Below are positions 1 to 64,000 of a stretch of 64,000 nucleotides of DNA, one piece after another. The position numbers and the translations under genes were made by a program. A model generated the notes under the pieces. It saw nothing but the letters and a program-made list of their open reading frames with translations, was not told where the DNA came from and did no database searches. How positions within the stretch are numbered: the stretch's first letter is position 1; every line of letters starts with the position of its first letter. Source of the stretch: Planctomycetota bacterium (GTDB lineage: Bacteria > Planctomycetota > B15-G4 > JADJEK01); the NCBI GenBank assembly GCA_044225365.1, contig JBGAIQ010000008.1, positions 97,575 to 161,574 of the forward strand, written 5' to 3'.

Positions 1-356
1 GTCGCGCCGGCGCACACCCTCGTATCGAGCGTGTGCTCGTCCGGCTCCGACGGCGCGAGCTTGCTGAGGTCGGGCGTGGTCGCGCGCGGAAAACGATCGT
101 TGGTGAACGTCGTGCCCGCGCTGATCATCACGCCGGTCTCGATCGTGACGGCGTTGCAGATGTAGACGAACGCGTTGATCTTCACGAGATCGCCGATCTC
201 GACGCCGTAGGCGATGTACGTCTTCTCGCCGACGATGCAGCTCTTGCCGATCTTCGTTCCCGGCCCGCGAACATGCACGCTGTCCCAGATCGAACTTCCG
301 TCGCCGATGTCGACGCCGTTCTCGATGAGCGCCGTCGGATGGATACGAACGCCCAT
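1..356 (-). CDS. Hexapeptide-repeat N-acetyltransferase (WbpD-like), runs off the window edge
   Basis: Manual translation from ATG at 356: MGVRIHPTALIENGVDIGDGSSIWDSVHVR...IGKSCIVGEKTYI...FTNDRFPRA; left-handed beta-helix repeats; absent from the ORF track because it is truncated. Confidence 0.85.
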   Translation of the reverse strand, partial: MGVRIHPTALIENGVDIGDGSSIWDSVHVRGPGTKIGKSCIVGEKTYIAYGVEIGDLVKINAFVYICNAVTIETGVMISAGTTFTNDRFPRATTPDLSKLAPSEPDEHTLDTRVCAGA

Positions 357-358
357 GT

Positions 359-1345
359 TCAGCTCCTCACCGCGATCCAGTTGTTCGCCGCGAGCGAAGC
401 GTACGCGGCCTCGATCGCTCGCACCGACGCGAGCGCATCGTCGACCGTCACGCGCAGGGGCTCGGTCCCGGCCACGGCGTTGCAGAAGTTCACCACTTTG
501 CTGCGGAACGCCTGCATCTTGTCGTAGCCCTTGCCGAACACCGTCCACTGCCGATCCGCAGTGCGGCGAAACACCGACTGCTGCCAACCGATGCGGATCA
601 CGCCTTCGGTGCCATAGATGTCGATGAAGCTCTCGAGTCCCTTGTTGATGCTCCACGACAAGTCGACACCGGCGATCACACCGGACATGCTGCGCACGAA
701 GATGCGAACCGTGTCCTCGACGTCGATCGGCTGCACGCGCTTCGCCTCGACCGCTTGGACGTGAGACAACGGACCCAGGAAGTAGCGCAGGATGTCGACG
801 GAGTGCGTTCCGTTGTCGATCAAAACGCCGCCGCCGCTCTGCTCGCGCTTCGAGTTCCAACGCTTGCTCATGTCGACGTGGCTCGTGAACGCGTTCTCGA
901 ACAGCGAGATCTGACCGAGGACACCGGACGCCACCATGCTCTGCGCCCGCACCACGTCCTCGACGAAGCGGAACTTCGACGCCATGGTGAGGACGCGCTT
1001 CTTCTGCTTCGAGACATCGATCATCCGCTGCGCGCTCGCCGAGTCGATGCTGATCGGCTTCTCGCAGAGGACGTGGACGCCCGCGTTCATGAGATCGATG
1101 CAGATCTCGGGATGACTCGCGGGAGGGGTACAGACGATCGCAGCGTCGATCTTGTCCTTGTCGAGCATCTCGCGATGACTCGACCGCGCCGCGCAATGCA
1201 GCGCTTCGGCGACCGACGACGCCACTTCGGGTCGCACGTCCGCGACCGCGACGATGCGACCTTCCTTGATCTCCGGGAATGCCTGGACGTAGGTGTGCGC
1301 GATGCCGCCCGCGCCGATCAAACCGAATCGCAGCGGCTCAGCCAT
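359..1345 (-). CDS. Gfo/Idh/MocA oxidoreductase (NDP-sugar dehydrogenase)
   Basis: GLIGAGGIA Rossmann motif, LCEKP, GGGVLIDNGTH; start placed at MAEPLRF, overlapping the upstream stop. Confidence 0.9.
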   Translation of the reverse strand: MAEPLRFGLIGAGGIAHTYVQAFPEIKEGRIVAVADVRPEVASSVAEALHCAARSSHREMLDKDKIDAAIVCTPPASHPEICIDLMNAGVHVLCEKPISIDSASAQRMIDVSKQKKRVLTMASKFRFVEDVVRAQSMVASGVLGQISLFENAFTSHVDMSKRWNSKREQSGGGVLIDNGTHSVDILRYFLGPLSHVQAVEAKRVQPIDVEDTVRIFVRSMSGVIAGVDLSWSINKGLESFIDIYGTEGVIRIGWQQSVFRRTADRQWTVFGKGYDKMQAFRSKVVNFCNAVAGTEPLRVTVDDALASVRAIEAAYASLAANNWIAVRS

Positions 1346-2567
1346 TGCCCGCTCCCGTGCACTGCTTGCACGACTCACGCACGGCCCTCGCGATGTAGTC
1401 GACGTGCTCCTTCGTGTAGCGCTCGTTCCACGGCATCACGAGGATGCGATCGAGCGCTTCGTAGCTGCCTGGGAATTGCGCGGGGTCGTAGTTCACCGCT
1501 TCGGGACGCGCGAGGTTGAACGGGAACCGGCTCTTGCCGAACGTGACCTGTTCGCGGAAGACCTGGCACGCGAACGCCGGCTTCTGGATGTAGCGTGGCG
1601 CCGACGCGATCCCGTAGGTCGCGAGCACTTTCGCGAGCGCGGGACCTCCGCCCTGGATGACGTTCGGGTCGACGCGCAGGCAGTACTTCCAGAACGTGTG
1701 CTCGGCGCCCTTCGTGATCATCGGCGTCTCGATGCCGGGGATCCCCGCGAGCGCCGAGGTCATCAGTTTCGCCATCGCGACGCGCTGATCGACCGAGAAC
1801 TGGAGCTTCTCGAGCTGCGCAACCGCGACGGCGCCCTGCAGCTCGCTCATACGGTAGTTGAGCGCGAGGAAGTAGTGGTCCGGGTTCTTGTCGCCGTAAC
1901 CCCAGGCCTTGTTGATGAAGAGGAACATCCGGCGCGCGAAGTGATCGTCGTTGGAGACGACGATGCCGCCTTCACCCGTCGTGATGTGCTTGCCCTGTTG
2001 CAGGCTGAACGCGTTCGCGGCGCCGAACGTGCCGACGTACTTGCCGTCGCACTTCGCCATGAACGACTGCGCGCAATCCTCGATGACGGGCACCTTCGCC
2101 GCGTTCGCCAGTTCCATGATCGGCCCCATCTCGCAGGGATTGCCGAACAGGTGCGTGACGATGATCGCCTTCGTCTTCTTCGAGAGGCACTTCTCGATCG
2201 TCTTCGCGGTGACGTTGTAGGTCTTGGGATCGACGTCCGCGAAGACCGGGATCGCTCCCTGATACACGATCGGCGCCAGCGCGCCCATGTCCGTGATCGG
2301 CGTCGTGATGATCTCGTCGCCGGGCTCGGGATCGATCGCGGCGATGTTGCAGTGGACCGCCGCAGATCCCGACGCGCAGGCGTAGGCGTACTTCACGCCG
2401 AGACGCTGTGCGAACGACTGCTCGAGCTTCTTGACGAAGGTGCCCTTCGTGCTCGTGAGCACTCCGCTCTTGATCACGTCGGTGAGGAGCTTGATCTCCT
2501 CGTCGCCGAGCGTGCGGCCGGACGCATCTTGATCGTTCGGGATCGGGATCTTCGTGAGAGTCGTCAT
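1338..2567 (-). CDS. DegT/DnrJ/EryC1/StrS PLP aminotransferase
   Basis: SGSAA, VIEDCAQS, FSLQQGKHITTGEGG, NYRMSELQ. Confidence 0.93.
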   Translation of the reverse strand: MTTLTKIPIPNDQDASGRTLGDEEIKLLTDVIKSGVLTSTKGTFVKKLEQSFAQRLGVKYAYACASGSAAVHCNIAAIDPEPGDEIITTPITDMGALAPIVYQGAIPVFADVDPKTYNVTAKTIEKCLSKKTKAIIVTHLFGNPCEMGPIMELANAAKVPVIEDCAQSFMAKCDGKYVGTFGAANAFSLQQGKHITTGEGGIVVSNDDHFARRMFLFINKAWGYGDKNPDHYFLALNYRMSELQGAVAVAQLEKLQFSVDQRVAMAKLMTSALAGIPGIETPMITKGAEHTFWKYCLRVDPNVIQGGGPALAKVLATYGIASAPRYIQKPAFACQVFREQVTFGKSRFPFNLARPEAVNYDPAQFPGSYEALDRILVMPWNERYTKEHVDYIARAVRESCKQCTGAGNG

Positions 2568-2614
2568 GGGTGTAGCAAGGCTCCGTTCGAACTTGACGTG
2601 TACGTTCCGTCGTC

Positions 2615-4243
2615 TCAGCGCAACCGCTCCCAGGAGAGCTGCGCGAGCAATCTCAAATGACCGAGGATCGTGCGGAAGAGCGCGAGCTTCGAGTAACCGA
2701 GCACGCGCGATTCCAGGATCGCCGGCGCCTCCACGATCCGATCTCCTCGCAGGCAGAGCCGCGCGAGCAGTTCAGCGACACCGAGGAACCCACCTTCCGA
2801 GACTGCGACGTCGACCACGGCGGAGCGGCGGTAGACGCGGAAGCAACTCGTGTAGGTGAAGATCTTCTGCGGGAGCACGAGGCGATACAGTTTCGATAGT
2901 GTTTTCGACAAAGAGAGACGCCAAGGTGCAACGTTCTTCACCTGGCCGCTCGGATGGTAGGGCGATGCCGTCACGAGGTTCACGTCGCTCTCGAGCAGCG
3001 GGATCATCGTCCGCAATTGATGCGGATCGTAGCTGCAGTCGCAATCGATCGAGCAGACGACCTCGGTCTTCGCCGCGCGCACTCCGGAGAGGATCGCCGC
3101 CGCGACTCCTTTGTTGCGTTCGTGGCGCACGATCTCGCAGTTGTCTCGCTGCCCAAACGCACGGTCCAGTGCGCCGAGCGTGCCGTCGCGGCTCTTGTCG
3201 TCGACGAACAGGAATCGCAGGTCGTAGTCGCGTCCCAGGTCCTGCTCGAGTTCGAACAGCGTGTTCGCGAGGTACGGAACGGTCGACTCTTCGTTGTAGC
3301 AGGGGATCACGATGCTGACGGGAGTGCGGTCCGGTTTCGTCGTGGTCGCGATCGTCGAAACGGTCGAATCGGCCTTGCTCGACTTCGCGGGGAGCTGCGC
3401 GGTCTCGAGACCGAGGTGCTCGGCGATCGGACGGAATGCATAGGTCGCGAAGCACTCGCGCAGCACGGCCTCCATCTTGCCGAGATTGCGGTACTGCCGA
3501 ATGCGGGTGAGCACGCCGCCGACCGAGACGCGCGGGACCTCGGGATCGAGCTCCCACACGTGGAAGTACAGATTGAGCGGATGCTCCGATCGCGCCACCG
3601 TCGACGCGAGTGCCCTGCGCAGCATCCACTGTGGGAACTGCCGGAAGTAGTTGCCGCCGCCGAGCGGCCACGTGAAGGCGTCGGGCCCGCACGACGTGAT
3701 GGGCATCTCCCAGATCTCGCGGCCGTTCTCGCGGTGGAGATAGGGATACCGCCGCCACGGTTGCGAGGCGACCTCCGTGAAGCGCGGGTAGGCGCTGGAG
3801 TCGTAGCGGAATCCCTCGGCGGCGAGCACGTCGAGCGCCCACAGGTCCTTCTGCTTGAGGCTGCCCTTCGCGATCCGGTAACCGACGACCTTGCGCCCCG
3901 CCGCGCGTTCGACCGCATCGCGCGCCCGCTGGACATCGTCCCGGAACTCGGCCTCGCTCATCTCGTCGATGCTGCGATGGAAGTGTCCCTTGCAGGCGAT
4001 CTCGTGGCCGCGACGCGCGATCTCGGCAATGATCTCGGGGAAGCGCTCCGCCGTCCATCCGAGGGCGAAGAAGGTCGCCTTGATCTGGTATTCGTCGAGG
4101 AGATCGAGGACCTTCGTGGTGTTGAGGGCGAGGCGCGTTTCGAGCCTTCCCCACAGCTTCGGCTCGATGCGTTTGTTGAACGCCGACGCGTGATAGTAGT
4201 CCTCGACCGCAACGGTCAGGAGGTGGCGGCGCGGAGTCGTCAT
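2615..4243 (-). CDS. Fusion: XrtA-type polysaccharide deacetylase-like domain (DUF3473) + GT2 glycosyltransferase
   Basis: N-half TVAVEDYYH, ATFF, GGGNYFR, YFHVWELDP; C-half SIVIPCYNEE, VDDKSRDGT, DCDCSY; start MTTPRR overlaps the wecB stop (ATGA). Confidence 0.88.
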   Translation of the reverse strand: MTTPRRHLLTVAVEDYYHASAFNKRIEPKLWGRLETRLALNTTKVLDLLDEYQIKATFFALGWTAERFPEIIAEIARRGHEIACKGHFHRSIDEMSEAEFRDDVQRARDAVERAAGRKVVGYRIAKGSLKQKDLWALDVLAAEGFRYDSSAYPRFTEVASQPWRRYPYLHRENGREIWEMPITSCGPDAFTWPLGGGNYFRQFPQWMLRRALASTVARSEHPLNLYFHVWELDPEVPRVSVGGVLTRIRQYRNLGKMEAVLRECFATYAFRPIAEHLGLETAQLPAKSSKADSTVSTIATTTKPDRTPVSIVIPCYNEESTVPYLANTLFELEQDLGRDYDLRFLFVDDKSRDGTLGALDRAFGQRDNCEIVRHERNKGVAAAILSGVRAAKTEVVCSIDCDCSYDPHQLRTMIPLLESDVNLVTASPYHPSGQVKNVAPWRLSLSKTLSKLYRLVLPQKIFTYTSCFRVYRRSAVVDVAVSEGGFLGVAELLARLCLRGDRIVEAPAILESRVLGYSKLALFRTILGHLRLLAQLSWERLR

Positions 4244-5406
4244 GACGCGCGCCTTGCGAGCATCTCGTCGAGCGATCGCGCGATCTTCTCGCCGGCCGTT
4301 CCGTCGCCGAACGGGTTTTGGATCGACTTCACGCGCGACACCCACGAACGCTCGGGATGACGTTCGTCTTCCGCGTGGATCTCGTGAAGCAGGACGCGCA
4401 GCCGCTCGGGATCGTTTCCGACGAGCCGCGCGACACCGGACTCGATCGCCTCGGGTCGCTCGGTCTCGGCTCGGATCACGAGCAGGGGGCGGCCGAGGGA
4501 CGGAGCCTCTTCCTGCACGCCGCCCGAATCGGAGACGATGAGCCAGGCGTGGGAAAGGAGATGGATGAAGTCGGGATAGTCGAGAGGAGGCAGGAGATGG
4601 ATGCGATCCACTCCGAACATCGACCGGCGCGTCGCCTCCTGCACCGCTGGATTGGGATGCGTCGGGAACACGACCGCCACGTCGGAATGGTCCCGCACGA
4701 ACTCCGCGAGGACCCGCAGATTTCCTTCCATCGTCGTGCCGAAGTTCTCGCGCCGATGCGTCGTGAGCGCGACGATTCGCTTGCTCGCGAGCGACTTCAG
4801 GAGGTCCGTGAGCGATTTCGCGACGCGCCCCTCCGACCGCACCGTGCGGAGCGCGTCCACCACGGGATTCCCCGTCACGGCGATCGAGGCCCCGTCGACT
4901 CCCTCGCGCACCAAAGTTGCGCGATTCCCGCTCGTCGCCGCGAAATGAAACGTCGCGAGCCGCGAGATGACGCGGCGATTCATCTCCTCGGGAAACGGGC
5001 TCGCGATCGACGCCGTGCGCAGGCCCGCTTCGACGTGGCCGACGAGAATGCCTCGATGGAACGCCGCGAGCGCAGAGGACAACGCCGTGGTGGTGTCGCC
5101 CTGGACGAGGACGACATCGGGGCGCGTGAGCTCGAGCAGCGGATCGAGCGCCTCGAGGACGCGACTCATCACCTGATTCGGAGTCTGGGCCGGCCGCATC
5201 ACGTCGAGATCGTGGTCGGCGGTGATCCCGAACAGATCGCTCAGCGATCGAGTGATGTCGCGATGCTGGCCGCTGAGGACGACGCAACACCGAAACCGCG
5301 GCGATTCCCCCGTCGGAGACGGTGCACGCAATGCGCGGATCACCGGGGCGAGTTTGATCACCTCCGGGCGCGTGCCACCCACCGTCATCACTTGCCACGT
5401 CTTCAT
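4240..5406 (-). CDS. wecB: UDP-N-acetylglucosamine 2-epimerase (non-hydrolysing)
   Basis: GTRPEVIKLAP, GQH, VQGDT, HVEAGLR, PFPEE, DSGGVQEEA, ERPE, NPFGDG. Confidence 0.95.
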   Translation of the reverse strand: MKTWQVMTVGGTRPEVIKLAPVIRALRAPSPTGESPRFRCCVVLSGQHRDITRSLSDLFGITADHDLDVMRPAQTPNQVMSRVLEALDPLLELTRPDVVLVQGDTTTALSSALAAFHRGILVGHVEAGLRTASIASPFPEEMNRRVISRLATFHFAATSGNRATLVREGVDGASIAVTGNPVVDALRTVRSEGRVAKSLTDLLKSLASKRIVALTTHRRENFGTTMEGNLRVLAEFVRDHSDVAVVFPTHPNPAVQEATRRSMFGVDRIHLLPPLDYPDFIHLLSHAWLIVSDSGGVQEEAPSLGRPLLVIRAETERPEAIESGVARLVGNDPERLRVLLHEIHAEDERHPERSWVSRVKSIQNPFGDGTAGEKIARSLDEMLARRAS

Positions 5407-5790
5407 CGCCCGGTTCACGCACGGAAGCATCGCCGACGCCGGGGCCTCGGACCGCCGTCCCGCCTTCGAATACCACCCTGGAAGCGAATCTCCTGAAGGA
5501 CTCTTGCGAACGCGCCGACTCGCCCGCACGTCGAGTTCGCACCCGTCCACGCGTTCGTTCCGAATCCGTGAGGAACGAACTCCGGCAAGTCCGTTGCCCG
5601 TCCCCGGTTCCTCCTGAGACAGGATCTCACGATTCAGAAAACTACCGCAACCTGGGACGGAGTCAAGGAACGCACCTGAGTCCGATGTCGAACCCAAGCC
5701 GGAACGTTCGGTGGCCAACGAGAGCGAGAACGCCGATACCCGCCGGATCCCGCCTCGTTCTCGGACCGAATCCCCGTATTTTGCGCAGCC

Positions 5791-7125
5791 ATGACCGACT
5801 CGCACCCGATCGATCCAGGACGACCGGACCCGGCGACGCGGAGCGGCGCGCGATTCCTTCCCGCGCTCGTCTTTGCGCTCGCGACGGTCGCTGCTGCGCG
5901 CGGCTTCTACGACGATGGCAGCGAGCCAGGCACGGCCGTGCTCGGCGGCTTCCGGGATCGCGAGTTCTACTGCGTCGTCGCGCTATGCGATCTCACGCTC
6001 TGCTGCGTCGTCCTCGGCTTCGCGAACTTCTCACGGCTCCTTCTCCAGCGGTTGCTCCTCGCCCACGGCGCCGTGGGCGTCACGATCCTCGGCCTCGAAC
6101 TCGCGGCGCGATGCGGCGCCATCGACTTCCGCGCGATCCTCACGCCGGACCGCGGCCATCAAGCGGGCAATCGCGGTATCCCGAGCGACCCTCGGCTCGC
6201 CCACGTCGGGCGACCCCACGCGAAGGACTCCGGTCTGTCGACACCCGACCTCGTCGCCATCCTCGGCGCGAAGGCCGATCCCGTGCCCTTCGAGTTCGCG
6301 ACCGATCGATTCGGTCTGCGCAGTCCCAAGGACAAGGACGATCCCCGGATCCTGTGCCTTGGTGATTCGATGCTGGTGGGCGGCCTCGTGCCCGTCGCTT
6401 CGCTCCTGACCGAGCGGCTCGAAGCGAAGCTCGGCCGCAGTGTCCTCAACGTCGCCGAAGTCGGCTACTCGCCCGCAGAGGAGTTGATCCGACTCGAGAC
6501 GACGCAGCTCTCGGTGCGCGAGCGGCTCGTCGTTCAATTCGTCTTCGAGGGCAACGACCTGCAGGACACCGCGCGCTTCACGACGCGTTCGCCGGGCGCT
6601 TCGAACTGGCCGGAGAACGGACTCGTGAAGTCCCTTGCGCGGATGCTCCATCGCCCGCGACTGCGTGCGGGGGCTGTCCGTCATGGCGAGTTCGCGGATG
6701 CCGCGGACCATCACATCGACGTCTACTTCCTCTACGACGCCGCCGCCGTGCGCGGCGCGATGAGCGCGTATCCGCTGCTCGAGTCGACCCTGCGCGAAGC
6801 GAACGCGAAGATCACCCACGACGGCGGTCGCTACGCGATCGCGCTCATCCCGATGAAGCTTCGCGTGCTCCACGATCTCGTCACCTGGCCGAGCGACAGC
6901 GCTCTGCTTTCGAAGGAAATGGCGGAGAGCCCCCTTCCCGACGCGCTGGAGCGGACCTGCCGCGACGCGGGTATTCCCTACTTGGACCTCACCCCCGCAC
7001 TCGCGGCTGCGGCGCGCGCCGGACGATTGCCCTACTTCGCGGCGGACACTCACCTCGACGCCACGGGACACCAAGTGATCGCCGACGCGGTCGCGCCCTG
7101 GATCCTCACCCTTCAGCCCCAATGA
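5791..7125 (+). CDS. Membrane-anchored SGNH hydrolase / AlgJ-AlgX-like O-acetyltransferase
   Basis: N-terminal TM helices; LGDSM (block I), GNDL (block III), DTH (block V). Confidence 0.8.
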   Translation: MTDSHPIDPGRPDPATRSGARFLPALVFALATVAAARGFYDDGSEPGTAVLGGFRDREFYCVVALCDLTLCCVVLGFANFSRLLLQRLLLAHGAVGVTILGLELAARCGAIDFRAILTPDRGHQAGNRGIPSDPRLAHVGRPHAKDSGLSTPDLVAILGAKADPVPFEFATDRFGLRSPKDKDDPRILCLGDSMLVGGLVPVASLLTERLEAKLGRSVLNVAEVGYSPAEELIRLETTQLSVRERLVVQFVFEGNDLQDTARFTTRSPGASNWPENGLVKSLARMLHRPRLRAGAVRHGEFADAADHHIDVYFLYDAAAVRGAMSAYPLLESTLREANAKITHDGGRYAIALIPMKLRVLHDLVTWPSDSALLSKEMAESPLPDALERTCRDAGIPYLDLTPALAAAARAGRLPYFAADTHLDATGHQVIADAVAPWILTLQPQ

Positions 7126-7177
7126 ATCGAATGACGACACGCGTCGCACGATTCGCTTCCAGAAGGCACCACCCGAG

Positions 7178-7804
7178 ATGACCGGATCCCGTCCCACGGC
7201 TGCGGCACGCTGGAGTCAGCGACTCCACGATCTCTTCACCGACCTTCGCCTCGGCATCCGCACCCGCGGTCGGCAAGGACAGCGGACCGAGGAAGTGAGT
7301 CACTACTCGACGATCTCCTATCACTTCATCGAGCGGATCCTCGATCGGCTCGAACTGCGATCGAGCGACGTCACCGTCGATCTCGGCAGCGGCAAGGGGC
7401 GATTCGTGTGCGCCGCCGCACGGCGCAGGATCGCGACGGCGATCGGTGTCGAACTCTCGAGCGAGTTGTGCGCGATCGCTCGCGAAAACGCGCGAAACGT
7501 GCGGGGTCGCGCGGCTCCGATCGAGATCGTCGAGGTCGAGGCGCAACGCTTCGACTACGACCGCGGGAACGTCTACTACCTCTTCGATCCATTCGGGCCC
7601 GAGACGATCGCCGCAGTGCTGTCGCGGCTCGCCGATTCGATCGCTCGTTCGCCGCGGGCCGTTCGCCTCGCCTACGTGAATCCGCGCTGCGAGGACCTCT
7701 TCGGCGCGTGCGCCGCGATCACCGAGGTCGACCGTTGGCAGCAGGATGACCGCGGTACCGAGCACACCGTCGTGTTCTACGCCTCGCGGCCGCGCCCCAC
7801 CTGA
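7178..7804 (+). CDS. Class I SAM-dependent methyltransferase
   Basis: VDLGSGKGR, GVELS, YLFDPF, LAYVNP. Confidence 0.82.
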   Translation: MTGSRPTAAARWSQRLHDLFTDLRLGIRTRGRQGQRTEEVSHYSTISYHFIERILDRLELRSSDVTVDLGSGKGRFVCAAARRRIATAIGVELSSELCAIARENARNVRGRAAPIEIVEVEAQRFDYDRGNVYYLFDPFGPETIAAVLSRLADSIARSPRAVRLAYVNPRCEDLFGACAAITEVDRWQQDDRGTEHTVVFYASRPRPT

Positions 7805-8157
7805 GAAGCCCCGCGCGATTGTTTCACCGCGGCACCCCCGAGCGGGGCTCGATCACCCCAGTTCGATTCTTCGATCGCGAATTCGCGAACCTACAAATTG
7901 CTCCACCCGTCGAACGGTGCGCTGCGACTCACCCCGCATGCATCATCAGTTCGTGGATTCTTGGGGTCTTCGCCCTTTGCGGTATGGGCGGCGAAGACCT
8001 CGGTTTTTCTGGCGGTTTCCAAACTTCACAGTTCATCCGGCACCTCCGGATGCCGAACGGATTGGAAGGCTCTTCCGAAGAGCGTTCCAGGGCGTCCTCG
8101 TAACGTCCCTGGCGACGTCACGGGGATCTTCCATCCGAAGGCGCCGGTTGGCGTCAC

Positions 8158-11100
8158 GTGATCGACATCGGTAATCCACCTTTGAATACGCACCTCGGTC
8201 CAGACTCCAATCGCACGCCATCGATCTCTCGGTCGATCCTCGGCTCGCTGGCGTGGCTCGCGCTGTTCCTCCCGCCGCAGTCGAGCGCATTCGCGGCTCC
8301 ACCCATGACCGGAGCGACCCCCGAACCCGGCGTCTCCGACTACGTCTCGTTCGCAGCGGAACCCGCACCGAGCGAGGCGATCGAGAGCGCGCTCGAATTC
8401 CTCGATCGTGAATCCGAGCGCCCCTTCCACCGGACACACTCCGCGCCTGCGGTCACCGGGGGCACGGGATCGGAGGGGCTTTCTCGTCTCGTCCGACTCC
8501 ACGGCGGGCGCTGGCGGTCGAGCCACGCCGATCCCTCGGCCGCGGCGATGGAATTCCTCGCGAAGCACGGCCCCCTCCTCGGCTTCGACCCCGCGAACGG
8601 CTGGCAACTGACCCCGCGCGTGCTGCGCGATGGCGCGCTCGTGATGTTCGAATGCTCCGCCGCAGGGGTACCGATCGAAGGCGCACGGATCGGGGTGACG
8701 CTCGACGGCAAGGTCGTCACAGCGGCCGTGTCTCGGCTCCCGCAGGCGACCACCACCGCCCTGCCGACCTTCCGCATCGGTGAAGCGACGGCGATCGCGG
8801 CGGCTCGCGCACGTCGTGCGAGCGGCGCCACGATTCCGAACGGAGCGATGTCGACGCCGGACGCGGAGCGCCGATTCGTCCTCGTCCAGGGAGCGCTCGT
8901 CCCCGCCTATCGCGTGAGCGAGCGATCGGCCGACGGCACGATCGCGATCGATACGATCGTCGACGCCGAGTCGGGGAAAATCCTCGCGACCGAGAACCTC
9001 GTGCTCGAGGGTGGGCCGAAGTATCCCTACAACGGCAGCCTCGTTCCCTTCAAGACGGGTCCGGCGATCGGCGGGGTGTACGCCAACCTCGGCGATGCTC
9101 TCGCGAACAAGCCGAAGAACGTGGAGCTCAAGGTCGAGCAGGGCATCCCCGCGCCGGTCAACGTCGCGAAGGGTCGCCTGATCGGCGCGCATGCCGATGT
9201 GTGGGACGCCGGCGGTCAACCCGTGCTCGAGCCCGGGCAGAAGTTCATCTATGGGCCGTTCGGGAACGACGCCGATGCGTTCGACCAGACGAACGTCTTC
9301 TATCAGATCGAGAAGACCCGCAATCACCTGAAGCATCAGATCGGGTCGCTCCTGACCCCGAATGCTTCGCTTCCGGTCCTCGTCAACGTTCCCTCCGCGA
9401 CGCTCGGAGGCTCGTACTCGGCGGCGACGTTCCCGGTCGACGGACACACTGCGGGTTATCTGACGTTCTTCGATGCGTCTGCCACGCTCGGCCCCGCCGG
9501 CGACTCGTCCCGCGATCCGACGCTCGTCTCGCACGAGTACATCCACGCCTGGCTCGCGCTCGAACACCAGGAGTTCACGGGGAACCAGGACGATCCGTCC
9601 CGCGCGATCGGCGAAGGCCTCGCCGACTTCTTCGCCCTCTCCTGCCAGGGCGGCTCGGTGATGAACGGGTACCTCGAGAACGTGTCTCCGGGTTCTGGGT
9701 TCCTGCGCGACCTCGCGAGTGATCAGCGCTTTCCGTACACCACGGCCGCAGCGATGGAGTTCAACCCTTCGCACTTGCCGGAGGAGCACCAGAACGGAGA
9801 GATCTTCGGCGCGATGCTCCTCGACCTGCGTCGGGCGCTCGGTACGGCCGCGACGGAACAGCTCGTGTTTCGCGCCCTGCCCATCATGCCGCACGCTCTC
9901 TCGGACGTCGGCATCCTCGCCGTGACGCCGGACGATGCGTTCACCGCGACCGATCTCTTCTTCGGTGAGTGTGCGCGCGCGCTCCTCATCGCCTCGAAGG
10001 ACGCGAAAGAGGCCGGCGCGGTCCTCGGCGCGGCGTGCGCCCGCGGACTCATGAACGGCACGCTGAACTCGCAGCAGATCCTGCTCGAACTCGAACAGGT
10101 TCCCGCGAAGAAGTTCGTGCTGCAGTCCACCGTCGTCGCGCCTGGCGTCGTCCAGGAGTTCCTGTTCAGCGCGATCGAAGGCGGCGTCCTGTCCATCAAG
10201 GCGAAGACCGCATCGAACAGCGATCTGCAACCGGACGTCGAGGTGTTCGCCGCGGACGGATCGAACGTCGGGGTCGCGACGCCGCAGGCGAAGATCTTCA
10301 AGAAGGACGGACGCTCGGTCACGCTGAACGGAGTACAGCTCGGCATTCCGGGCGTCGGTCTCTACCGAGTGCGTGTTCGCGGCACGGGTTCGACCACCGG
10401 CGACTACTCGCTGACGCTCGATCTGAAGAGCGGTTCATCGCAGTCGCAGACGGACCTCGTCGTCCAGCCGCTCGATCCGTTCGTCGCGAGCGGTCCCGCC
10501 GGCGGCCCGTTCGAGACCTCGGGCGGCGTCTATCAGATCATGAACGTCGGCTCGGATCCGATCGTGTGGAGCCTGTCGTCCCATCCGTCGTGGGTCGTTG
10601 CCGACGTTGCGGGCGGCGTCTTGAATTCCGGTGACTTCGCGACGGTGACGCTCGGCGTCGACCCCACCGCGACCACGGGACTCGTGGTCGGCGCCTACGA
10701 TTCGATGGTGAGCTTCGCGAACCTCAGCGCTCCGGGCGCACCGGAAATCGCGTCGCTCGACTCCTACCTCGCGATCCTGGCGACGCCGCAAGGTACGCTG
10801 GACATCACGTCTCCGGGGCTCGTCCAGAGCGCGGGGCCGGTCGGCGGCCCTTTCTCTCCGTCGAGCATGTCGTTCACCGTGGCCAACAACGGAACCGCGC
10901 CCCTGAACTGGAAAGCCGCCACCGTCGCGACTTGGCTGTCGCTCTCGTCGTTCGGGGGCCAGCTCGACCCCGGCCAGTCGGTCAACGTCTCGGCCTCGCT
11001 CGTCACCTCCGGTCCGAACGCCGCGGGACTCCTCCCGATCGGCTCGTACACCGGCACGATCGACTTCACGAACCTCTCGAACGGCATCGGCGACGCGAGC

Positions 11101-13080
11101 TACGACTTCGACCTCGACGTCACGCCGTCGCCGTCGGCCACGCTCAACGTCACGGGCGCCGCGCCGCTCGCGATGGGTGGCCCGATCGGCGGCCCGTTCG
11201 GCGCCGTGACCGCCGGCGCGCAGAACTACACGGTCGCGAACACCGGAACCGCGACGCTCAACTGGCAAGCGAACGGCACGCCATCGTGGCTCGTCGTGAG
11301 CCCGTCGAGCGGACAGCTCCAGCCGGGCGGCTCGCAGAATGTCGTCGTCTCGGTCGCCGGATCGGGCAATGCCAATCCCGCGCTCTTCGCGGCGGGTTCG
11401 TACTCGGGACAGCTCACGTTCACGAATCTCTCGGGCGGCGGCGGTGACAGCGCAGTCACCGTCGTCCTCGCCGTCTCCTGGACGGGTGTTCCGCAACCTC
11501 TCCTGCATCCGGGAACGGGCTTCTCGGGCGCCACGCCGCAACCTCCCGCCATCGGAAGCGGCACCGGCTCCGACGCCACCGCGATCGCCCGCTGGGACGT
11601 GATCCCGTATCAGACGATGAAGTCCGATTTCGAGGTCGGCGTCGTCGCCTTCCACATCGCCGGGATCGATCGCGTCGACTTCTGCGCGAACGGTGGCGCC
11701 TGGTATTCGTCGACACAGATGTCGCTGAATCCGCGGACGAAGGTGTGGGAGTACTACGGCATCCTCCCCAGTTCCGAGTTCCCCACCGACGGGCTCGTCG
11801 AAATCCGTGCGATCGCGTATCCGGTCGTGGGCATCCCGCGCGTCCTGCCCTCGATGTACGTCTACTCGAACGTCCATGGCACGTACGCGGAAGTCGAGAA
11901 GTTCGTCTCGACCGCGGGCAACGACACCACGGGCGACGGTACGCAGAGCAAGCCGTGGCACTCGATCAACAAGGCGATCAGCGCCGTCGGGGACGGCGGC
12001 ACCATCACGATCATCGGGGCGGGCGAATATCCCGTCTCGTCGCAGAGCCAGACGCTCGTGAACTCACGGTGGCTTACGATCCGCAGCGGGGCCGGACTGA
12101 CCTCGTCCGACGTGTCGATCGTGCCCGCGAGCGGGATGACCGAGGTTCGACCGAAGGTGCATCGCGTGCGCTGGCAGGGCGTCGGATTCGACTTCTCGAA
12201 GATGTATCAGGTCTATCCCGAACCGACCGACGACATCTGGTTCGACCAAGCGCGGTTCTTCGACTCCGCCGGATGGACGCATCAGATGCTGATGCAGCCC
12301 GTGCGGTCGACGGACGCGGTCGCCGGCGTCTACGCGACGGGATCGACCGCGACGAACATGCTCTACGGGTTCATCGATTTCACGCTGGTGCGCGACTGCA
12401 CGATGAACAAGCTCTCCGGCGACGCGCTCTCCAGCACGCGGCTCGTCGTGAACACGAGCGTCACCGAACTCAGCAATCTGGTGATCCCGTCGTTCCACTC
12501 CGATCTGTGCCAGCACTTCGGAACGTGGGAGAACTTCATCATGTACGGGGTGAAGGGCACGAACCTGATCGGGATCCAATCGATCTTCGACGACCACACC
12601 TCGAGCACGTTCAAGGACTGCGCGTTCGTCAATTTCCTCGCCGACAACAATTCCGGCAACCCGCCGTTCAGTCAGCTCTGCTCGCCCCACGATCACGTCC
12701 TCTTCATCAACGTGACGCTGCTCGGGCAGCTCATGGACATGCGCGACGATCTCGCCGCTCCCGAGACCTTCACCGCGAAGAACGTGCTGTTCGAGAACTG
12801 CCTGATGTACCGCCTATCGCACAGCGCCGGGCCGGGCCTGCCGAGCGGCGTCACCGTCAAGACGAGTCACTTCATCACGGGCGAACTCCACGGCCAGAGC
12901 CCGACGAGCGGCGCGGTCACGTTCGTCAACGGCGCGGGCGGCGCGTTCGGTTACTCCGGAGCCGGCGCGAGCCAGCTCGTGGCGAGTGGTACGAGCGTCC
13001 CGAAGTTCCTCGATCCGAATCTGTGGAACGCCAGCGCGACCAAGCCGAATCGCGGCGCGTTCACCTACGATCATCCCTGA
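8158..13080 (+). CDS. Large secreted multidomain protein: M36/M4-like Zn metallopeptidase, PPC-like domain, 3 BACON-like repeats, C-terminal DUF1565/beta-helix
   Basis: Signal-like LGSLAWLALFL..SAFA; PepSY-like IVDAESGKIL; SHEYIH, EGLADFFA, EEHQNGEIF; three GPxGGPF...N-G-x-L-x-W...WL repeats; GNDTTGDGTQSKPWHSINKA. Exact start uncertain. Confidence 0.8.
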   Translation: MIDIGNPPLNTHLGPDSNRTPSISRSILGSLAWLALFLPPQSSAFAAPPMTGATPEPGVSDYVSFAAEPAPSEAIESALEFLDRESERPFHRTHSAPAVTGGTGSEGLSRLVRLHGGRWRSSHADPSAAAMEFLAKHGPLLGFDPANGWQLTPRVLRDGALVMFECSAAGVPIEGARIGVTLDGKVVTAAVSRLPQATTTALPTFRIGEATAIAAARARRASGATIPNGAMSTPDAERRFVLVQGALVPAYRVSERSADGTIAIDTIVDAESGKILATENLVLEGGPKYPYNGSLVPFKTGPAIGGVYANLGDALANKPKNVELKVEQGIPAPVNVAKGRLIGAHADVWDAGGQPVLEPGQKFIYGPFGNDADAFDQTNVFYQIEKTRNHLKHQIGSLLTPNASLPVLVNVPSATLGGSYSAATFPVDGHTAGYLTFFDASATLGPAGDSSRDPTLVSHEYIHAWLALEHQEFTGNQDDPSRAIGEGLADFFALSCQGGSVMNGYLENVSPGSGFLRDLASDQRFPYTTAAAMEFNPSHLPEEHQNGEIFGAMLLDLRRALGTAATEQLVFRALPIMPHALSDVGILAVTPDDAFTATDLFFGECARALLIASKDAKEAGAVLGAACARGLMNGTLNSQQILLELEQVPAKKFVLQSTVVAPGVVQEFLFSAIEGGVLSIKAKTASNSDLQPDVEVFAADGSNVGVATPQAKIFKKDGRSVTLNGVQLGIPGVGLYRVRVRGTGSTTGDYSLTLDLKSGSSQSQTDLVVQPLDPFVASGPAGGPFETSGGVYQIMNVGSDPIVWSLSSHPSWVVADVAGGVLNSGDFATVTLGVDPTATTGLVVGAYDSMVSFANLSAPGAPEIASLDSYLAILATPQGTLDITSPGLVQSAGPVGGPFSPSSMSFTVANNGTAPLNWKAATVATWLSLSSFGGQLDPGQSVNVSASLVTSGPNAAGLLPIGSYTGTIDFTNLSNGIGDASYDFDLDVTPSPSATLNVTGAAPLAMGGPIGGPFGAVTAGAQNYTVANTGTATLNWQANGTPSWLVVSPSSGQLQPGGSQNVVVSVAGSGNANPALFAAGSYSGQLTFTNLSGGGGDSAVTVVLAVSWTGVPQPLLHPGTGFSGATPQPPAIGSGTGSDATAIARWDVIPYQTMKSDFEVGVVAFHIAGIDRVDFCANGGAWYSSTQMSLNPRTKVWEYYGILPSSEFPTDGLVEIRAIAYPVVGIPRVLPSMYVYSNVHGTYAEVEKFVSTAGNDTTGDGTQSKPWHSINKAISAVGDGGTITIIGAGEYPVSSQSQTLVNSRWLTIRSGAGLTSSDVSIVPASGMTEVRPKVHRVRWQGVGFDFSKMYQVYPEPTDDIWFDQARFFDSAGWTHQMLMQPVRSTDAVAGVYATGSTATNMLYGFIDFTLVRDCTMNKLSGDALSSTRLVVNTSVTELSNLVIPSFHSDLCQHFGTWENFIMYGVKGTNLIGIQSIFDDHTSSTFKDCAFVNFLADNNSGNPPFSQLCSPHDHVLFINVTLLGQLMDMRDDLAAPETFTAKNVLFENCLMYRLSHSAGPGLPSGVTVKTSHFITGELHGQSPTSGAVTFVNGAGGAFGYSGAGASQLVASGTSVPKFLDPNLWNASATKPNRGAFTYDHP
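10441..11480 (+). repeat. Three tandem ~110-aa BACON-like protein repeats
   Basis: SGPAGGPF/AGPVGGPF/GGPIGGPF; each followed by a W..WV/WL segment, G-L-(N/D/Q)-(S/P)-G and Y...F-(A/T)-NLS. Confidence 0.75.
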
Positions 13081-13092
13081 TCGATCGCCACC

Positions 13093-14529
13093 TCAGACGC
13101 GGCGGAGCGACTCGAACGTGCGCCAGGGACGCCAACCGAACGCGGCGACCGAGAGTCCGAAGATCACGAGGATGAACGCCACGCCGAGTGCGACCTTCTC
13201 CTGCCACGGCGCACCCGAGAACCAGTTCGCTCGCACGAACGCGACGACGCCGACGATGACTCCGAGTCCGAGGAGCGGCCGCGCCGTGTAGGCGATGGGC
13301 AGATTCTGCTTCACCTTCAGGCGGGCGATGTCGACGACGAGTGCGACCGACTCACCCACCATCGACGCGACGACGACGAAGTACATCGGCGCCCCGCGCA
13401 TCGCGGCGAAGAGCGCCGGGATCATGAGGGAGATGCGGAACAGGTTCGCGATCAGCACCTGGCGCGTGTCCCCCTTCGCGAAAGCCGCGTGCGTCGTCGT
13501 CGAGCGCATGAGTCGCACGGCGTGCATCACCGCGATGACACCGACCACCGTCACGCTCTGACTGAATTGCGGACCGTACGCGACGCGCACGAGGAAATCC
13601 CCGAAGCACAAGAAGCCCACCGCGAAGGAACAGGCCACGGGGAAGAGCACCTGCATCGAGCGCCGGTACCGCATCCCATAGTCCTTGTCGAGGTCCTGCA
13701 CGTCGGACAGGATCGGGAGGACGAGTTGTCGGTTGATGAGATTCGTCGTCGCCGCCATCGCTGCCGTGATGCCGACGGCCGCGGAGAAGAGTCCGAGGTC
13801 GTGCACGTCGTAGTACTTGCCGATCAGCAACTGATCGCCGTACTGGATCCCGAACAACAGCAATCCGTTGGCGAGCAATGGCCAGCCGAAGTGCATCAGG
13901 CGCTGTGTCATCGCCTTGTCGAAGCGCCAGCGATAGGGACGCTCCGCCAGCCAGTGCGACGCGATCAGGTTGATCACGGCCTTCAGGATCGTGAGGGACA
14001 GGAGTGCGCGATAGTCATCGAAGTACTTCGCCGCAGGCCAGGCGCAGGCGAGCAATGCGAGATCGGTCGCGAGGTCGAACGTGACGCGCGGCGCGAAGCG
14101 CATCGATCGCTGATACCGCGTGAGGTCGGTATGCATGAACCCGCGGACGATCGGGATGAGCGCAAGCATGCGGAACGAATCGACGATGTGCGGAGAGTTG
14201 AAGATGCTCGCAACGAGCGGAGCCGCGAGGAAGACGAGCACCGCGAGGACGATTCCGCGGATCGCGAGGATTCCGTGGAGCGACGCCTGCATCTCCGGCT
14301 CGTCGCCGTCCTTGGCCTGAACGAGCAGCGTTTCCGGCGAGAGGCTCGTCGTGAGATCGAAGAAGTACTCCGTCACCGCGAACATCGCGCCGACGCCGAA
14401 ATCGGCGGGCTTCAACAGGCGCGCGACGATGCCGTTGCGCAGCAGGCCGAGGAAGCGGCTGCCCGCCTGCCCCGCGCCCAGCACGAGCGTTCCCTTCACG
14501 ATTCGACGACCGAGCTTCGCCCCACTCAC
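13093..14529 (-). CDS. wzx: Oligosaccharide flippase (Wzx/PST family)
   Basis: ARLLKPADFG, FGWPL, DQLLIGKY, LGLFS; polytopic membrane protein. Confidence 0.9.
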   Translation of the reverse strand: MSGAKLGRRIVKGTLVLGAGQAGSRFLGLLRNGIVARLLKPADFGVGAMFAVTEYFFDLTTSLSPETLLVQAKDGDEPEMQASLHGILAIRGIVLAVLVFLAAPLVASIFNSPHIVDSFRMLALIPIVRGFMHTDLTRYQRSMRFAPRVTFDLATDLALLACAWPAAKYFDDYRALLSLTILKAVINLIASHWLAERPYRWRFDKAMTQRLMHFGWPLLANGLLLFGIQYGDQLLIGKYYDVHDLGLFSAAVGITAAMAATTNLINRQLVLPILSDVQDLDKDYGMRYRRSMQVLFPVACSFAVGFLCFGDFLVRVAYGPQFSQSVTVVGVIAVMHAVRLMRSTTTHAAFAKGDTRQVLIANLFRISLMIPALFAAMRGAPMYFVVVASMVGESVALVVDIARLKVKQNLPIAYTARPLLGLGVIVGVVAFVRANWFSGAPWQEKVALGVAFILVIFGLSVAAFGWRPWRTFESLRRV

Positions 14530-15596
14530 GCGATCACCTGCTCACTCGAGCTCTCGCTCGACGAGCGCCCGCGCGAAGTCCGCGGCCCGCGCCATCCGCG
14601 CATTCTCGGCAGCACTTCGAGTTCGAGAAACGCCTCAGGCGCGTCCGCCGCGTGCAACGACACTCGCGACAATTCGAGCGGCGAGACTCCAGGCGGAGAG
14701 TGTCGGCCATCGACGACGAAGGCGGTCGAATGCCGAGTGCTCGCGAGGATCTTCCATACCGGAGAATCCTCCGCCGCCGGGGCGCCGTAGGGAAAGCTGA
14801 ACGAACGGATCCGGCGCGCCGCGAGTTCTTCGAGCCGACGCTGATTGCCCGCGATCTCCTCGTGCGCGAGCTCCGCATCCGCGGAGAGGCCTTCAGCGTG
14901 GACATGACTCGTGGTGTGATTCCCGATCTCGATCCCCGACTCCATGAGGGGCGCGATCATCGACGAGTCGAGATAGAGCGCGTCGGCCCGGGCGCGCCGC
15001 AGGGGTTCGTCCCCCGTCGTGCTGAGCAGAGCCACGTGCAGATTCGCTCGTCGCTCGCTCGTCCAACGAGAGATCGCCGCGAAGACCTCGCGGAGCGTGC
15101 TCGCCACGATTCCGTGATTCGCGAAGACTTGCACGCCTCGAGTGTTCGCGACGTAGGCGATCAGATTGTCGAGCGCGATCGTGGCGTGATCGAGAACGTT
15201 CGAATTGACGTAGAAGACGGACGGGATGCCGCGCGCTTTCAGGTACGGCGCGCACTGCAGCGCAACGCTGCGATAGGCGTCGTCGAAGGTGACGAGCACC
15301 GTCGGCTTCGATCCGGTTCTCGGAGGATCGAGGTATCGATCGAGATCGACGCACTCGTAGTGATGGGCGAGGAAGTCGATGAGGAGACGGAACCGAGCGG
15401 TCGTCACGCGGACGCCGAGGCCGTCGGTGAGCGGTGAGGGTTCGTCGGCGACGTGATGGAACAAGACGCAGCGTCGATACGCGCGCGAGAGCATCCAAAG
15501 GCTTCGCAGGCCAGGCAGCGCGAGGCAACGCGCAGCGGTCCGCAGGAGCCAGGGGAATTTGGAATTCTGCGCGTACAAGCACCGGCTCCGAAACAA
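14526..15596 (-). CDS. Polysaccharide deacetylase (CE4)
   Basis: TFDDAY, GNHTTSH, FSFPYG intact; start uncertain. Confidence 0.87.
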   Translation of the reverse strand: MFRSRCLYAQNSKFPWLLRTAARCLALPGLRSLWMLSRAYRRCVLFHHVADEPSPLTDGLGVRVTTARFRLLIDFLAHHYECVDLDRYLDPPRTGSKPTVLVTFDDAYRSVALQCAPYLKARGIPSVFYVNSNVLDHATIALDNLIAYVANTRGVQVFANHGIVASTLREVFAAISRWTSERRANLHVALLSTTGDEPLRRARADALYLDSSMIAPLMESGIEIGNHTTSHVHAEGLSADAELAHEEIAGNQRRLEELAARRIRSFSFPYGAPAAEDSPVWKILASTRHSTAFVVDGRHSPPGVSPLELSRVSLHAADAPEAFLELEVLPRMRGWRGPRTSRGRSSSESSSEQVIA

Positions 15597-15683
15597 GACA
15601 ACGACCGACGACGGGTCATTCGCGGATCATCGTATCGACACTTCGTGCTGGGCGTCTCCAGCATTGGAGACCTCGTCCCCCCG

Positions 15684-17573
15684 TCAACGATCGCGGCGCG
15701 GGCGTCCGTGTTCGTGCTTCACGAAGTACCCGATCCCGTTCAACAGCTCCTCGACTTGAACCGGCATCGCCTCGTCCGAGTCGTTCGCCTTGAATCGCGG
15801 CAGTGATTCGATCGCCTTCCTCAGGCGTGCGACGATCTCGGGATGGGCATCCTTCACATCCGTGCCCTCGGCGTGGTCGTTCACGACGTCGTAGAGGCGC
15901 AGCACCCCCTTCGACGATTCGAGCAGCTTCCAGCGGCCGTCGCACGCCGTCATCCAATCCCCATCGAAGGGCGATGGATCGAACTCGGGATAGTGCTCCT
16001 TGAACAGGTCGAGATAACGCTGTTGATGCCGCATCTGAGCGAACACGAGATCGTCGTCCTGCAGCTCGAGCGCGGGATGATGAGCCCGCGCCCCGCTGTC
16101 GAGGCCGGCGAGATCCGCGATCGTCTCGTAGATGCCATTGGTCTCGACGTTCTTGCTCACGTGCCCCGGAGTGAAACCCGGCAGGTAGCGCACGATCATC
16201 GGCACGCGAAGCAGACACTCGTCGAGTCCGAGCTGGTGACCGAGCAAGCCTCGTTCGCCGAGGCGCTCGCCGTGATCCGCGGTGACGAGGATGGCGCTCT
16301 TGTCGAGCTCGCCGCGATCCTTCAGCCACTCGAAGAACGCGCCGAGGGACCGATCCATCGTGTGCAGGTCGGCGTCGTAGCGAGCGATGACTCGGTCGAG
16401 CGCCGCGCCCTCGGCCTTCAGGTGCCCCGAATCGTAGTCCTCGGAGAAGAACGAGATGTCGGGCGCGGTCCTCGTCTTCTCGTCGAAGAACAACGAGGGC
16501 TCGCTGTCTCCGTACGGCGCGTGAGGATCCATGAGATTCACCATCACGAAGCGCGGCTTCTCCGAGTGCGTGATCCACCAACGCTCGACCCACTCGAGAG
16601 TCGTCGGCGTATCACCTCGCCATCGCCACTCGGCCTCGGCACGACGCGCGCCGGCGAAGAGTGCCGCGATCGAGAAGAGCGGCCGGATCCAAGTCTGGCG
16701 GTACATCTGGTACCCCCGCGCCCAGCCGAGCGATTCCGCGAGATGGGGATTGTTCACGGCGCCGAACGTCGCGTACCCGCCATTGCGCAATCGCTCCGCG
16801 ATCGTCTCGCCCGACGTCGAGAGCGCCCCGTTCTCGATTCCGTGCTCGGCCGGGAGCATTCCCATGAAGATCGACGCATGGGCCGGCACCGTCCACGGCG
16901 CGGCGGACCACGCCCGGTCGTAGATCCGAGCGTCCTCCGCGAAGCGATCGAGGTTCGGCGTCGTCGGCCGAAAGTAGCCGTTCATCGACAGATGGTCGAA
17001 GCGCGTCGTATCGAGGATCAAGAGAACGATGTCGGGAGTACCTTTGCCCCGCAGGCGATTCGAACGAGACGATACGCCATCGCTCGGCCACTGCTTGCTC
17101 CCCGCGTAGTAGACGAGTCCGAGCAGGGCGAGCCCGCAGCCGAGTCCGAAACGGCGCGACGGCAGCAACCGGATCCCGAGCCATTGCGTGAACGCGATCA
17201 CCCCGCAGCCCACCGCGATCGACAACAACGCGATCAGTCCCGCGAGCGAGAGCTCACCGCGACTCGGCGCGAACCACAACATCGTGTGCACCGTGGCGAT
17301 GAACCCGAAATCGAGCGCAGCGGCAAGGGCGATCCGTTCGATCGGACTGCGGCGACGACGCACGATGAGCGCGACGAGGGCCGCGAGAAGGATGATGAAG
17401 CCACAAGCCAGCGCTTCGTTTGGGGAGACGAAGAAGAGCGGATCGATCGCGAACACCAAGGACAGTTCGAGAGCGAACGGCAACGTGGCGGCCGCGAGGA
17501 CGGCGATCCCGAGGACGAGTGTGCGGAAGCGGGTCGACGGGCGAGGATCGCTCGGCATCGTGTTCGAGTCCAT
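15684..17573 (-). CDS. Membrane-anchored sulfatase-like hydrolase/transferase (alkaline phosphatase superfamily)
   Basis: N-terminal TM block; LILDTTRFDH, SAAPWTVPAHAS, NLMDPHAPY, TADHGE, GH, VPMIVR. Confidence 0.85.
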   Translation of the reverse strand: MDSNTMPSDPRPSTRFRTLVLGIAVLAAATLPFALELSLVFAIDPLFFVSPNEALACGFIILLAALVALIVRRRRSPIERIALAAALDFGFIATVHTMLWFAPSRGELSLAGLIALLSIAVGCGVIAFTQWLGIRLLPSRRFGLGCGLALLGLVYYAGSKQWPSDGVSSRSNRLRGKGTPDIVLLILDTTRFDHLSMNGYFRPTTPNLDRFAEDARIYDRAWSAAPWTVPAHASIFMGMLPAEHGIENGALSTSGETIAERLRNGGYATFGAVNNPHLAESLGWARGYQMYRQTWIRPLFSIAALFAGARRAEAEWRWRGDTPTTLEWVERWWITHSEKPRFVMVNLMDPHAPYGDSEPSLFFDEKTRTAPDISFFSEDYDSGHLKAEGAALDRVIARYDADLHTMDRSLGAFFEWLKDRGELDKSAILVTADHGERLGERGLLGHQLGLDECLLRVPMIVRYLPGFTPGHVSKNVETNGIYETIADLAGLDSGARAHHPALELQDDDLVFAQMRHQQRYLDLFKEHYPEFDPSPFDGDWMTACDGRWKLLESSKGVLRLYDVVNDHAEGTDVKDAHPEIVARLRKAIESLPRFKANDSDEAMPVQVEELLNGIGYFVKHEHGRPRRDR

Positions 17574-17984
17574 GCGTTCGGTCAAGTCACGAGACTTCTG
17601 CCCTCGACGAGGCCCCATCGCCTTCCATCTTCGGATCCGAACTCGATTCGTCCCCCAATACGAAGCAAGACGACTCTCGGTCCTATCGGTCAGGAGGATA
17701 CGCGAGAATACCCGCGATGCCATTGCTCGGCCCGATCGATTTCCTGGGTGCCGGGTTCAGAAACGCGAAGCGGTCCTCCGAAGAGTGAGGAGCGGGTGTC
17801 GCATCGGCCCCGCGATCTCCGAACGGAATCCGATCGAATGAATGCCGGACGGCTTTTCGACCGAGACGCTAGATTCACTTTGGATCCGTCGAATCGTCGT
17901 CGCGGCCTCCGGCCGTGTGAAGAGCATGAGTCCAGCAGGAAGCGAGTTCGTGAAGTCCATGAATTCCATGAGTCGAGAGTTTTC

Positions 17985-18713
17985 ATGATCGCGTTTGGCG
18001 TCACGACTCGCGCGATCCGGTACGGCGGGATCTTGGCCCTACTCGTCATCGCATTCGCGGCGAGTGGTTGCTCCACGGGGAAGCCGATCGCTGAGATCGC
18101 AGAGGAGATCGGCAAGACCTATCACCCGGAGACGAACGTCCTCGTCCCTGGCGACATCCTCGACATCAAGTTCAAGTTGCCCGATTGGAATCACCAGACG
18201 CGCGTTCGTCCGGACGGCATGGCTTCGTTCCTCGGCATCGCCGATCTTCCGGCCGCCGGCCGCACCGTCGAGATGTTGGCGAAGACGTTGAACGAGAGAT
18301 ACTCCGGTCTCCTCGCCGAACCCACGGTGAGCGTGCTGCTCACGACGCTCGCCACCCGCGAGGTCATCGTGATGGGAGAGGTCCAGAAACCGGGCGCGAT
18401 CCCCGTCGATCGGGGGCGTCTCACGCTGATCGAGGCGATCGGTCGCGCGGGCGGGCCCGTCGCTTCGACCAACCTGCTCGAGAACACTCTGCTCGTCCGA
18501 TGGGATCCGAAGGAGCAGCGTCAGGTAGCATGGCTCATCGACGCCAGCCCCGAACAATGGACTTCGGAAGCGCCGATCTATCTCCAACCTTTCGACGTCG
18601 TGTGGGTCCCCAACAAGCGCATCGTTCAGGTGGACATCTGGGTCGAGCAGCACATCACGCGGCTCATCCCGATCCCTGGCGGTGCTCCGATCTCCCCCGC
18701 AACGGGTCGCTGA
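17985..18713 (+). CDS. wza: Polysaccharide export lipoprotein (Wza/Poly_export + SLBB)
   Basis: Lipobox AASGC; LVPGDIL, VRPDG, VMGEVQKPG, LIEAIGRAGG, LQPFDVVWVP. Confidence 0.88.
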   Translation: MIAFGVTTRAIRYGGILALLVIAFAASGCSTGKPIAEIAEEIGKTYHPETNVLVPGDILDIKFKLPDWNHQTRVRPDGMASFLGIADLPAAGRTVEMLAKTLNERYSGLLAEPTVSVLLTTLATREVIVMGEVQKPGAIPVDRGRLTLIEAIGRAGGPVASTNLLENTLLVRWDPKEQRQVAWLIDASPEQWTSEAPIYLQPFDVVWVPNKRIVQVDIWVEQHITRLIPIPGGAPISPATGR

Positions 18714-18720
18714 GGGCATC

Positions 18721-20436
18721 GTGAACTCGACCAACTGGCACTACGAGGAATTGCGACGACAACACGCGGCGGCGCTCCTCGGCCCCGTCTCCGAACCGCA
18801 GGACGATGGCGACGATCGCACTCCGACCCTCTCCGAGTTCGTCGACATCGGGGCGAAGCGTTCCCGCGCGGTGATCGGGGCCATGTTCCTGGTCGGCACG
18901 CTCGGCGGCGTCTTCGTCTCGTTGATCCAACCGAACAAGTTCATCTCGACCGGACAATTCATGGTCCGTTCCGGCGCACGCGAGCAGTCGACGCCCGAGA
19001 GCACGGTCGACACGCAGTTCGCGACGCGTGGAAACTTCGGCGGCGGCGCCGACGAGGTGCATCTGCTCTCCGACCCGGAGATCTGCAGACGAGTCGCGCA
19101 GGAGGTCGGACCCGAGAACATCCTGCAGCCCTACGATCCCGCGAGCGAGGATACCGAGCAGACGAACGGCTTCCTGCGCTTCATCCATCGCTTCCAATCG
19201 ACCTGGTTCAAGTCGCTCTCGCCGGTCTCCGACGAGGACAAGAAGACTCATTCGCCCGCGGCGATCGAAGCCGCGATGACGCTGATCCAGAACAATCTCA
19301 CACTGGACTGCGAACGCAATTCGAACGTAGTCGTGGTCGGTTACGCGACGCACTCGCCTGCGCTCGCGCAGCGCGTCGTTTCCGCCTTCCTCCGCGCCGG
19401 ACAGATCCGCCACAGCGAGGTCTACGCACCCGGACGGCAATTGAGCCTCGTCTCCGAGCAAGCACAGCAGGCCGCGACGCAGTACGAGGCTGCGGCGTCG
19501 ACGTTCGAAGCCGCCAAGGCCGAGTGCGGGTTCTACGACATCACGGTGCAGAAGAAGGACCTCATCACTCGCATCGCGCTCCACGAGGCGCAGCTCAAGG
19601 ACGACGAGACTCATCTGAAGTCCCTCGATTCCCAGATCCAGTTCATCACCGATGAGATCGGCAAGACGCCGCAGACGGTCGCGACGACCCTGCCGCTGCA
19701 GCCGATGCCGAACCCGAAGTACACCGAACTGACTTCCAGCATCGCGAAGCTCAACGACGAGCTCGGCAAGCTCGGCGACGTCTACTCCCCCAACTCCGCT
19801 GAGTACAAGCGTCGCGACAAGGACCTGCGCGACCGACTCGGCAAGCTCGAGACGGAGCGCAATGCGACGCCGTTCCAGATCACGACGGAGTCGACCGCCG
19901 TCACGTCGATCCAAAATCCCGTCTACGAAGACCTCGTCAAACGCCGCATCGAGATCGAGCAGCAGCGCCGCGGACTCGCCGAATCCATTCGAGCGAATCG
20001 CGGGAGCTTGAAGGAGGAGAACGCAACGTTGGAGAAGCTCCTGCTCTGCGAGCCGTCGCACCTCAAGATGGCGCAGGACGTCGAGTACCTCGCGCAACAG
20101 TTGAAGCGCCTCACCACCGCTCGCGACAACACCGAAGTGCTGAACCTCGTGAATCGCGATGCAACGATGAGCAACCTGCTCGTGCTCCAAGAAGCCACTC
20201 TGCCGGCCGAGAAAGCGGGACCGGTCCGCGCCAAGATCGTCGGCGTCGGGATCGCGCTCGGATTGTTCCTCGGGCTCGGGATCGCCATGCTCCGCTTCAT
20301 GCTCGACACCAAACTGCGCAGCCGCGAGCGCGCCGAGCGCCTGCTCGGCCTCCACGTGCTCGCGGTCGTCCCCGAGTCGGCTTCCTGGAAGCGCCGCGGG
20401 ATGACACTCCTGCCCCCGAGTGGAGCCGTGCGATGA
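18721..20436 (+). CDS. Polysaccharide co-polymerase / chain-length determinant (Wzc N-domain, GumC-like)
   Basis: Two TM segments flanking a long coiled coil; YSPNS; C-terminal LDTKLRS...LGLHVLAVVP. Confidence 0.88.
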   Translation: MNSTNWHYEELRRQHAAALLGPVSEPQDDGDDRTPTLSEFVDIGAKRSRAVIGAMFLVGTLGGVFVSLIQPNKFISTGQFMVRSGAREQSTPESTVDTQFATRGNFGGGADEVHLLSDPEICRRVAQEVGPENILQPYDPASEDTEQTNGFLRFIHRFQSTWFKSLSPVSDEDKKTHSPAAIEAAMTLIQNNLTLDCERNSNVVVVGYATHSPALAQRVVSAFLRAGQIRHSEVYAPGRQLSLVSEQAQQAATQYEAAASTFEAAKAECGFYDITVQKKDLITRIALHEAQLKDDETHLKSLDSQIQFITDEIGKTPQTVATTLPLQPMPNPKYTELTSSIAKLNDELGKLGDVYSPNSAEYKRRDKDLRDRLGKLETERNATPFQITTESTAVTSIQNPVYEDLVKRRIEIEQQRRGLAESIRANRGSLKEENATLEKLLLCEPSHLKMAQDVEYLAQQLKRLTTARDNTEVLNLVNRDATMSNLLVLQEATLPAEKAGPVRAKIVGVGIALGLFLGLGIAMLRFMLDTKLRSRERAERLLGLHVLAVVPESASWKRRGMTLLPPSGAVR

Positions 20437-21113
20437 CGGCCCGCAACGCATTGCCCGTCGCGTCCCCCATCGCCGAGTCGCTGCTCGCCGCCAACGAGTC
20501 GCTGTCCGGACTCTGGGCGAGCATCGTGCGTCCGATCGAGCCAGGGAAGAATACGCGCGTCATCGTGATCGCCGCCGATCCCGGAGAAGGCGCGACGACC
20601 GTCGCGGTCTGCATCGCGATGGGACTCTCCGAGCATCTGCAAGGCCGCGTCGCGCTGGTCGAGACGAACGTCCAACGACCGGGCCTCGCTACGTATCTCG
20701 GAGTCCCGGCCACGCCGGGATACGCCGAAGTCGCAGCCGGCGAGATCGCGCTCGAGAAAGCGCTGCGCCATCCGCTCGGACCCGAGTTGTCGATACTGCC
20801 CGCAGGTGCCCTACCGACTCCGCATCCAGGGAAGGGAAACGCCCTCGCCGCGCGGGCCGGATCCGAACTCGGCGAACAGATGTTCCGCAAGCTCGCCGAG
20901 GACCATCGCTACATCGTGATCGACGCGCCGCCGATCCTGCATTGTCCCGAGGCTTCGTGCCTCTTCCCGCACGCCGACCAGGTCGTTCTCGTCGCTGACG
21001 CGCGGAACACCGACAAGAAGCGCACCGAACGCGCCGCACGCCTCATCCAGCAGCTCGGTGGCGCGCTCTCCGGCGTCATCCTCAATCGCGGCTACGAGGG
21101 CGGCGACGACTGA
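20433..21113 (+). CDS. CpsD/CapB-family tyrosine kinase-like ATPase (degenerate)
   Basis: PGEGATT, LVETNVQRP, IVIDAPP, GVILN; coupled to the co-polymerase (ATGA overlap). Confidence 0.85.
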   Translation: MTARNALPVASPIAESLLAANESLSGLWASIVRPIEPGKNTRVIVIAADPGEGATTVAVCIAMGLSEHLQGRVALVETNVQRPGLATYLGVPATPGYAEVAAGEIALEKALRHPLGPELSILPAGALPTPHPGKGNALAARAGSELGEQMFRKLAEDHRYIVIDAPPILHCPEASCLFPHADQVVLVADARNTDKKRTERAARLIQQLGGALSGVILNRGYEGGDD

Positions 21114-22411
21114 CGCCGCGGCTCGAAGCGTTCGACGCGAATCCGTTTCAGCAGGCCGCGCGTGAACACCCGCTTCAGCGTGCCGTAGATCGACTGCGCC
21201 TTCTCCTTCGGCGTCAACACCCGCCACCACGACGAGAACAGCGAGAAACCGCGATAGCGAGGCGCAGCCGCGAACAGGGCGCGACTCGCGAGGACTCGAC
21301 CGAAGATCGTGGCTCGCGTGCGCAGCATGTTCGGTTGCGAGCGCAGTAGGATCTCGGGCCCGACCTTCTCGAGAACGAGATGACCGGATTCGACGGCGGC
21401 GGCGAGGATTCGTCGACCCCGCTCGGTCCGCGCGAGCACGAGGGACCGCCCCGGCTCACCGTCGCGCAGCGTGCGATACCACGGATCCCCGACGGCGATG
21501 TCGGCGAATTCTCCACTGTGATCGACGCACACGTGGCACCGCCACGGCCGGTGCTTCTGTAGGACGTCACCCCACGACTTCTCGTACGTCATCTCCGCCG
21601 TGCGCATCCCCCCACCGGATGCATCATCGCGAAACGATGCGCTCGCCATCCCCGGCCAGCCACGGCCGCGATAGCGCAGGGATGTGACGGACTCCGGATC
21701 CTTCACTCCCATCTGCCGCAGCATCTCGAACGTCCCTTGCAGCGAAGGCGTTCCGGCGCAGAAGAACGCGACCGTGAAGCCGATCTTGCGATCGAGCTCG
21801 GGACGCAATCGTCGCGCATTCTCCGTCGCCGCAATGTCGCACGGCTTTCCGATCACGGCGCAAGGCCCCATCGCGTTCTCGACCAGCGCGAGGCCGTCGC
21901 AAGGACTCGCCGGCGCGTAGCGCGACCCGGTGGCGGCGAGGATCTCGGCGCGGGTGGTGCTGAGCTGGGTGCGGTTCAGATACCTCACGTCATCGCGCGC
22001 GGCGATCTGCAGCACCCCATGCATTCCCCCACGTTCGAGCCCGAACAGCGCGAGCGCACTGGCGGCGCCGCCGCTCGACCCGAGGAAACGAAGCTCTTCG
22101 TCGCCGGCATAGCCCTCGTACAGCTCGTACACGGTTCCCCAGTCCCCGAGCAGTTCCTTCGCGACATCGTCCCTCTGCTCCGGCTCTCGCGCCACGAGTC
22201 CGACTCCCGGGCAGGCTTCGAGCGCATCGCGGAGCGACGAATCGGCGACCCGATCCATCGAGCGGTCGTGCGGCAGCGGAATCTCGACCGGTCGCCTCCC
22301 GTGAGCGAGGTCGTCGACCATCTCGATGCGCTGGGGCGCGAGGTAGGCACAAACACCGCAACCGCTGCACAGTTGCCGCGCGACGACGTCGAAGATCGAT
22401 TTCTCGCTCAA
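21092..22411 (-). CDS. Coenzyme F420 hydrogenase/dehydrogenase beta-subunit family Fe-S flavoprotein
   Basis: CSGCGVC, ACPG, SSGG, GSRY, GKPC, FFCAG, YRGRGWPG, CHVCVD, DIAVGDPW. Confidence 0.9.
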   Translation of the reverse strand: MSEKSIFDVVARQLCSGCGVCAYLAPQRIEMVDDLAHGRRPVEIPLPHDRSMDRVADSSLRDALEACPGVGLVAREPEQRDDVAKELLGDWGTVYELYEGYAGDEELRFLGSSGGAASALALFGLERGGMHGVLQIAARDDVRYLNRTQLSTTRAEILAATGSRYAPASPCDGLALVENAMGPCAVIGKPCDIAATENARRLRPELDRKIGFTVAFFCAGTPSLQGTFEMLRQMGVKDPESVTSLRYRGRGWPGMASASFRDDASGGGMRTAEMTYEKSWGDVLQKHRPWRCHVCVDHSGEFADIAVGDPWYRTLRDGEPGRSLVLARTERGRRILAAAVESGHLVLEKVGPEILLRSQPNMLRTRATIFGRVLASRALFAAAPRYRGFSLFSSWWRVLTPKEKAQSIYGTLKRVFTRGLLKRIRVERFEPRRQSSPPS

Positions 22412-22754
22412 GTCGTGGATCCGATCGTTTCATGGTTGCGGGAATCGGCCCGGTGGAAGGAGCCGCGACTCCGCGCCCCAAGTCCGACGCCCCGAAAGTC
22501 CCGACTCTCGACACGTCGGAGGATCGGGGATTCGCCACCGCGTAACAAGAGATCGGACATATTCAAGCGTCATCTGTTGGTGGCGGGCAATCCCGCCGAA
22601 AGTCGTTTGCATCCTTGCACTCCACGTGGTCAACTTCAACCCGAGTTGTTTGGGTCTCCTGCGGTCAGTCCTCGATCGCCACCTCGACGCCCCGCCAAGG
22701 CATCGAGTTTCGAGGACGGAGTCGGAGACACGTCTCGCCGAGGACGTGATTCAC

Positions 22755-24140
22755 ATGTCTTTGAAAGCATGGTTCCAACCGAAGCGTTGGTTCGCTTCGT
22801 TGTTCTCCCACGTTCCGAGCGATCTCCCCGGGATCTCCTCGGCGAGTGAGTTCGAGACGCTCTTCCGTCGCGAGGTCGCGCGCAGCGACCGCAACGGACG
22901 ACCGCTCTCGCTCGTCGTGCTGATCCCGACCGAAGAGACCGCTCGCAACCTGCCGCGACTCGCGAAGACGCTCGCGGCGCGCGTGCGGATCACCGACTGC
23001 ATGGGATTCCTCGACTCGCAGCGACTCGCGGTCCTGCTCACCGAGACCGAGGGTTCCGCGGCCTGGCGCTTCGCCGACGACGTCCTGTCGATCACGAGTC
23101 GCCTCGGTCTCGGAGTGAATTGCGCGGTCTACAGCTATCCGCAGGACTGGCTCGGCATCCAGCACGACGGGACCCGCCGTGGCAACGGCGCGTTGCACGA
23201 GGGGAGCCCGCTCACGCGCAGCTCGCCCCCGCTGCGCTCGCAAGACGATCACGGCGATGATTCCGACGGCAACGACTTCGTCGACCGCCCGAATCACGCT
23301 CCCGCGCCCGACCACCGGGACGGGCAGGACGACGACGACGCGAGCGAGTCGCGCCCGCGCCGCGAAGCGAATCGGGAAGGCGGGATCGCGCTCGCAGAAC
23401 GCCGCGTCGCCACCCGTCGCACTCCCGTCGTCGCGAAGGTTCGATCCCTCCCGACGAAAGAGGGTCGCTCACTGCTCGCCTTGCCGCGGCAGCACGTCGA
23501 AGGCTTGCCGATCCAGGATCTCGCGCAGCTCCTGGTGCGCCCCATCCCGCTGTGGAAGCGCGCGATGGACGTTCTCGTCTCGGCCACGCTCCTGATCCTG
23601 CTCCTGCCGCTGTTCGCCTTGATCGCGATCGCCATCAAGCTCGACAGCACGGGGCCGGTCATCTTCGCGCAGCAGCGCGCGGGCCGCGGTGGCCGACCGT
23701 TCAAGTTCTACAAGTTCCGGTCGATGCGTGTCACGGCCGAGAGCGAACGCGCCATGTTGCTCGCCGCGAACGAGCAGGACGGCCCGGTCTTCAAGATCCG
23801 CAACGACCCTCGCATCACGCGCGTCGGTCGCTGGATCCGCAAGACCAGCCTCGATGAATTGCCCCAGCTCTTCAACGTCCTGAAGGGCGACATGACGCTC
23901 GTCGGTCCGCGCCCACCCACGCTGGACGAACTGCCTTCGTACGAGAATTGGCAGCGGCGCCGTCTCGACGTCATCGGTGGCATCACCTGCTCCTGGCAGG
24001 TGAGCGGCCGCAACGAGATCGGATTCTCCGACTGGGTCCGGATGGACCTCCGCTACGCGCGCCGCACGAGCCTCGCGGAGGATCTCTCCCTTCTCGCTCG
24101 AACGGTCGTCGCCGTCGGTACGATGCGGGGCGCGTACTGA
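22755..24140 (+). CDS. Priming sugar (phosphoglycosyl) transferase with N-terminal degenerate GGDEF-like domain
   Basis: C-terminal KRAMD..YKFRSM..DPRITRVG..SLDELPQ..LVGPRP; N-terminal RREVARSDRNGRPLSLVVL...RVRITD..G.L....AVLLTET. Confidence 0.9.
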   Translation: MSLKAWFQPKRWFASLFSHVPSDLPGISSASEFETLFRREVARSDRNGRPLSLVVLIPTEETARNLPRLAKTLAARVRITDCMGFLDSQRLAVLLTETEGSAAWRFADDVLSITSRLGLGVNCAVYSYPQDWLGIQHDGTRRGNGALHEGSPLTRSSPPLRSQDDHGDDSDGNDFVDRPNHAPAPDHRDGQDDDDASESRPRREANREGGIALAERRVATRRTPVVAKVRSLPTKEGRSLLALPRQHVEGLPIQDLAQLLVRPIPLWKRAMDVLVSATLLILLLPLFALIAIAIKLDSTGPVIFAQQRAGRGGRPFKFYKFRSMRVTAESERAMLLAANEQDGPVFKIRNDPRITRVGRWIRKTSLDELPQLFNVLKGDMTLVGPRPPTLDELPSYENWQRRRLDVIGGITCSWQVSGRNEIGFSDWVRMDLRYARRTSLAEDLSLLARTVVAVGTMRGAY

Positions 24141-24148
24141 AGGGCGGA

Positions 24149-24185
24149 AGCCGGACGGGAGCTCTCCCATCTCCTGGGAGCTTCG
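24149..24185 (+). terminator. Possible hairpin downstream of the sugar transferase
   Basis: Imperfect stem gagctctccca-tctcc-tgggagcttc just after the stop; no U-tract. Confidence 0.25.
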
Positions 24186-24219
24186 TGACGGTCGCCGCCG
24201 GATTCGACGCGCCGGCCGT

Positions 24220-24234
24220 TTCACGAATCGTGAA
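24220..24234. promoter_or_regulatory. Perfect 7-1-7 palindrome TTCACGA-A-TCGTGAA, candidate operator
   Basis: Read directly; intergenic, ~70 bp upstream of the wzy start. Confidence 0.35.
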
Positions 24235-24303
24235 CGGTCATAAAGTCAACGGACGTAACGATCCGAAGGTATCGGGTTCCGACCTCGCGCCCGACGCGAA
24301 CCG

Positions 24304-25674
24304 ATGCAAGAGAACTCCGCGCCCTATCTGGTTTCGTTCCAGGATCAGACGACCGTGCATCCGGTCGGACTGCTGGCGCTCGTCGTTTGCTGCGCGTCGA
24401 TCCTGTTCCTGCCGCGGCGGACCGCCATCGTTCCGATCCTCGTCCTCCTGTGCTTCATCCCGAGCGCACAGCGCGTCGTGATCCTCGGACTCGACTTCAC
24501 GTTCACCCGCATCGCCATCGTCGCCGGGTTCATGCGGATCCTCATGAAGAGCGAGTACGGCAAGCTGCGCTGGCGGGCACCGGACACGATCCTCGTCGTG
24601 TGGGCGATCGTCGAGTCGATCGCGTACGTCTCCCTGCATGGCGACTTCTCGTCGTTCATCTTCATCTCCGGTCAGATGTTCGACGCGCTCGGAAGCTACT
24701 TCCTGTTCCGCACTCTCGTCCGCGGCCTGCCCGATGTCATGCTCGTCGCCCGAGCGTTCGCGCTGCTCGCGATCCCGGTCGCCCTGCTCTTCCTCATCGA
24801 GAAGGCCACGGGTCGTAATCTGTTCGGGATCTTCGGCGGCGTGCCGTTCCTGACGATGGTTCGCGAAGGCCGCCTCCGATGCCAAGGTGCATTCCCCCAT
24901 CCGATCCTCGCCGGTACGTTCTGGGCGAGCGTCCTGCCCCTCATCGGCGCGCTCTACTTCTCGAAACGCACGCGGCGCCTCGCGCTCGTGGGGACGGCGA
25001 GCGGTCTCCTCATCATCTTCCTGTGCGCGTCGTCGACGCCCATCGGCACGACCGCGCTCGCCGTGTTCGGGGCCTGCATCGTGCCCTGGAGACGCTTCCT
25101 GCCGTTGATGCGCGTCGGCGCAGTCGTGATGCTGTGCGGTCTCCACGCCGTGATGAAGCAGCCTGTCTGGCATCTCCTCTCGCGCATCGATCTCACGGGC
25201 GGATCCGATGGCTACCATCGATTCCTGCTCGTCGATCGCGCGATCGCGTTCTTCTCGGAGTGGGCTGCGAACGGCACCCTCGACACCGCCCACTGGGGTT
25301 GGGGCCTCGAGGACGTGACCAATCAGTACGTATTGGAAGGCGTCCGCGGCGGCGCGCTGACCCTCGCACTCTTCATCACGATGCTCGTCATGTGTTTCTC
25401 GCGGGTCGGAAGGACATCGCGCGCGCTGGTCGGTGACAAGCCCGCCTTCGCGATGGCCTGGGCCCTCGGACTCGCGCTCATGGTCCACGCCGCGAATTTC
25501 GTCGCCGTCTCCTACTTCGGTCAGGTCACCGTGGGCTGGTACCTGACGCTCGCGCTCATCGTGAGTCTGCACCAGAGCCTCTCGACGCATCGAGCGGCGA
25601 TCCCCACTGCGATGCCGAGGCCCACGACCGAACCGTTGCCGCGCGCACCGGCCGGAGGTCGGCTTGCACACTGA
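24304..25674 (+). CDS. O-antigen ligase/polymerase-like membrane protein (Wzy)
   Basis: Polytopic; RCQGAFPHPILAG, HR..L, DVTNQY periplasmic-loop motifs; locus context. Confidence 0.8.
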   Translation: MQENSAPYLVSFQDQTTVHPVGLLALVVCCASILFLPRRTAIVPILVLLCFIPSAQRVVILGLDFTFTRIAIVAGFMRILMKSEYGKLRWRAPDTILVVWAIVESIAYVSLHGDFSSFIFISGQMFDALGSYFLFRTLVRGLPDVMLVARAFALLAIPVALLFLIEKATGRNLFGIFGGVPFLTMVREGRLRCQGAFPHPILAGTFWASVLPLIGALYFSKRTRRLALVGTASGLLIIFLCASSTPIGTTALAVFGACIVPWRRFLPLMRVGAVVMLCGLHAVMKQPVWHLLSRIDLTGGSDGYHRFLLVDRAIAFFSEWAANGTLDTAHWGWGLEDVTNQYVLEGVRGGALTLALFITMLVMCFSRVGRTSRALVGDKPAFAMAWALGLALMVHAANFVAVSYFGQVTVGWYLTLALIVSLHQSLSTHRAAIPTAMPRPTTEPLPRAPAGGRLAH

Positions 25675-26665
25675 GCCGCCGGCCGCGGAATCGGGGAGGA
25701 CCGCCGTTGCGTTGTCGATCCTCGTCATCAGTTACAACACTCGCGATCTCACCATCGAGTGCCTCCGGTCGGTCTACGCCGAGACGAGAGCGACTGCATT
25801 CGAGGTGATCTGCGTCGACAACGACTCGCGCGATGGATCCGCAGCTGCGATCCGCAACGAATTCCCGGACGTTCATCTCCTCGCACTTTCGCACAACGAA
25901 GGCTTCGCCGCGGCGAACAACCGGGCAGCGCGCGTCGCCCGTGGCGAGTGGCTCCTCCTGCTCAATCCCGACACCCTCGTCCTCGATCGCGCGATCGATC
26001 GGCTCGTCGCGTTCGCCGAGGCGAATCCCGGTCATTCGATCTTCGGGGGCCGGACGCTGTTCGGAGATCGGACCCTCGATCCCACGTCCTGCTGGGCGCG
26101 ACCGACGCCATGGAGCCTGTTCTGTCGCGGCACCGGACTCGCATCGGTATTCCGCCACACTCGATGGTTCGATCCCGAGTCCTACGGTGGATGGAAGCGC
26201 GATTCCGTTCGCGAGGTCGACATCGTCACGGGCTGCTTCCTGCTGATCCGTCGCGGGGTTTGGAACGATCTCGACGGATTCGATCCCCAGTTCTTCATGT
26301 ATGCCGAGGAAGCCGATCTCTGCCTACGAGCACGGCACCGCGGACTTCGAGCATTGCTCTGCCCGGATGCGACGATCGTCCACTACGGCGGCCGATCGGA
26401 GACGGTCGTCGCGGACAAGACCGTTCGCCTCCTGCGTGCCCAACATCAGCTACTGCGTCGCCATTGGACGGCATCGTCGTATCGATTCGGCCGCGCGATG
26501 TTGACGATGTGGGTCGCGACGCGTCGCCTCTTCTGGAGCCTCGTTCCCGGCAGCAAGAGCACTCCTCGCGCCGCGATGTACCGCGAGGTCCTCGCCCGTC
26601 GCTCGGAGTGGAGCCTGCCACCCGAGATGCCGGGCACTGCGCTCACGGAACCGGTGAAGCGATGA
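25664..26665 (+). CDS. GT2 glycosyltransferase
   Basis: ISYNT, VDNDSRDGS, GFAAANN, LLNPD, FFMYAEEADLC. Confidence 0.93.
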   Translation: MHTEPPAAESGRTAVALSILVISYNTRDLTIECLRSVYAETRATAFEVICVDNDSRDGSAAAIRNEFPDVHLLALSHNEGFAAANNRAARVARGEWLLLLNPDTLVLDRAIDRLVAFAEANPGHSIFGGRTLFGDRTLDPTSCWARPTPWSLFCRGTGLASVFRHTRWFDPESYGGWKRDSVREVDIVTGCFLLIRRGVWNDLDGFDPQFFMYAEEADLCLRARHRGLRALLCPDATIVHYGGRSETVVADKTVRLLRAQHQLLRRHWTASSYRFGRAMLTMWVATRRLFWSLVPGSKSTPRAAMYREVLARRSEWSLPPEMPGTALTEPVKR

Positions 26666-27834
26666 GCGAGGCGCGCACTTTCGACGGCATCCTGTGCTTC
26701 GGCGGCCTCGATTGGTGGTACCACAATCGCGGCCATTTCGACATGCAGATGATGCGCGAACTCAGTGCGCACGTTCCCGTCGTGTACATCAACTCGATCG
26801 CGATGCGGATCCCGAAGGTGACCGAAGGCGCGATGTTCTTGAAGCGGATCCAGCGCAAGTGGAAGAGCCTACGTCGCGGTCTCGTCCGCATCGACGATCG
26901 ATTCGCGGTGTTCACTCCGTTCGCGATCCCCGGGCGCGTGGGAACGGCGATGTCGCGGCTCGTCGTTCCGCATCAGGTGAAGCGCGCCGGCAAGGCTCTC
27001 GGGATGCAGCGCCCGCTCGTCTGGGTCGCGGTGCCGCCGGCCGCGCGATTCCTCGATGCTCTGAAACCGAACGGGCTGATCTACCAGCGCACGGATCGGT
27101 TCGAGGCCTTCTCCGGCGTCGATCGACCCTTCATCGAATCGTGCGACCGCACATTGAAGACGCGGGCCGACATCACGATCTTCTGTGCACACGAATTGCT
27201 CGATACCGAAGAGGCGCAATGTCGGAAAGCCGTCTTCGTGGATCACGGCGTCGACTACGAGAGATTCGCACGCGCTGGCGACACGGACGCGGCGTTGCCG
27301 CCCGACATGGCTTCGATCCCCTACCCACGCGTCGGGTTCGTCGGCGGAATCGACTCGCACACCTTCGACCCTCCGTTGTTCCTCGAGGTCGCGAGGCGAT
27401 TGCCGGACGTGCAGTTCTTCCTCGTCGGTGCCTGCTCGCTTCCCGAGAATTGGTGCCCACTCCCGAACGTGCGGCTCCTCGGACAACGCCCCTTCGAACA
27501 GGTCGCCGCGTACATGGCCGCAGCCGACGTGCTGATCATGCCGTGGAACAAGAGCGAGTGGATCCGCGCCTGCAATCCGGTGAAGCTGAAGGAGTACCTC
27601 GCGGTCGGCCGCCCGATCGTGACCTCTCCATTCCGCGAACTCGAGAACTACGAGGGGCTCGTCCACATCGCGACGGATGCGCCATCGTTCGCCGCAGGGA
27701 TCGAGCAGTGCCTTGGAGAACCCTTCGATCGCAGGCCCGGTCGACGCCGCGTCCAGGGCGAGACCTGGACGGCGAAGGCGACCGACGTGTTGTCCGCCCT
27801 CGAACGTGCCGGCTGGCGCGCGGCGCCGCACTGA
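26662..27834 (+). CDS. GT4-like glycosyltransferase (TuaH-like)
   Basis: DHGVDY, GFVGGI, ADVLIMPW, NPVKLKEYLAVGRPIV; ATGA overlap. Confidence 0.9.
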   Translation: MSEARTFDGILCFGGLDWWYHNRGHFDMQMMRELSAHVPVVYINSIAMRIPKVTEGAMFLKRIQRKWKSLRRGLVRIDDRFAVFTPFAIPGRVGTAMSRLVVPHQVKRAGKALGMQRPLVWVAVPPAARFLDALKPNGLIYQRTDRFEAFSGVDRPFIESCDRTLKTRADITIFCAHELLDTEEAQCRKAVFVDHGVDYERFARAGDTDAALPPDMASIPYPRVGFVGGIDSHTFDPPLFLEVARRLPDVQFFLVGACSLPENWCPLPNVRLLGQRPFEQVAAYMAAADVLIMPWNKSEWIRACNPVKLKEYLAVGRPIVTSPFRELENYEGLVHIATDAPSFAAGIEQCLGEPFDRRPGRRRVQGETWTAKATDVLSALERAGWRAAPH

Positions 27835-27836
27835 GA

Positions 27837-28523
27837 TCAAACGATCTCGCCGAGTGTCCTCAACGTGATCCGCTCCCGTGCCGCAGCGGCGATGAGCTGC
27901 GTCGTCAACTCGATCACGAATCCGCGGCCCTTCGATTCCGGCGAGTGCATGTCGTGCATGAGAACGACACCGCCCCCTCGCTTCACGAATTCGGCGACGA
28001 TCCCGGCCACGTTCGGGGGTGCGTCGTGCGTATCGCCCGAGTCCAGCGTCCACCATCCGAGGCGAACGCCACGCAACCGCGCGGCGAGCCAGGTGAAGAT
28101 CGTGATCTTGCCGTAGGGTGGCCGGAACAGCGGCCGCGCCGGAAGCCGTCCCTGGAGCGCGCGGAGGCCATCGCGGAGGTCGAGGAGGGAGGTCCACGGC
28201 ATCGATCGCCAGGGATGCACGTGCCGCGCCGAGTGGGAACCGATCTCGTGTCCCGCGCGGGCGACGGCTTCGACCACGTCCGGCAACGGATTCGCGCGCG
28301 TGCCGGTCATGAAGAACGTCGCACGCGCGCCGCCCGAACGCAGGACCGCCAAGAGCTCCAAGGTGAGATCCGACGTCGGACCGTCGTCGTAGGTGAGCAC
28401 GAGGACTCGACGTTCACGACATTGTCGATCGAGGACCGAGCGGGCGCGCAACTTCACGCAGTGAGGTACCACGTAGGTCAAGGCGCCGAACGCACCGACG
28501 GCGACCGCAGCGGCGATCAGCAT
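27837..28523 (-). CDS. Polysaccharide deacetylase (CE4, NodB)
   Basis: LTYDDGP, ATFF, GSHSARH, FRPPYG, LMHD. Confidence 0.92.
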   Translation of the reverse strand: MLIAAAVAVGAFGALTYVVPHCVKLRARSVLDRQCRERRVLVLTYDDGPTSDLTLELLAVLRSGGARATFFMTGTRANPLPDVVEAVARAGHEIGSHSARHVHPWRSMPWTSLLDLRDGLRALQGRLPARPLFRPPYGKITIFTWLAARLRGVRLGWWTLDSGDTHDAPPNVAGIVAEFVKRGGGVVLMHDMHSPESKGRGFVIELTTQLIAAAARERITLRTLGEIV

Positions 28524-29014
28524 GGTCCCTTCGGAAGCGCAGCGAATTCGCGGATCACCGCGAGGAGGCGCGAGGAGGCAACCTTCGAGATCGGTCGCTC
28601 GGGATGGATCGAAGCGCTGTCGTCGAGCTTCGACACGAGTTCCGCGGCGTCCAGAGCGACCGCGACCTGGAATCGCTCGACCAGTCGTTTGGCCGTCGCG
28701 ACCTGGTGGTCGTTGCGCGTCTCGCGCAGATCACCGCGCCGCGGCATGATGAGCAGGGGCTTTCCGAGTTCGAGCGCCGTCAGGATGCTGCCCATTCCGG
28801 CGTGCGCAACGACGAGCGACGACTCCTCGACCCGCCTTCGATATTCATCGGGCGATAGGAAGCGCACGAAGGGCACGTAGGTCGGCGGCGACTCGGTGTC
28901 CGCGACTTGTGCAAAGACATCCTTGCGGCCGCGCTCGCGAGCCCAACGGTCTACCGCGCCGACCATGCGATCGAACGGCATCTGCGCACCGACCGTGACC
29001 AGGATTCCGCTCAC
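28517..29014 (-). CDS. PssE/Alg13-like glycosyltransferase subunit (GT28 C-terminal)
   Basis: ILVTVGAQMPFDR, AHAGMGSI, MPRR...NDHQ; GTG start overlapping the upstream stop. Confidence 0.88.
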   Translation of the reverse strand: MSGILVTVGAQMPFDRMVGAVDRWARERGRKDVFAQVADTESPPTYVPFVRFLSPDEYRRRVEESSLVVAHAGMGSILTALELGKPLLIMPRRGDLRETRNDHQVATAKRLVERFQVAVALDAAELVSKLDDSASIHPERPISKVASSRLLAVIREFAALPKGPC

Positions 29015-29469
29015 AGGACGGCGCCCTCGTAGCGCGGGCCATCCGGCCGCGCGAGATGTTCCCACTGCGTGAGCCACAGATCGGCGAAGGGCCGCACGCG
29101 TTGCCCCGACATCGACAGCTCCTCGACGTTGGCGATGCTATCGACCCAGATCGTCTTCGCGCCGATCCACTTGCCGAAGCGCAATGCGAAATACCCCGGC
29201 GCGGCACCCGTGGAGATGACGACCGCCGGACGTTCCTTCACGAGGATGTAGAGCAGATGGATCGCGAGTGCGATGAGTCGCAGGCGATCCCATCGCGTCG
29301 CGTCCGTGATCACATACCGTCGCGCGCAGCGCACGGGATCCTCGGCGGCGCGGGCGATCGTCGCGATCACCAGTTCGCTTCCTTCGAGGGCCGGCAGCAG
29401 CCGCTTGAATTGCACCCAATGCCCGCCGCCCGAACAGCACGCGAGGATGCGCGTTGAACGATCACTCAT
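29011..29469 (-). CDS. PssD/Alg14-like glycosyltransferase subunit
   Basis: SGGGHW, STGAAPG, WVDSIAN, SMSG, TQW. Confidence 0.9.
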   Translation of the reverse strand: MSDRSTRILACCSGGGHWVQFKRLLPALEGSELVIATIARAAEDPVRCARRYVITDATRWDRLRLIALAIHLLYILVKERPAVVISTGAAPGYFALRFGKWIGAKTIWVDSIANVEELSMSGQRVRPFADLWLTQWEHLARPDGPRYEGAVL

Positions 29470-29598
29470 GGCAGAGGGTGGAATGGGGTCGTAGGTGCAT
29501 GCGGCGAGGCCCGCGGGCGATCATGGATCGAACTCTCGAATCATACAAGACGCTCGCGACGGAGCGCGAAGGCTAGCGACGTACGATCGTCGATCCCT

Positions 29599-30888
29599 TC
29601 ACCTCGCACGGGCTCCAGAGCAGATTTCGGCGAATTGAGCCTCGAGAGTCGAGCGCATTCTCGGCAATGCGATGGCGAGCTTTGCGGCCACCTCGTCCCG
29701 CTCGGCGAGGCTCGACCGCACCCTCTCGACGATTCCCTGCGCAGTTTCCGTGCGCGGATCCACGACGCTTGCTCCGACTCCCGCGGTGGCGAATACGCCG
29801 CGCGTCTTGTCGCTGTAAGCGAGCCCGAGGGTGGGCACGGCCGAAGACAGACCCGCGATGCACGAGTGCATGCGCGTACCGCAGAACCAGGAGCACCTCG
29901 ACACCATCCACTTCGCATGATCGGGACGACCCGTGAAGGGCGCGATCAGGACGCGCGACCGTTGCATCGGCGAGAGAGCATCGAACAAGGCGCGGCACGC
30001 CAGTGCGTCGTCCTCGGCGGGACGGTCGTCCGGCACGACGTGCGGCAGCAGCAAGACCCGATGGGATTCATCGCGGAGCAACGCATCGAGCAACGACCGC
30101 ATGAGCGCTCGATACTCCGATTGGAAACCGAACTGCTCCCGCTCGCGGCCCGCGAGTTGGAACAGCAGACCGCTCACGTTCAGTCCGAGGCAGATGCCCC
30201 GGCTCGCGAACGCTTCGATCGGTTCGGCAACCTCCGCGGGCGGAGGAGTCGAGGGCAGGCCGAACGCGACGTCGACGCCGAGCCGGCAGCGCTTCGAATC
30301 GAAGTCCGAGCCCAGGAGGTCGCGCACGATCTCTAGGCTCTCGGCGTCACGCGCCCACGCCTGCGTCGCGCTCGCGATCAACTCTCTCGCCTCGATCCGC
30401 GTGCGCTCCCCGCGGAACGGGCCGTAGGTCTGCGGCAGCAGGATCAGAGGCTTTCGCATGTCGAGCGCGATCCGCTTCGAGAGCGTCACGGCCTTGAAGC
30501 GCCAATCCCCGTAGATGTCGGAGAAGCTGTCACCTCCAGAGATGTCCAGGACGGCGTCGAGTCCCTCGATTGCTCGCAGGAACGGATGCGAGTTCGTGAG
30601 ACCGAGGCGGGCGAAGAAACGCGCAGAGTCCATGTTGCCGGGTCGATAGAACCGTCGCGAATGCTCGCAGGGAAGGAGACGGATCGGTGTGTCCGCGTAC
30701 CCGTCGACGAGATCCTGCGTTCGCTGCGTCTTCTTGAACAGGCCGAGCGTGAAGTCGATCGGCACTCCGACGCTCGCAAGCCCGCGAATGGAACCGAGTG
30801 CGAGCGCGGAGACTCCGAGGTTCCCGGTGTCCGGAGGACAGCCGAAGATCCCGAGTGCGAGACGACGGTTCTCAGCGGACGAATTCAT
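29599..30888 (-). CDS. Polysaccharide pyruvyl transferase family protein
   Basis: GNLGVSAL, GGDSFSDIYG, PQTYGPF, ARD..S, DVAF, GTRMHSCIA, AYSDK. Confidence 0.92.
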   Translation of the reverse strand: MNSSAENRRLALGIFGCPPDTGNLGVSALALGSIRGLASVGVPIDFTLGLFKKTQRTQDLVDGYADTPIRLLPCEHSRRFYRPGNMDSARFFARLGLTNSHPFLRAIEGLDAVLDISGGDSFSDIYGDWRFKAVTLSKRIALDMRKPLILLPQTYGPFRGERTRIEARELIASATQAWARDAESLEIVRDLLGSDFDSKRCRLGVDVAFGLPSTPPPAEVAEPIEAFASRGICLGLNVSGLLFQLAGREREQFGFQSEYRALMRSLLDALLRDESHRVLLLPHVVPDDRPAEDDALACRALFDALSPMQRSRVLIAPFTGRPDHAKWMVSRCSWFCGTRMHSCIAGLSSAVPTLGLAYSDKTRGVFATAGVGASVVDPRTETAQGIVERVRSSLAERDEVAAKLAIALPRMRSTLEAQFAEICSGARAR

Positions 30889-32066
30889 GATTCCGACGGA
30901 TCCTCTTCCCCGGAGGTGTCGATGCGCGCCGGCGCCTTCTCGACCGCGCGTCGCTTGCGGACGAATTCCTCGGCGAGTCGCGTGAGGCGGCCCCGCCATC
31001 CAGGCAAGACCGACTCGAAAGGACCGGCCGCGCACACGTCGATGCCGCCCATCCCGTTCTTGAACTCGTACACGCCGGGATTCTCGACGGGATCGATCCC
31101 TCCCAGGTCGTACCACGAAAGGCCGCGCGCCTTCGCGTTCTCGATCGCCTCCCAATGCAGCGCGTACGACGCTCTCAGGTCGCGGCCCGTCGCGTCGCTC
31201 GCGCCGAGCAGGTAGACCTGCGTGTCGCCGAGAAGGCTGAGGACGAGACCGGCGACGGCGCGATCCGGAGCGCTCTTGTTGCAGGCGAGGAGGATCTCGA
31301 ACCGCTCCGACTCGGGCAGCATCGACTGGAGCATCCGATAGAACTCCCCGTCGAGATCGGTGTGGAAGCCCTTCTTCTCCTTCATCTGCTCGTGCAGCAT
31401 GAGGAAGGCATCGAACGCCGATCGCTCCGTCGAACGCTTCAAGAGAAGGTCTTCACGACGGGCCTGACCGAGGCCGCGGCGCCAGCGTCGCGAGCACGCC
31501 TTCTGGATGTCGTCGAGCGAACGTTCGAGGTCGAGCAGGATCGTGCGGTATCCGCGCCCCTGCGTGGACGGGGTCATTCCTGCGGACGAGCATCGAGCCG
31601 CGATACGCGCCGCCTCTTCGGGAGGTGCGATCGGCGGCAGGACGCGAAGCACGAGGTGGCGCCGTTTCGTGTACTCCTCGATCAGAGCCCGTGCCGCGAA
31701 CTCTCGCGCGTCGTCGATCGAGTCGGGAGTGCAATCCACCCGCCGAACGAGCGGGCCGCCGCTGACGTAGGCCATGCCGCCGCCGACGACGGGAATCCTC
31801 TTCACCCGCACGTCGGCGAGCGCGATGACTTCCCCGCCCGCCGAGTCCCCGGACGATCCTCCGCCGCTCGCTTCCAGTGCGACGTGTTCACTCGTCGCTC
31901 CCTGCCGCTTCGCACACTCGACTCCGTAATCGAAGGACTGCGTGTAGCCGTGGTCCAAGAAGCCCGCGGCGAGCTTCGTCCACTCGTCCCGAGAGACCTG
32001 ACGGAGGCGGATCGACGGCGTCGAAATGGCGGTCATCTTTCGATCGACGAGATTCGAGTTGGTCAC
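30885..32066 (-). CDS. FemAB-like / GNAT aminoacyl- or acyl-transferase
   Basis: YRTILLDL, SYALHWEAI, YDLGG, VYEFKNGMG; alternative start 32036. Confidence 0.85.
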   Translation of the reverse strand: MTNSNLVDRKMTAISTPSIRLRQVSRDEWTKLAAGFLDHGYTQSFDYGVECAKRQGATSEHVALEASGGGSSGDSAGGEVIALADVRVKRIPVVGGGMAYVSGGPLVRRVDCTPDSIDDAREFAARALIEEYTKRRHLVLRVLPPIAPPEEAARIAARCSSAGMTPSTQGRGYRTILLDLERSLDDIQKACSRRWRRGLGQARREDLLLKRSTERSAFDAFLMLHEQMKEKKGFHTDLDGEFYRMLQSMLPESERFEILLACNKSAPDRAVAGLVLSLLGDTQVYLLGASDATGRDLRASYALHWEAIENAKARGLSWYDLGGIDPVENPGVYEFKNGMGGIDVCAAGPFESVLPGWRGRLTRLAEEFVRKRRAVEKAPARIDTSGEEDPSES

Positions 32067-32096
32067 GGCAGTTCTATCGGCAGACCGACCACCGAA

Positions 32097-33695
32097 TCAG
32101 CGGCGTCTTCGCAGATGCTGGACGTCGACTTCCTTGAAGAACTTGGCCGAGTCGAGCACGGTGAAGTGCTCTGCCAGGTAGAGATACAACAGCTCCGTGT
32201 TGTAGCGGATCCCGAACGAATCGGTTCGCGGGTTCGACACGATCCAGATCTCGTCTCCTTCGAGCCTCGCGAAGAACTCCTCGAGCTGCGCCATCGATTC
32301 GATCCTCGGCGTGCGGGGATCGTAGTGAACGAGGTCGGGATCGCGAGGAACGGGAGCGAGTCGGTTCGAGCCGTGGTAGTACAGAGCGAGGGGCAACGCG
32401 AGCTCGTTCGGGAAGACGACGATCGGCTCACCCTTCCCCTCTCGCGCCGTGATGTAGCTCGCAACCCGTTCGCAATCGCCCTGCTTCGCGAGCGAGTGAT
32501 GGTTCGCAATGAGCAGGCCGAACTCGACGAGGATCACCGCCACGACCGCGTGCGACGTGCGCTCGCGGTCCCCCCGGGCGAGGCCGAGCAACACGGGAAG
32601 CAAGAGGAACGCGCCGAGCAGCGGCAGGAACGACCAATAACGCTTCAAGTCGACGAGATAGAGGTTCACACCGCGTCCGATGGCTGCGAATGCGACCGCT
32701 GAGACGACGAACGCGACCGCGATCGCACCAAATGCGGATCGATCGCAGTACGAGGAGACCTGGGCGGCCCGACGGACCGCGATGAACGTCGCGACGGCGA
32801 ACGCTCCGCGCAGGATCCACGCGATCGCCTTCGAACCGAGCGCGTACGACGACGGAACGTGCTCGATGAAGCCGTACCCCGGCACGAGCGACTCCGAGAA
32901 CACGTACAGCAGATATCCGATCGCACCGCGATTCGTGAACACCTCGGGCGCGATGCCCTCTTGAGTCCTCGTCTGAGCGTATGCCCACATGAACGCGGGC
33001 ACCGCCGCGATCGCGACCACGACCATCGCGATGACATACCGTTTCACGTCCTCGCGGCGTCGCAGGAGGACGAGCGCGATCCCGAGCGCCGCGAGGAGGA
33101 ATCCGAGGTAGTACTGCGTGTAGAGCGCGGCGATCGCGGCGCCGATCAGGACGCCACCACGGCGGAGGAGGGGCCGCGGGTCAAGGCGCGAAGTCGTCTG
33201 CACGAAGCCCAGCACGATGCAGGCCGCGATCAGGAGCGCAAGGGCATAGACGCGCGTCTCGACCGCCGCCCCGATCACACCGGGATGCACCGCGAGGATG
33301 CCGGGAATCCACCACTCCTTCGCTCTCGGAAAGAGCCTTCGCGAGATGCGCGCCGCGACGACGAGGAGCGCGGTGGTCGCGAGCACCGAGAACGTACGCG
33401 TGAACACGAATTCGGAATCGAGGAACCGGAAGAGACGCAGCGCGACGAAATAGAGAGGCGCTTGCTGTTCGAAGTCGATCGCGCGACGAAATGCGTCCAC
33501 GAGCGATCCCGACGTGGTGTGGATCGTGAACGCTTCGTCGACCCAGAAATTCAGTACCCACGCGAGCGGAAGCGCGACGAGCAGGTGGAGAGCGAGGACC
33601 AAGCACAACGGCCAGTGCGACTCGTGACGCTCCTCGATCGCGGGGGTCGTCCCACCCTCTCCTTCGGAGTTCGTGGTCGAATTCGTGCTTCTCAT
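32097..33695 (-). CDS. GT-C fold membrane glycosyltransferase (GT39/ArnT-PMT like)
   Basis: FWVDEAFT, QAPLYF, ETRVYAL, LYTQYY; many TM helices. Confidence 0.85.
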   Translation of the reverse strand: MRSTNSTTNSEGEGGTTPAIEERHESHWPLCLVLALHLLVALPLAWVLNFWVDEAFTIHTTSGSLVDAFRRAIDFEQQAPLYFVALRLFRFLDSEFVFTRTFSVLATTALLVVAARISRRLFPRAKEWWIPGILAVHPGVIGAAVETRVYALALLIAACIVLGFVQTTSRLDPRPLLRRGGVLIGAAIAALYTQYYLGFLLAALGIALVLLRRREDVKRYVIAMVVVAIAAVPAFMWAYAQTRTQEGIAPEVFTNRGAIGYLLYVFSESLVPGYGFIEHVPSSYALGSKAIAWILRGAFAVATFIAVRRAAQVSSYCDRSAFGAIAVAFVVSAVAFAAIGRGVNLYLVDLKRYWSFLPLLGAFLLLPVLLGLARGDRERTSHAVVAVILVEFGLLIANHHSLAKQGDCERVASYITAREGKGEPIVVFPNELALPLALYYHGSNRLAPVPRDPDLVHYDPRTPRIESMAQLEEFFARLEGDEIWIVSNPRTDSFGIRYNTELLYLYLAEHFTVLDSAKFFKEVDVQHLRRRR

Positions 33696-33699
33696 CGCA

Positions 33700-35421
33700 T
33701 CACGGCCGAACCCGCAGCACTTCGTAGTGCGCCGTCTGGAAGAGAAGTTCCAGGCCGAGCGCCGCCCCGTCGCGAACGCGTACGACGTAGACCGGTCGAC
33801 TCGAAGTCCACGGTTCGCTCGCAATCCTTCGCAACGCCGCGGCATCGAGTCGGGGATATCCCATCGATACGGCGTCTTCGCGGACAGGGCGGCTCGCCGA
33901 CTCGGGCTCGTTCGCCAGCAGGCGCATACGGCGCAGCCATTCGACGCCAAACGCCGGATCGAAGAAACTCTGCGTCCCGTCCTTCCAACTCGCAAAGACC
34001 GTTCGTTCGGAACCCGCGCGGAAGTCCGCGAGCGACAGATCCGGCGGCGCGATGAACCAGGAATCCTGGGGCGTGTCCTTTCGAACGCGGGACTGCACTT
34101 CCCGCCACTCCACCTCGGGACGAACCGGGAATGAGAATCCCGCACGCTGGGCACCGACGATCGCGAGGACCACCGCGTATCCGCAGGCCGCGAGCACCCA
34201 CGTACGTTCGCGCGGACTCCTCGCAACGGCGATCGCGCAGATCGTCACGAACCCGCAAAACACGACACTCGCGGCGCGGAAGAGATCGCCCCCGACGAAG
34301 AGTGCAAGAGCGAGCGCAGGGACGAGGACGAGGGAGATGCCACGTCGCTCGACGATCGCGTCGCGCAGCATCGCCGCGAAGTACAACACCTCGAGCAAGC
34401 GAAGGATCGTCGAGCTGCGGAACAACTGGAACTGCACGACGATCGCGACGGGCGCGAGTTCGGAGAAGACGTAACCGAGCAGGAAGAGCACACCCACTCC
34501 CGCGACGAGCCCTCTCGCGATGCGATCGCGCGCCGTCGGCGGATTCGCGGTGAGTCGCGAGAAACCGACCAGCAGCACGACGAACGCCGCGCCTTCCTCG
34601 AGGAATTCGCGAAGCGCCCACGTCGATGGAAACACGTGATGCGGAGAACGAATCGCGAGGATCTGCAGCCATTCCGGATCGGCGGCGAGGAGGTGGAGCG
34701 ACGGCGGCGCCTCGACGAATCGCCACGCGAGCACGGGAGATGCCGCGAGCAGCAGCGGCAGGAGGCACTGCGTCGCCAGCGCCCGTGCGCGCTCGCCGAG
34801 CGGAGCATGGCGGGTGATGACACTCCACGCGAGGATCACCGCGAACGCGGCGTGTGCTGCCGTCAGGCCGTGGATCGAGAACGCCACGCCGAGAAAGGCG
34901 AAGGCGGCGCGCCAGCGCAAGCCGAACGCGTGGGCGAAAGCCATCAAGACGAGCGGCTGCGCGACGACGACCGTGTCGAAGAACGACTCCATCAGCACGC
35001 CGCCACCAAGACTCGGTCGACGCAGGACGAGAAAGCACGCCGCCACGATCCCCACGCGCCGATCGCCGAACATCGCGATGGCCAGTCGATCGAGCGCGAC
35101 GAACGTGAACCAGGTCGCTACCGCATAGCCGAGCAGGAACAGGACCGAGACGTCGATGGTGAGCCAGCGGACCAGGAGTCCGAGCAGGGGCCACAAAATC
35201 GTCTGTAAGTGGAATCGTTCGCCGACCAGCGCATCACCGGCATACAGCGAAGCATCCGCGAACGCTTTCACGAACGGAATCGTGATCGTCGTGTTGCCGA
35301 GTCCGTACTGATACGGGTGCGTCCCGAGCATCGCCGCGAGCGTGAAGACGAGAGGCCCGATGCGCGCCCATCCTCGTTCACCGTCACGCGGAGTCGATCC
35401 GGACTCGAGGGTCACATCCAT
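33700..35421 (-). CDS. Polytopic membrane protein, DUF6798-like (probable GT-C)
   Basis: IRSPHH, QLFR, FRAGSER...WKDG, EWLRR motifs. Confidence 0.65.
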   Translation of the reverse strand: MDVTLESGSTPRDGERGWARIGPLVFTLAAMLGTHPYQYGLGNTTITIPFVKAFADASLYAGDALVGERFHLQTILWPLLGLLVRWLTIDVSVLFLLGYAVATWFTFVALDRLAIAMFGDRRVGIVAACFLVLRRPSLGGGVLMESFFDTVVVAQPLVLMAFAHAFGLRWRAAFAFLGVAFSIHGLTAAHAAFAVILAWSVITRHAPLGERARALATQCLLPLLLAASPVLAWRFVEAPPSLHLLAADPEWLQILAIRSPHHVFPSTWALREFLEEGAAFVVLLVGFSRLTANPPTARDRIARGLVAGVGVLFLLGYVFSELAPVAIVVQFQLFRSSTILRLLEVLYFAAMLRDAIVERRGISLVLVPALALALFVGGDLFRAASVVFCGFVTICAIAVARSPRERTWVLAACGYAVVLAIVGAQRAGFSFPVRPEVEWREVQSRVRKDTPQDSWFIAPPDLSLADFRAGSERTVFASWKDGTQSFFDPAFGVEWLRRMRLLANEPESASRPVREDAVSMGYPRLDAAALRRIASEPWTSSRPVYVVRVRDGAALGLELLFQTAHYEVLRVRP

Positions 35422-35443
35422 TGGCCGAGGGGTCCCGCGGCGG

Positions 35444-37138
35444 TCACCGTGGCGCGCTCAGATCGAAGAGCCGCGCCTTCGAGCCGTCCACGAGCACACG
35501 GTAGCGCTGCTCGAGCGTCTTTTCGATTCCGTAAACGGCATCGAGATGCCGCCGCTCGGCGACGAGCCGAGTCGCGCCGCGCGCGCGGAGCGACTCGATG
35601 TACTCCAGGGAGAGATCCTCGTGCGTGATCAGGAAGCCCTTCTTGTCGAGCCAATAGAACATGTACGAAGCCGCAGGGTCGACGGCATGACCGTCGGAAT
35701 CGAATCGAGACTCGACCGTCACGGCGATACGGGGCGCGTCCGCGACAGCGCTGCGCATTGCGATCGCATCGGCATGCAACGCGACCATCTGGTCCTCGGC
35801 GAAAGTCCGACCGATCCGATGCCCGAGGCGCAGGAAGGTGAGCGCGACGAGGAAGAGGAGGAACACGAGCAACACGGCGCGCCCAAGACCGCCCTGCGGC
35901 ATCGGACGCGGCAGGAAGAACCGCAGCGTAGCCCACAGCACGAGGGCTCCTGCGCAGAGCAGGAGCATCGCGAGGGACTGCAATCTGCCGAGGCGTTCGG
36001 AATAGAACTCCGAGAGGATGGTGATCGGCAGTGCGAGCACCGTCGCGGCGACGACGAAGGCCGGCAGACGAAACTTGATCTCGGGATTGCGCGCCGCGAT
36101 CGAGGCGACGCCGCAGCCGAAGAGCAGAGCCGCGGCCGGCGCCGAGATCAGGTGATAATAGAATGCCCAGTCATCCGCACATGTTCGCGCCGCGAACAGG
36201 AAGAACGCGAGGGTGGCGAGCCACCACGAGACGGCAAGCCGAACTCCGCTGTCGAGCCGATCGGCCCGCGAACGCAGAAGACCGAGGAGGACGATCGGCA
36301 GAGCCGCCGGCGTCCATACGTATTGGATCTGATTCTGGAAGATGCCCGTCAGGAAGTAGCGATTCGTGAAGAGGTCGAGACCCGCGAAGTGATATTCGCT
36401 CGAAATGCCGAGCGAGTTCCCGTACTGCAGGTAATAACCCCGCGCGTGGAGATACCACAGGATACCGGGCGCCAGGCTCGCTCCCGCGAGCAGCACGGCT
36501 CGTGACCGGAATACGCCTCGCACTCCGTCGCGGCCGATCCACATCGCGAGGTAGAGCCATCCGATGTGGACGGCGGTCCCTTTCGCCAGGATCGCGAGCG
36601 CGGTCGCCGCCGCCGTCGCAACGAGATCGCGCACCGCCCGCGAATCGAAGTACCGCAGGAGGCAGAGGACGCCGGCGAGGCAGAACAGGAGCATGAGTCC
36701 ATCGGGCTGCAGCGACGTCGCCACGCCGACTGGCAGGGGTGCGAGCGCGAAGCACGCGGTCGCGGCGAGCGCCCCCAGCGGAGACACGCAGCGAGCGGCG
36801 ATCCGATGGAACAGGAGCAGAGCACCGAGCGACGCCGCGAGCGCGATCCAGCGCCCCGATTCCTCCAGCGGCAGACCGACCTTCGAAGCGAGGGCCATCC
36901 CGTAGGGGAGGAACGGGAACTCGGACTCGACGTACCCCGGTCGATCACCGGAGAAATCCACTTCCGGACGGACAGGGTTCATTCCGTCGCGCACGAAATT
37001 GCGCGCCACCATCGCGCTGTCGCACTCGCGCCAGGCGAGTTGCCGCTGAATCGATCCGTCGACGCCGTGATGCACTTCGCGCAATCGAAGCACGAGCCCC
37101 ACCAGCATCACGATCGCGTAAAGAACCCGTTGATTCAT
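35444..37138 (-). CDS. GT-C fold membrane glycosyltransferase (ArnT family)
   Basis: WRECDSAMVARNF, ESEFP, QPDGL, LAKG; alternative start 37171. Confidence 0.85.
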   Translation of the reverse strand: MNQRVLYAIVMLVGLVLRLREVHHGVDGSIQRQLAWRECDSAMVARNFVRDGMNPVRPEVDFSGDRPGYVESEFPFLPYGMALASKVGLPLEESGRWIALAASLGALLLFHRIAARCVSPLGALAATACFALAPLPVGVATSLQPDGLMLLFCLAGVLCLLRYFDSRAVRDLVATAAATALAILAKGTAVHIGWLYLAMWIGRDGVRGVFRSRAVLLAGASLAPGILWYLHARGYYLQYGNSLGISSEYHFAGLDLFTNRYFLTGIFQNQIQYVWTPAALPIVLLGLLRSRADRLDSGVRLAVSWWLATLAFFLFAARTCADDWAFYYHLISAPAAALLFGCGVASIAARNPEIKFRLPAFVVAATVLALPITILSEFYSERLGRLQSLAMLLLCAGALVLWATLRFFLPRPMPQGGLGRAVLLVFLLFLVALTFLRLGHRIGRTFAEDQMVALHADAIAMRSAVADAPRIAVTVESRFDSDGHAVDPAASYMFYWLDKKGFLITHEDLSLEYIESLRARGATRLVAERRHLDAVYGIEKTLEQRYRVLVDGSKARLFDLSAPR

Positions 37139-37306
37139 CTCCTCGTTCTCACGGAACTCCGGCCTCGGCATGGCTCGCAGTTCCGAAGCACTCCCCGGCC
37201 GACCGCGGGCGAATAGGATACGCGCCGATCGCGATCGACGCCACCGCCCGCGCGGCGAAAGAAGGTCGCGGACCAGTCCAGCCCGCCGCGCCGTACGGCC
37301 CCGCCT

Positions 37307-37732
37307 CTACGCCTTCCTCTCCGGGATCCACCTCGCCTGGACGTACGCCCCGAGGAACATGCACCCGATCGCGATCAGCACTCGCAGGTTCCCGACTCCG
37401 ATGCTCGCGACCGCGGCGCCGGGGCACAATCCCGAAAGACCCCAACCGATGCCGAACACCACGGCCCCTCCGATCGTGCGCCGGTTGAGGGACGCTTTGT
37501 AGGTCTCGAACGGGACTCTCACGATCAAGGGACCGCGCAGGAATCGCCGTCCGAGCTGGAATGCGGCCATCGTGACGGCGACTCCCGCTCCCATCACGAG
37601 CAACAGGCCGAAGTCCTGAAGATGCAGGAACGAGAGCACCACCTCCGGTTTCACCATACCGCTACGCGCGAGGCCGCAACCGAAGAGCAGACCTCCGAAG
37701 AGCACGATGACGTTCCTGAGAAGAGTGTTCAT
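37307..37732 (-). CDS. YeeE/YedE sulfur-transport family, small subunit
   Basis: GLARSGM, VLSFL, FGIGWGLSGLCPG. Confidence 0.88.
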   Translation of the reverse strand: MNTLLRNVIVLFGGLLFGCGLARSGMVKPEVVLSFLHLQDFGLLLVMGAGVAVTMAAFQLGRRFLRGPLIVRVPFETYKASLNRRTIGGAVVFGIGWGLSGLCPGAAVASIGVGNLRVLIAIGCMFLGAYVQARWIPERKA

Positions 37733-38202
37733 GGCGCGACTCCAAGACTGCGCATGATGAACGCGGTCACGATTGCGACGCTCATGAATGTCGACACGGC
37801 GAGCAACGACGGCAACGACCACGACGAGAGCCCGCAGATCCCGTGACCCGAGGTGCAGCCGCGACTCACTCGCGTCCCGAGTCCGACGAGGAAGCCGCCG
37901 AGTGCGAGTCGCCAGGGCGCGACGGACGTGACGAAGGTCTCCCCGTCGTTCCACAGCACCGTGAAGAGATACGCGCCGAGTACGGTGCCAAGGGCGAACA
38001 CGAGCCGCCAGCCGCGCGACTCGAGATACCCAGTCTGCCGCAGGTCGGGATTCGCGAACACCCACGAGAGCGTCGTACTGAAGAACCCGCTCGCCCCAGC
38101 GATCGTTCCCGACAGCAGAAAGATCGTCGCGACGCCGAGACCGACGAGCAACCCTCCCTGGAGATAGGAATTCACACCCATTGGAAAGAGGTCGATACCC
38201 AT
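37729..38202 (-). CDS. YeeE/YedE sulfur-transport family, small subunit
   Basis: GTIAGASG, LVGLGTR, GCTSGHGICG. Confidence 0.88.
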   Translation of the reverse strand: MGIDLFPMGVNSYLQGGLLVGLGVATIFLLSGTIAGASGFFSTTLSWVFANPDLRQTGYLESRGWRLVFALGTVLGAYLFTVLWNDGETFVTSVAPWRLALGGFLVGLGTRVSRGCTSGHGICGLSSWSLPSLLAVSTFMSVAIVTAFIMRSLGVAP

Positions 38203-38414
38203 CGCCTTACTCAACATCATGAGGACCACGAAGCGCCCGAATCCACGGGGAGACGGCGCCAACCGGCGAGATCTCTTTTCCCGCACACCGACACAGGATC
38301 GCGCACGGTGGTCGAGCGATTGCACACAGCGTACCGCGAGTCCGTTCGCACGAAGGTGGGACGTTTGCCGCTCGCATTCCTGCGGGAACAGCCCGTTGGT
38401 AAGCTCGATCCCCG

Positions 38415-40217
38415 ATGCACGATTCCGATGCCCAATCCGTCCGCCGGGACGATGCCGCGGTCGACGCGGTCGCGAGCGCCGTCCTCGCTACCTGCGATGT
38501 GAGTACGGGACCGATGGCGCGAATCGACGCGAAGCGATTCCTGCGGGCCGTCGAATCTCGCCTGCGCAGACAGCTCGGCAAGCACGAACGACTGCGCATC
38601 CTCGAGACCTACGCGCCGCACGTCGCAGCCGAGTGGATCGAATCGTTGCGCGCGAAACCGGTGCGCTCGAAGAGCGGAATCGCGCCGCTCTCGCTCCTCA
38701 CCAAACCCTTTCCCTGCCCGGGCCGCTGCGTCTTCTGTCCCAACGACGTGCGAATGCCGAAGAGCTACCTGTCGATGGAGCCGGGCGCGCAGCGCGCGAC
38801 GCGCAACGCCTTCGATCCATTCGCCCAGACCTGGAATCGTCTGCTCGCGTTCCACCGAAACGGACACCCGATCGACAAGATCGAACTGATCGTGATGGGC
38901 GGGACGTTCACGGCGTATCCACGCGAATATCAACTCTGGTTCGTGAAACGTACGTTCGATGCGTTGAACGAATTCGATCCCGCCGCGGGACCCGTCGACG
39001 CTCCCGAGTTCGCGCACGATTTCAAGGATTGTGAGATCGCGCCGACTCCTCACGATTCGCCAGTCGCCCAGAACTCCTACGACGCAACCGTCCGCGATCA
39101 CCTCGAGAAGAAGCACGCCGGACGGCTGCTCGCGGACGCCGAGCGATCGACGATCGAGGATTTGCGCGCCTCCCACGCAACCAACGAGAGAGCCCGCGCG
39201 CGCTGCGTCGGACTCTCGATCGAAACCCGACCCGATCGGATCGACGCGGAGGAGATCGCTCATCTGCGCCGCCTCGGCGTGACGAAGGTCCAGCTCGGAT
39301 ATCAGAGTCTCGACGACTCCATCCTCGCGCGGAATCGCCGGGGATGCGACGTCGCCGCCTCCCGCGCCGCGACGGCTCTGCTGCGCCGGGCGGGGTTCAA
39401 GGTGCAGGCGCACTGGATGCCGAATCTTCTCGGCGCGACGCCTGCCTCCGACCGCGAGGATTTCCTCCGACTCTTCAGCGACCCCGACCTGCGCCCCGAT
39501 GAACTCAAGATCTATCCGTGCGCGCTCATCGAATCGGCCGAGTTGATGCGGCATCACGAAAGCGGCGCATGGCAGGCCTATGGGCATGACGAACTCGTCG
39601 ACCTCCTGGTCCACGCGCTCACCGCCACCCCGCGCTATTGCCGCGTGAGCCGTGTCATTCGCGACATCCCTTCGCACGATATCGTCGTCGGCAACAAGCA
39701 GAGCAACCTGCGCGAGGTTGCGACGCGCGAAGCGACGCGCCGCGGCGAGCGCATCGTCGACATCCGCGCGCGGCAGATCGCGCGCCTGGTGAATCAAGAC
39801 GAGCCGATCCGTTTCTACGCGCTGGAATACGAGCTCAACGGCGGCACGGAAGTGTTCCTCGAAGCGAGCACCGAACGCGACGAACTCTTGGGGTTCCTGA
39901 GACTGCACCTCCCGCGAAATCCAGAAACGCTCGCGGAGCTCACCGATCTGCGAGGCGCCGCACTGATTCGCGAGGTCCACGTCTACGGGCAGGTCGTCGC
40001 AATCGGCCTCGCCAGCGACGACGCGGACGGATTTGCGCAGCACCGCGGCATCGGAAGAGAGCTGATCCGGCGCGCGGAAACTCGGGCGCAAGAGGCTGCC
40101 TTCTCTCGTATCGCCGTGATCTCCGCCGTCGGAACCCGGGACTACTACCGCCGACTCGGTTACGTCGATGGAGATCTCTACCTCGTCAAGCATCCGCTGC
40201 GTGGCGCACCTGCATGA
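38415..40217 (+). CDS. Elp3-type radical SAM/KAT tRNA U34 carboxymethyltransferase
   Basis: KPVRSKSG, CPGRCVFCP, PKSY, GGTF, IETRPD, KIYP, REVHVYG, QHRGIG, YYRRLGY; alternative start 38514. Confidence 0.92.
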   Translation: MHDSDAQSVRRDDAAVDAVASAVLATCDVSTGPMARIDAKRFLRAVESRLRRQLGKHERLRILETYAPHVAAEWIESLRAKPVRSKSGIAPLSLLTKPFPCPGRCVFCPNDVRMPKSYLSMEPGAQRATRNAFDPFAQTWNRLLAFHRNGHPIDKIELIVMGGTFTAYPREYQLWFVKRTFDALNEFDPAAGPVDAPEFAHDFKDCEIAPTPHDSPVAQNSYDATVRDHLEKKHAGRLLADAERSTIEDLRASHATNERARARCVGLSIETRPDRIDAEEIAHLRRLGVTKVQLGYQSLDDSILARNRRGCDVAASRAATALLRRAGFKVQAHWMPNLLGATPASDREDFLRLFSDPDLRPDELKIYPCALIESAELMRHHESGAWQAYGHDELVDLLVHALTATPRYCRVSRVIRDIPSHDIVVGNKQSNLREVATREATRRGERIVDIRARQIARLVNQDEPIRFYALEYELNGGTEVFLEASTERDELLGFLRLHLPRNPETLAELTDLRGAALIREVHVYGQVVAIGLASDDADGFAQHRGIGRELIRRAETRAQEAAFSRIAVISAVGTRDYYRRLGYVDGDLYLVKHPLRGAPA

Positions 40218-40813
40218 GCGCGAGCAACTCGGACTTCATGCGCCTCGTTCACGCTCGACTCACGCGAACGACGCCGCAGATCGCTCCCCCGGCCTCGGTC
40301 CTCTGCGCCCACGCGTCCGTCGCTCTCGTGTTCCGTGAGACCGAACACGGTCCGGAACTCCTCTTCATCGAACGCGCTCTCCGAGAAGGCGATCACTGGT
40401 CGGGGGACATGGCCTTCCCCGGCGGGCGGCGCGACGAAATCGACGCCGATGCGGAAGCCACGGCACGCCGAGAGACGTTCGAGGAACTGGGGATCGTGCT
40501 CGCCGAGCCGCTCGGACGACTCGACGACTTCGACTCCCGGATCTACCGCCGCAACTTCGAGATCGTTGTCTCTCCATTCGTCTTCGCTCATCTTGGGGAC
40601 TCGCGTCTCGTGCTGAGCCACGAAGTCGCTTCCGCCCATTGGATCCGCTTCCATGAACTCGTCGCACCGATTTCCCGCACGACTCTCGAACGCCGCTTCG
40701 GCGCAGGAATCCAACGCCTCCCGGCCCTCGCATTCGGAGAACGACGCATCTGGGGCATGACGTACCACATGCTGAAGGGATTCGCGGAACTCGTCGACAT
40801 CGCTCTCCCGTGA
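40214..40813 (+). CDS. Nudix hydrolase, CoA pyrophosphatase-like
   Basis: HWSGDMAFPGG, ARRETFEELG Nudix box, IWGMT. Confidence 0.9.
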   Translation: MSASNSDFMRLVHARLTRTTPQIAPPASVLCAHASVALVFRETEHGPELLFIERALREGDHWSGDMAFPGGRRDEIDADAEATARRETFEELGIVLAEPLGRLDDFDSRIYRRNFEIVVSPFVFAHLGDSRLVLSHEVASAHWIRFHELVAPISRTTLERRFGAGIQRLPALAFGERRIWGMTYHMLKGFAELVDIALP

Positions 40814-40830
40814 CTCGCCCGGCCCGCATC

Positions 40831-41807
40831 CTTGGAGCGCCGGGCTCTGCCCGGCATCTTCGGACTTCGGGAACGTACCACCGCGGATAGGACAGCACGT
40901 TGGGCGCGCACGGGGAGCTCCGTTCGACTCCGCGCGCGGAGTACCGCGCATGCTGCGCGAACGGACTCCACGATGCGCTTGGACCGCCGGGCTCTGCCCG
41001 GCATCTTCGGACTTCGGGATCGTGCCACCGCGGGAAGGACAGTACGTCGGGCGCGCACGGGGAGCTCCGTTCGACTCCGCGCGCGGAGTACCGCGCATGC
41101 TGCGCGAACGGACTCCCCGATGCGCTTCTTTCCTTTCGAGGGGAAAGGTCAGGGAGGCCCACTTTGAAATGGATCGAGGCGCCTTGCCTGGAGTGCCGCG
41201 GACGGCACCCCAGCCAAGGCTTTCCCCACGTGTCTTCGCGACGAACCTTGTGGAGTAGGTAGGAACACGGTCACCTTGCGCGCCCGTAGCACGGTCCTCT
41301 TTGAAGGCGGCCCAGTTTGCGGGGTCTACCCTGTCGTCGGCGTGCATGGGAACGCGTCGATCAGGGTCGGACCGCCGGGCTCCGCCCGGCATCTTCTTAG
41401 GGCCGCCCGACCAAACCGACGGCAGCGCACTACCGAGTCACTCTGCGACGAACCACGACGAATCCCTACAGCAACCCAACTGTCGAGCGGATCTCGGTAA
41501 TTCGTTCCAGAACGACATGATTGCGTACACGTCGACGAGAGGATGATCGCGTACACGAGAGGTTGTGAGGCAGAGCCTGGCGTTCGATACAGATCAATCC
41601 CCCGGCAGTGCGCCTCGGGGCATTTCGAAATTGCCCCCATGACCCTTCCCCTCGAAAGGACAGAAGCGCATCGGGGAGCCCGACGTGCCGTCCTATCCGC
41701 GGTAGTACGTTCCCGAAGTCCAACGATGCCGGGCAGAGCCCGGCGGTCCGCCATTCACGGTGGTACGTTCCCGAGGTCCGAAGATGCCGGGCAGAGCTCG
41801 GCGGTCC
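40831..41807. repeat. Composite REP/REPIN-like element: 147-bp tandem repeat plus nested long inverted repeats
   Basis: Core GGA(C/G)CGCCGGGCTCTGCCCGGCAT at 40834, 40981, 41369 (+) and ~41727-41749, ~41785-41807 (-); tandem units start at 40831 and 40978. Confidence 0.85.
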
Positions 41808-41917
41808 GGAATATCGTGGCGTGGTCGGCGATCCATGGGTCGGTGGTGAGTCATTTGGGGCTGTGACCTTGTAAGATCCCGCGACTTACCTGACCTGCGT
41901 CCGACGGAGCTCCGCTG

Positions 41918-42877
41918 ATGCGCCGCAATCGCCCTCAGAACGCCGAATCGTCCTTCGACCGTCGTACCTTCCTCGCCGTCGCGGCGGCCGCGCCGTTCGC
42001 GTTCTCTGCTCGGGCGTCGAGTCCGTCCGATGACGCCAAGAAGGACGAGCCGAAGAAGGCGGCCCGCACCTTCTCGATCTCGCTCGCCCAATGGTCGTTC
42101 CACAAGGCGATCAAGAAGGGCGAGATGGATCCGCTCGATTTCGCATCGCGGGCCGCGAAGGACTTCGGCATCCGCGCGATCGAATACGTCAACCAGTTCT
42201 ACTTCGGCAAGATCGCGACCGACGGTTACGTACGAAGCATGAAGCAACGTGCCGACGACAACGGGGTGAAGAGCCAGCTCATCATGTGCGACGGCGAGGG
42301 CATGCTCGGCGACAGCGACAAGGGAAAGCGGGAAGCGGCGATCACGAACCATCACAAGTGGGCCGATGCGGCCGCCTATCTCGGCTGTCACTCGATTCGC
42401 GTCAATGCGATGGGCGACGGCAAGCCGGACGACGTCCAGAAGCGCGTCGCGGAATCCCTCCACGTCCTCGCCGACTATTGCGGCGCGCGGAACCTCAATC
42501 TCATCGTCGAGAATCACGGTTCGTACTCGAGCGACGGCAAATGGGTCGCCGACCTGATGAAGCTCGCCGATCACCCCCGCGTCGGAACGCTTCCCGACTT
42601 CGGAAACTTCAAGCGAGACGACGGCACGTACGCCGACCGCTACGAGGGCGTGCGCCTGATGATGCCGTACGCCAAGGCCGTCAGCGCGAAGTCCTACGAG
42701 TTCGATGACAAGGGCGAAGAAGTTCGCACCGATTATCACAAGATGATGAAGATCGTGCTCGACGCGGGGTACACGGATCACCTCGGGATCGAGTACGAAG
42801 GCGACAAGCATTCGGAGCCCGAGGGCATCCGCCTCACGAAGGCGCTGCTCGAGAAGATCCGCGCCGAAGGAACCTGA
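41918..42877 (+). CDS. Tat-exported sugar phosphate isomerase/epimerase (xylose isomerase-like TIM barrel)
   Basis: DRRTFL twin-arginine; SLAQWS, ENHG, LPDFGNF, SAKS, GIEYEG. Confidence 0.9.
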   Translation: MRRNRPQNAESSFDRRTFLAVAAAAPFAFSARASSPSDDAKKDEPKKAARTFSISLAQWSFHKAIKKGEMDPLDFASRAAKDFGIRAIEYVNQFYFGKIATDGYVRSMKQRADDNGVKSQLIMCDGEGMLGDSDKGKREAAITNHHKWADAAAYLGCHSIRVNAMGDGKPDDVQKRVAESLHVLADYCGARNLNLIVENHGSYSSDGKWVADLMKLADHPRVGTLPDFGNFKRDDGTYADRYEGVRLMMPYAKAVSAKSYEFDDKGEEVRTDYHKMMKIVLDAGYTDHLGIEYEGDKHSEPEGIRLTKALLEKIRAEGT

Positions 42878-44154
42878 TGTCGTCTCCACGATCGTCGCAG
42901 CGAAGCGTCGTGCTCGGAGCCGCTTTCTGGGGCGGACTCCTTCTCGCGGCGACGATCGGCTACGCGCGCCTGCCCTCGGAATCGAAGACTCGCGCGAGCG
43001 ATGCTCTCGGTCAGATTGCGCTCCTCGCGACGCGCGGTGAACCGCGGCACGTGATCGTCTTCCCGAAGGAGTTCCCCTGGCTGCTCGTGGGCGACGGCAT
43101 CTACCGCCGCGACGGCTTCGATCTCCTGCGCGCGGGCGAGATCGTGAAAGTGACCGACGACGCCGAGGGCCGGCGGATCGAGGTGATGTTCGATCCGGCG
43201 ATCGCGGACCGCATCGACAGCCACGCGAAGTTCACCGCATTCTCGTCCGGCGCTTCGATCGCCTGGACCTATCGATCGCTGCTTCCGGAACACGTGCGCG
43301 CGCGGATCACGGCGGAGTGGACCGAGTTCGTCGCCGCGAATCGCCAGCGCCTGACCGAAATCCTGATCCCCCTCGCGAAAGACCTCCTGCACGAGCTCCA
43401 GCCCGTGATCGCCGAGGAGACCGTGGCGGCGCTCGACCGCCATCGCGGCGAGGTCGACGCGATCAGCACGCGCTACCGCGATACCATCCTGAAGCCGCGA
43501 CTCCTTCCGCTCCTGAAGGACGAGATCTGGCCGCTCGTCCTGAAGCACGGCGAGCCCGAGTTGCGCGCGACGGGAGAGGACCTCTGGGCCGCGCTCCCCG
43601 TCTTCGCGATCGCTTGGCAAGGCGTCGCGCAAGAATTCGACTTCTCCGACACCGACCGCGTGAAAGAGCGATTCGACGAGTACCTCGCGAAGGACGCGCT
43701 TCCGATCCTGGATCGACACAGCGATGCGCTCGAGACCGCACTCGTCGAGATCCTGAAGGATGCCGCCGAGGATCCGAAGGTCTCCGTCGCGGTCCGCGAG
43801 TCGATCACCACGCTGCTCTCCGACCAGCAACTCCGCGCCCTCGCGGTCACGCTGATCGACGAGATCGCGCGCGGCGACCGGATCCGCGACACGATCCGGA
43901 AGAGGCTCGAGGAGGACAAGACCGCGGCCGACACGATCGAAACGCTGCGCAAGGACCTCGACGAGCTCGTGCGACGCATCGGTCGCAAGATCGTGTTCGC
44001 CGACGAGACCACCTGGGAGGTCCATCCCGACTTCGCGCGTTTCCTGCGCACTCTCGTCCTCAAGAAGGACCGCCGCTGGGTCTACCTCGAATTCGGCGAC
44101 GGGGGGAAACTCGAGAAGGACGCCGTGATCGTCGGCGCCGTGTCGGCGGACTAA
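42877..44154 (+). CDS. Membrane-anchored protein, possibly a divergent MlaD/MCE partner of the downstream ABC
   Basis: N-terminal TM; L.VGD.I...AGEIVKV beta segment reminiscent of MCE; long helical region; 4-bp gap to the ABC gene. Confidence 0.5.
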   Translation: MSSPRSSQRSVVLGAAFWGGLLLAATIGYARLPSESKTRASDALGQIALLATRGEPRHVIVFPKEFPWLLVGDGIYRRDGFDLLRAGEIVKVTDDAEGRRIEVMFDPAIADRIDSHAKFTAFSSGASIAWTYRSLLPEHVRARITAEWTEFVAANRQRLTEILIPLAKDLLHELQPVIAEETVAALDRHRGEVDAISTRYRDTILKPRLLPLLKDEIWPLVLKHGEPELRATGEDLWAALPVFAIAWQGVAQEFDFSDTDRVKERFDEYLAKDALPILDRHSDALETALVEILKDAAEDPKVSVAVRESITTLLSDQQLRALAVTLIDEIARGDRIRDTIRKRLEEDKTAADTIETLRKDLDELVRRIGRKIVFADETTWEVHPDFARFLRTLVLKKDRRWVYLEFGDGGKLEKDAVIVGAVSAD

Positions 44155-44158
44155 GTCG

Positions 44159-45763
44159 ATGGAGTCGAAGTCGGCACCCCATTCGCCCTTGCTCGTCGCG
44201 CGCGACTTCACCCTGAGGGTGGCCACGAAGCCGCTGCTCGAGAATGCGAACTTCGAGGTCGCGCGCGGGGAGATCGTCCTCCTCGTGGGCCCCTCCGGAG
44301 CGGGGAAGTCGCTGCTGCTGCAGTTGCTCGCATCGGTACTTCGTCCGGGCGAGGGCGAGATCTCCGCGACCGGGACTCTGCAACTCCATGACACCGACGT
44401 TCTGGCGCCGCGCGACGAATCCTCACCCCGCGTGGGGCTCGTGTTCCAGGACCACGCGTTGTTCGACGATCTCACTGCCGCCGAGAATCTCGAGTTCGCG
44501 CTCGATCACGCCGCGATCGCCCGCGGCGAGAACGTGCCGACGCGCGATGAGCGGGAAGCGAAGGTGAAGGCGCTGCTCGACGAATTCGGACTCGCCGGAC
44601 TCCCTCACATCCGTGCGCTCTCCGGCGGGCAACGCCAGCGACTCGCGGTCGCGCGCACACTCGCGCAGGATCCACAACTCATCATCTACGACGAGCCCAC
44701 GACGGGACTCGACCCGGTGAACGCACGCCGCATCGCGGCCCGCATCGACGAGACGCATCGGGCGCACGGCAAGACGTCGATCCTCGTCACGCACGACTTC
44801 GCGGCGCTCGTGCCGATCGTCGACCGCGTCCTGTTGCTCGATCCTCGTTCGCACTCGATTCGCGAGATCGAGAAGGGCGCCGTCGAATCCGAACTACTCG
44901 CTTGCGGCGGCGCGCTCGCGCCGCCGCCGAGCCCGAGTCCGAACGTTGCATCGGCTCCGAAGGAAGGGCGCGTGCGACGTTTCCTGCGCCGCACGGGCGA
45001 CGTCGCGGATTCGACGCTCTTCTGTCTCTCCCACATCGTGCCGCGCTGGGCAGTTCCGCGCTGGGGCGCACGGGCGCTCCTGCATCAACTGCGTCTCGTC
45101 GCATGGCCGTCCGCGATCGCCTACATGGCGATCGCCGGCGTCATCCTCGGGATCGTGACGACGTACTTCACGTTTCGATATCTCCCGATGAAGCACTACA
45201 CGGAGCCGCTGCTCATCGACGAGATCCTCTCCGGACTCGGCTTCCTCCTGTTCCGCGTCCTCGCGCCGAGCCTCGCGACGATCCTCATCGCCGCGCGCGC
45301 TGGAGCCGCCGTGACGGCGGATCTCGGCAATCGCACGTACTCGCGGCAGTTCGACGCCCTGCGCTCGCTCGGACTCGAGCCCGCGAGGTACCACTCGACG
45401 GCCGTGAGCCTCGCGTTCCTCATCGGAACCCCGATCCTCTGCGCGGTCACCTACCTCGTCGCGGCCTACACGTCCGAGATCGTATTCGTGCTGGTCCACC
45501 ATCCGGCGCAGTCGGCATTCTTCTGGAAGATCCATTTCTTCCGCAACTTCGTCGACCCGGAGACCGGCGCGATCGAAGGCTTGGGTTGGACGCTTGCCAA
45601 GGTGGAGACCGCCGGCCTCGGCGTCGGGTTCATCGCCTACGTGCAGGGCGCGAGTCCGAAACGAGCCGGTTCCGACGTCTCGAACGCGATCACTCGCGCG
45701 ATCCTCTGGTCGACGCTCTACGTGCTCGTCGTCCACTCGGCGTTCGCGTTCATCGAGTTCTGA
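44159..45763 (+). CDS. ABC ATPase fused to MlaE-type permease
   Basis: GPSGAGKS, LSGGQRQR, IYDEPT, VTHD; C-half LAPSLATILIAARAGAAVTADLG, FDALRSLG, SDVSNAIT. Confidence 0.9.
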   Translation: MESKSAPHSPLLVARDFTLRVATKPLLENANFEVARGEIVLLVGPSGAGKSLLLQLLASVLRPGEGEISATGTLQLHDTDVLAPRDESSPRVGLVFQDHALFDDLTAAENLEFALDHAAIARGENVPTRDEREAKVKALLDEFGLAGLPHIRALSGGQRQRLAVARTLAQDPQLIIYDEPTTGLDPVNARRIAARIDETHRAHGKTSILVTHDFAALVPIVDRVLLLDPRSHSIREIEKGAVESELLACGGALAPPPSPSPNVASAPKEGRVRRFLRRTGDVADSTLFCLSHIVPRWAVPRWGARALLHQLRLVAWPSAIAYMAIAGVILGIVTTYFTFRYLPMKHYTEPLLIDEILSGLGFLLFRVLAPSLATILIAARAGAAVTADLGNRTYSRQFDALRSLGLEPARYHSTAVSLAFLIGTPILCAVTYLVAAYTSEIVFVLVHHPAQSAFFWKIHFFRNFVDPETGAIEGLGWTLAKVETAGLGVGFIAYVQGASPKRAGSDVSNAITRAILWSTLYVLVVHSAFAFIEF

Positions 45764-45793
45764 GAGATTCCGACAACGAAGACGAGTGCGTTC

Positions 45794-46681
45794 TCAGCGC
45801 ACTCCGATCGAAGCGATCCCCGCGCCGGGACCGACCGCCGGATGGATCTGGAAGCCATAGTTCCCCTCCTGCCAACTCGTGAGTTGGTGCGACCAACGCC
45901 CGCTCGCACTCGTGGCGAGAGTACCGAAGCCCCAGGATCCCGTCGCGCTCCAACCCTGGAGGTTCACCTGGGAGTTCGCCTTCGCCGAGCCCGAGATCGA
46001 GAGCGTGGCGTCGAAGACCTTCGTGAGGTCACTCGTCGCCACGATCAGATCGATCGTCAGCGGGGAATCGGGGTAGCCCGGGTCGAGTTGGTAGGCGGTC
46101 ACCATTCGCTCGATCGGGATCTGCGGCGGGACGAGGTACACGCAGAGACTGAAACCGATCGTGGTGAATCCCTTCTGGATGGAATCGAGTCGAGCACGCA
46201 CCTTCGCGTAGTGCTTCGCGAGGGTGGACTCGACCTTCGTCCGGTAATCGCCGAGCGGGCCCTTCTCACCGTAACGAAAACCCTTCGGCTCGTCCTTCGA
46301 CGGCACGCCGGCGGTGGCGAGCGTGAGCATCGCCTGCTGGACGCCGATCTCCATCTGGCTCGAGCTCGTCGCCACGTCGGCGCGCACGCCGACTTGGAAT
46401 TGTTCGAGCGGAAACACGAGGGAAGACGCGTCGTTCAGGATCGCCGTCCCGTTCTGCAGCTTCTGCTCGACGATCGAGAGGGAGGAATCGAGGACGCCCT
46501 CTCGATTCTTCAGCGAGCTCGCGAGCGTCTTGAGCGCGGCCTTGCTCGCCTTCGCGATCTGCTTCGTGGCGTCGCTCGACGTGCTGGCCGCCGCCGACGG
46601 CACGCCGATACCGCCGACGACGACCAACGCAACGAAGAGGTCGCGAACGACACATGCGAGGAAGCGCAGAGGTACGGACAT
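45794..46681 (-). CDS. Hypothetical secreted protein
   Basis: Signal-like LFVALVVVGG..AAAST; Lys/Ala-rich helical half then beta-rich C-terminus; protein-like composition. Confidence 0.6.
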   Translation of the reverse strand: MSVPLRFLACVVRDLFVALVVVGGIGVPSAAASTSSDATKQIAKASKAALKTLASSLKNREGVLDSSLSIVEQKLQNGTAILNDASSLVFPLEQFQVGVRADVATSSSQMEIGVQQAMLTLATAGVPSKDEPKGFRYGEKGPLGDYRTKVESTLAKHYAKVRARLDSIQKGFTTIGFSLCVYLVPPQIPIERMVTAYQLDPGYPDSPLTIDLIVATSDLTKVFDATLSISGSAKANSQVNLQGWSATGSWGFGTLATSASGRWSHQLTSWQEGNYGFQIHPAVGPGAGIASIGVR

Positions 46682-46826
46682 GACGGTCTCCAGGTAGAGG
46701 GCGGACGAGGGGAAGCCCCCATCCCCGATGAGCGGCCTCCCCATCACCTGGATCCGGAAATAACGCTCCACGACTCGTCCCGAATCGCGGTTGAATCGGC
46801 GGGGTCCGGGTCCACTGCTGAGAGGT

Positions 46827-48155
46827 ATGTTGACGTCATCAGGCCGCCCCCTCCGATCGAGGACCCTCTTGCGCTCCTTTCGCGAAGCAACGCGATCGAA
46901 CGTGGCACGGCTCTGTGGTGGGGTTTTCCTGATCGTTCTCGCGTGCGTCCTCCAGAGAACGATTGGGACTCGGGCCGCGCACGGTTTCGTTCATGTGGTC
47001 CACATCGAACCCGACGCCGAGACGCCGACTTGCACGATGACGATCCTCTGTCATCTCGACGACGAGATTCATCTCGATCACCGGCTTCCCCTTTCACGTT
47101 CGATCTCGGGGTTCGAACGTCTCGTCGCATGCGCGGCCGAATCGGACTCCGTGACGTTCGTTGGCATCCGACCCGGCGACTACCAGCTCTCGTCGCAGCG
47201 GGCGGATACGAACCGCATTCTCACCGAGGAGTTTCACGTCGACGCGAGTGGGTCCGACCGGACCATCGATATGCGTCCACGACGTCAGGTCACGCTTCGC
47301 GGAACGATCGAAGTTCGGAGTCGAGACGAGGCGGAGCCTCCGCAGCGCGTGGCCGATCGCGCGAAGCTCTCCTCGCGGTGCGTACGAATCGACATGGATC
47401 GCCATCACGACGCTGCGGTGGACGCGCGCGGACGCTACGAGTTCGAGCGGGTCCCAGTTCGACCCGGTGAGTCGTTGATGCTGCGAGTGCGTGATGCCTA
47501 CGAACACGATCTCGAGTTCGCGCCCGTCCTGGTGGCGATCCCGGAGGATGCGTCGGTCATCGAAGTGCCACCGTTCGAGGGCTGGCTGGAGCCCGATCCC
47601 GAAAACGGAATCGTCGGGGGCAACGCGACCCAAGGCGACACGGATTCGCTCGAGGAAGGAACCGTCGACTCGCCGTGGCAGGTCGATTCCTACATCGCGA
47701 GTTCCTTCGGCGGAATGCCGGTGACCGATCCCACTGTGGACAAGTCGATGCTCGTCGCTCGTGGAGATGCGGACTGGAGCGATCCTGCCGCTCCCGAGGG
47801 CGGAGTCGTGATCGAGCTCTTCGACAGTCGCGGCCGAGTGCTCGTGCCGCCGACGCTACCGATCTTCATCCGCGGCGCTGGCCCGCACGACCGCAAGTTC
47901 GAGGCCTCCGTCGGCAACACGAATCGGGTCCGTTTCCCGCGAACGTTCGACGCTTCGGGACGATGGACCCTGGATGTCCAGCGAGCGGGGTTCTACGCGG
48001 CGATGGTGACGGTGGACATCGAACTGCCGATCTCACCGGTGGTCACGATGGCCCTTCCGATCCAACTACGAACCGTGACGTTCCGAAGTGCTCGGGCCCT
48101 CGACCTGCGCGAGCCCGAAGGCGACACGTTCTGTTCCGTCGGAAGCGATCACTGA
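46827..48155 (+). CDS. Hypothetical protein with carboxypeptidase-regulatory-like (prealbumin-fold) segments
   Basis: FVGIRPGDYQL, VDARGRYEFERVP, GRWTLDVQRAGF; hydrophobic VFLIVLAC; start uncertain. Confidence 0.5.
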   Translation: MLTSSGRPLRSRTLLRSFREATRSNVARLCGGVFLIVLACVLQRTIGTRAAHGFVHVVHIEPDAETPTCTMTILCHLDDEIHLDHRLPLSRSISGFERLVACAAESDSVTFVGIRPGDYQLSSQRADTNRILTEEFHVDASGSDRTIDMRPRRQVTLRGTIEVRSRDEAEPPQRVADRAKLSSRCVRIDMDRHHDAAVDARGRYEFERVPVRPGESLMLRVRDAYEHDLEFAPVLVAIPEDASVIEVPPFEGWLEPDPENGIVGGNATQGDTDSLEEGTVDSPWQVDSYIASSFGGMPVTDPTVDKSMLVARGDADWSDPAAPEGGVVIELFDSRGRVLVPPTLPIFIRGAGPHDRKFEASVGNTNRVRFPRTFDASGRWTLDVQRAGFYAAMVTVDIELPISPVVTMALPIQLRTVTFRSARALDLREPEGDTFCSVGSDH

Positions 48156-48179
48156 GCTGCTGTCCCATTCGAGCGCTCG

Positions 48180-48779
48180 TCACTTCGCGGCGAGCTTCTT
48201 TGCCCAGTAGTGATCGGCCTTCTTCTTCAGCTTCTCCTTGCCTTCGTCCTGCCACTTCGTGCGGGTATGGGCGAGGAAGCCGTCGTAGAACACGAGCAGC
48301 TTCCCGTCCTGGATGAGGAACGACTCGGGATCGATCTCCACCTTGTCGTCCTTCGCCATCGCGTAGGCGCACCAGCCGCCGTAGGCGGGCTCGAACTTCT
48401 GCGGGTCGTCGACGAACTTCTTCTTGTTGTCGTCGGACACGAAGCGATACAGCACGCCGCGATAGCGGTACGTGATGTCCTTCTTGCCTTCCTTCGGCTT
48501 GCCTCCGCCCTCGTCGCGGTAGGAGACGGGGTCGTAACCCGAGAGCGCGAGGCCGTCCTTGCCGAGATTGAACTGCGAGACGTCGCGCTTCACGTTCGGG
48601 TCCTTGCCGTCGTCGACCGGCTTCTTCGCCTCCTCGGGCGCCGGAGTCGCGGGCGCGTCCGTCTTCTTGCCGTCCTGACCGAGCGCGGTCGCCGTTCCCG
48701 CCGCGTGAAGCGCGAGGATGCAGAGAACACCGTGAAGAAGGACTCGTCTCGGGCATCGGGCTCGGATCATCGAGGTCAT
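48180..48779 (-). CDS. Secreted YHS-domain (seleno)protein family
   Basis: [34 protein letters not shown]; signal peptide. Confidence 0.88.
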
Positions 48780-48981
48780 CGCAGCGCTCCAATCGGAAAG
48801 GGACCCTCGATGGATGCGCGGGCCGTTCTTCCGTTTCTGGGCTTTCGGGAATTGCGAGGCGGATTCCAACGGGGGAATCGCGATCGCCGTACCTGCGCCG
48901 TTGCGTAGATTGCCCGCGCCACCCACCTTCCTTTGGAGTCCCGCCGTGACGTCGATCGCTCGCGCGCCCCGTATCCTCGTC

Positions 48982-50235
48982 ATGAACCTGCTGCTGTCCG
49001 CAGGCACTGCGCTCGGCGGCGAGAGCGTGCTCGTGAAAGCGGGACACCTCATCGATGTGAAGGCGGGCAAAGTCCTCGCGGATCAGGCGATCCTGATCGA
49101 CGGCGATCGCGTGAAGGAGGTCGGTCCCATCACGAGCGTTTCACCGCACGCTCCGGCCGACGCGCGCATCGTCGATCTGACGAAGTCCACGGTCCTGCCC
49201 GGGCTCATCGACTGCCACACCCACCTGCTCGGCGATCCGGAGTCCATCGGCCTCAAGGACTACACGATTTCGATCCCGCGCGCGGCGCTGACGGGTGCGA
49301 AGAACGCGAAGAAGACGCTCGAAGCCGGGTTCACGACCGTGCGCAACGTCGGCGCCTCGGGCTTCGCGGACATCGCCTTGCGCGACGCGATCGACGACGG
49401 CGACGTGCCAGGCCCCCGGATCGACGCCTCCGGTCCCGCGATCGGAACGACCGGCGGCCACGCCGACGGCAATGAACTCGCGCCCGAGCTTCACTTCAAG
49501 GCAGACGGCGTCGCCGACGGCGTGCCCGCCCTCATCGCGAAGACTCGCGAGATCGCGAAGTACGGCGCGAACTGCATCAAGATCGTCGCCACGGGCGGCG
49601 TGCTCTCGAAGGGCGACGATCCACAGGCCACCCAGTTCAGCGACGAAGAGATCCGCGCGGTCGTTGCCGAAGCGCATCGCCTCGGCCGCAAGGTCGCGGC
49701 GCACGCGCATGGCGCGCCGGGCATCCAGCAAGCGGTCAAGGCCGGCGTCGATTCGATCGAGCACGGCTCCTACATCGACGACGAAGCCATCGCGCTGATG
49801 AAGGAACACGGCACGTATCTCGTCCCCACCCTCTACCTGGGGGATTGGCTCCTCGAGAATGCCGAGCGCCTCGGCCTGCCGCAGTACATCCGCGACAAAG
49901 CGAAGGCCGTTCTGCCGATCGCGCGGAAGAACGTCGCTCACGCCTTCGCGTCCGGCGTGAAGGTCGCTTTCGGCACCGACTCCGCCGTGTATCCGCACGG
50001 GCTCAACGCCCGCGAGTTCGCCGTGATGGTGAAGCTCGGGATGACGCCGGTGCAGGCGATCCAGGCCGCGACCGTGAATGCGGCCGACTTGCTCGGGTGG
50101 TCGGATCGCGTCGGCACGCTCGAGCCCGGCCACTTCGCGGATCTCATCGCGGTCGACGGCGATCCGACCGCCGACGTCACGCTGCTCGAGCACGTCCGAT
50201 TCGTGATGAAGGGCGGCGCCATCGTCAAGTCGTGA
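48982..50235 (+). CDS. Amidohydrolase (Xaa-Pro dipeptidase-like)
   Basis: [45 protein letters not shown]. Confidence 0.92.
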
Positions 50236-50256
50236 CGGGCCCGCACCCACGCGCCG

Positions 50257-51078
50257 TCAGTGTCGTTTGGCGACGATCTCGAGAACGAGCGGCGTGAGCA
50301 TCGCGCCCGCCGCATCCGCCTCGCAGCGCGCGAACTCCTCGCGCACCGCGCGCGCCAAGTCGTTCTCGATGATGCCGAGCTCGAGCAGGCGGGCCGTATT
50401 CGCATGCACGAACGTCCGCGGCCATTCCCACATCGGGTCGCCCGGACGGATGCAGAAGATCCGCGGGACCGCGGATTCGATTCGGAAGCCCTCGGAGGTC
50501 AGGAGCGCAGGGAGCGCGCGCGCGATGTCCGGCTCGCCGCCGTTGTCGCGCCAGCTCTGCATCACGCGGCGCACGAACTCCTCGAGAGCAGGGCTCTTCT
50601 CGAGCGTCCTCCACGTGGCGTAATCGGCGTACTCGTGGAACACGGCGACGCCGCCGCGCTTCACCACGCGGGCGAGCTCGCGGACGAGACGCTGCGGCGA
50701 CGCGACGAAGCACGCGACCCATCGGCACCACGCGAGGTCGAATCCCGAATCCGGGATCGCATCCGTCATGAGATCGAGGGAATGGAATTGGACGTTCCTC
50801 GCACCGGCGGATTCGCAGCGGACCCGTGCAGCGTTCAGGAATCGTTCGGACCGCTCGACGGCGACGACCTCACCCGCCGGCCCGACACGCTGCGAGAGAT
50901 CGAGCGTCGCGTAGCCCGGCCCCGCGCCGACGTCGAGCGCTTTCGAACCGGGCACGAGTCCCGCCGCGTCCCAGCACGAGACCACGGTCTGCCGCCACAC
51001 CGAATGCTGCACGCCGAGCCGTGCGAGCTCTTCGTCGTGGGTGCCGAGCACGTAGTCGCGGTCGTTCGATGGCGTCAT
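50257..51078 (-). CDS. Class I SAM-dependent methyltransferase
   Basis: YVLGTHDEELARL, LDVGAGPG. Confidence 0.9.
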   Translation of the reverse strand: MTPSNDRDYVLGTHDEELARLGVQHSVWRQTVVSCWDAAGLVPGSKALDVGAGPGYATLDLSQRVGPAGEVVAVERSERFLNAARVRCESAGARNVQFHSLDLMTDAIPDSGFDLAWCRWVACFVASPQRLVRELARVVKRGGVAVFHEYADYATWRTLEKSPALEEFVRRVMQSWRDNGGEPDIARALPALLTSEGFRIESAVPRIFCIRPGDPMWEWPRTFVHANTARLLELGIIENDLARAVREEFARCEADAAGAMLTPLVLEIVAKRH

Positions 51079-51923
51079 CCTCTCGGCTCCTTCGATTGCG
51101 CGGCGGTCTCCCAGGCGACGAGCGCCCGTTTACGAGCGGCGCCCCATCGGTACTCCCCGAGGACTCCGGTCTCGCGGATCACCCGGTGGCAAGGGATCAG
51201 GACGGCGATCGCATTCGCGCCGACGGCCGCGCCGACGGCTCGGGACGCCTTGGGTTCGCCGATCGCCCGAGCGATGCGGCCGTAGCTCGTGAGCGAACCT
51301 TCCGGGATCGACAGTAGAGCTCGCCACACTCGCACTTGGAACGCCGTGCCGCGCACGTAGGCGCGCAGGCCCGTTCGCGCCGTCGTCCGCGTGAAGACGC
51401 GATCGGCGATCTCCTGCGCGACGCCGTCGTCCCAGGCGAACCGCGCTCTCGACCAGTCCGCGAGTTGGGCCTCACCGGACCGCCGCGTGGTCGACTCGAC
51501 GAACGAGAAGTGACAGATCCCGCGCGGCGTACTGCCGATCAGCGCGTCGCCGAACGGAGTCGACGCGAAGCCCGCCTGCATCGTGAGGCCCTCGCCGCGC
51601 GATTTCAGCTCTCCTGGAGTCGCCGCCTCGAGACCCACGCAGAGATCGTGGAGACGGCTCGGCCCCGAGAGCCCCGAATCGAGCGCCGCGTCGAGCACGC
51701 TCTCGCCGCCCTGCAACAGGCGGCGGCAATGTTCGAGCGTGAGGCATTGGAGGAAGTCCTTCGGTGTCACGCCCGCGAAGGCGCGGAACTGACGATGGAC
51801 CTCGAATCGATCCATTCCGACGTGCGCCGCGATCGCCTCGAGATCGGGCTGCTCGGCACGGTTCTCGTCGAGGAATCGCAGGATGCTCGCGATGCGTTCG
51901 TACTGGGTCGCTCTGGTGTTCAT
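51075..51923 (-). CDS. Ada-like AraC HTH / methylated-DNA-protein-cysteine methyltransferase
   Basis: AGVTPKDF, LSGPSRLHD, GTAFQ.VW, RAVG, IPCHRV; no N-terminal Zn domain. Confidence 0.92.
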   Translation of the reverse strand: MNTRATQYERIASILRFLDENRAEQPDLEAIAAHVGMDRFEVHRQFRAFAGVTPKDFLQCLTLEHCRRLLQGGESVLDAALDSGLSGPSRLHDLCVGLEAATPGELKSRGEGLTMQAGFASTPFGDALIGSTPRGICHFSFVESTTRRSGEAQLADWSRARFAWDDGVAQEIADRVFTRTTARTGLRAYVRGTAFQVRVWRALLSIPEGSLTSYGRIARAIGEPKASRAVGAAVGANAIAVLIPCHRVIRETGVLGEYRWGAARKRALVAWETAAQSKEPRG

Positions 51924-51996
51924 GCGCGGATCGTGCCATCGTAGCGCGCGCGGGCCCACCCGTTTCTTGCGTCGCGGATCGACTCGATCGCCGAGT

Positions 51997-53757
51997 TCAG
52001 TTCCGCGCGTGCTCGCGCTGCTCGCGGCGATAACGCAGGAAGCGCGAGACGAGCGCGAACGGGCTCGTCAGCGGGGCGCCGAGCGCGGCGTTGTGCGCGC
52101 CGATCGCGAACGCGATGCGCCACTGTTCGAAGAGCACTCGATACGCGTCCACGAGGCGCATCCGGGGGTCGTAGATGTGAGTCGCCTCCGAAGTGACGCC
52201 GTTCAGCTCGATGATCTTGATCCCCTCGCCGCGACGGAAGTGCTCGGCGCTCGGCGCGCGCACGTCGTATCGCCCGAAGTAGAACCCGTCGAAGGTCCGA
52301 CTCGCGCGATCGATCACGGTCACGAGGGCCTCGGTGTGGATCGCTTCGCCGTCGAGGAAGATCGCGCCCCGGCAATGCGTGCCGAGTTCGACGAGTTGGA
52401 TCCTCTCGCCGCGTGCGGGCACATGCGAGAGCCTTTGTTCATTGCGCTCGAAGTACGCTTTCGCCGCGCAGACCGCCCGTTCGTCGGCGAGGATCAGGTT
52501 CTCGAGCGTGCGATCTCCGTCCCCCACGACGACGGGCATCCTCTTCTCGGTGATCGAGATGATGCGACCCTGTTCCTCCGTCGGATGTCGAACGTAGAAG
52601 ATACCGAACTCCACGCCCGGCACGTATTCCTGCACCACGTGGTCGAGGGACATCTCGTGCTCGAGGAACGCGACGAGGCTCGGATCGTCCCGCACGATGC
52701 GGACTCCCGAGCCGCGCTGACCCACGTCGGGCTTCAAAACGAGCGGCAGAGAGAGGGCGTTCGTGGCGCAGAACTCGCGCACCTTCGCGATGCGCACCGC
52801 GGGCGGATCGCTCGCGAGGACAGATGCGCTCTTCGCCAGTAGATCGCCGGCGCCGCGCAGGTTCTCGAGGATCTTCAGCTTGCTCTCGCCGATGAACCCG
52901 CCGTTCTCGATCGCGGGATTGACGGCGGTGACGACGGCGAAGCCGCCCTCCCTTCGATGCTTCCACGCCAGCCGCGCGAGATGGAAGACGACGGGCGGAT
53001 AGAAGGCCCACGCAGGCCAGAACTCGAAGTGTCGCAGTCGCAGGAGCCGACCGCGCCAAACCCTTCGCCCTCGCCACGTGAAGAGCGAAGCGATCGAGAG
53101 CACGAGACGAACGACGGCGAAGATCCCGAGCACGATCCCGACGAGCACGAGGGCGCCGTAGTCGTGGAAGCGCGCGAACAGAGTGAGGGAGCGTTCCCCG
53201 AGCGCCCCCGAAAGCAGAACGAGGCTTGGCGTCCAGAGTAGACCCGCAAGCGCGAACCAGGCGGCGAAGCGCAGGAACGGCATCGCGAACGCGCCAGAGG
53301 CGAGATAGGTCGGCAGCCGCAGCCCGGGCACGAAGCGCGAGAAGAAGATGGCCTTGCCGCCGTGATCTCGAAGCAGCGTCCGGCCACGCTCGATCGCCGC
53401 GGGCGTCACGATGGTGAGTCGCGCGCCGGTCGCGAGCAGCGCCGTACCGAACATCCTTCCGATTCCGTAGAGCAGGACGTCGCCGGCGAAGATCCCGAGG
53501 AAGCAACCGACGATCGCGACGGTGGCGGGCATGCGCCCGCTCGCGACGAGCAGACCCGCGCTGATGCAGGTGAGATCCTCGGAGACGAGCGTCGCGACGG
53601 CGAGGGAGAACGCGAGCATCCACGGTCCCAGCGATTCGAACGTGCGAAGTTCGAACGGAACGCCGAGACCCAGTCGTTCCGCGGCCTGTGCCGTAGCCGG
53701 CCCGAGCACGAGCGCGGCGAATCCGGCGACGAGGACGCTCGCGACGCGCCGGTTCAT
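51997..53757 (-). CDS. DedA/VTT membrane domain fused to ATP-grasp ligase domain
   Basis: SEDLT, GD..LY.IG, RFVPGLR (DedA); EFWP, NP..GG..GESK, KPDVGQRG, QEYV, GRYDVR, IELNG..SE.THIYDP (ATP-grasp). Confidence 0.88.
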   Translation of the reverse strand: MNRRVASVLVAGFAALVLGPATAQAAERLGLGVPFELRTFESLGPWMLAFSLAVATLVSEDLTCISAGLLVASGRMPATVAIVGCFLGIFAGDVLLYGIGRMFGTALLATGARLTIVTPAAIERGRTLLRDHGGKAIFFSRFVPGLRLPTYLASGAFAMPFLRFAAWFALAGLLWTPSLVLLSGALGERSLTLFARFHDYGALVLVGIVLGIFAVVRLVLSIASLFTWRGRRVWRGRLLRLRHFEFWPAWAFYPPVVFHLARLAWKHRREGGFAVVTAVNPAIENGGFIGESKLKILENLRGAGDLLAKSASVLASDPPAVRIAKVREFCATNALSLPLVLKPDVGQRGSGVRIVRDDPSLVAFLEHEMSLDHVVQEYVPGVEFGIFYVRHPTEEQGRIISITEKRMPVVVGDGDRTLENLILADERAVCAAKAYFERNEQRLSHVPARGERIQLVELGTHCRGAIFLDGEAIHTEALVTVIDRASRTFDGFYFGRYDVRAPSAEHFRRGEGIKIIELNGVTSEATHIYDPRMRLVDAYRVLFEQWRIAFAIGAHNAALGAPLTSPFALVSRFLRYRREQREHARN

Positions 53758-54500
53758 GACGTCCTGCCTTCCACGACGGGTGCGAGCGACAACTCGACGA
53801 TGGAGTCCGAACTACTCTCGCAGGGCGCCGCCCCGTGCCAGGTGAGGCGCGCGTACGAGTCGTCGACGCGGATCCGCGTGAAGCTGCGCGTCTTCGCATC
53901 CTCGCGATGCATGCAGACCGAGTAAGCGCTCTTGCCTGGGACATGGCTGGCGTGCGCCGCGACGAGGCTGTCGATCGCGAGCGGACGGTGTAGCGCATCG
54001 AACACCGCGCGCCGCTTCTCCCCGACGGCGCGCGCTTCGAACGAAGACGACAGGATCGGCGGCTTCACGCTCGCGGGCGACCGCGTCACGAGTGAGGTCC
54101 GATCCCACTCTACGACCTGCGGGCCGGAAGAACCGCGCTTCGCTTCGAAGACGGCGAGAACGAAGGAGCGATGCTTGTCGGGGCCAATCGCCTCGAGACG
54201 AGACATTGCGCGACGGGCATCGCGTTCACCGAGCAAGTCGATCACGATCTCGCCGCGGCTCCTGAACTCCCCGCCCTCGCGATCCTTCTCGCGATAACCG
54301 TTCAGCAGCGCGACGACGAGGCCGTACTCGTTGACTCCGATCCAACTGCCTCCGCCTTCCGGATCGCGCGGCGCGATGAACGCGACGCCGCGCGTCGTAT
54401 CGCGATGCGGTGCGATCTCCGCTGCGCGAGTGTGCTTCTCGTCGCGATTGAAGAGGACCTCCAGCGTCGCGCCCTCGGTCGTCCAGCTCAGCGTGCACAC
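53754..54500 (-). CDS. NRDE/TANGO2 family Ntn-fold protein
   Basis: GTG start gives N-terminal (M)CTL; FNRDE, GGSWIGVN, LLNG, SRG. Confidence 0.9.
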   Translation of the reverse strand: MCTLSWTTEGATLEVLFNRDEKHTRAAEIAPHRDTTRGVAFIAPRDPEGGGSWIGVNEYGLVVALLNGYREKDREGGEFRSRGEIVIDLLGERDARRAMSRLEAIGPDKHRSFVLAVFEAKRGSSGPQVVEWDRTSLVTRSPASVKPPILSSSFEARAVGEKRRAVFDALHRPLAIDSLVAAHASHVPGKSAYSVCMHREDAKTRSFTRIRVDDSYARLTWHGAAPCESSSDSIVELSLAPVVEGRTS

Positions 54501-55018
54501 GGTGAATCGCTCTTCAGGAAACGCAACGTGGAGACCGCGACGCCGAAATCGGGGGATGGCCGCACTCCGCGCCGCTTCAGGACGATGGCGACGAGCGCGT
54601 AGTGATGGACGCAGTGGCTCGCGAGGAACATCAGCTCCCGCTCGAGGGTCGAATCGGCGATCGGCTGCGGCGCTCCGGCAGGAGCATCGTGGCTCACCCG
54701 CAGCGGTCGGCCCGCGAACTTCGCCTCGATCGCGCGCACGCGGCGCGCGAGCTCCTGCAGACGCTTCCTGCCGACAGCTCGCTCGCGTTCGAGTCGCTCG
54801 TCGCGACGCCGCGCGTCGAAGTCCACGCGCCCGGAGTCGAGACCTCGAAGAAGGCAATCGACCGCGTCACCGACGTGCCGCAGGTGCGCTCCCACCGACG
54901 AGATCCCGAGCTCGAGATCGCCGGTTCGAAAGCCCTCGTCGGTCAGCTCGTCGATCAGCGGCAGAACCTGCTCGAGGGATGCGGCGAGCGCCTCCCGGGT
55001 CACTTCGAAGGGACTCAT
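54488..55018 (-). CDS. DinB-family protein
   Basis: SVGAHLRH, DFDARRRD, RELMFLASHCVHH, FGVA. Confidence 0.85.
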   Translation of the reverse strand: MSPFEVTREALAASLEQVLPLIDELTDEGFRTGDLELGISSVGAHLRHVGDAVDCLLRGLDSGRVDFDARRRDERLERERAVGRKRLQELARRVRAIEAKFAGRPLRVSHDAPAGAPQPIADSTLERELMFLASHCVHHYALVAIVLKRRGVRPSPDFGVAVSTLRFLKSDSPCAR

Positions 55019-55046
55019 CTTGCTCGTTCCTCGATCGAACGCAGGA

Positions 55047-55841
55047 TCACTGCTTCGTTGGATGGAGGTTCGAGACCGCCTCGAATGCCGCACTCGCGAG
55101 CTCCTTGCGGTCCGAACCCGACACGGGGGTCGTGCCGAATCGGATGCGCGCGGTGAAGCCGGGTAACGCAGCTAATTTCACAATGTGAGGAAGGAGCGAC
55201 ATATCGCCCCACCAGCAGACAGCAGTTCGCGCCGGCTCGCACCCTTGCGGCGTCACGTACTCGATGCCGGCGCAATGGACGGGCAATCCGAGCGAGAGCG
55301 GCACCTCGAGCGTCGATGCCTTGAACGGCAGGACCGTATCGCCCGACGAACTCGTCGCTTCTGGGAACACGATGAGTCCTCGCCCCTTGTTCAACTCGCG
55401 GCGGAGCAATTCCTGAACGCGGACGAGATCCCGCTTGCTCTTGCGGTCGATGAACAATGTGCCGACGCCGCGTGCGAGCGTTCCGATGAACGGCCATTTC
55501 GCGATCTCGGACTTGCCGAGAAAGACGCCGCGGGTGCAGGTGAGGAACGCGACGACATCGATGTACGACAGGTGGTTCGACACGAGGAAGAAGGGCGGCT
55601 TCGGCGGTGTCCCTTCGACGGTGACGCGCATTCCTAGGCACGACGCGCAGACGTTCGCCCACGTCTTCAGGATTGCGTCGTGCGCGCATGCCCGGACGCG
55701 AGGGAACGGCCGCAGCAACCATTGCGAAACGAGATACGAGGTGAAGAGCGGGATCGTCGTCACGATCGTCGCCGTCAGCTTGAACCCTGAACGCAGCCGG
55801 CCCAGCGCCCCCATCGAATCCATTGCTACGGGGTCCCGCAT
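55047..55841 (-). CDS. Lysophospholipid acyltransferase (PlsC/OlsA-like)
   Basis: SNHLSYID (HxxxxD), KSEIAKWP, FIDR, FPEAT, WWGD. Confidence 0.9.
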   Translation of the reverse strand: MRDPVAMDSMGALGRLRSGFKLTATIVTTIPLFTSYLVSQWLLRPFPRVRACAHDAILKTWANVCASCLGMRVTVEGTPPKPPFFLVSNHLSYIDVVAFLTCTRGVFLGKSEIAKWPFIGTLARGVGTLFIDRKSKRDLVRVQELLRRELNKGRGLIVFPEATSSSGDTVLPFKASTLEVPLSLGLPVHCAGIEYVTPQGCEPARTAVCWWGDMSLLPHIVKLAALPGFTARIRFGTTPVSGSDRKELASAAFEAVSNLHPTKQ

Positions 55842-55909
55842 CTTGGATTCCTTTGGAGCGTCGATGGGAAGCGTGGGTTCCACGCGTCCTAGTCTTGCGA
55901 TCTCCACCG

Positions 55910-56710
55910 TCAGTTCAATCGCCGGTACGAATCGGGATCGGCATAGAGGAACAGCGTGGTCCCCCGCCGGACGGCGCGACCCTGTATCTCGAGGGGCTCC
56001 GCGATGCGATCGAGGATCTTCTCGTTGACGGCCTCTCCTCGCGCTCCGACGAGCAGGAACTGCAGCGAGTCGACGTCGGTCGCCTCCCCCTCCTTGCCCG
56101 TCGTTTGGAGCGAATCGACGACGAAGAGCGGCGGGATCCCTCCCGCGATGCAGCGCGTCGCGCAGGCCCGATGCGGTTTCCATTCCCCCGGCTTCATCAC
56201 GCCGAGCCAGCACTTCGAGTCGACGATCTCGCCGCGAAGGGTAATGGCGCCCAGTTCGACGTCGAGCTCGCGCGGGACGATCGAACCGCTCGCAGATTCG
56301 TCCTTCGCGATCGACTCGATCTCGAGCATCGTCGTGCCGGCGCGGTAGACGAGCGTGCCCTCGATCCGCACCCGCTTGCCGTCGAAGGGCGCGACGCGGG
56401 ACGCTGCGCCGCGTTTACCGCTCTCGACGAGGAGATAACGCGAGGCCGCTCCTGCACCGTTGTCGCGCGGCACGAGCAGCGTGGGTACGGGCACGGCTTC
56501 GACGAAGCCGACGAATTCGCGCGTCGTTCCGTATTCGAACGTGCCGCTCGAGAACCCGCGCTGGGCGAGCACGAGCGCGAGCGAAACACCGATCGCCAGG
56601 ACGAAGAGCGCGCCGACGGAGCATCGCACGTGGGCGCGAAGCGGAGGCGCCATCGCCGGTTGATACCCGATGTAGAACGCGTCGTCGTCGGGTGCTCGCT
56701 CGGATCTCAT
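55910..56710 (-). CDS. Membrane-anchored protein with C-x12-H-x2-C-x3-C motif, function unknown
   Basis: FYIGY, one TM, FEYG, DSKCWLGVMKPGEWKPHRACATRCIAGGIPP; ATGA overlap with the upstream gene. Confidence 0.8.
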   Translation of the reverse strand: MRSERAPDDDAFYIGYQPAMAPPLRAHVRCSVGALFVLAIGVSLALVLAQRGFSSGTFEYGTTREFVGFVEAVPVPTLLVPRDNGAGAASRYLLVESGKRGAASRVAPFDGKRVRIEGTLVYRAGTTMLEIESIAKDESASGSIVPRELDVELGAITLRGEIVDSKCWLGVMKPGEWKPHRACATRCIAGGIPPLFVVDSLQTTGKEGEATDVDSLQFLLVGARGEAVNEKILDRIAEPLEIQGRAVRRGTTLFLYADPDSYRRLN

Positions 56711-57750
56711 CGTGCCTCCGACTCTGTCGCGGGCGCCACGGGGGTTCCCGGATCATTCGGGATCGGATGGACGAAGATTCCTGCTGCGGCGATCCGCACG
56801 CGGTACGTCGCCACCTTCTCGGTGAACGGCGGCGGGGAGCATCCCGTCTCCGCGAGATACTGGTAACCGTGCCACGGGCACGTCACGCAGCCGTTCACGA
56901 TGCGACCTTCGCCGAGCGGCCCGCCTTGGTGACGGCAGACGTTCGAGATCGCCGAGAATCCGCGTTCGTGGCGGTAGATCGCGACCCTTTCGGCGCCGAT
57001 GCGCACGACGCGGGCGCGTCCTTCACGGATGTCGTCGACGCCGCAGGCGCGCACGTACCCGTCCCGATCGAGAGCGAGACGCTCGCGATCCGTCCGCCAC
57101 TCCTTCCTCGCGGCGAGGAGATGAGCGACGATCACGCTGGTCGCGCCGAGCAGGAGCGCGCCGGAGAGGATCGGGCTGCGCTCGGCCTGCAGGGCGCCGA
57201 GCCCCACGTGGAGAACGAGCAGCGCGTACGCGACGTACACCGCCATATGCATCGCCTTCCACGTCAGCGGACCGAGGTTCTTCAGCCAGAAGTCGTGACT
57301 CGTCGCCGCCATCACGAAGAGCACGAGCAGTGCGATCGCGCCGAGGATCTGGAACGGGAAGTGATGCAGGCTGTCCCAGCGGTTCTCCGAGGCGAGCAGC
57401 GAGACGAGCGGTGAGACGTTGCCGAGGGCGTGGAACTGGATCAGCGAGAAGACGCCATGCGCGAATCCGAGCCCGAACGTCGTGACTCCCAGGTGCCGGC
57501 GGTTGTAGAGGAAGGGCAGGAATCGCCGATCGAGTCGCGACAGCGGGCCGATGAGCAATACGACGTGGAGCAGTGCGAAGGCACCCGTTCCGAGCGCCCG
57601 GATGAGCAGCGTCTCGATCGTTGCATCGGGGAAGAACGCGAGTCCGACGGAGACGAAGATCGCGAGCCAGACGACGACGGCGAGCGCGAGCGTCTTGTCG
57701 TACGCCTTCTTCTGCGGGTTCCAGCCGACGGCCTGGTAGTGCAGGGTCAT
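56707..57750 (-). CDS. Ferric-reductase-like (MsrQ-type) heme membrane domain fused to Rieske 2Fe-2S
   Basis: NRRHLG, AHG, ATSHD, WKAMH, LHV; C-terminal CRHQGGPL...CPWHGY. Confidence 0.9.
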   Translation of the reverse strand: MTLHYQAVGWNPQKKAYDKTLALAVVVWLAIFVSVGLAFFPDATIETLLIRALGTGAFALLHVVLLIGPLSRLDRRFLPFLYNRRHLGVTTFGLGFAHGVFSLIQFHALGNVSPLVSLLASENRWDSLHHFPFQILGAIALLVLFVMAATSHDFWLKNLGPLTWKAMHMAVYVAYALLVLHVGLGALQAERSPILSGALLLGATSVIVAHLLAARKEWRTDRERLALDRDGYVRACGVDDIREGRARVVRIGAERVAIYRHERGFSAISNVCRHQGGPLGEGRIVNGCVTCPWHGYQYLAETGCSPPPFTEKVATYRVRIAAAGIFVHPIPNDPGTPVAPATESEAR

Positions 57751-58226
57751 CGCGACGACACTCCTGGCGCATCGGACGCGAGCGGAATCGAGGCGAGGAT
57801 CTTCTGATGCCCGAGGCTGTACAGGATCAACTCGGTCTCGCCCGACGCCGCGGAGGGTCGTGCAACCTCGAGATCTCGCCCCGGCACCACGCTGCCGAGG
57901 AGTCGCGCACTCGTACGCAGGCGAGGCCCCGCGCTCGCTTGCGAATCGGCGTAGACGAGGACGTCCGGCTCGCGAAGTTCGGGGGTCGCCCGGAGGAGCA
58001 CACGTTGATCGCGATGCTCGATCCGGATCCCCGGGAAGACCTCGTTCGCCGTCGAGGTGTCGACGCTCGTCCACGAGTTCGAGGAACTCGCGCCCGCCAT
58101 GATCGCGCGCGCGTCGACGCGCCCGCGGTCGGGCCGGGCATGCAGCGCGAGCGCGGCAAGCGGCAGCAGGACGACTCCGAGGACGGCGAACGCGCCGGCG
58201 TGAACGGTGCGCAGAGCGACGTTCAC
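57747..58226 (-). CDS. Hypothetical single-TM protein
   Basis: LRTVH..F.VL.VVL TM, PDVLVY, ARLLG, LILYSLGHQ; coupled on both sides by 4-bp overlaps. Confidence 0.7.
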   Translation of the reverse strand: MNVALRTVHAGAFAVLGVVLLPLAALALHARPDRGRVDARAIMAGASSSNSWTSVDTSTANEVFPGIRIEHRDQRVLLRATPELREPDVLVYADSQASAGPRLRTSARLLGSVVPGRDLEVARPSAASGETELILYSLGHQKILASIPLASDAPGVSSR

Positions 58227-58459
58227 GCGACCCCCTTTTCTCGCTGCGTTCGCGCGTTGCGGATCGACTTCGAGAGGAGGATCGGCCACAACGCGATGCT
58301 GCCCGGCACGAGGAGGATCCGGAAACCAATCGTCCCGCTCGCGGCGACTTCGTCGAGTCGGCGGATCCCGGCGACGAGGAACCAGGCGGTGAACACGAGT
58401 CCGATCCAGGCGTACCCCACGAGGAGCGCGACGACGAGGCTCGCAGTCGGAATGGACAT
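58223..58459 (-). CDS. Small 2-TM hypothetical protein
   Basis: YAWIGLVF, GIRRLDE.A, GFRILLVPG.IALWP; GGAG RBS upstream; first gene of the operon. Confidence 0.75.
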   Translation of the reverse strand: MSIPTASLVVALLVGYAWIGLVFTAWFLVAGIRRLDEVAASGTIGFRILLVPGSIALWPILLSKSIRNARTQREKGVA

Positions 58460-58554
58460 GGCGGACTCCAGGGCCGGATTCGGACTGCGGTTCGATGCAC
58501 TCGCGGCCGCGACGTTTCACCGATTCTCTTCCGGGCGAGTCGACTCCGCCGGCG

Positions 58555-59445
58555 TCAGGTCAACCGCGCGCGAACGACTTCGTGGAGCGTGCCGTTCGAA
58601 GCGAGCACGTTGCGCCCGAACAGGAAGTCCTTGCCTCCGCGATAGTCCGTCACGCGGCCCCCGGCCTCCTCGACGATGAGCGCGCCCGCGGCCACGTCCC
58701 ATGGCTCGAGCTGCTGTTCGAAGTAGAACGCGAAGCGACCGGCGGCGACGAATCCGAGATCGAGTGCGGCGGATCCGCAGCGTCGAACGTCGCGCACGTC
58801 GAGGATGAAGCGGTTCCAATGCTCGATGTTGTTCTCGAGGCTCGAGAGCTGGTTCCGGCGGTACGGGAAACCCGTCGCGAACACCGCGTCCGCGAGGTCG
58901 TCGCAGCTCGAGACACCGATCGGATGATCGTTCAACGTGGCGCCCTTGCCCTTCGTCGCGACCCACGTCTCGCGCAATGCGGGGGCGTGCACGATCCCGA
59001 GCATGGGCGATCCCGCGACGTAGAGCCCGATCGAGATCGCGAAGAACGGGTGTCCGTGCGCGAAGTTCGTCGTTCCGTCGATGGGATCGACGAGCCAGCA
59101 ATACGGCGTGGATTCCAGCATCGCGCGCAGCGGATCGAGGTCCTGCTTCCGACTCTCGCTGCGCTGCTCGAACGATTCGGTCGACCCCAGCGTCGCGCGG
59201 TCGCGAGCCGCCGAGACTTCCTCTTCAGCGAGCACGTGATGGCTCGGGAACGCGCCGCGCAGCGCGGACGTCACGATCTCCTCGACTTCGAGATCCGCGA
59301 CCGTGAGCAGGTCGCGCTTGCCCTTGAATCCAAGTTGTTGGTTCGAGATTCGCCCGAAGTGCGCGAGGGCTCGCTCGCCGCCATGGAAGGCCGCCTTCAG
59401 GCCGACGGCGCGAAATCGATCGATGGGCGACTCGTGTTGCGTCAT
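58555..59445 (-). CDS. suhB: Inositol monophosphatase family
   Basis: LLTVAD, AEE, DPIDGTTNF, RRCGSAALDL, WDVAAG. Confidence 0.92.
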   Translation of the reverse strand: MTQHESPIDRFRAVGLKAAFHGGERALAHFGRISNQQLGFKGKRDLLTVADLEVEEIVTSALRGAFPSHHVLAEEEVSAARDRATLGSTESFEQRSESRKQDLDPLRAMLESTPYCWLVDPIDGTTNFAHGHPFFAISIGLYVAGSPMLGIVHAPALRETWVATKGKGATLNDHPIGVSSCDDLADAVFATGFPYRRNQLSSLENNIEHWNRFILDVRDVRRCGSAALDLGFVAAGRFAFYFEQQLEPWDVAAGALIVEEAGGRVTDYRGGKDFLFGRNVLASNGTLHEVVRARLT

Positions 59446-59452
59446 CGCAGAC

Positions 59453-61294
59453 TCAGCCCTTCTTCGCCAGGTCGACGAGGAGCTTCGCGATCGAGTCTTC
59501 GAGCTTCTTCGCCGCCGTCGCGCCCTTGACGCCGTTCACGATCACCGAGAAGCAGATCACTTCTCCATCATCCGTGGCGGCGTAACCCGAGAGCGCCGAG
59601 ACTCCCGCGATGTACCCGGTCTTCGCCCGGACCCGCGCTTTGTAGGCGCCCTGCGTGAGGCGTTTCGAGAGCGTTCCGTCGACGCCCGCGATCGGCAGGG
59701 AGTCGACGAGGATCGGTCGCAGATCGCCATTGCCGTGCGTCCACAGCGCGCGCAGGAGCATCGCCACCTGACGCGGCGAGTACGCATTGCCCCGCGACAA
59801 TCCCGACCCGTCGACCGAGACCGCGCCGTTCGTGTCGATCCCGAGCTTCCCAAGCGTTTCGAGGACCGCGTGACTCGCGTTCTCGAAGGTGCCTCGTCCG
59901 CCCTTCGTGGCGCCGACGCGCTTGTAGACGTGCTCGGCGAGGACGTTCGACGACTCCTTGTCGACCTTGTGCAGGACCGCACGGAGCGGAGTCTTGACGC
60001 TCGCGATCTCGGCGAGCCCGGCCCTCGGAACGGCTGCGCTCGCCAGTTTCGCCTTTCCCGCTACGACGATGCCGGCGCGCGTCAATGCGGCGAGCAGCGC
60101 CGAAGGATGGGCCTCTCCCGGATTCGCGATCGGGACGAAGAGCGGGGCGGGATTGGCGCCGAAGGGCGTCTCACCGCTCACCTTGACCTTGCCGACCTGC
60201 ACCGGCGACGGGATCACGATGTTGTTCTTCGACTTTGCGGCCGCGGTCAGGAGTTCGGAGGTCGCGGCCAGCGCCGCGCAGTCGGGCAGCACGCTCGCGC
60301 TCGCCTTGGCTCCGACCTTTCCGGCCGGCTTCACGCGCACCACGAGGCAATTCTCGAAGAGCGAGAAGCCGGAAACGGGCGCGGCATAGTCGTGCGGCAA
60401 CTGCGTCTTGAGCCACTGCGGCGGGATGTACTGTCGATCGAAGATCGAGTCGTCGACGACGAGATCGCCGTTGACCCGCTGGATCCCCGCTGCCTTCAAT
60501 GCGGCCGCGAGACGTCCTCCGAGACTCGAGGCTTCGGTCGGCTCGTTCTGCAGCATGTCGGGGTCGCCATCGCCCACGACGACGAGATCGCCGTCCACCA
60601 CTCCGCCCGACACCTTCCCCTTCGCGAACGCTCGCGTCGTGAATTCGAAATCCGGGCCGAGCACGAGCAACGCCGTCGCGGTGGTGAACAACTTGTTGTT
60701 CGACGCGAGCACGAGCGGCGTCGCGGCGTCCTTCTCGTAGAGCACCGTTCCATCGGCGCTCACGATGCTGATGCCGATCTTCGCGTTCGACAGCCCCTTC
60801 TGAGCCAGGAAGCCCTGGATGCGCTGCGCGATCTGCGCGCGGGGAACGAGCGACGTCGCAGCGACGGGAGTGATCCTGGGTCCCGGGAACTTGGAATAGG
60901 CGCCCGCCTTCGCGGCCGGTTCCTTCCCGTTCGCAGTGGGATCGGGCTCCGCGGCCGCGGGCCCGTGAATGGCTCGTTCCTCACCGCTATCGGACGACTC
61001 GTCCGACTCGTCCTCGGTCTCGCTCGGGTTGTCCCCGGAATCGGATTCGATGCCCTCTTCGGCCTCCGTCTCCGGCCGTGGATTCGCTGCCGCGGGATCC
61101 GCCGCGACTTCGCCCTTCGAATTCGGATCCGCGATGGCACCCGGCGAACTCGGGGGCACGTCGACCTTGTGCGAACGGCGTTCGCCTTGTCCAGCCTGCC
61201 GGCCGACGAGAATCGTGTGTGCTGCGTGGAAGAGCAGCAGGGAGATCACGAGGACGAACGCTGCGAGATGGTAGAACCGGTTCTCCGACTTCAC
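59453..61294 (-). CDS. dacB: D-Ala-D-Ala carboxypeptidase/endopeptidase (S13, PBP4)
   Basis: ASNNK (SxxK), GDGDP, SSN, DGSGLSR, AKTG; N-terminal TM plus acidic linker. Confidence 0.92.
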   Translation of the reverse strand: MKSENRFYHLAAFVLVISLLLFHAAHTILVGRQAGQGERRSHKVDVPPSSPGAIADPNSKGEVAADPAAANPRPETEAEEGIESDSGDNPSETEDESDESSDSGEERAIHGPAAAEPDPTANGKEPAAKAGAYSKFPGPRITPVAATSLVPRAQIAQRIQGFLAQKGLSNAKIGISIVSADGTVLYEKDAATPLVLASNNKLFTTATALLVLGPDFEFTTRAFAKGKVSGGVVDGDLVVVGDGDPDMLQNEPTEASSLGGRLAAALKAAGIQRVNGDLVVDDSIFDRQYIPPQWLKTQLPHDYAAPVSGFSLFENCLVVRVKPAGKVGAKASASVLPDCAALAATSELLTAAAKSKNNIVIPSPVQVGKVKVSGETPFGANPAPLFVPIANPGEAHPSALLAALTRAGIVVAGKAKLASAAVPRAGLAEIASVKTPLRAVLHKVDKESSNVLAEHVYKRVGATKGGRGTFENASHAVLETLGKLGIDTNGAVSVDGSGLSRGNAYSPRQVAMLLRALWTHGNGDLRPILVDSLPIAGVDGTLSKRLTQGAYKARVRAKTGYIAGVSALSGYAATDDGEVICFSVIVNGVKGATAAKKLEDSIAKLLVDLAKKG

Positions 61295-62949
61295 TTCCGT
61301 TCGCCGCTCCGTTCACTGTTCGCGGCGAGGCAGCCGAGGGCGAGCGCGATCTTCGCGACTCCCGCCACCTTGTTCGGCAACACCTTGTCCGCGGTGTCGG
61401 TCCATTTGTGGTAGTCCTCGTTCGTCGCGCCCTCGTTGAAGAAGACGGTGGGAACGCCGATCTTGTGGAATTCGAACTGGTCGCTGCGCTCGAAGAACTG
61501 CTTGCCGCCGTCGCCGATCTTGAAACTCGCGCCCGAGAGACGGCCGGCCGTCGGCAGGAGCTTCGAGAGCAGAGTCGATTCCTTCGGCTGGGTCGCCTCG
61601 ATCGCCTTCGGACGCCCTCGCGAGATGATATCGAGGTTGATCATCGCGATCATCCTTTCGGGCGGGATCGTCGGGTTCGTCGCGTAGGCGTGCGAGCCGA
61701 GCAGGCCTTTCTCCTCCCCCGTGAACCACATCAAGACGATCGAGCGCGCGAGCTTCGGCTTCACCTCGGCGAGGGCCTGCGCGATCTCCAGCACCGCGGC
61801 GCTGCCGCCGCCGTTGTCGTCCGCGCCATGATGCACGCGGCCGCGGTCGTCGACGCCGATGTGGTCGAGATGCGCGCCGATGATGACGACCTCGTCCTTC
61901 AGCTTCGGATCGCTGCCGGGATAGCGCGCGATGATCTCGTGGACTTGGAGCTTCTTCGGGACGACCCCGAGTCGCAACTTCGCCTTGCGCGGGGCGAGCG
62001 ATTCCGAGTCCGACGCGCGCCGCGCATCGAGCGTCGCTCTCCGCTCGACGAATTTGATGCCGAGGATCTTCTCGAGCGCCGGCCCCGCGACGACCGCGAC
62101 GGGGATCGGATAGGGAGCAATCGCTCCGCGCTCGACGATCGGCACCTGCGACGTCACCCAGATTGCGGCTTCCTTCTCGGTCGGCGCGACGACGAGTAGG
62201 CCCTTCGCACCCTTCTCCGCCGCGAGGGCCGCCTTCTTGCCGAGCGAGCTCCCGTCCGTCATCTCCTTCCCGTCGAAGAACTTCTTCTCGTCCTTGTCCT
62301 GCCGCGGCTCCCCCACGAGGACCAACGCGATGCGACCCTTCACGTTGACCTTCGAGTAGTCGTTCCAGCGAAAGTCATGATCTTCGATGCCGTAGCCGCA
62401 GAAGACGAGTTCGCCCTCGACCTCGCCCTTCCCCGACGAGCGCGCGGGAACGAACTCGTCGCGCAGGACGAGCTTCTTGCCGCCGTTTTGATCGGCCTCG
62501 CCCGTCGTGAATTCGAGCGCGCAGTCGCTCGATGCGTCGTAGCCGTCGAGGCCGTATTCGAAGCGAAACCCGTCCGAGCCGGGCACCGTCGAGAGGTCGT
62601 ACTTCTTCAGCGCTGCCTCGATGAACTCGATCGCGCGATAGAGCCCGCGTTGCGGCGTGTCGCGCCCCGCGCATTCATCGGACGTCAGGTAGTCGAGGGT
62701 CGCCGTGACGTCCTTGCCCGTGATCGTCTCGAGGCACTTCGACAGTTCGGGGATCCCCCCATCCTGCGCCCTCGCGGCGCCGCAGAACAGCGGCGAGAGG
62801 AAGATGACGATCGCAATGGATCCGCCGCGGACGGGGACCGATCGCAGGACTCGCGCCGTCGCGGCGCCGCAGAACAGCGGCGAGAGGAAGATGACGATCG
62901 CAATGGATCCGCCGCGGAAGGGACCGATCGCAGGACTCGCGCCGTTCAT
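61291..62949 (-). CDS. M28 family peptidase with PA domain
   Basis: GAHLDH, GADDNGGG, GEEKGLLGS, NLD, RSDQ, DYH; PA domain FCGYGI..DY..VKG. Confidence 0.92.
   Translation of the reverse strand: MNGASPAIGPFRGGSIAIVIFLSPLFCGAATARVLRSVPVRGGSIAIVIFLSPLFCGAARAQDGGIPELSKCLETITGKDVTATLDYLTSDECAGRDTPQRGLYRAIEFIEAALKKYDLSTVPGSDGFRFEYGLDGYDASSDCALEFTTGEADQNGGKKLVLRDEFVPARSSGKGEVEGELVFCGYGIEDHDFRWNDYSKVNVKGRIALVLVGEPRQDKDEKKFFDGKEMTDGSSLGKKAALAAEKGAKGLLVVAPTEKEAAIWVTSQVPIVERGAIAPYPIPVAVVAGPALEKILGIKFVERRATLDARRASDSESLAPRKAKLRLGVVPKKLQVHEIIARYPGSDPKLKDEVVIIGAHLDHIGVDDRGRVHHGADDNGGGSAAVLEIAQALAEVKPKLARSIVLMWFTGEEKGLLGSHAYATNPTIPPERMIAMINLDIISRGRPKAIEATQPKESTLLSKLLPTAGRLSGASFKIGDGGKQFFERSDQFEFHKIGVPTVFFNEGATNEDYHKWTDTADKVLPNKVAGVAKIALALGCLAANSERSGERK
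62772..62944. repeat. 87/86-bp tandem duplication in the M28 peptidase signal region
   Basis: Units start at 62772 and 62859; they differ only at ggacgggga vs ggaaggga; protein repeats RGGSIAIVIFLSPLFCGAA. Confidence 0.92.
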
Positions 62950-62995
62950 TCCGTGGCTCTCCGAACGAGGAGGGTGGGAGTCGTGTTGCGAACCG

Positions 62996-64000
62996 CTACC
63001 GATCGCGACCGCCACGAGCGACCTTGTCGTCGTACCCGTGCGGATGCGCGAGCATCCAGTTCCACGCCGTGCGAACGATGGCGTCGAGATCGGTGAACTT
63101 GGGCTTCCAACCGAGGATCTGCCGCGCCTTCGCGGCGCCGGCGACGAGCGTCGGCGGATCCCCGGGCCGTCGCGCCTTCATCGAGACCGCGATCTCGCGC
63201 CCCGTGACCTTGCGGGCCATCTCGACGACCTCCTTCACCGTGAAGCCCTGGCCGCTCCCGAGGTTGAAGGCGCGCTCTTGGCCCCCGCCGAGAGCGTAGT
63301 GCAGGGCGAGGAGATGGGCGTCGGCGAGGTCGTTGACGTGGACGTAGTCGCGGGTGCAGGTGCCGTCCCGGCGTCGCGTAGTCGTCGCCGTAGATCTCGA
63401 GTTCCTTCAGCCGACCGCTGGCCGCGAACAGCGCGTTGGGGATGGATAGGTCTCGGGGCGTGATCCTCGCCGAGTTCGCCCTCGGGATCGCAGCCCGCGG
63501 CGTTGAAGTAACGCAGGAAGATCGGCGCGAATCCCGAGTTCGCGGCCGCCATGTCGAGCAGGACTTGCTCGGCCATCCACTTCGACCGCGGAATTTCACC
63601 GGTCGCTGGGGCGAGGACTCGTCGATCGGCAGGCGGTCGGGCTCGCCATAGGTGGCACAGGTCGATGACAGAACGAACGCCTTGACCCCCGTCGCGACGC
63701 ACGCCTCGGCGAGTCGCAATGTCCCGAGCACGTTGTTCGCGTAGTACTTCGCCGGCTTCTTCACAGATTCGCCGACGTAGCAGTAGGCGGCGAAATGGAG
63801 GACGGCCTCGATCTTCTCGCGGCGGAGGACCTGCTCGACGACCGCCCGATCCTGGACCTGGGCCTCGATCAGGGGGGCGCCCCGAACCGCCGCCTTGTGA
63901 CCGAGGCGGAGATCATCGAGCGCAATGGGCTCGTGACCCTCGCTCGAGAGCACTTTCATGGCGTGGCTGCCGATGTAGCCCGCGCCGCCGGTCACCAAGA
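62996..64000 (-). pseudogene. galE: UDP-glucose 4-epimerase, frameshifted (pseudogene or sequencing error), 5' truncated
   Basis: VTGGAGYIGSH, HFAA, SSTCATYG in one frame; SKWMAE..LRYFNAAG in a second; RDYVHV..FNLGSG..RRPGDP in a third. Confidence 0.88.

Follow-up and report, generated by a model that had tools for sequence, protein, structure and literature searches.

The gene at 22755-24140 on the forward strand of the window (the whole stretch of DNA analysed, 64,000 nucleotides from a Planctomycetota bacterium) is a single open reading frame of 461 amino acids (P0001) that joins a degenerate GGDEF domain to a monotopic phosphoglycosyl transferase (PGT). Sequence comparison indicates that this domain is a real, family-wide feature of the degenerate-GGDEF effector kind and not a member of the PelD family. 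Binding of c-di-GMP by the domain is probable from the residues that it keeps, and the fuller reading, in which binding also gates priming in a Wzx/Wzy pathway, is on balance favoured by sequence and structure models taken together. The parts of the gene are as follows.

22755..22826 (+): basic/aromatic N-terminal leader (aa 1-24), of low model confidence
22827..23153 (+): degenerate GGDEF domain (aa 25-133), from structure matches and family-profile alignments
22872..22892 (+): E40-x2-R43-x2-R46 helix, R46 aligned with DgcR R163
22986..22997 (+): primary I-site RxxD (R78-I-T-D81), from alignments to solved cyclases
23013..23027 (+): position of the lost GG(D/E)EF loop (DSQRL), from alignments to solved cyclases
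23079..23081 (+): D109, at the position of PleD R390, DgcR R237 and the third arginine of PelD (R78+31, as R206+31=R237 in DgcR)
23154..23504 (+): disordered linker (about aa 134-250), acidic then basic, from pLDDT and its variable length across the family
23505..23540 (+): short strand and helix (aa 251-262), modelled as packing onto the GGDEF-like domain (pLDDT 92)
23541..24137 (+): monotopic PGT catalytic core with re-entrant helix, from PF02397 and structure matches to WbaP and PglC

Architecture of the fusion protein

The start at 22755 is favoured over an alternative in-frame GTG at 22626, because a GAGGA lies 10 nt before the ATG and because of the leader lengths of homologs; no sigma-70 promoter was found in 22300-24400. 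The leader has a net positive charge in 74 of 81 homologs. A membrane-binding amphipathic helix in this leader is unsupported, helix scores rising above those of shuffled sequences in only 5 of the 81.

The C-terminal part matches PF02397 (Bac_transf) at aa 268-454 (E 1.9e-63, 213.6 bits against a cut-off of 27), and in the full-length model its core aligns with WbaP (8t53, Z 20.5) and PglC (Z 19.3). The PGT motifs KRxxD (268-272), DELPQ (367) and GPRP (R386) are intact and the Asp-Glu dyad is present. Family membership is established by these matches, and from it we infer that undecaprenyl phosphate receives its first sugar-1-phosphate through this core. The model of the large monoPGTs WbaP and WcaJ (TIGR03025) gives 282.7 bits, below its cut-off of 295.55, and covers only aa 227-461. 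The only hydrophobic stretch of the protein is 266-304; a hydropathy scan reveals no N-terminal hydrophobic segment, and the four-helix membrane bundle and the DUF of large monoPGTs are absent. These features place the protein within the monotopic PGT superfamily and outside its large-monoPGT class.

A first-pass annotation, made from the sequence letters, had described a long acidic linker between the two parts. Its length stands (121 aa, against a family median of 59 aa, n=118), while acidity is confined to 160-200 (14 D/E, 4 K/R), the whole being net neutral with 22 D/E and 19 K/R. Net acidic linkers occur in 80 of 118 family members. In the full-length model pLDDT is below 50 across most of 135-247 and 92 at aa 251-260, where the strand that precedes the PGT packs back onto the GGDEF domain, which argues against a domain loosely tethered by an acidic linker. 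All 47 GGDEF structure-match rows of this model reach residues 254-262; read as ranges, 21 of them pair that end with the last residues of the matched chain and 26 with its middle, and since ranges give first and last residues only, the safe claim is that segment 251-262 packs on the GGDEF-like domain. A V253/L256/L259 pattern is visible in the family alignment. By the offset of the TIGR03025 profile, the fold-back strand lies near the end of the domain-swap hairpin of WbaP, a hairpin described as swapping between protomers (PMC10942596).

A GGDEF fold without its active site

The GGDEF models of Pfam and NCBIfam give zero matches to the whole protein and to aa 1-137. The earlier annotation had recognized a GGDEF pattern in the N-terminal ~130 aa and had proposed structure prediction as a check, which gave the GGDEF fold. 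With a single-sequence model of aa 1-137 (pLDDT 64.7), Foldseek retrieves only GGDEF-domain proteins among the matches listed, and in a VIA-align comparison with 48,161 chains ranks 1-31 are all GGDEF domains, the best at Z 12.8 (rmsd 2.7, 113 aligned) and the first non-GGDEF fold at Z 8.8. The full-length model, built from a 72-row alignment, reaches pLDDT 94-97 over aa 31-130 and GGDEF matches up to Z 14.6. Compared with solved cyclases, the family profile matches 3ign at E 1.1e-13 and WspR at E 4.2e-9 (E 1.5e-9 with an earlier family profile), and a protein-language-model search returns unnamed clusters at 0.97 and GGDEF-labelled clusters at 0.95-0.96. The GGDEF fold of the N-terminal domain is confirmed at the level of models and profiles.

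The GG(D/E)EF loop is lost, as first proposed: DSQRL stands in its place, the sequence motifs originally quoted are present, and GG[DE]EF occurs in 0 of 273 family domain rows. Alignments to 3ign, GcbC, DgcR and WspR also place a deletion of about 9-10 residues in the GTP/metal-binding segment (DxDxFKxxNDxxGH). As the fold is that of a GGDEF domain and the active-site residues are gone, comparison with active diguanylate cyclases shows a domain predicted to be catalytically dead. Loss of the P-loop and helix is likewise described for the c-di-GMP binders BcsE and PelD (PMC7439463).

A predicted I-site of the cross-linking type

The assignment of RITD to the I-site position is borne out, R78-x-x-D81 lying exactly five residues before the GG(D/E)EF position in alignments to the same four cyclases. 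R46, on the first helix, equals DgcR R163 by alignment (chain offset 20, verified on R206, D209 and K179), and DgcR R163 is reported to cross-link dimeric c-di-GMP from the second subunit (PMC8041772). R115 of the T. maritima DGC matches DgcR R163 in its spacing to RxxD, 43 residues (PMC4215984). Both sequence hallmarks of a cross-linking-type I-site, a primary RxxD and a secondary first-helix arginine, are thus found in the domain. R43 matches PleD R313 by spacing, on what we take to be the numbering of PleD R359.

Conservation of RxxD, which had been suggested as a check, was assessed in pooled homologs reduced to 143 domains below 50% identity, and the motif is kept in 141 of them. Residue by residue, D81 is kept in 143, R78, E40 and G84 in 141 each, R46 in 140, R76 in 127 and R43 in 125, and 138 domains have both RxxD and R46. 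The third with the lowest identity (19-29%) keeps R78 in 46 and D81 in 47 of 47 domains. Retention of seven other query arginines (R38, R49, R64, R68, R90, R105, R116) is lower, at only 17-60 of 143 domains. Among cyclases, RxxD is reported in 57% and the second arginine in 64% of those (PMC4215984), so that about 36% of ordinary cyclases would hold the full set, against 138/143 here; this contrast is strong and carries no formal test, and the counts are not independent, since all homologs were retrieved with a motif-bearing query and are mutually related.

The label 'PelD-type' given at first pass does not hold. PelD of B. cereus is described as requiring a third arginine for binding (R395; R402 in P. 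aeruginosa; bioRxiv 768473), and this residue is D109 in the fusion protein; over 142 domains the position is Asp in 64, Glu in 13 and Arg in 10. Because the third arginine required by PelD is an aspartate, the I-site rather resembles a cross-linking site between two domains, of the kind seen in DgcR, which is reported to bind c-di-GMP without a contribution of R237, the equivalent of PleD R390 (PMC8041772). PelD membership is further contradicted by a domain that starts at about residue 25 without a GAF and by a locus of the Wzx/Wza/PCP type, not pel.

A family centred on Planctomycetota

The GGDEF-like domain is present in 118 of the 120 best full-length homologs, query included (P0014 and P0025 are without it). 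A domain-only search of 1.84 billion representatives yields 693 proteins at E <=0.001; the 150 listed of these comprise 49 with a full PGT, 20 with a partial PGT, 76 short proteins without PGT and 5 others, and include two spurious matches (P0200, P0206). Ten of 77 short matches extend into the beginning of a PGT, which makes them look truncated. A word-based search with aa 1-140 finds only the query and one near copy, a limit of sensitivity in view of the 693 proteins. Pfam matches only 9 of 72 family members, with E up to 0.01 (PelD_GGDEF 1/72, E 0.006), so most members would be missed by Pfam-based architecture lists.

A tree of the PGT core with 105 rows gathers 29 of the 32 domain-bearing rows in one branch (bootstrap 91, SH-aLRT 98); the other three, all tandem-domain forms, lie outside it. 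The tree shows stable coupling of the GGDEF-like domain to one PGT lineage. Tandem PGTs with two or three copies of the domain (P0115, P0122, P0125, P0136, P0141, P0184) keep RxxD in every copy save one of P0184, and such copies could cross-link c-di-GMP within one chain. An apparent split form occurs at L010:9875-11149, where the GGDEF-like gene ends at 10426 and a small PGT starts in frame at 10433, an arrangement that an assembly error might produce; this PGT sits within the main domain-bearing branch. Single examples show the domain in other arrangements: P0210 has it twice, fused to a WecG/TagA glycosyltransferase, in P0191 it lies between REC and PilZ, and in P0166 it follows an N-terminal kinase-like domain.

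At least 7 of 80 GTDB loci carry the domain, 6 from Planctomycetota and 1 from Hydrogenedentota (L010, as adjacent genes), a sample fetched with PGT-derived patterns that matched at least 601 stretches and not the range of the family. Three Atlas clusters, with 485, 124 and 76 members, are found most often in Planctomycetota; one of 54 members bears the automatic name sugar transferase/GGDEF, so the pairing is already visible in automatic annotation. The plasmid sequences searched hold no match to the family. On these searches, the family is mostly from Planctomycetota and usually missed by Pfam.

A probable Wzx/Wzy-type locus

By Pfam and NCBIfam the gene lies in a locus with Wzx, Wza, a polysaccharide co-polymerase (PCP), a BY-kinase-like protein, several glycosyltransferases, a deacetylase, a sulfatase and a pyruvyl transferase.

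2618..5542 (-): 975-aa protein with polysaccharide deacetylase, DUF3473 and GT2 domain (profile search)
8158..13080 (+): 1640-aa protein with BACON and Ig-like repeats, adjoining the flippase (profile search)
13093..14529 (-): Wzx flippase (PF13440 E 4e-52; NF007773)
15684..17723 (-): membrane-anchored sulfatase-family protein inside the locus (NCBIfam)
18111..18713 (+): Wza/OPX export protein (PF02563, SLBB)
18682..20436 (+): PCP (TIGR03007 E 3e-25, below its cut-off)
20433..21113 (+): BY-kinase-like protein without Walker A lysine (GEGATT) or tyrosine cluster (TIGR03018 E 3.8e-24)
21092..22411 (-): FrhB/FdhB-like iron-sulfur protein, located between kinase-like gene and PGT and divergent from the latter (PF04432, PF04422)
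24304..25674 (+): polytopic membrane protein directly downstream of the PGT, putative Wzy (9 hydrophobic segments, position)
25664..27834 (+): GT2- and GT4-type glycosyltransferases in the same direction (Pfam)
29599..30888 (-): pyruvyl transferase (Pfam)

The sulfatase suggests a modified polymer, and the 1640-aa protein may be a surface protein tied to the polysaccharide. The Wzy-dependent pathway first proposed stands as regards its Wzx, Wza, PCP and BY-kinase-like genes and falls short at the polymerase: 24304-25674 is matched by no Pfam or NCBIfam family and not by BLAST to a Wzy_C protein of L004. Two of the 7 related loci have Wzy_C genes after the PGT, and export, chain-length or kinase-like genes stand beside it in 6 of the 7. 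A Wzx/Wzy-type context is supported by this gene content. The seventh, L017, is an orphan: no polysaccharide cluster surrounds its family member (L017:6177-7391), which is flanked by a Ser/Thr kinase and mnmA. No GGDEF, EAL or PilZ gene occurs among the heuristically chosen ORFs of the window or the 86 ORFs around the seven related loci.

A proposed c-di-GMP gate on priming and its alternatives

In the proposed mechanism the fusion protein would act as a one-component c-di-GMP effector enzyme. Intercalated dimeric c-di-GMP would bridge R78/D81 of one domain and, on a second copy, R46 or R43, as in DgcR and the T. maritima DGC; this two-domain cross-link is drawn from residue mapping and conservation. 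The GGDEF domain would replace the membrane bundle and DUF that dimerize large PGTs such as WbaP, and the modelled fold-back strand would tie it to the catalytic core. For both reasons, cross-linking by the ligand may determine how the PGT is oriented or which oligomeric state it adopts, and so gate the entry of Und-P into the pathway. The priming step is a logical gate because it commits undecaprenyl phosphate, which is shared with peptidoglycan synthesis, and precedents for regulating PGTs at this first step are described (PMC12802240). Small monoPGTs are reported to work as monomers (PMC12802240), so dimerization need not change activity. Activation at high c-di-GMP is clearly the likelier sign than inhibition, by analogy with biofilm polysaccharides and with EpsZ, for which activation through dimerization has been proposed.

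The same genes can be read in another way, in which c-di-GMP is bound and the output is assembly or localization, the domain docking the PGT on a complex of BY pseudokinase and PCP. The product of 20433..21113 is a probable pseudokinase from its sequence, and genes that lack both the Walker A lysine and the tyrosine cluster recur in related loci:

L001:9208-9894, L004:8810-9451, L010:9134-9838, L042:8519-9175, L059:1805-2476: Walker A lysine- and tyrosine-cluster-less genes

The kinase-like gene lies directly upstream of the PGT in 5 of 7 related loci and one gene away in the window, a kinase-like domain is fused in P0166, and the GGDEF domain of BcsE is reported to bind the ParA-like BcsQ and c-di-GMP by separate surfaces (PMC7439463). 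The Walker A lysine is missing from the BY-kinase-like genes of 6/6 family loci against 7/18 others (Fisher p 0.016), a comparison in which the kinase profile was built from family members and the loci are related. Against docking, L003 and L017 have no kinase-like gene near the PGT, and pseudokinases also occur in pathways without the domain, as in the 7/18 and in the case of EcpK (PMC12802240). Docking as the output is an unlikely reading.

Improbable as well is a ligand-free structural module, a unit of constitutive dimerization or folding that replaces the DUF, with the charged residues as internal salt bridges. E40, R43, R46, R78 and D81 are ancestral GGDEF residues that a structural salt-bridge network could hold in place; G84, L95 and T98 are about as conserved as these five. 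The acidic residues in place of the third I-site arginine fit such a module, as does a pre-PGT strand that packs on the domain near the hairpin end. YfiN is reported to keep RxxD yet to show no binding of c-di-GMP, and is without the second arginine that this family has (PMC3838380), so RxxD is necessary but not sufficient. By the 57% figure, 43% of cyclases would fold without a complete RxxD (PMC4215984), yet the motif is kept in 141/143 domains here and the second-site arginine is kept alongside it, and the REC and PilZ fusion, a single example, points to signalling.

Very improbable is an arginine-rich pocket repurposed for UDP-sugar, UMP, GTP, (p)ppGpp or cyclic GMP-AMP as metabolic feedback: family-specific residues flank the I-site (of about 143 domains, R39 in 112, R76 in 127, W104 in 86, Y128-P129 in 124/128) and nucleotide sensing has been proposed for the WbaP DUF (PMC10942596), but the GTP-binding segment is deleted and the residues kept are those of a c-di-GMP I-site.

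The c-di-GMP gate, taken in its most specific form, describes a Planctomycetota-centred family of priming transferases in which c-di-GMP cross-links a built-in dead GGDEF domain and switches the first committed Wzx/Wzy step, a tentative proposal given a little less than an even chance. As a direct second-messenger gate on a PGT it would be without precedent in the literature searched, and it would possibly replace tyrosine-kinase control, the catalytic lysine being lost from the BY kinases next door.

The full-text literature searched, the scope of which leaves outside the O'Toole 2021 survey and most subscription papers, yielded no account of a fusion between GGDEF and PGT. O'Toole et al. 2021 are said to have surveyed the regulatory-domain fusions of small monoPGTs. 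Surface polysaccharides of Planctomycetota are little studied. Direct control by c-di-GMP is well known for synthase-dependent systems (PMC12802240, with which PMC12220298 agrees), and post-translational control of Wzx/Wzy pathways is described in 2025 as incompletely understood (PMC12802240). The PGT controls that this paper lists as known are phosphorylation and a response regulator, and the term 'GGDEF' is absent from the text searched. The family would offer a single-polypeptide test of this gap, with sensor and enzyme in one protein of 350-460 aa, named residues, a small soluble domain, and natural split and tandem variants. If the proposal is true, it adds a c-di-GMP receptor family mostly missed by Pfam.

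Comparison with known systems

The fusion domain shares with PelD of P. aeruginosa and B. cereus a dead GGDEF domain with an intact RxxD, the loss of P-loop and helix, and a polysaccharide locus, and the two superpose at Z 9.4 (4dmz, rmsd 3.3, 107 aligned). PelD is a separate receptor in a synthase-dependent system, whereas the fusion domain is joined to a catalytic enzyme and is nearer to active cyclases than to PelD in both sequence and fold. BcsE also has a degenerate GGDEF domain (Z 8.0-8.2) that binds c-di-GMP at RxxD and a ParA-like ATPase through a different surface (PMC7439463); it differs in serving synthase-dependent enterobacterial cellulose, in being non-catalytic, in its REC-like partner domain and in having no PGT.

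DgcR, the T. maritima DGC, WspR and PleD have a primary RxxD and a first-helix arginine at equal spacing. These are active enzymes inhibited by the cross-link, whereas the active site of the fusion domain is gone, so that any effect of a cross-link would need to fall on the fused transferase.

On the transferase side, WbaP and EpsZ (with EpsW) have the same PGT core and exhibit post-translational control of priming through an accessory domain and dimerization (PMC10942596, PMC12802240), and receiver-domain fusions of the PGT core are cited as well (PMC12802240). The fusion protein differs from WbaP and EpsZ in having neither four-helix bundle nor DUF, and from EpsZ in the nature of the signal, which is a phosphorylated response regulator acting in trans for EpsZ and a proposed second messenger acting in cis here.

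Follow-up and report, generated by a model that had tools for sequence, protein, structure and literature searches.

MprF is an aminoacyl-phosphatidylglycerol synthase fused to a flippase, and periplasmic aminoacyl-phosphatidylglycerol hydrolases of the AcvB type are also known. In the MsrPQ system (YedYZ of E. coli), the heme-b membrane protein MsrQ supplies electrons to the periplasmic MsrP. Human TANGO2, whose crystal structure has been solved (8sv7), is a proposed Cys-Ntn hydrolase and a reported acyl-CoA binder, and DinB proteins include thiol S-transferases. For ornithine lipids, the tailoring types described in one source are the hydroxylases OlsC, OlsD, and OlsE and the N-methyltransferase OlsG (PMC12971839). 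The same text describes how, in Gluconacetobacter cerinus, the carboxyl group of ornithine lipid receives taurine in an ATP-dependent reaction that yields cerilipin, an activity that was assayed in the 1970s and whose gene is given as unknown (PMC12971839).

Here, we analyzed a 64,000-nucleotide stretch of DNA from a Planctomycetota bacterium (the window), in which eight ORFs, all on the minus strand, span positions 58459..51997 (Table 1). The gene junctions agreed exactly with an earlier note on this DNA, which had described eight co-directional genes with five overlapping junctions and two short gaps: going from G1 to G8, three overlaps of 4 bp each are followed by gaps of 68 bp and 28 bp, and the last two junctions overlap by 13 bp and 4 bp. 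Third-position GC tracked the frame proposed for every gene, with the exception of a noisy stretch within G6, and clear homologues of seven of the eight genes were detected in related loci by tblastn. A simple scan of positions 51000-59800 found no promoter-like site and, on the minus (coding) strand, no terminator-like site that would split the operon internally, although the scan is weak evidence because the promoters of this organism may differ. The domain assignments of the earlier note were all recovered by Pfam, NCBIfam, profile, and fold searches, and full-text literature searches retrieved no paper on the cluster, in line with its remark that no named system of such composition was known to it. 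We consider the eight genes to be one translationally coupled run made of two conserved modules: G1-G4, an unstudied membrane redox unit, and G5-G8, a likewise unstudied enzyme set that most likely modifies and moves amino-acid-containing membrane lipids. One of its products, G7, is related to TANGO2, a human disease protein.

Table 1. Genes of the cluster, in order of transcription, with positions in the window.
Gene	Positions	Strand	Length (aa)	Assignment	Basis
G1	58223..58459	-	78	Small membrane protein, first gene of the redox module	ORF, translation, hydropathy
G2	57747..58226	-	159	Poorly conserved redox-module member, GTG start	ORF, hydropathy
G3	56707..57750	-	347	Ferric-reductase/MsrQ-like heme-b domain (~20-215) and C-terminal Rieske [2Fe-2S] ferredoxin-type domain (~233-330)	Pfam
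G4	55910..56710	-	266	Membrane-anchored (helix 22-49), two OB-like beta-barrels	Alignment, AF2 model
G5	55047..55841	-	264	PlsC-family O-acyltransferase closest to the lyso-ornithine-lipid O-acyltransferase OlsA	Pfam, NCBIfam
G6	54488..55018	-	176	DinB_2 four-helix-bundle metalloprotein	Pfam DinB_2, 31 bits (cut-off 24.8)
G7	53754..54500	-	248	TANGO2/NRDE family, predicted cysteine N-terminal-nucleophile hydrolase or transacylase, GTG start	Pfam TANGO2, 50.8 bits
G8	51997..53757	-	586	N-terminal membrane helix (4-26), DedA/VTT domain (~47-228), linker, C-terminal ATP-grasp ligase (~300-560)	Pfam, AF2 model

The redox module opens with two small proteins for which no Pfam or NCBIfam family was found. 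G1 contains two hydrophobic segments (1-32 and 43-66), and related loci carry its homologues upstream of G3 (tblastn, 12 at E<1e-8), with residues including G31, R34, D36, F46, R47, P52, G53, W58, and P59 kept in at least 90% of 13 sequences. G2, whose start codon overlaps the G1 stop by 4 bp, combines an N-terminal membrane helix (hydrophobic segment 3-32) with a domain of about 130 residues; tblastn detected homologues in two loci only, and a G2-like ORF, similarly laid out and sharing short motifs with it, was observed between G1 and G3 in about half of the 21 loci examined. G3 matched the Pfam families Ferric_reduct (48.2 bits) and Rieske (57.3 bits), and its score against the NCBIfam MsrQ equivalog was 50.7 bits (cut-off 130). 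Ten of its residues (H86, H98, H107, H152, H168, H181, C272, H274, C291, and H294) were invariant in 25 sequences, in which H62 and H210 were nearly so, and a second, script-made alignment of 27 sequences gave a conservation of 0.93-1.00 for the same His/Cys positions.

G4 belongs to a large family (1311 representatives at E<=1e-30) and yielded only a sub-threshold match, to DUF5818, in Pfam. Its second barrel carries an invariant loop with D164, K166, C167, M172, P174, H180, C183, and C187 (27 sequences). The AF2 model (pLDDT 84.4) matched generic OB folds only (Foldseek best 1se8, E 4.1e-4, TM 0.21; VIA best Z 7.3), and no enzyme-like structural relative was found by either search, so that a redox role of G4 rests on the invariant Cys/His loop and on a predicted interface with G3. 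In complex modeling, the G3-G4 pair obtained a binding score of 0.80, compared with 0.00 for the best of three controls; 116 of 157 solved complexes and 2 of 215 mismatched pairs attained this mark, a calibration that is rough here since our own alignments were used. The model runs agreed in at least 90% of contacts, with a partner pLDDT of at least 82, and the modeled G4 loop (172-190) touches the G3 loops 105-124 and 184-198. The complex model thus supports binding of G4 by G3, and natural fusions of the form FRD-Rieske-G4 also exist.

In the lipid module, G5 (Pfam Acyltransferase, 71.1 bits) matched the OlsA equivalog best in NCBIfam (132.6 bits, under the cut-off of 300), and the HX4D motif (H90..D95) together with F159, E161, T163, and S164 was kept in at least 90% of 52 sequences. 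The same degree of conservation was observed for H48, H135, H138, and H139 of G6 (57 sequences) and for C2 and N18-R19-D20-E21 of G7 (44 sequences). G7 aligned directly with human TANGO2 (8sv7) with only a weak match (E 0.018), in which the NRDE motif was aligned; the human counterparts are described as Cys2, Asn25, Arg26, and Asp27 in one source (PMC13044924). G8 scored 42 bits with VTT_dom and weakly, at 19.1 bits against a cut-off of 23.2, with ATP-grasp_3, and an invariant E-W-P-W motif lies in the linker between its two domains. K342, G346, R348, G349, Q376, and E517 were invariant in 48 sequences, N519 nearly so, and D344 was invariant in a 16-sequence alignment. Searching PDB sequences with the G8 profile returned cyanophycin synthetases, GshAB, Ddl, and RimK, with E values from 2.8e-6 to 9e-5, and the AF2 model (pLDDT 89.7) gave 315 Foldseek matches at E<=1e-3, with CphA1 (7wae_A, E 2.8e-9) as the best. 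Both the profile and the modeled structure thus place the ATP-grasp domain nearest to peptide-carboxylate ligases. In relatives, G8 has an additional N-terminal helix and an Abhydrolase_1 domain; this hydrolase domain is not present in the window's G8.

The gene order in relatives from two families was G1, (G2), G3, G4, OlsB, G5, G6, (G7), and a G8 with fused hydrolase, DedA, and ATP-grasp domains, and the same or a rearranged order was observed in 80 loci from MAGs, assigned by record titles to Planctomycetota, Acidobacteriota, Gemmatimonadota, Gammaproteobacteria, Rhodothermia, Myxococcota, Actinomycetota, Verrucomicrobiota, and others. The redox and lipid modules were adjacent in 26 of these 80 loci, covering at least seven phyla by record titles, and remained together despite inversion or transposition in six (L058, L079, L086, L103, L088, and L090). 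Among the 36 of these loci that are flanked by 7 kb or more on each side, OlsB was present in 28, G5 in 26, DinB in 28, NRDE in 22, the hydrolase domain in 28, and the redox pair in 14; NRDE was missing in 14, DinB in 8, and the redox pair was not adjacent in 22, so that not all of these are obligatory neighbors. DoxX-like membrane proteins, absent from the window, followed G8 in 17 of the 80 loci. The genes flanking the cluster in the window (PBP4, inositol monophosphatase, Ada-like, and methyltransferase) gave no tblastn match in 99 related loci.

The two halves of the cluster, whose co-occurrence the earlier note had made one test of its proposal, also tracked each other genome-wide when unlinked. 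In the window genome and 40 relatives, G4 was present in 19 of the 21 genomes with a full-length G8 and in 1 of the 20 without, while of 81 genomes of Gemmatimonadota, exactly the same 6 had G4 and G8 at full length and the other 75 had neither, counts that overstate the evidence because related genomes are non-independent samples. Two G8-positive genomes (G019 and G037) had no G4 match, and the genome of locus L038 had weak partial G4 matches only. G4 and G8 were on different contigs in four of the six positive Gemmatimonadota genomes, all six of which carried OlsB 3-5 kb from G8. Taken together, sequence and comparison show that the genes and domains are real and that the modules recur jointly across phyla.

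In relatives, an OlsB-type N-acyltransferase gene is located between the two modules, adjoining the OlsA-like gene, and the OlsB-like proteins of the cluster best matched OlsB equivalogs at 135-154 bits, below the cut-off. Since both the OlsA and OlsB scores lie below the equivalog cut-offs, the amino acid of the head group may be one other than ornithine. PF13444 was detected in 19 of 20 relatives carrying G8 and in 9 of 10 genomes with no OlsB adjoining G8, 5 of these with OlsF-sized frames like that of the window genome; one genome with G8 (G129) gave no PF13444 match. Some genomes had the synthase without the additional genes. The module occurs in genomes having an OlsB- or OlsF-type synthase. 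In the window, G5 is preceded merely by the 68-bp gap, where relatives have the OlsB-type gene; the window has no OlsB and no alpha/beta-hydrolase domain on G8, and the sole OlsB/OlsF-type synthase of its genome is an OlsF-like two-domain gene on another contig. The N-acylating step is thus not encoded in the window, and the making of the lipid depends on that OlsF-like gene. Accordingly, the amino-acid or peptide lipid pathway proposed in the earlier note gained support from the OlsB gene beside the OlsA-like gene in relatives, but its "making" part is incomplete here. Lacking OlsB and the hydrolase domain, the window copy may also work differently from the majority form.

We lean toward the view that the cluster is an accessory system whose modules together tailor and move a phosphorus-free acyloxyacyl amino-acid lipid of the ornithine-lipid type, the chemistry being inferred. 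An OlsF encoded on another contig, alone or together with the OlsA-like G5, would produce an N-(acyloxyacyl) amino acid with a free alpha-carboxylate. The cytoplasmic ATP-grasp domain of G8 would phosphorylate this carboxylate and ligate an amine (an amino acid or a taurine-like compound), as its closest relatives (cyanophycin synthetase, glutathione synthetase, RimK, and Ddl) treat peptide C-termini in this way, and the fused DedA domain would carry the lipid across the inner membrane. The TANGO2-like Cys-Ntn protein G7 and the DinB metalloprotein G6 would edit or recycle the amide-linked species, as may the outward-facing alpha/beta-hydrolase domain of G8 in relatives. In the putative G1-G4 complex, the cytoplasmic Rieske domain of G3 would take up electrons, and these would pass through the two b hemes of G3 to the G4 Cys3/His site on the outer face, driving a redox reaction of the lipid or of its head group.

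Other readings of the cluster were weighed against this tailoring system. The ATP-grasp domain could itself be an amide-forming lipid synthase, converting a fatty acid via an acyl phosphate to an N-acyl amino acid by a separate route; ATP-grasp enzymes can make acyl-histidine in this manner (2024 review, PMC11631085), and such an activity would explain how the window does without OlsB. We regard this as unlikely, because 28 of the 36 well-flanked loci have OlsB within the cluster, PF13444 accompanies G8 in most relatives (19/20), in all six positive Gemmatimonadota, and in nine of the ten genomes without an adjacent OlsB, the window genome has its OlsF-like gene, and the nearest sequence and fold relatives join amino acids to the carboxylates of peptides or amino acids and not to fatty acids. 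A similarly low probability was given to a lipid-anchored, redox-active head group of the thiol type, built by the glutathione-synthetase-like ATP-grasp and a DinB protein of the thiol-transferase type and kept reduced on the membrane's outer face by the FRD-Rieske/G4 conduit. The best ATP-grasp matches include GshAB and a chain that was deposited under the name "glutathione synthase", thiol S-transferases occur among DinB proteins, the redox module tracks G8 across genomes, and DoxX-like proteins follow G8 in some loci; against this, the cluster has no conserved enzyme that is specific for cysteine or that handles sulfur, the OlsB-like proteins best match ornithine N-acyltransferases, the DinB fold does not reveal function, and DoxX is missing from the window.

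Modification of peptidoglycan or another glycan, with DedA handling undecaprenyl phosphate-linked precursors and a Ddl-like ATP-grasp adding an amino acid to a lipid-linked intermediate, seems less probable still. In NCBIfam, the DedA part matched the undecaprenyl-phosphate transporter UptA best, yet the score of 48.5 bits is far under the cut-off of 250; Ddl and VanG are among the G8 fold matches, whereas the conserved neighbors of G8 are OlsB and OlsA; and the PBP4-type carboxypeptidase gene two genes upstream (59453-61294) is, like the other flanks, not matched in the related loci. Least probable, in our judgment, is that two independent systems stand side by side by inherited synteny, the redox unit serving another periplasmic process. 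The 22 well-flanked loci in which the redox pair is not beside G8 would fit this, but the adjacency recurs across phyla and survives rearrangement, and presence is matched even on different contigs (Gemmatimonadota, 6/6 and 75/75; relatives, 19/21 versus 1/20).

When the favored tailoring system is compared with described ones, G3 shares with MsrPQ a ferric-reductase-type transmembrane heme domain with conserved histidines and is predicted by the complex model to dock an outward-facing partner. It differs in its MsrQ score below the cut-off, in the C-terminally fused Rieske domain, in a partner that is an OB-fold Cys3/His protein and not a molybdoenzyme, and in the two extra small membrane proteins of the unit. 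G7 belongs to the same Pfam family as human TANGO2, with both Cys2 at the N-terminus and the NRDE motif conserved as in the description of the human protein (PMC13044924), but the direct similarity is weak and G7 is encoded within a cluster of aminolipid genes. G8 follows the logic of MprF, a cytoplasmic head-group modifier fused to a lipid translocator, and in relatives, its outward-facing hydrolase domain in the same polypeptide recalls the AcvB-type hydrolases. There is, however, no sequence relationship with MprF and no MprF-type Pfam domain in G8, which would use ATP, not aminoacyl-tRNA, on a different lipid class.

Among ATP-grasp amino-acid ligases, the best profile and fold matches of G8 were the cyanophycin synthetase G domain, glutathione synthetase/GshAB, RimK, LysX, and D-Ala-D-Ala ligases, and the ATP- and Mg-binding residues are conserved in G8; the DedA fusion, the family-specific E-W-P-W linker, the sub-cut-off Pfam ATP-grasp score, and a substrate that is presumably a membrane lipid, not a soluble peptide, set it apart. 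The cluster resembles ornithine-lipid synthesis by OlsB/OlsA and OlsF in that G5 is closest to OlsA, relatives have an OlsB-like PF13444 gene directly upstream of G5, and the window genome holds an OlsF-like two-domain synthase. Its extra genes would be accessory, as OlsC, OlsD, OlsE, and OlsG are, but instead of these types, the cluster contains a DedA-fused ATP-grasp ligase, DinB, TANGO2/NRDE, and a heme/Rieske unit. Cerilipin formation is the sole known ATP-requiring aminolipid modification that gives an amide on the free head-group carboxylate (PMC12971839), and this carboxylate-amide chemistry is that which would be expected of an ATP-grasp ligase.

The eight genes of the cluster lie on the minus strand and are referred to as G1–G8 in the order of transcription, G1–G4 constituting a putative redox module and G5–G8 a putative lipid module; handles with three digits after the G denote genomes. 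The earlier note had described eight co-directional genes with overlapping or closely spaced junctions, and the ORF coordinates agreed with this description, giving three overlaps of 4 bp each, gaps of 68 and 28 bp, and overlaps of 13 and 4 bp from the first junction to the last. Third-position GC in this 67% GC sequence agreed with the frame of every gene, except for a noisy part within G6. As for an internal promoter or terminator that might split the cluster, none was seen on the coding strand between positions 51000 and 59800, a result of little weight because the scan used E. coli-type consensus patterns, which may not be those of the host. The flanking genes (PBP4, inositol monophosphatase, an Ada-like regulator, and a methyltransferase) were considered as operon members, gave no match in 99 related loci, and therefore lie outside the system. 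The Ada-like gene (window 51075-51959, minus strand), a fusion of an AraC-type HTH and an O6-methylguanine methyltransferase DNA-binding domain, begins 37 bp past G8 and is followed with a 4-bp overlap by the SAM methyltransferase gene (window 50257-51078, minus strand); both run in the same direction as the cluster, yet neither was found in the 99 loci. A YHS-domain-like protein (window 48204-48587, minus strand; Pfam YHS 23.1 bits, sub-threshold) is encoded inside ORF 48180-49070, 3.4 kb beyond G8 and overlapping the start of a plus-strand amidohydrolase ORF, and is 39% identical to a YHS-like ORF that 6 of 80 related loci carry close to the cluster.

Positions of the cluster genes in the window and of the unlinked OlsF-like gene of the same genome
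Feature	Position	Strand	Basis	Content
G1	58459..58223	-	ORF + translation	small membrane protein
G2	58226..57747	-	ORF + translation	small membrane protein
G3	57750..56707	-	ORF + translation	FRD-Rieske protein
G4	56710..55910	-	ORF + translation	tandem-OB Cys/His protein
G5	55841..55047	-	ORF + translation	OlsA-like acyltransferase
G6	55018..54488	-	ORF + translation	DinB
G7	54500..53754	-	ORF + translation	TANGO2/NRDE
G8	53757..51997	-	ORF + translation	DedA::ATP-grasp fusion
OlsF-like gene	L033:5933-7660 (genome G000, contig C49)	+		575 aa; Acyltransf_2 N-terminal and Acetyltransf_5 C-terminal part

The domain calls made previously for G3 (MsrQ-type and Rieske), G5 (acyltransferase), G6 (DinB), G7 (NRDE), and G8 (DedA-ATP-grasp) stood on the basis of Pfam and NCBIfam, the ATP-grasp part being recognized by profile, residues, and fold. 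G5 is a PlsC acyltransferase (Pfam Acyltransferase, 71.1 bits) with an HX4D motif conserved in its homologues, and its best NCBIfam match was the OlsA (lyso-ornithine-lipid O-acyltransferase) equivalog, at 132.6 bits against a cut-off of 300. G6 belongs to DinB_2 (31 bits; cut-off, 24.8), and its His triad, H48, H135, and H138/H139, was conserved in at least 90% of 57 sequences. G7 is a member of the TANGO2/NRDE family (PF05742; 50.8 bits; cut-off, 22.6), and TANGO2 is reported to bind acyl-CoA. C2, the Cys after the Met, and N18, R19, D20, and E21 of G7 were conserved in at least 90% of 44 sequences. According to the accessible part of a TANGO2 structure paper, the counterparts of these residues are those proposed as catalytic in human TANGO2, and the Cys-Ntn class includes bile-salt hydrolase, acid ceramidase, and NAAA (PMC13044924).

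The N-terminal domain of G8 matched VTT_dom (42 bits; cut-off, 33.9), and E60, D61, R141, P144, G145, and R147, which make up the E-D and R-F-x-P-G-x-R motifs of DedA, were invariant in 48 sequences. Pfam ATP-grasp_3 reached 19.1 bits against a cut-off of 23.2, and a relative of G8 at locus L020 matched RimK at 27.1 bits against a cut-off of 21. The ATP- and Mg-binding residues K342, G346, R348, G349, Q376, and E517 were invariant in the 48 sequences, and N519 nearly so. A 16-sequence G8 profile matched cyanophycin synthetases, GshAB, Ddl, and RimK among PDB sequences at E values of 2.8e-6 to 9e-5, and the AF2 model (pLDDT 89.7) matched CphA1 in Foldseek at an E value of 2.8e-9, with 315 PDB matches at E<=1e-3. 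The conserved residues and the predicted fold assign the C-terminal domain of G8 to the ATP-grasp superfamily. In the Protein Atlas, this part matched only clusters of stand-alone ATP-grasp proteins, either unnamed or RimK/Ddl-like, which gave no further hint of the substrate.

In the redox module, Pfam and NCBIfam assigned no family to G1 or G2, even with relaxed thresholds; in about half of 21 loci, an ORF resembling G2 occupies the space from G1 to G3. G3 combines a Ferric_reduct membrane domain of the MsrQ/NOX/STEAP type with a Rieske ferredoxin-type domain (Pfam; the latter at 57.3 bits, with a cut-off of 20.3). The Rieske [2Fe-2S] ligands C272, H274, C291, and H294 (C-x-H ... C-x-x-H) were invariant in 25 sequences and scored 1.00 in a separate script alignment of 27 sequences, and homologue alignments showed eight conserved histidines in the membrane domain. 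The score of G3 against the MsrQ equivalog (NF003831) was 50.7 bits, below the cut-off of 130, and no molybdopterin-oxidoreductase domain of an MsrP partner was detected by Pfam in the neighbors G1, G2, and G4. G4 remained below the DUF5818 cut-off (20.6 bits versus 27, over residues 105-135 only); its AF2 model (pLDDT 84.4) shows two OB-like barrels behind a membrane helix, with the invariant residues D164, K166, C167, M172, P174, H180, C183, and C187 in an insertion of the second barrel. Fold searches with G4 found only generic OB folds (best Foldseek E value, 4.1e-4; TM, 0.21), and a wide VIA search gave a best Z of 7.3, within the range of common arrangements, barely covered the second domain, and named no enzyme family.

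A model of the G3-G4 complex scored 0.80, compared with 0.00 for the best of three controls; 116 of 157 solved complexes attained this score mark, as did 2 of 215 mismatched pairs, counts that hold only roughly here because alignments made for this analysis were used. At least 90% of the contacts agreed between runs, and the partner pLDDT was at least 82. In the model, the helix of G4 packs against the first helices of G3, the N-terminal end of G4 is in contact with the Rieske domain, and the Cys/His loop of G4 sits on loops 105-124 and 184-198 of G3, on the face opposite the Rieske domain. This modelled interface is consistent with a cytoplasmic Rieske domain and an outward-facing G4. The G4 family comprised 1311 representatives at E<=1e-30, and at least three proteins among the best 150 (603, 624, and 631 aa) carry FRD, Rieske, and G4 parts in single polypeptides. 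These representatives, P0034, P0052, and P0140 (603-631 aa), may be natural fusions of G3 and G4 or may result from gene calling across a frameshift.

Full-length G8 homologues were found in 20 of 40 related genomes, belonging to two of five families, with none in the other three. A tblastn comparison of 20 of the G8 loci of these relatives gave the common order G1, (G2), G3, G4, an extra gene, G5, (G6), (G7), and G8. The extra gene encodes an Acetyltransf_5 (PF13444) protein with OlsB ornithine N-acyltransferase equivalogs as its best NCBIfam matches (135-154 bits, below cut-off), and lies between G4 and G5, which only 68 bp separate in the window. The open frame of G8 in the relatives is about 900 aa long, compared with 586 aa in the window; its extra N-terminal part is an Abhydrolase_1 domain behind a membrane helix, and, on the positive-inside rule, we infer that this hydrolase domain should face outward. 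The window has neither the OlsB gene nor the hydrolase domain, and its G8 retains the first helix. The sole PF13444 match in the window's genome is an OlsF-like gene on contig C49, unlinked to the cluster, the product of which aligns end to end with the OlsF model (335 bits; cut-off, 620), so the first steps of lipid synthesis would be encoded elsewhere in this genome. The G8 homologue at L029:823-2397 (minus strand, genome G003) contains one in-frame TGA, attributable to sequencing error, a pseudogene, or recoding, and was left out of the alignments. Directly upstream of OlsB, locus L020 holds a 1320-aa open frame (10704-14666, minus strand) with MFS transporter, spermidine-synthase-like, and TPR regions.

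A scan with one genome per species detected at least 578 relatives of G8. The record titles of the best 80 of these loci, from MAGs, named Planctomycetota, Acidobacteriota, Gemmatimonadota, Verrucomicrobiota, Myxococcota, Gammaproteobacteria, Rhodothermia, Actinomycetota, KSB1, Kiritimatiellia, and others, and tblastn with all components found the full arrangement in many of the 80, with G3 in 26 and G4 in 27. Rearranged loci still hold the parts together: an inverted block of the redox, OlsB, and OlsA genes stands downstream of G8 in L058, L079, L086, and L103, and the redox block does so in L088 and L090. Of the 36 loci flanked by at least 7 kb on each side, 28 contain OlsB, 26 G5, 28 DinB, 22 NRDE, 28 the hydrolase domain, and 14 the redox pair. 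Two further kinds of gene recurred among the 80 loci. In 17, a small DoxX-like membrane protein is encoded near G8 (e.g., L104:11687-12145, L072:11567-12001, and L070:5125-5571); in 11 of the 17, the end of the G8 match and the start of this gene are within 200 bp of each other. The window gave no homologue of it. An ECF-type sigma factor gene, which could regulate the cluster, lies within a few kb of G8 in eight (e.g., L070:5628-6299 and L038:12306-12893).

The co-occurrence of the redox half with the DinB/NRDE/DedA half in other genomes, on which the earlier proposal of a single system depended, was borne out, the two being adjacent across phyla and matched genome-wide even when unlinked. 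Among the window's relatives, the G4 profile matched 19 of 21 genomes with G8, the exceptions being genomes G019 and G037, and 1 of 20 genomes without G8 (genome G001, a partial match); in nine of the relatives, G4 and G8 are far apart or on separate contigs. Of 81 Gemmatimonadota genomes sampled independently, the same six, and no others, held full-length G4 and full-length G8; in four of the six the two genes were on different contigs, and three further genomes gave weak partial G4 matches. Strong PF13444 matches were present in all six and in three more genomes with neither module. PF13444 was likewise found in 19 of 20 G8-positive relatives, and in 9 of 10 genomes in which no OlsB adjoins G8 (five of these in OlsF-sized frames; one genome without a match). 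These counts overstate the evidence because related genomes are not independent, and are consistent with a lipid module that is found where an aminolipid synthase exists and a redox module that tracks it. Genome G001, of the same family, contains a short G8 ATP-grasp fragment (residues 479-559 in a 126-aa frame) and the partial G4 (C65:45796-46035 and C122:124886-125452), together with an OlsF-like gene; the remnants may represent a decaying copy of the system.

Aminolipids, which contain no phosphorus, are widespread as membrane lipids. From the gene structure, domains, conserved catalytic residues, adjacency, and co-occurrence observed here, we give a slightly better than even chance to an accessory system that tailors and moves acyloxyacyl aminolipids. 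OlsF, or OlsB/OlsA in the relatives, would make an aminolipid with a free alpha-carboxylate, and the ATP-grasp domain of G8 would lengthen its head group at the cytoplasmic face; the nearest relatives of this domain all phosphorylate a peptide or amino-acid carboxylate and then add an amine. The fused DedA domain would move the lipid across the membrane; G7, as a Cys-Ntn enzyme, and G6, with the outward hydrolase domain in the relatives, may trim, transfer, or recycle amide or ester bonds; and G1–G4 would supply a redox step on the outer face with electrons. The transfer of taurine to the carboxyl of ornithine lipid is ATP-dependent and has no assigned gene, according to the accessible part of a 2026 review (PMC12971839), indicating that the proposed kind of chemistry occurs in nature without an assigned enzyme. 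A bolder version appears rather unlikely to us, namely that FRD-Rieske and G4 form a novel type of lipid-directed transmembrane conduit that carries cytoplasmic electrons to the outer leaflet and reduces or oxidatively modifies the ATP-grasp-extended aminolipid, with the TANGO2-family enzyme acting as an amidase or transacylase on N-acyl-amino-acid lipids.

Other explanations fit the data less well. That the two modules are adjacent by chance is contradicted by their genome-level co-occurrence. The almost constant company of PF13444 genes argues against the ATP-grasp domain being itself the primary N-acyl amino acid synthase, a reading that is disfavored, as is a role of the cluster in undecaprenyl-phosphate or cell-wall processes, given that OlsB/OlsA is the only conserved context. 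A lipid-anchored thiol or redox buffer, for which the DoxX-like genes after G8 in 17 of the 80 loci would speak, seems unlikely to us.

The composition of the cluster, not recognized in the earlier note as any named system, does not appear to be in the literature already: in full-text searches of main articles, no paper was found that links these families, nor any description of the cluster, the DedA::ATP-grasp fusion, or the FRD-Rieske fusion. A match to "Rieske" in PMC5676040 was an author name, not the domain. The accessible parts of PMC11631085, of the review PMC12971839 (whose text uses none of the terms ATP-grasp, DedA, and flippase), of the TANGO2 structure paper PMC13044924, and of the V. 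cholerae OlsF paper PMC12186959 do not describe the accessory genes. According to the last of these, the putative operon VCA0649-VCA0646 comprises four genes and ends with the OlsF gene VCA0646; the accessible part of the paper does not describe the three genes upstream. The review, in its accessible part, counts five aminolipid modifications in all, one of them an ATP-dependent amidation of the head-group carboxylate, which has lacked an assigned gene since the 1970s (PMC12971839).

New here are a variant that lacks both OlsB and the hydrolase domain and is accompanied by an OlsF-like gene elsewhere in the genome; the exact coincidence of the two modules among the genomes of a second phylum; the modelled interface of G3 and G4; and the single-polypeptide forms, candidate natural fusions, of these two proteins. 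An ATP-grasp ligase fused to a lipid translocator would be a candidate enzyme class for the carboxylate amidation of aminolipids, and the predicted heme/Rieske membrane complex, previously undescribed, tracks the lipid module across phyla. The cluster also sets the family of TANGO2, a human disease protein (PMC13044924), in a bacterial gene context that is conserved; if the bolder version above is true, N-acyl-amino-acid lipids would be the first natural substrate class for its family. All parts are open to heterologous expression and assay by lipid mass spectrometry.

Among known systems, the OlsBA pathway resembles the loci of the relatives, in which OlsB stands beside the O-acyltransferase, whereas the window's cluster is without OlsB. 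G3 shares a Ferric_reduct-type domain with MsrPQ, but falls short of the MsrQ score and has no MsrP-type neighbor. The likeness to MprF is one of logic only, as Pfam and NCBIfam detected neither a flippase nor an aminoacyl-PG synthase domain of MprF in G8.
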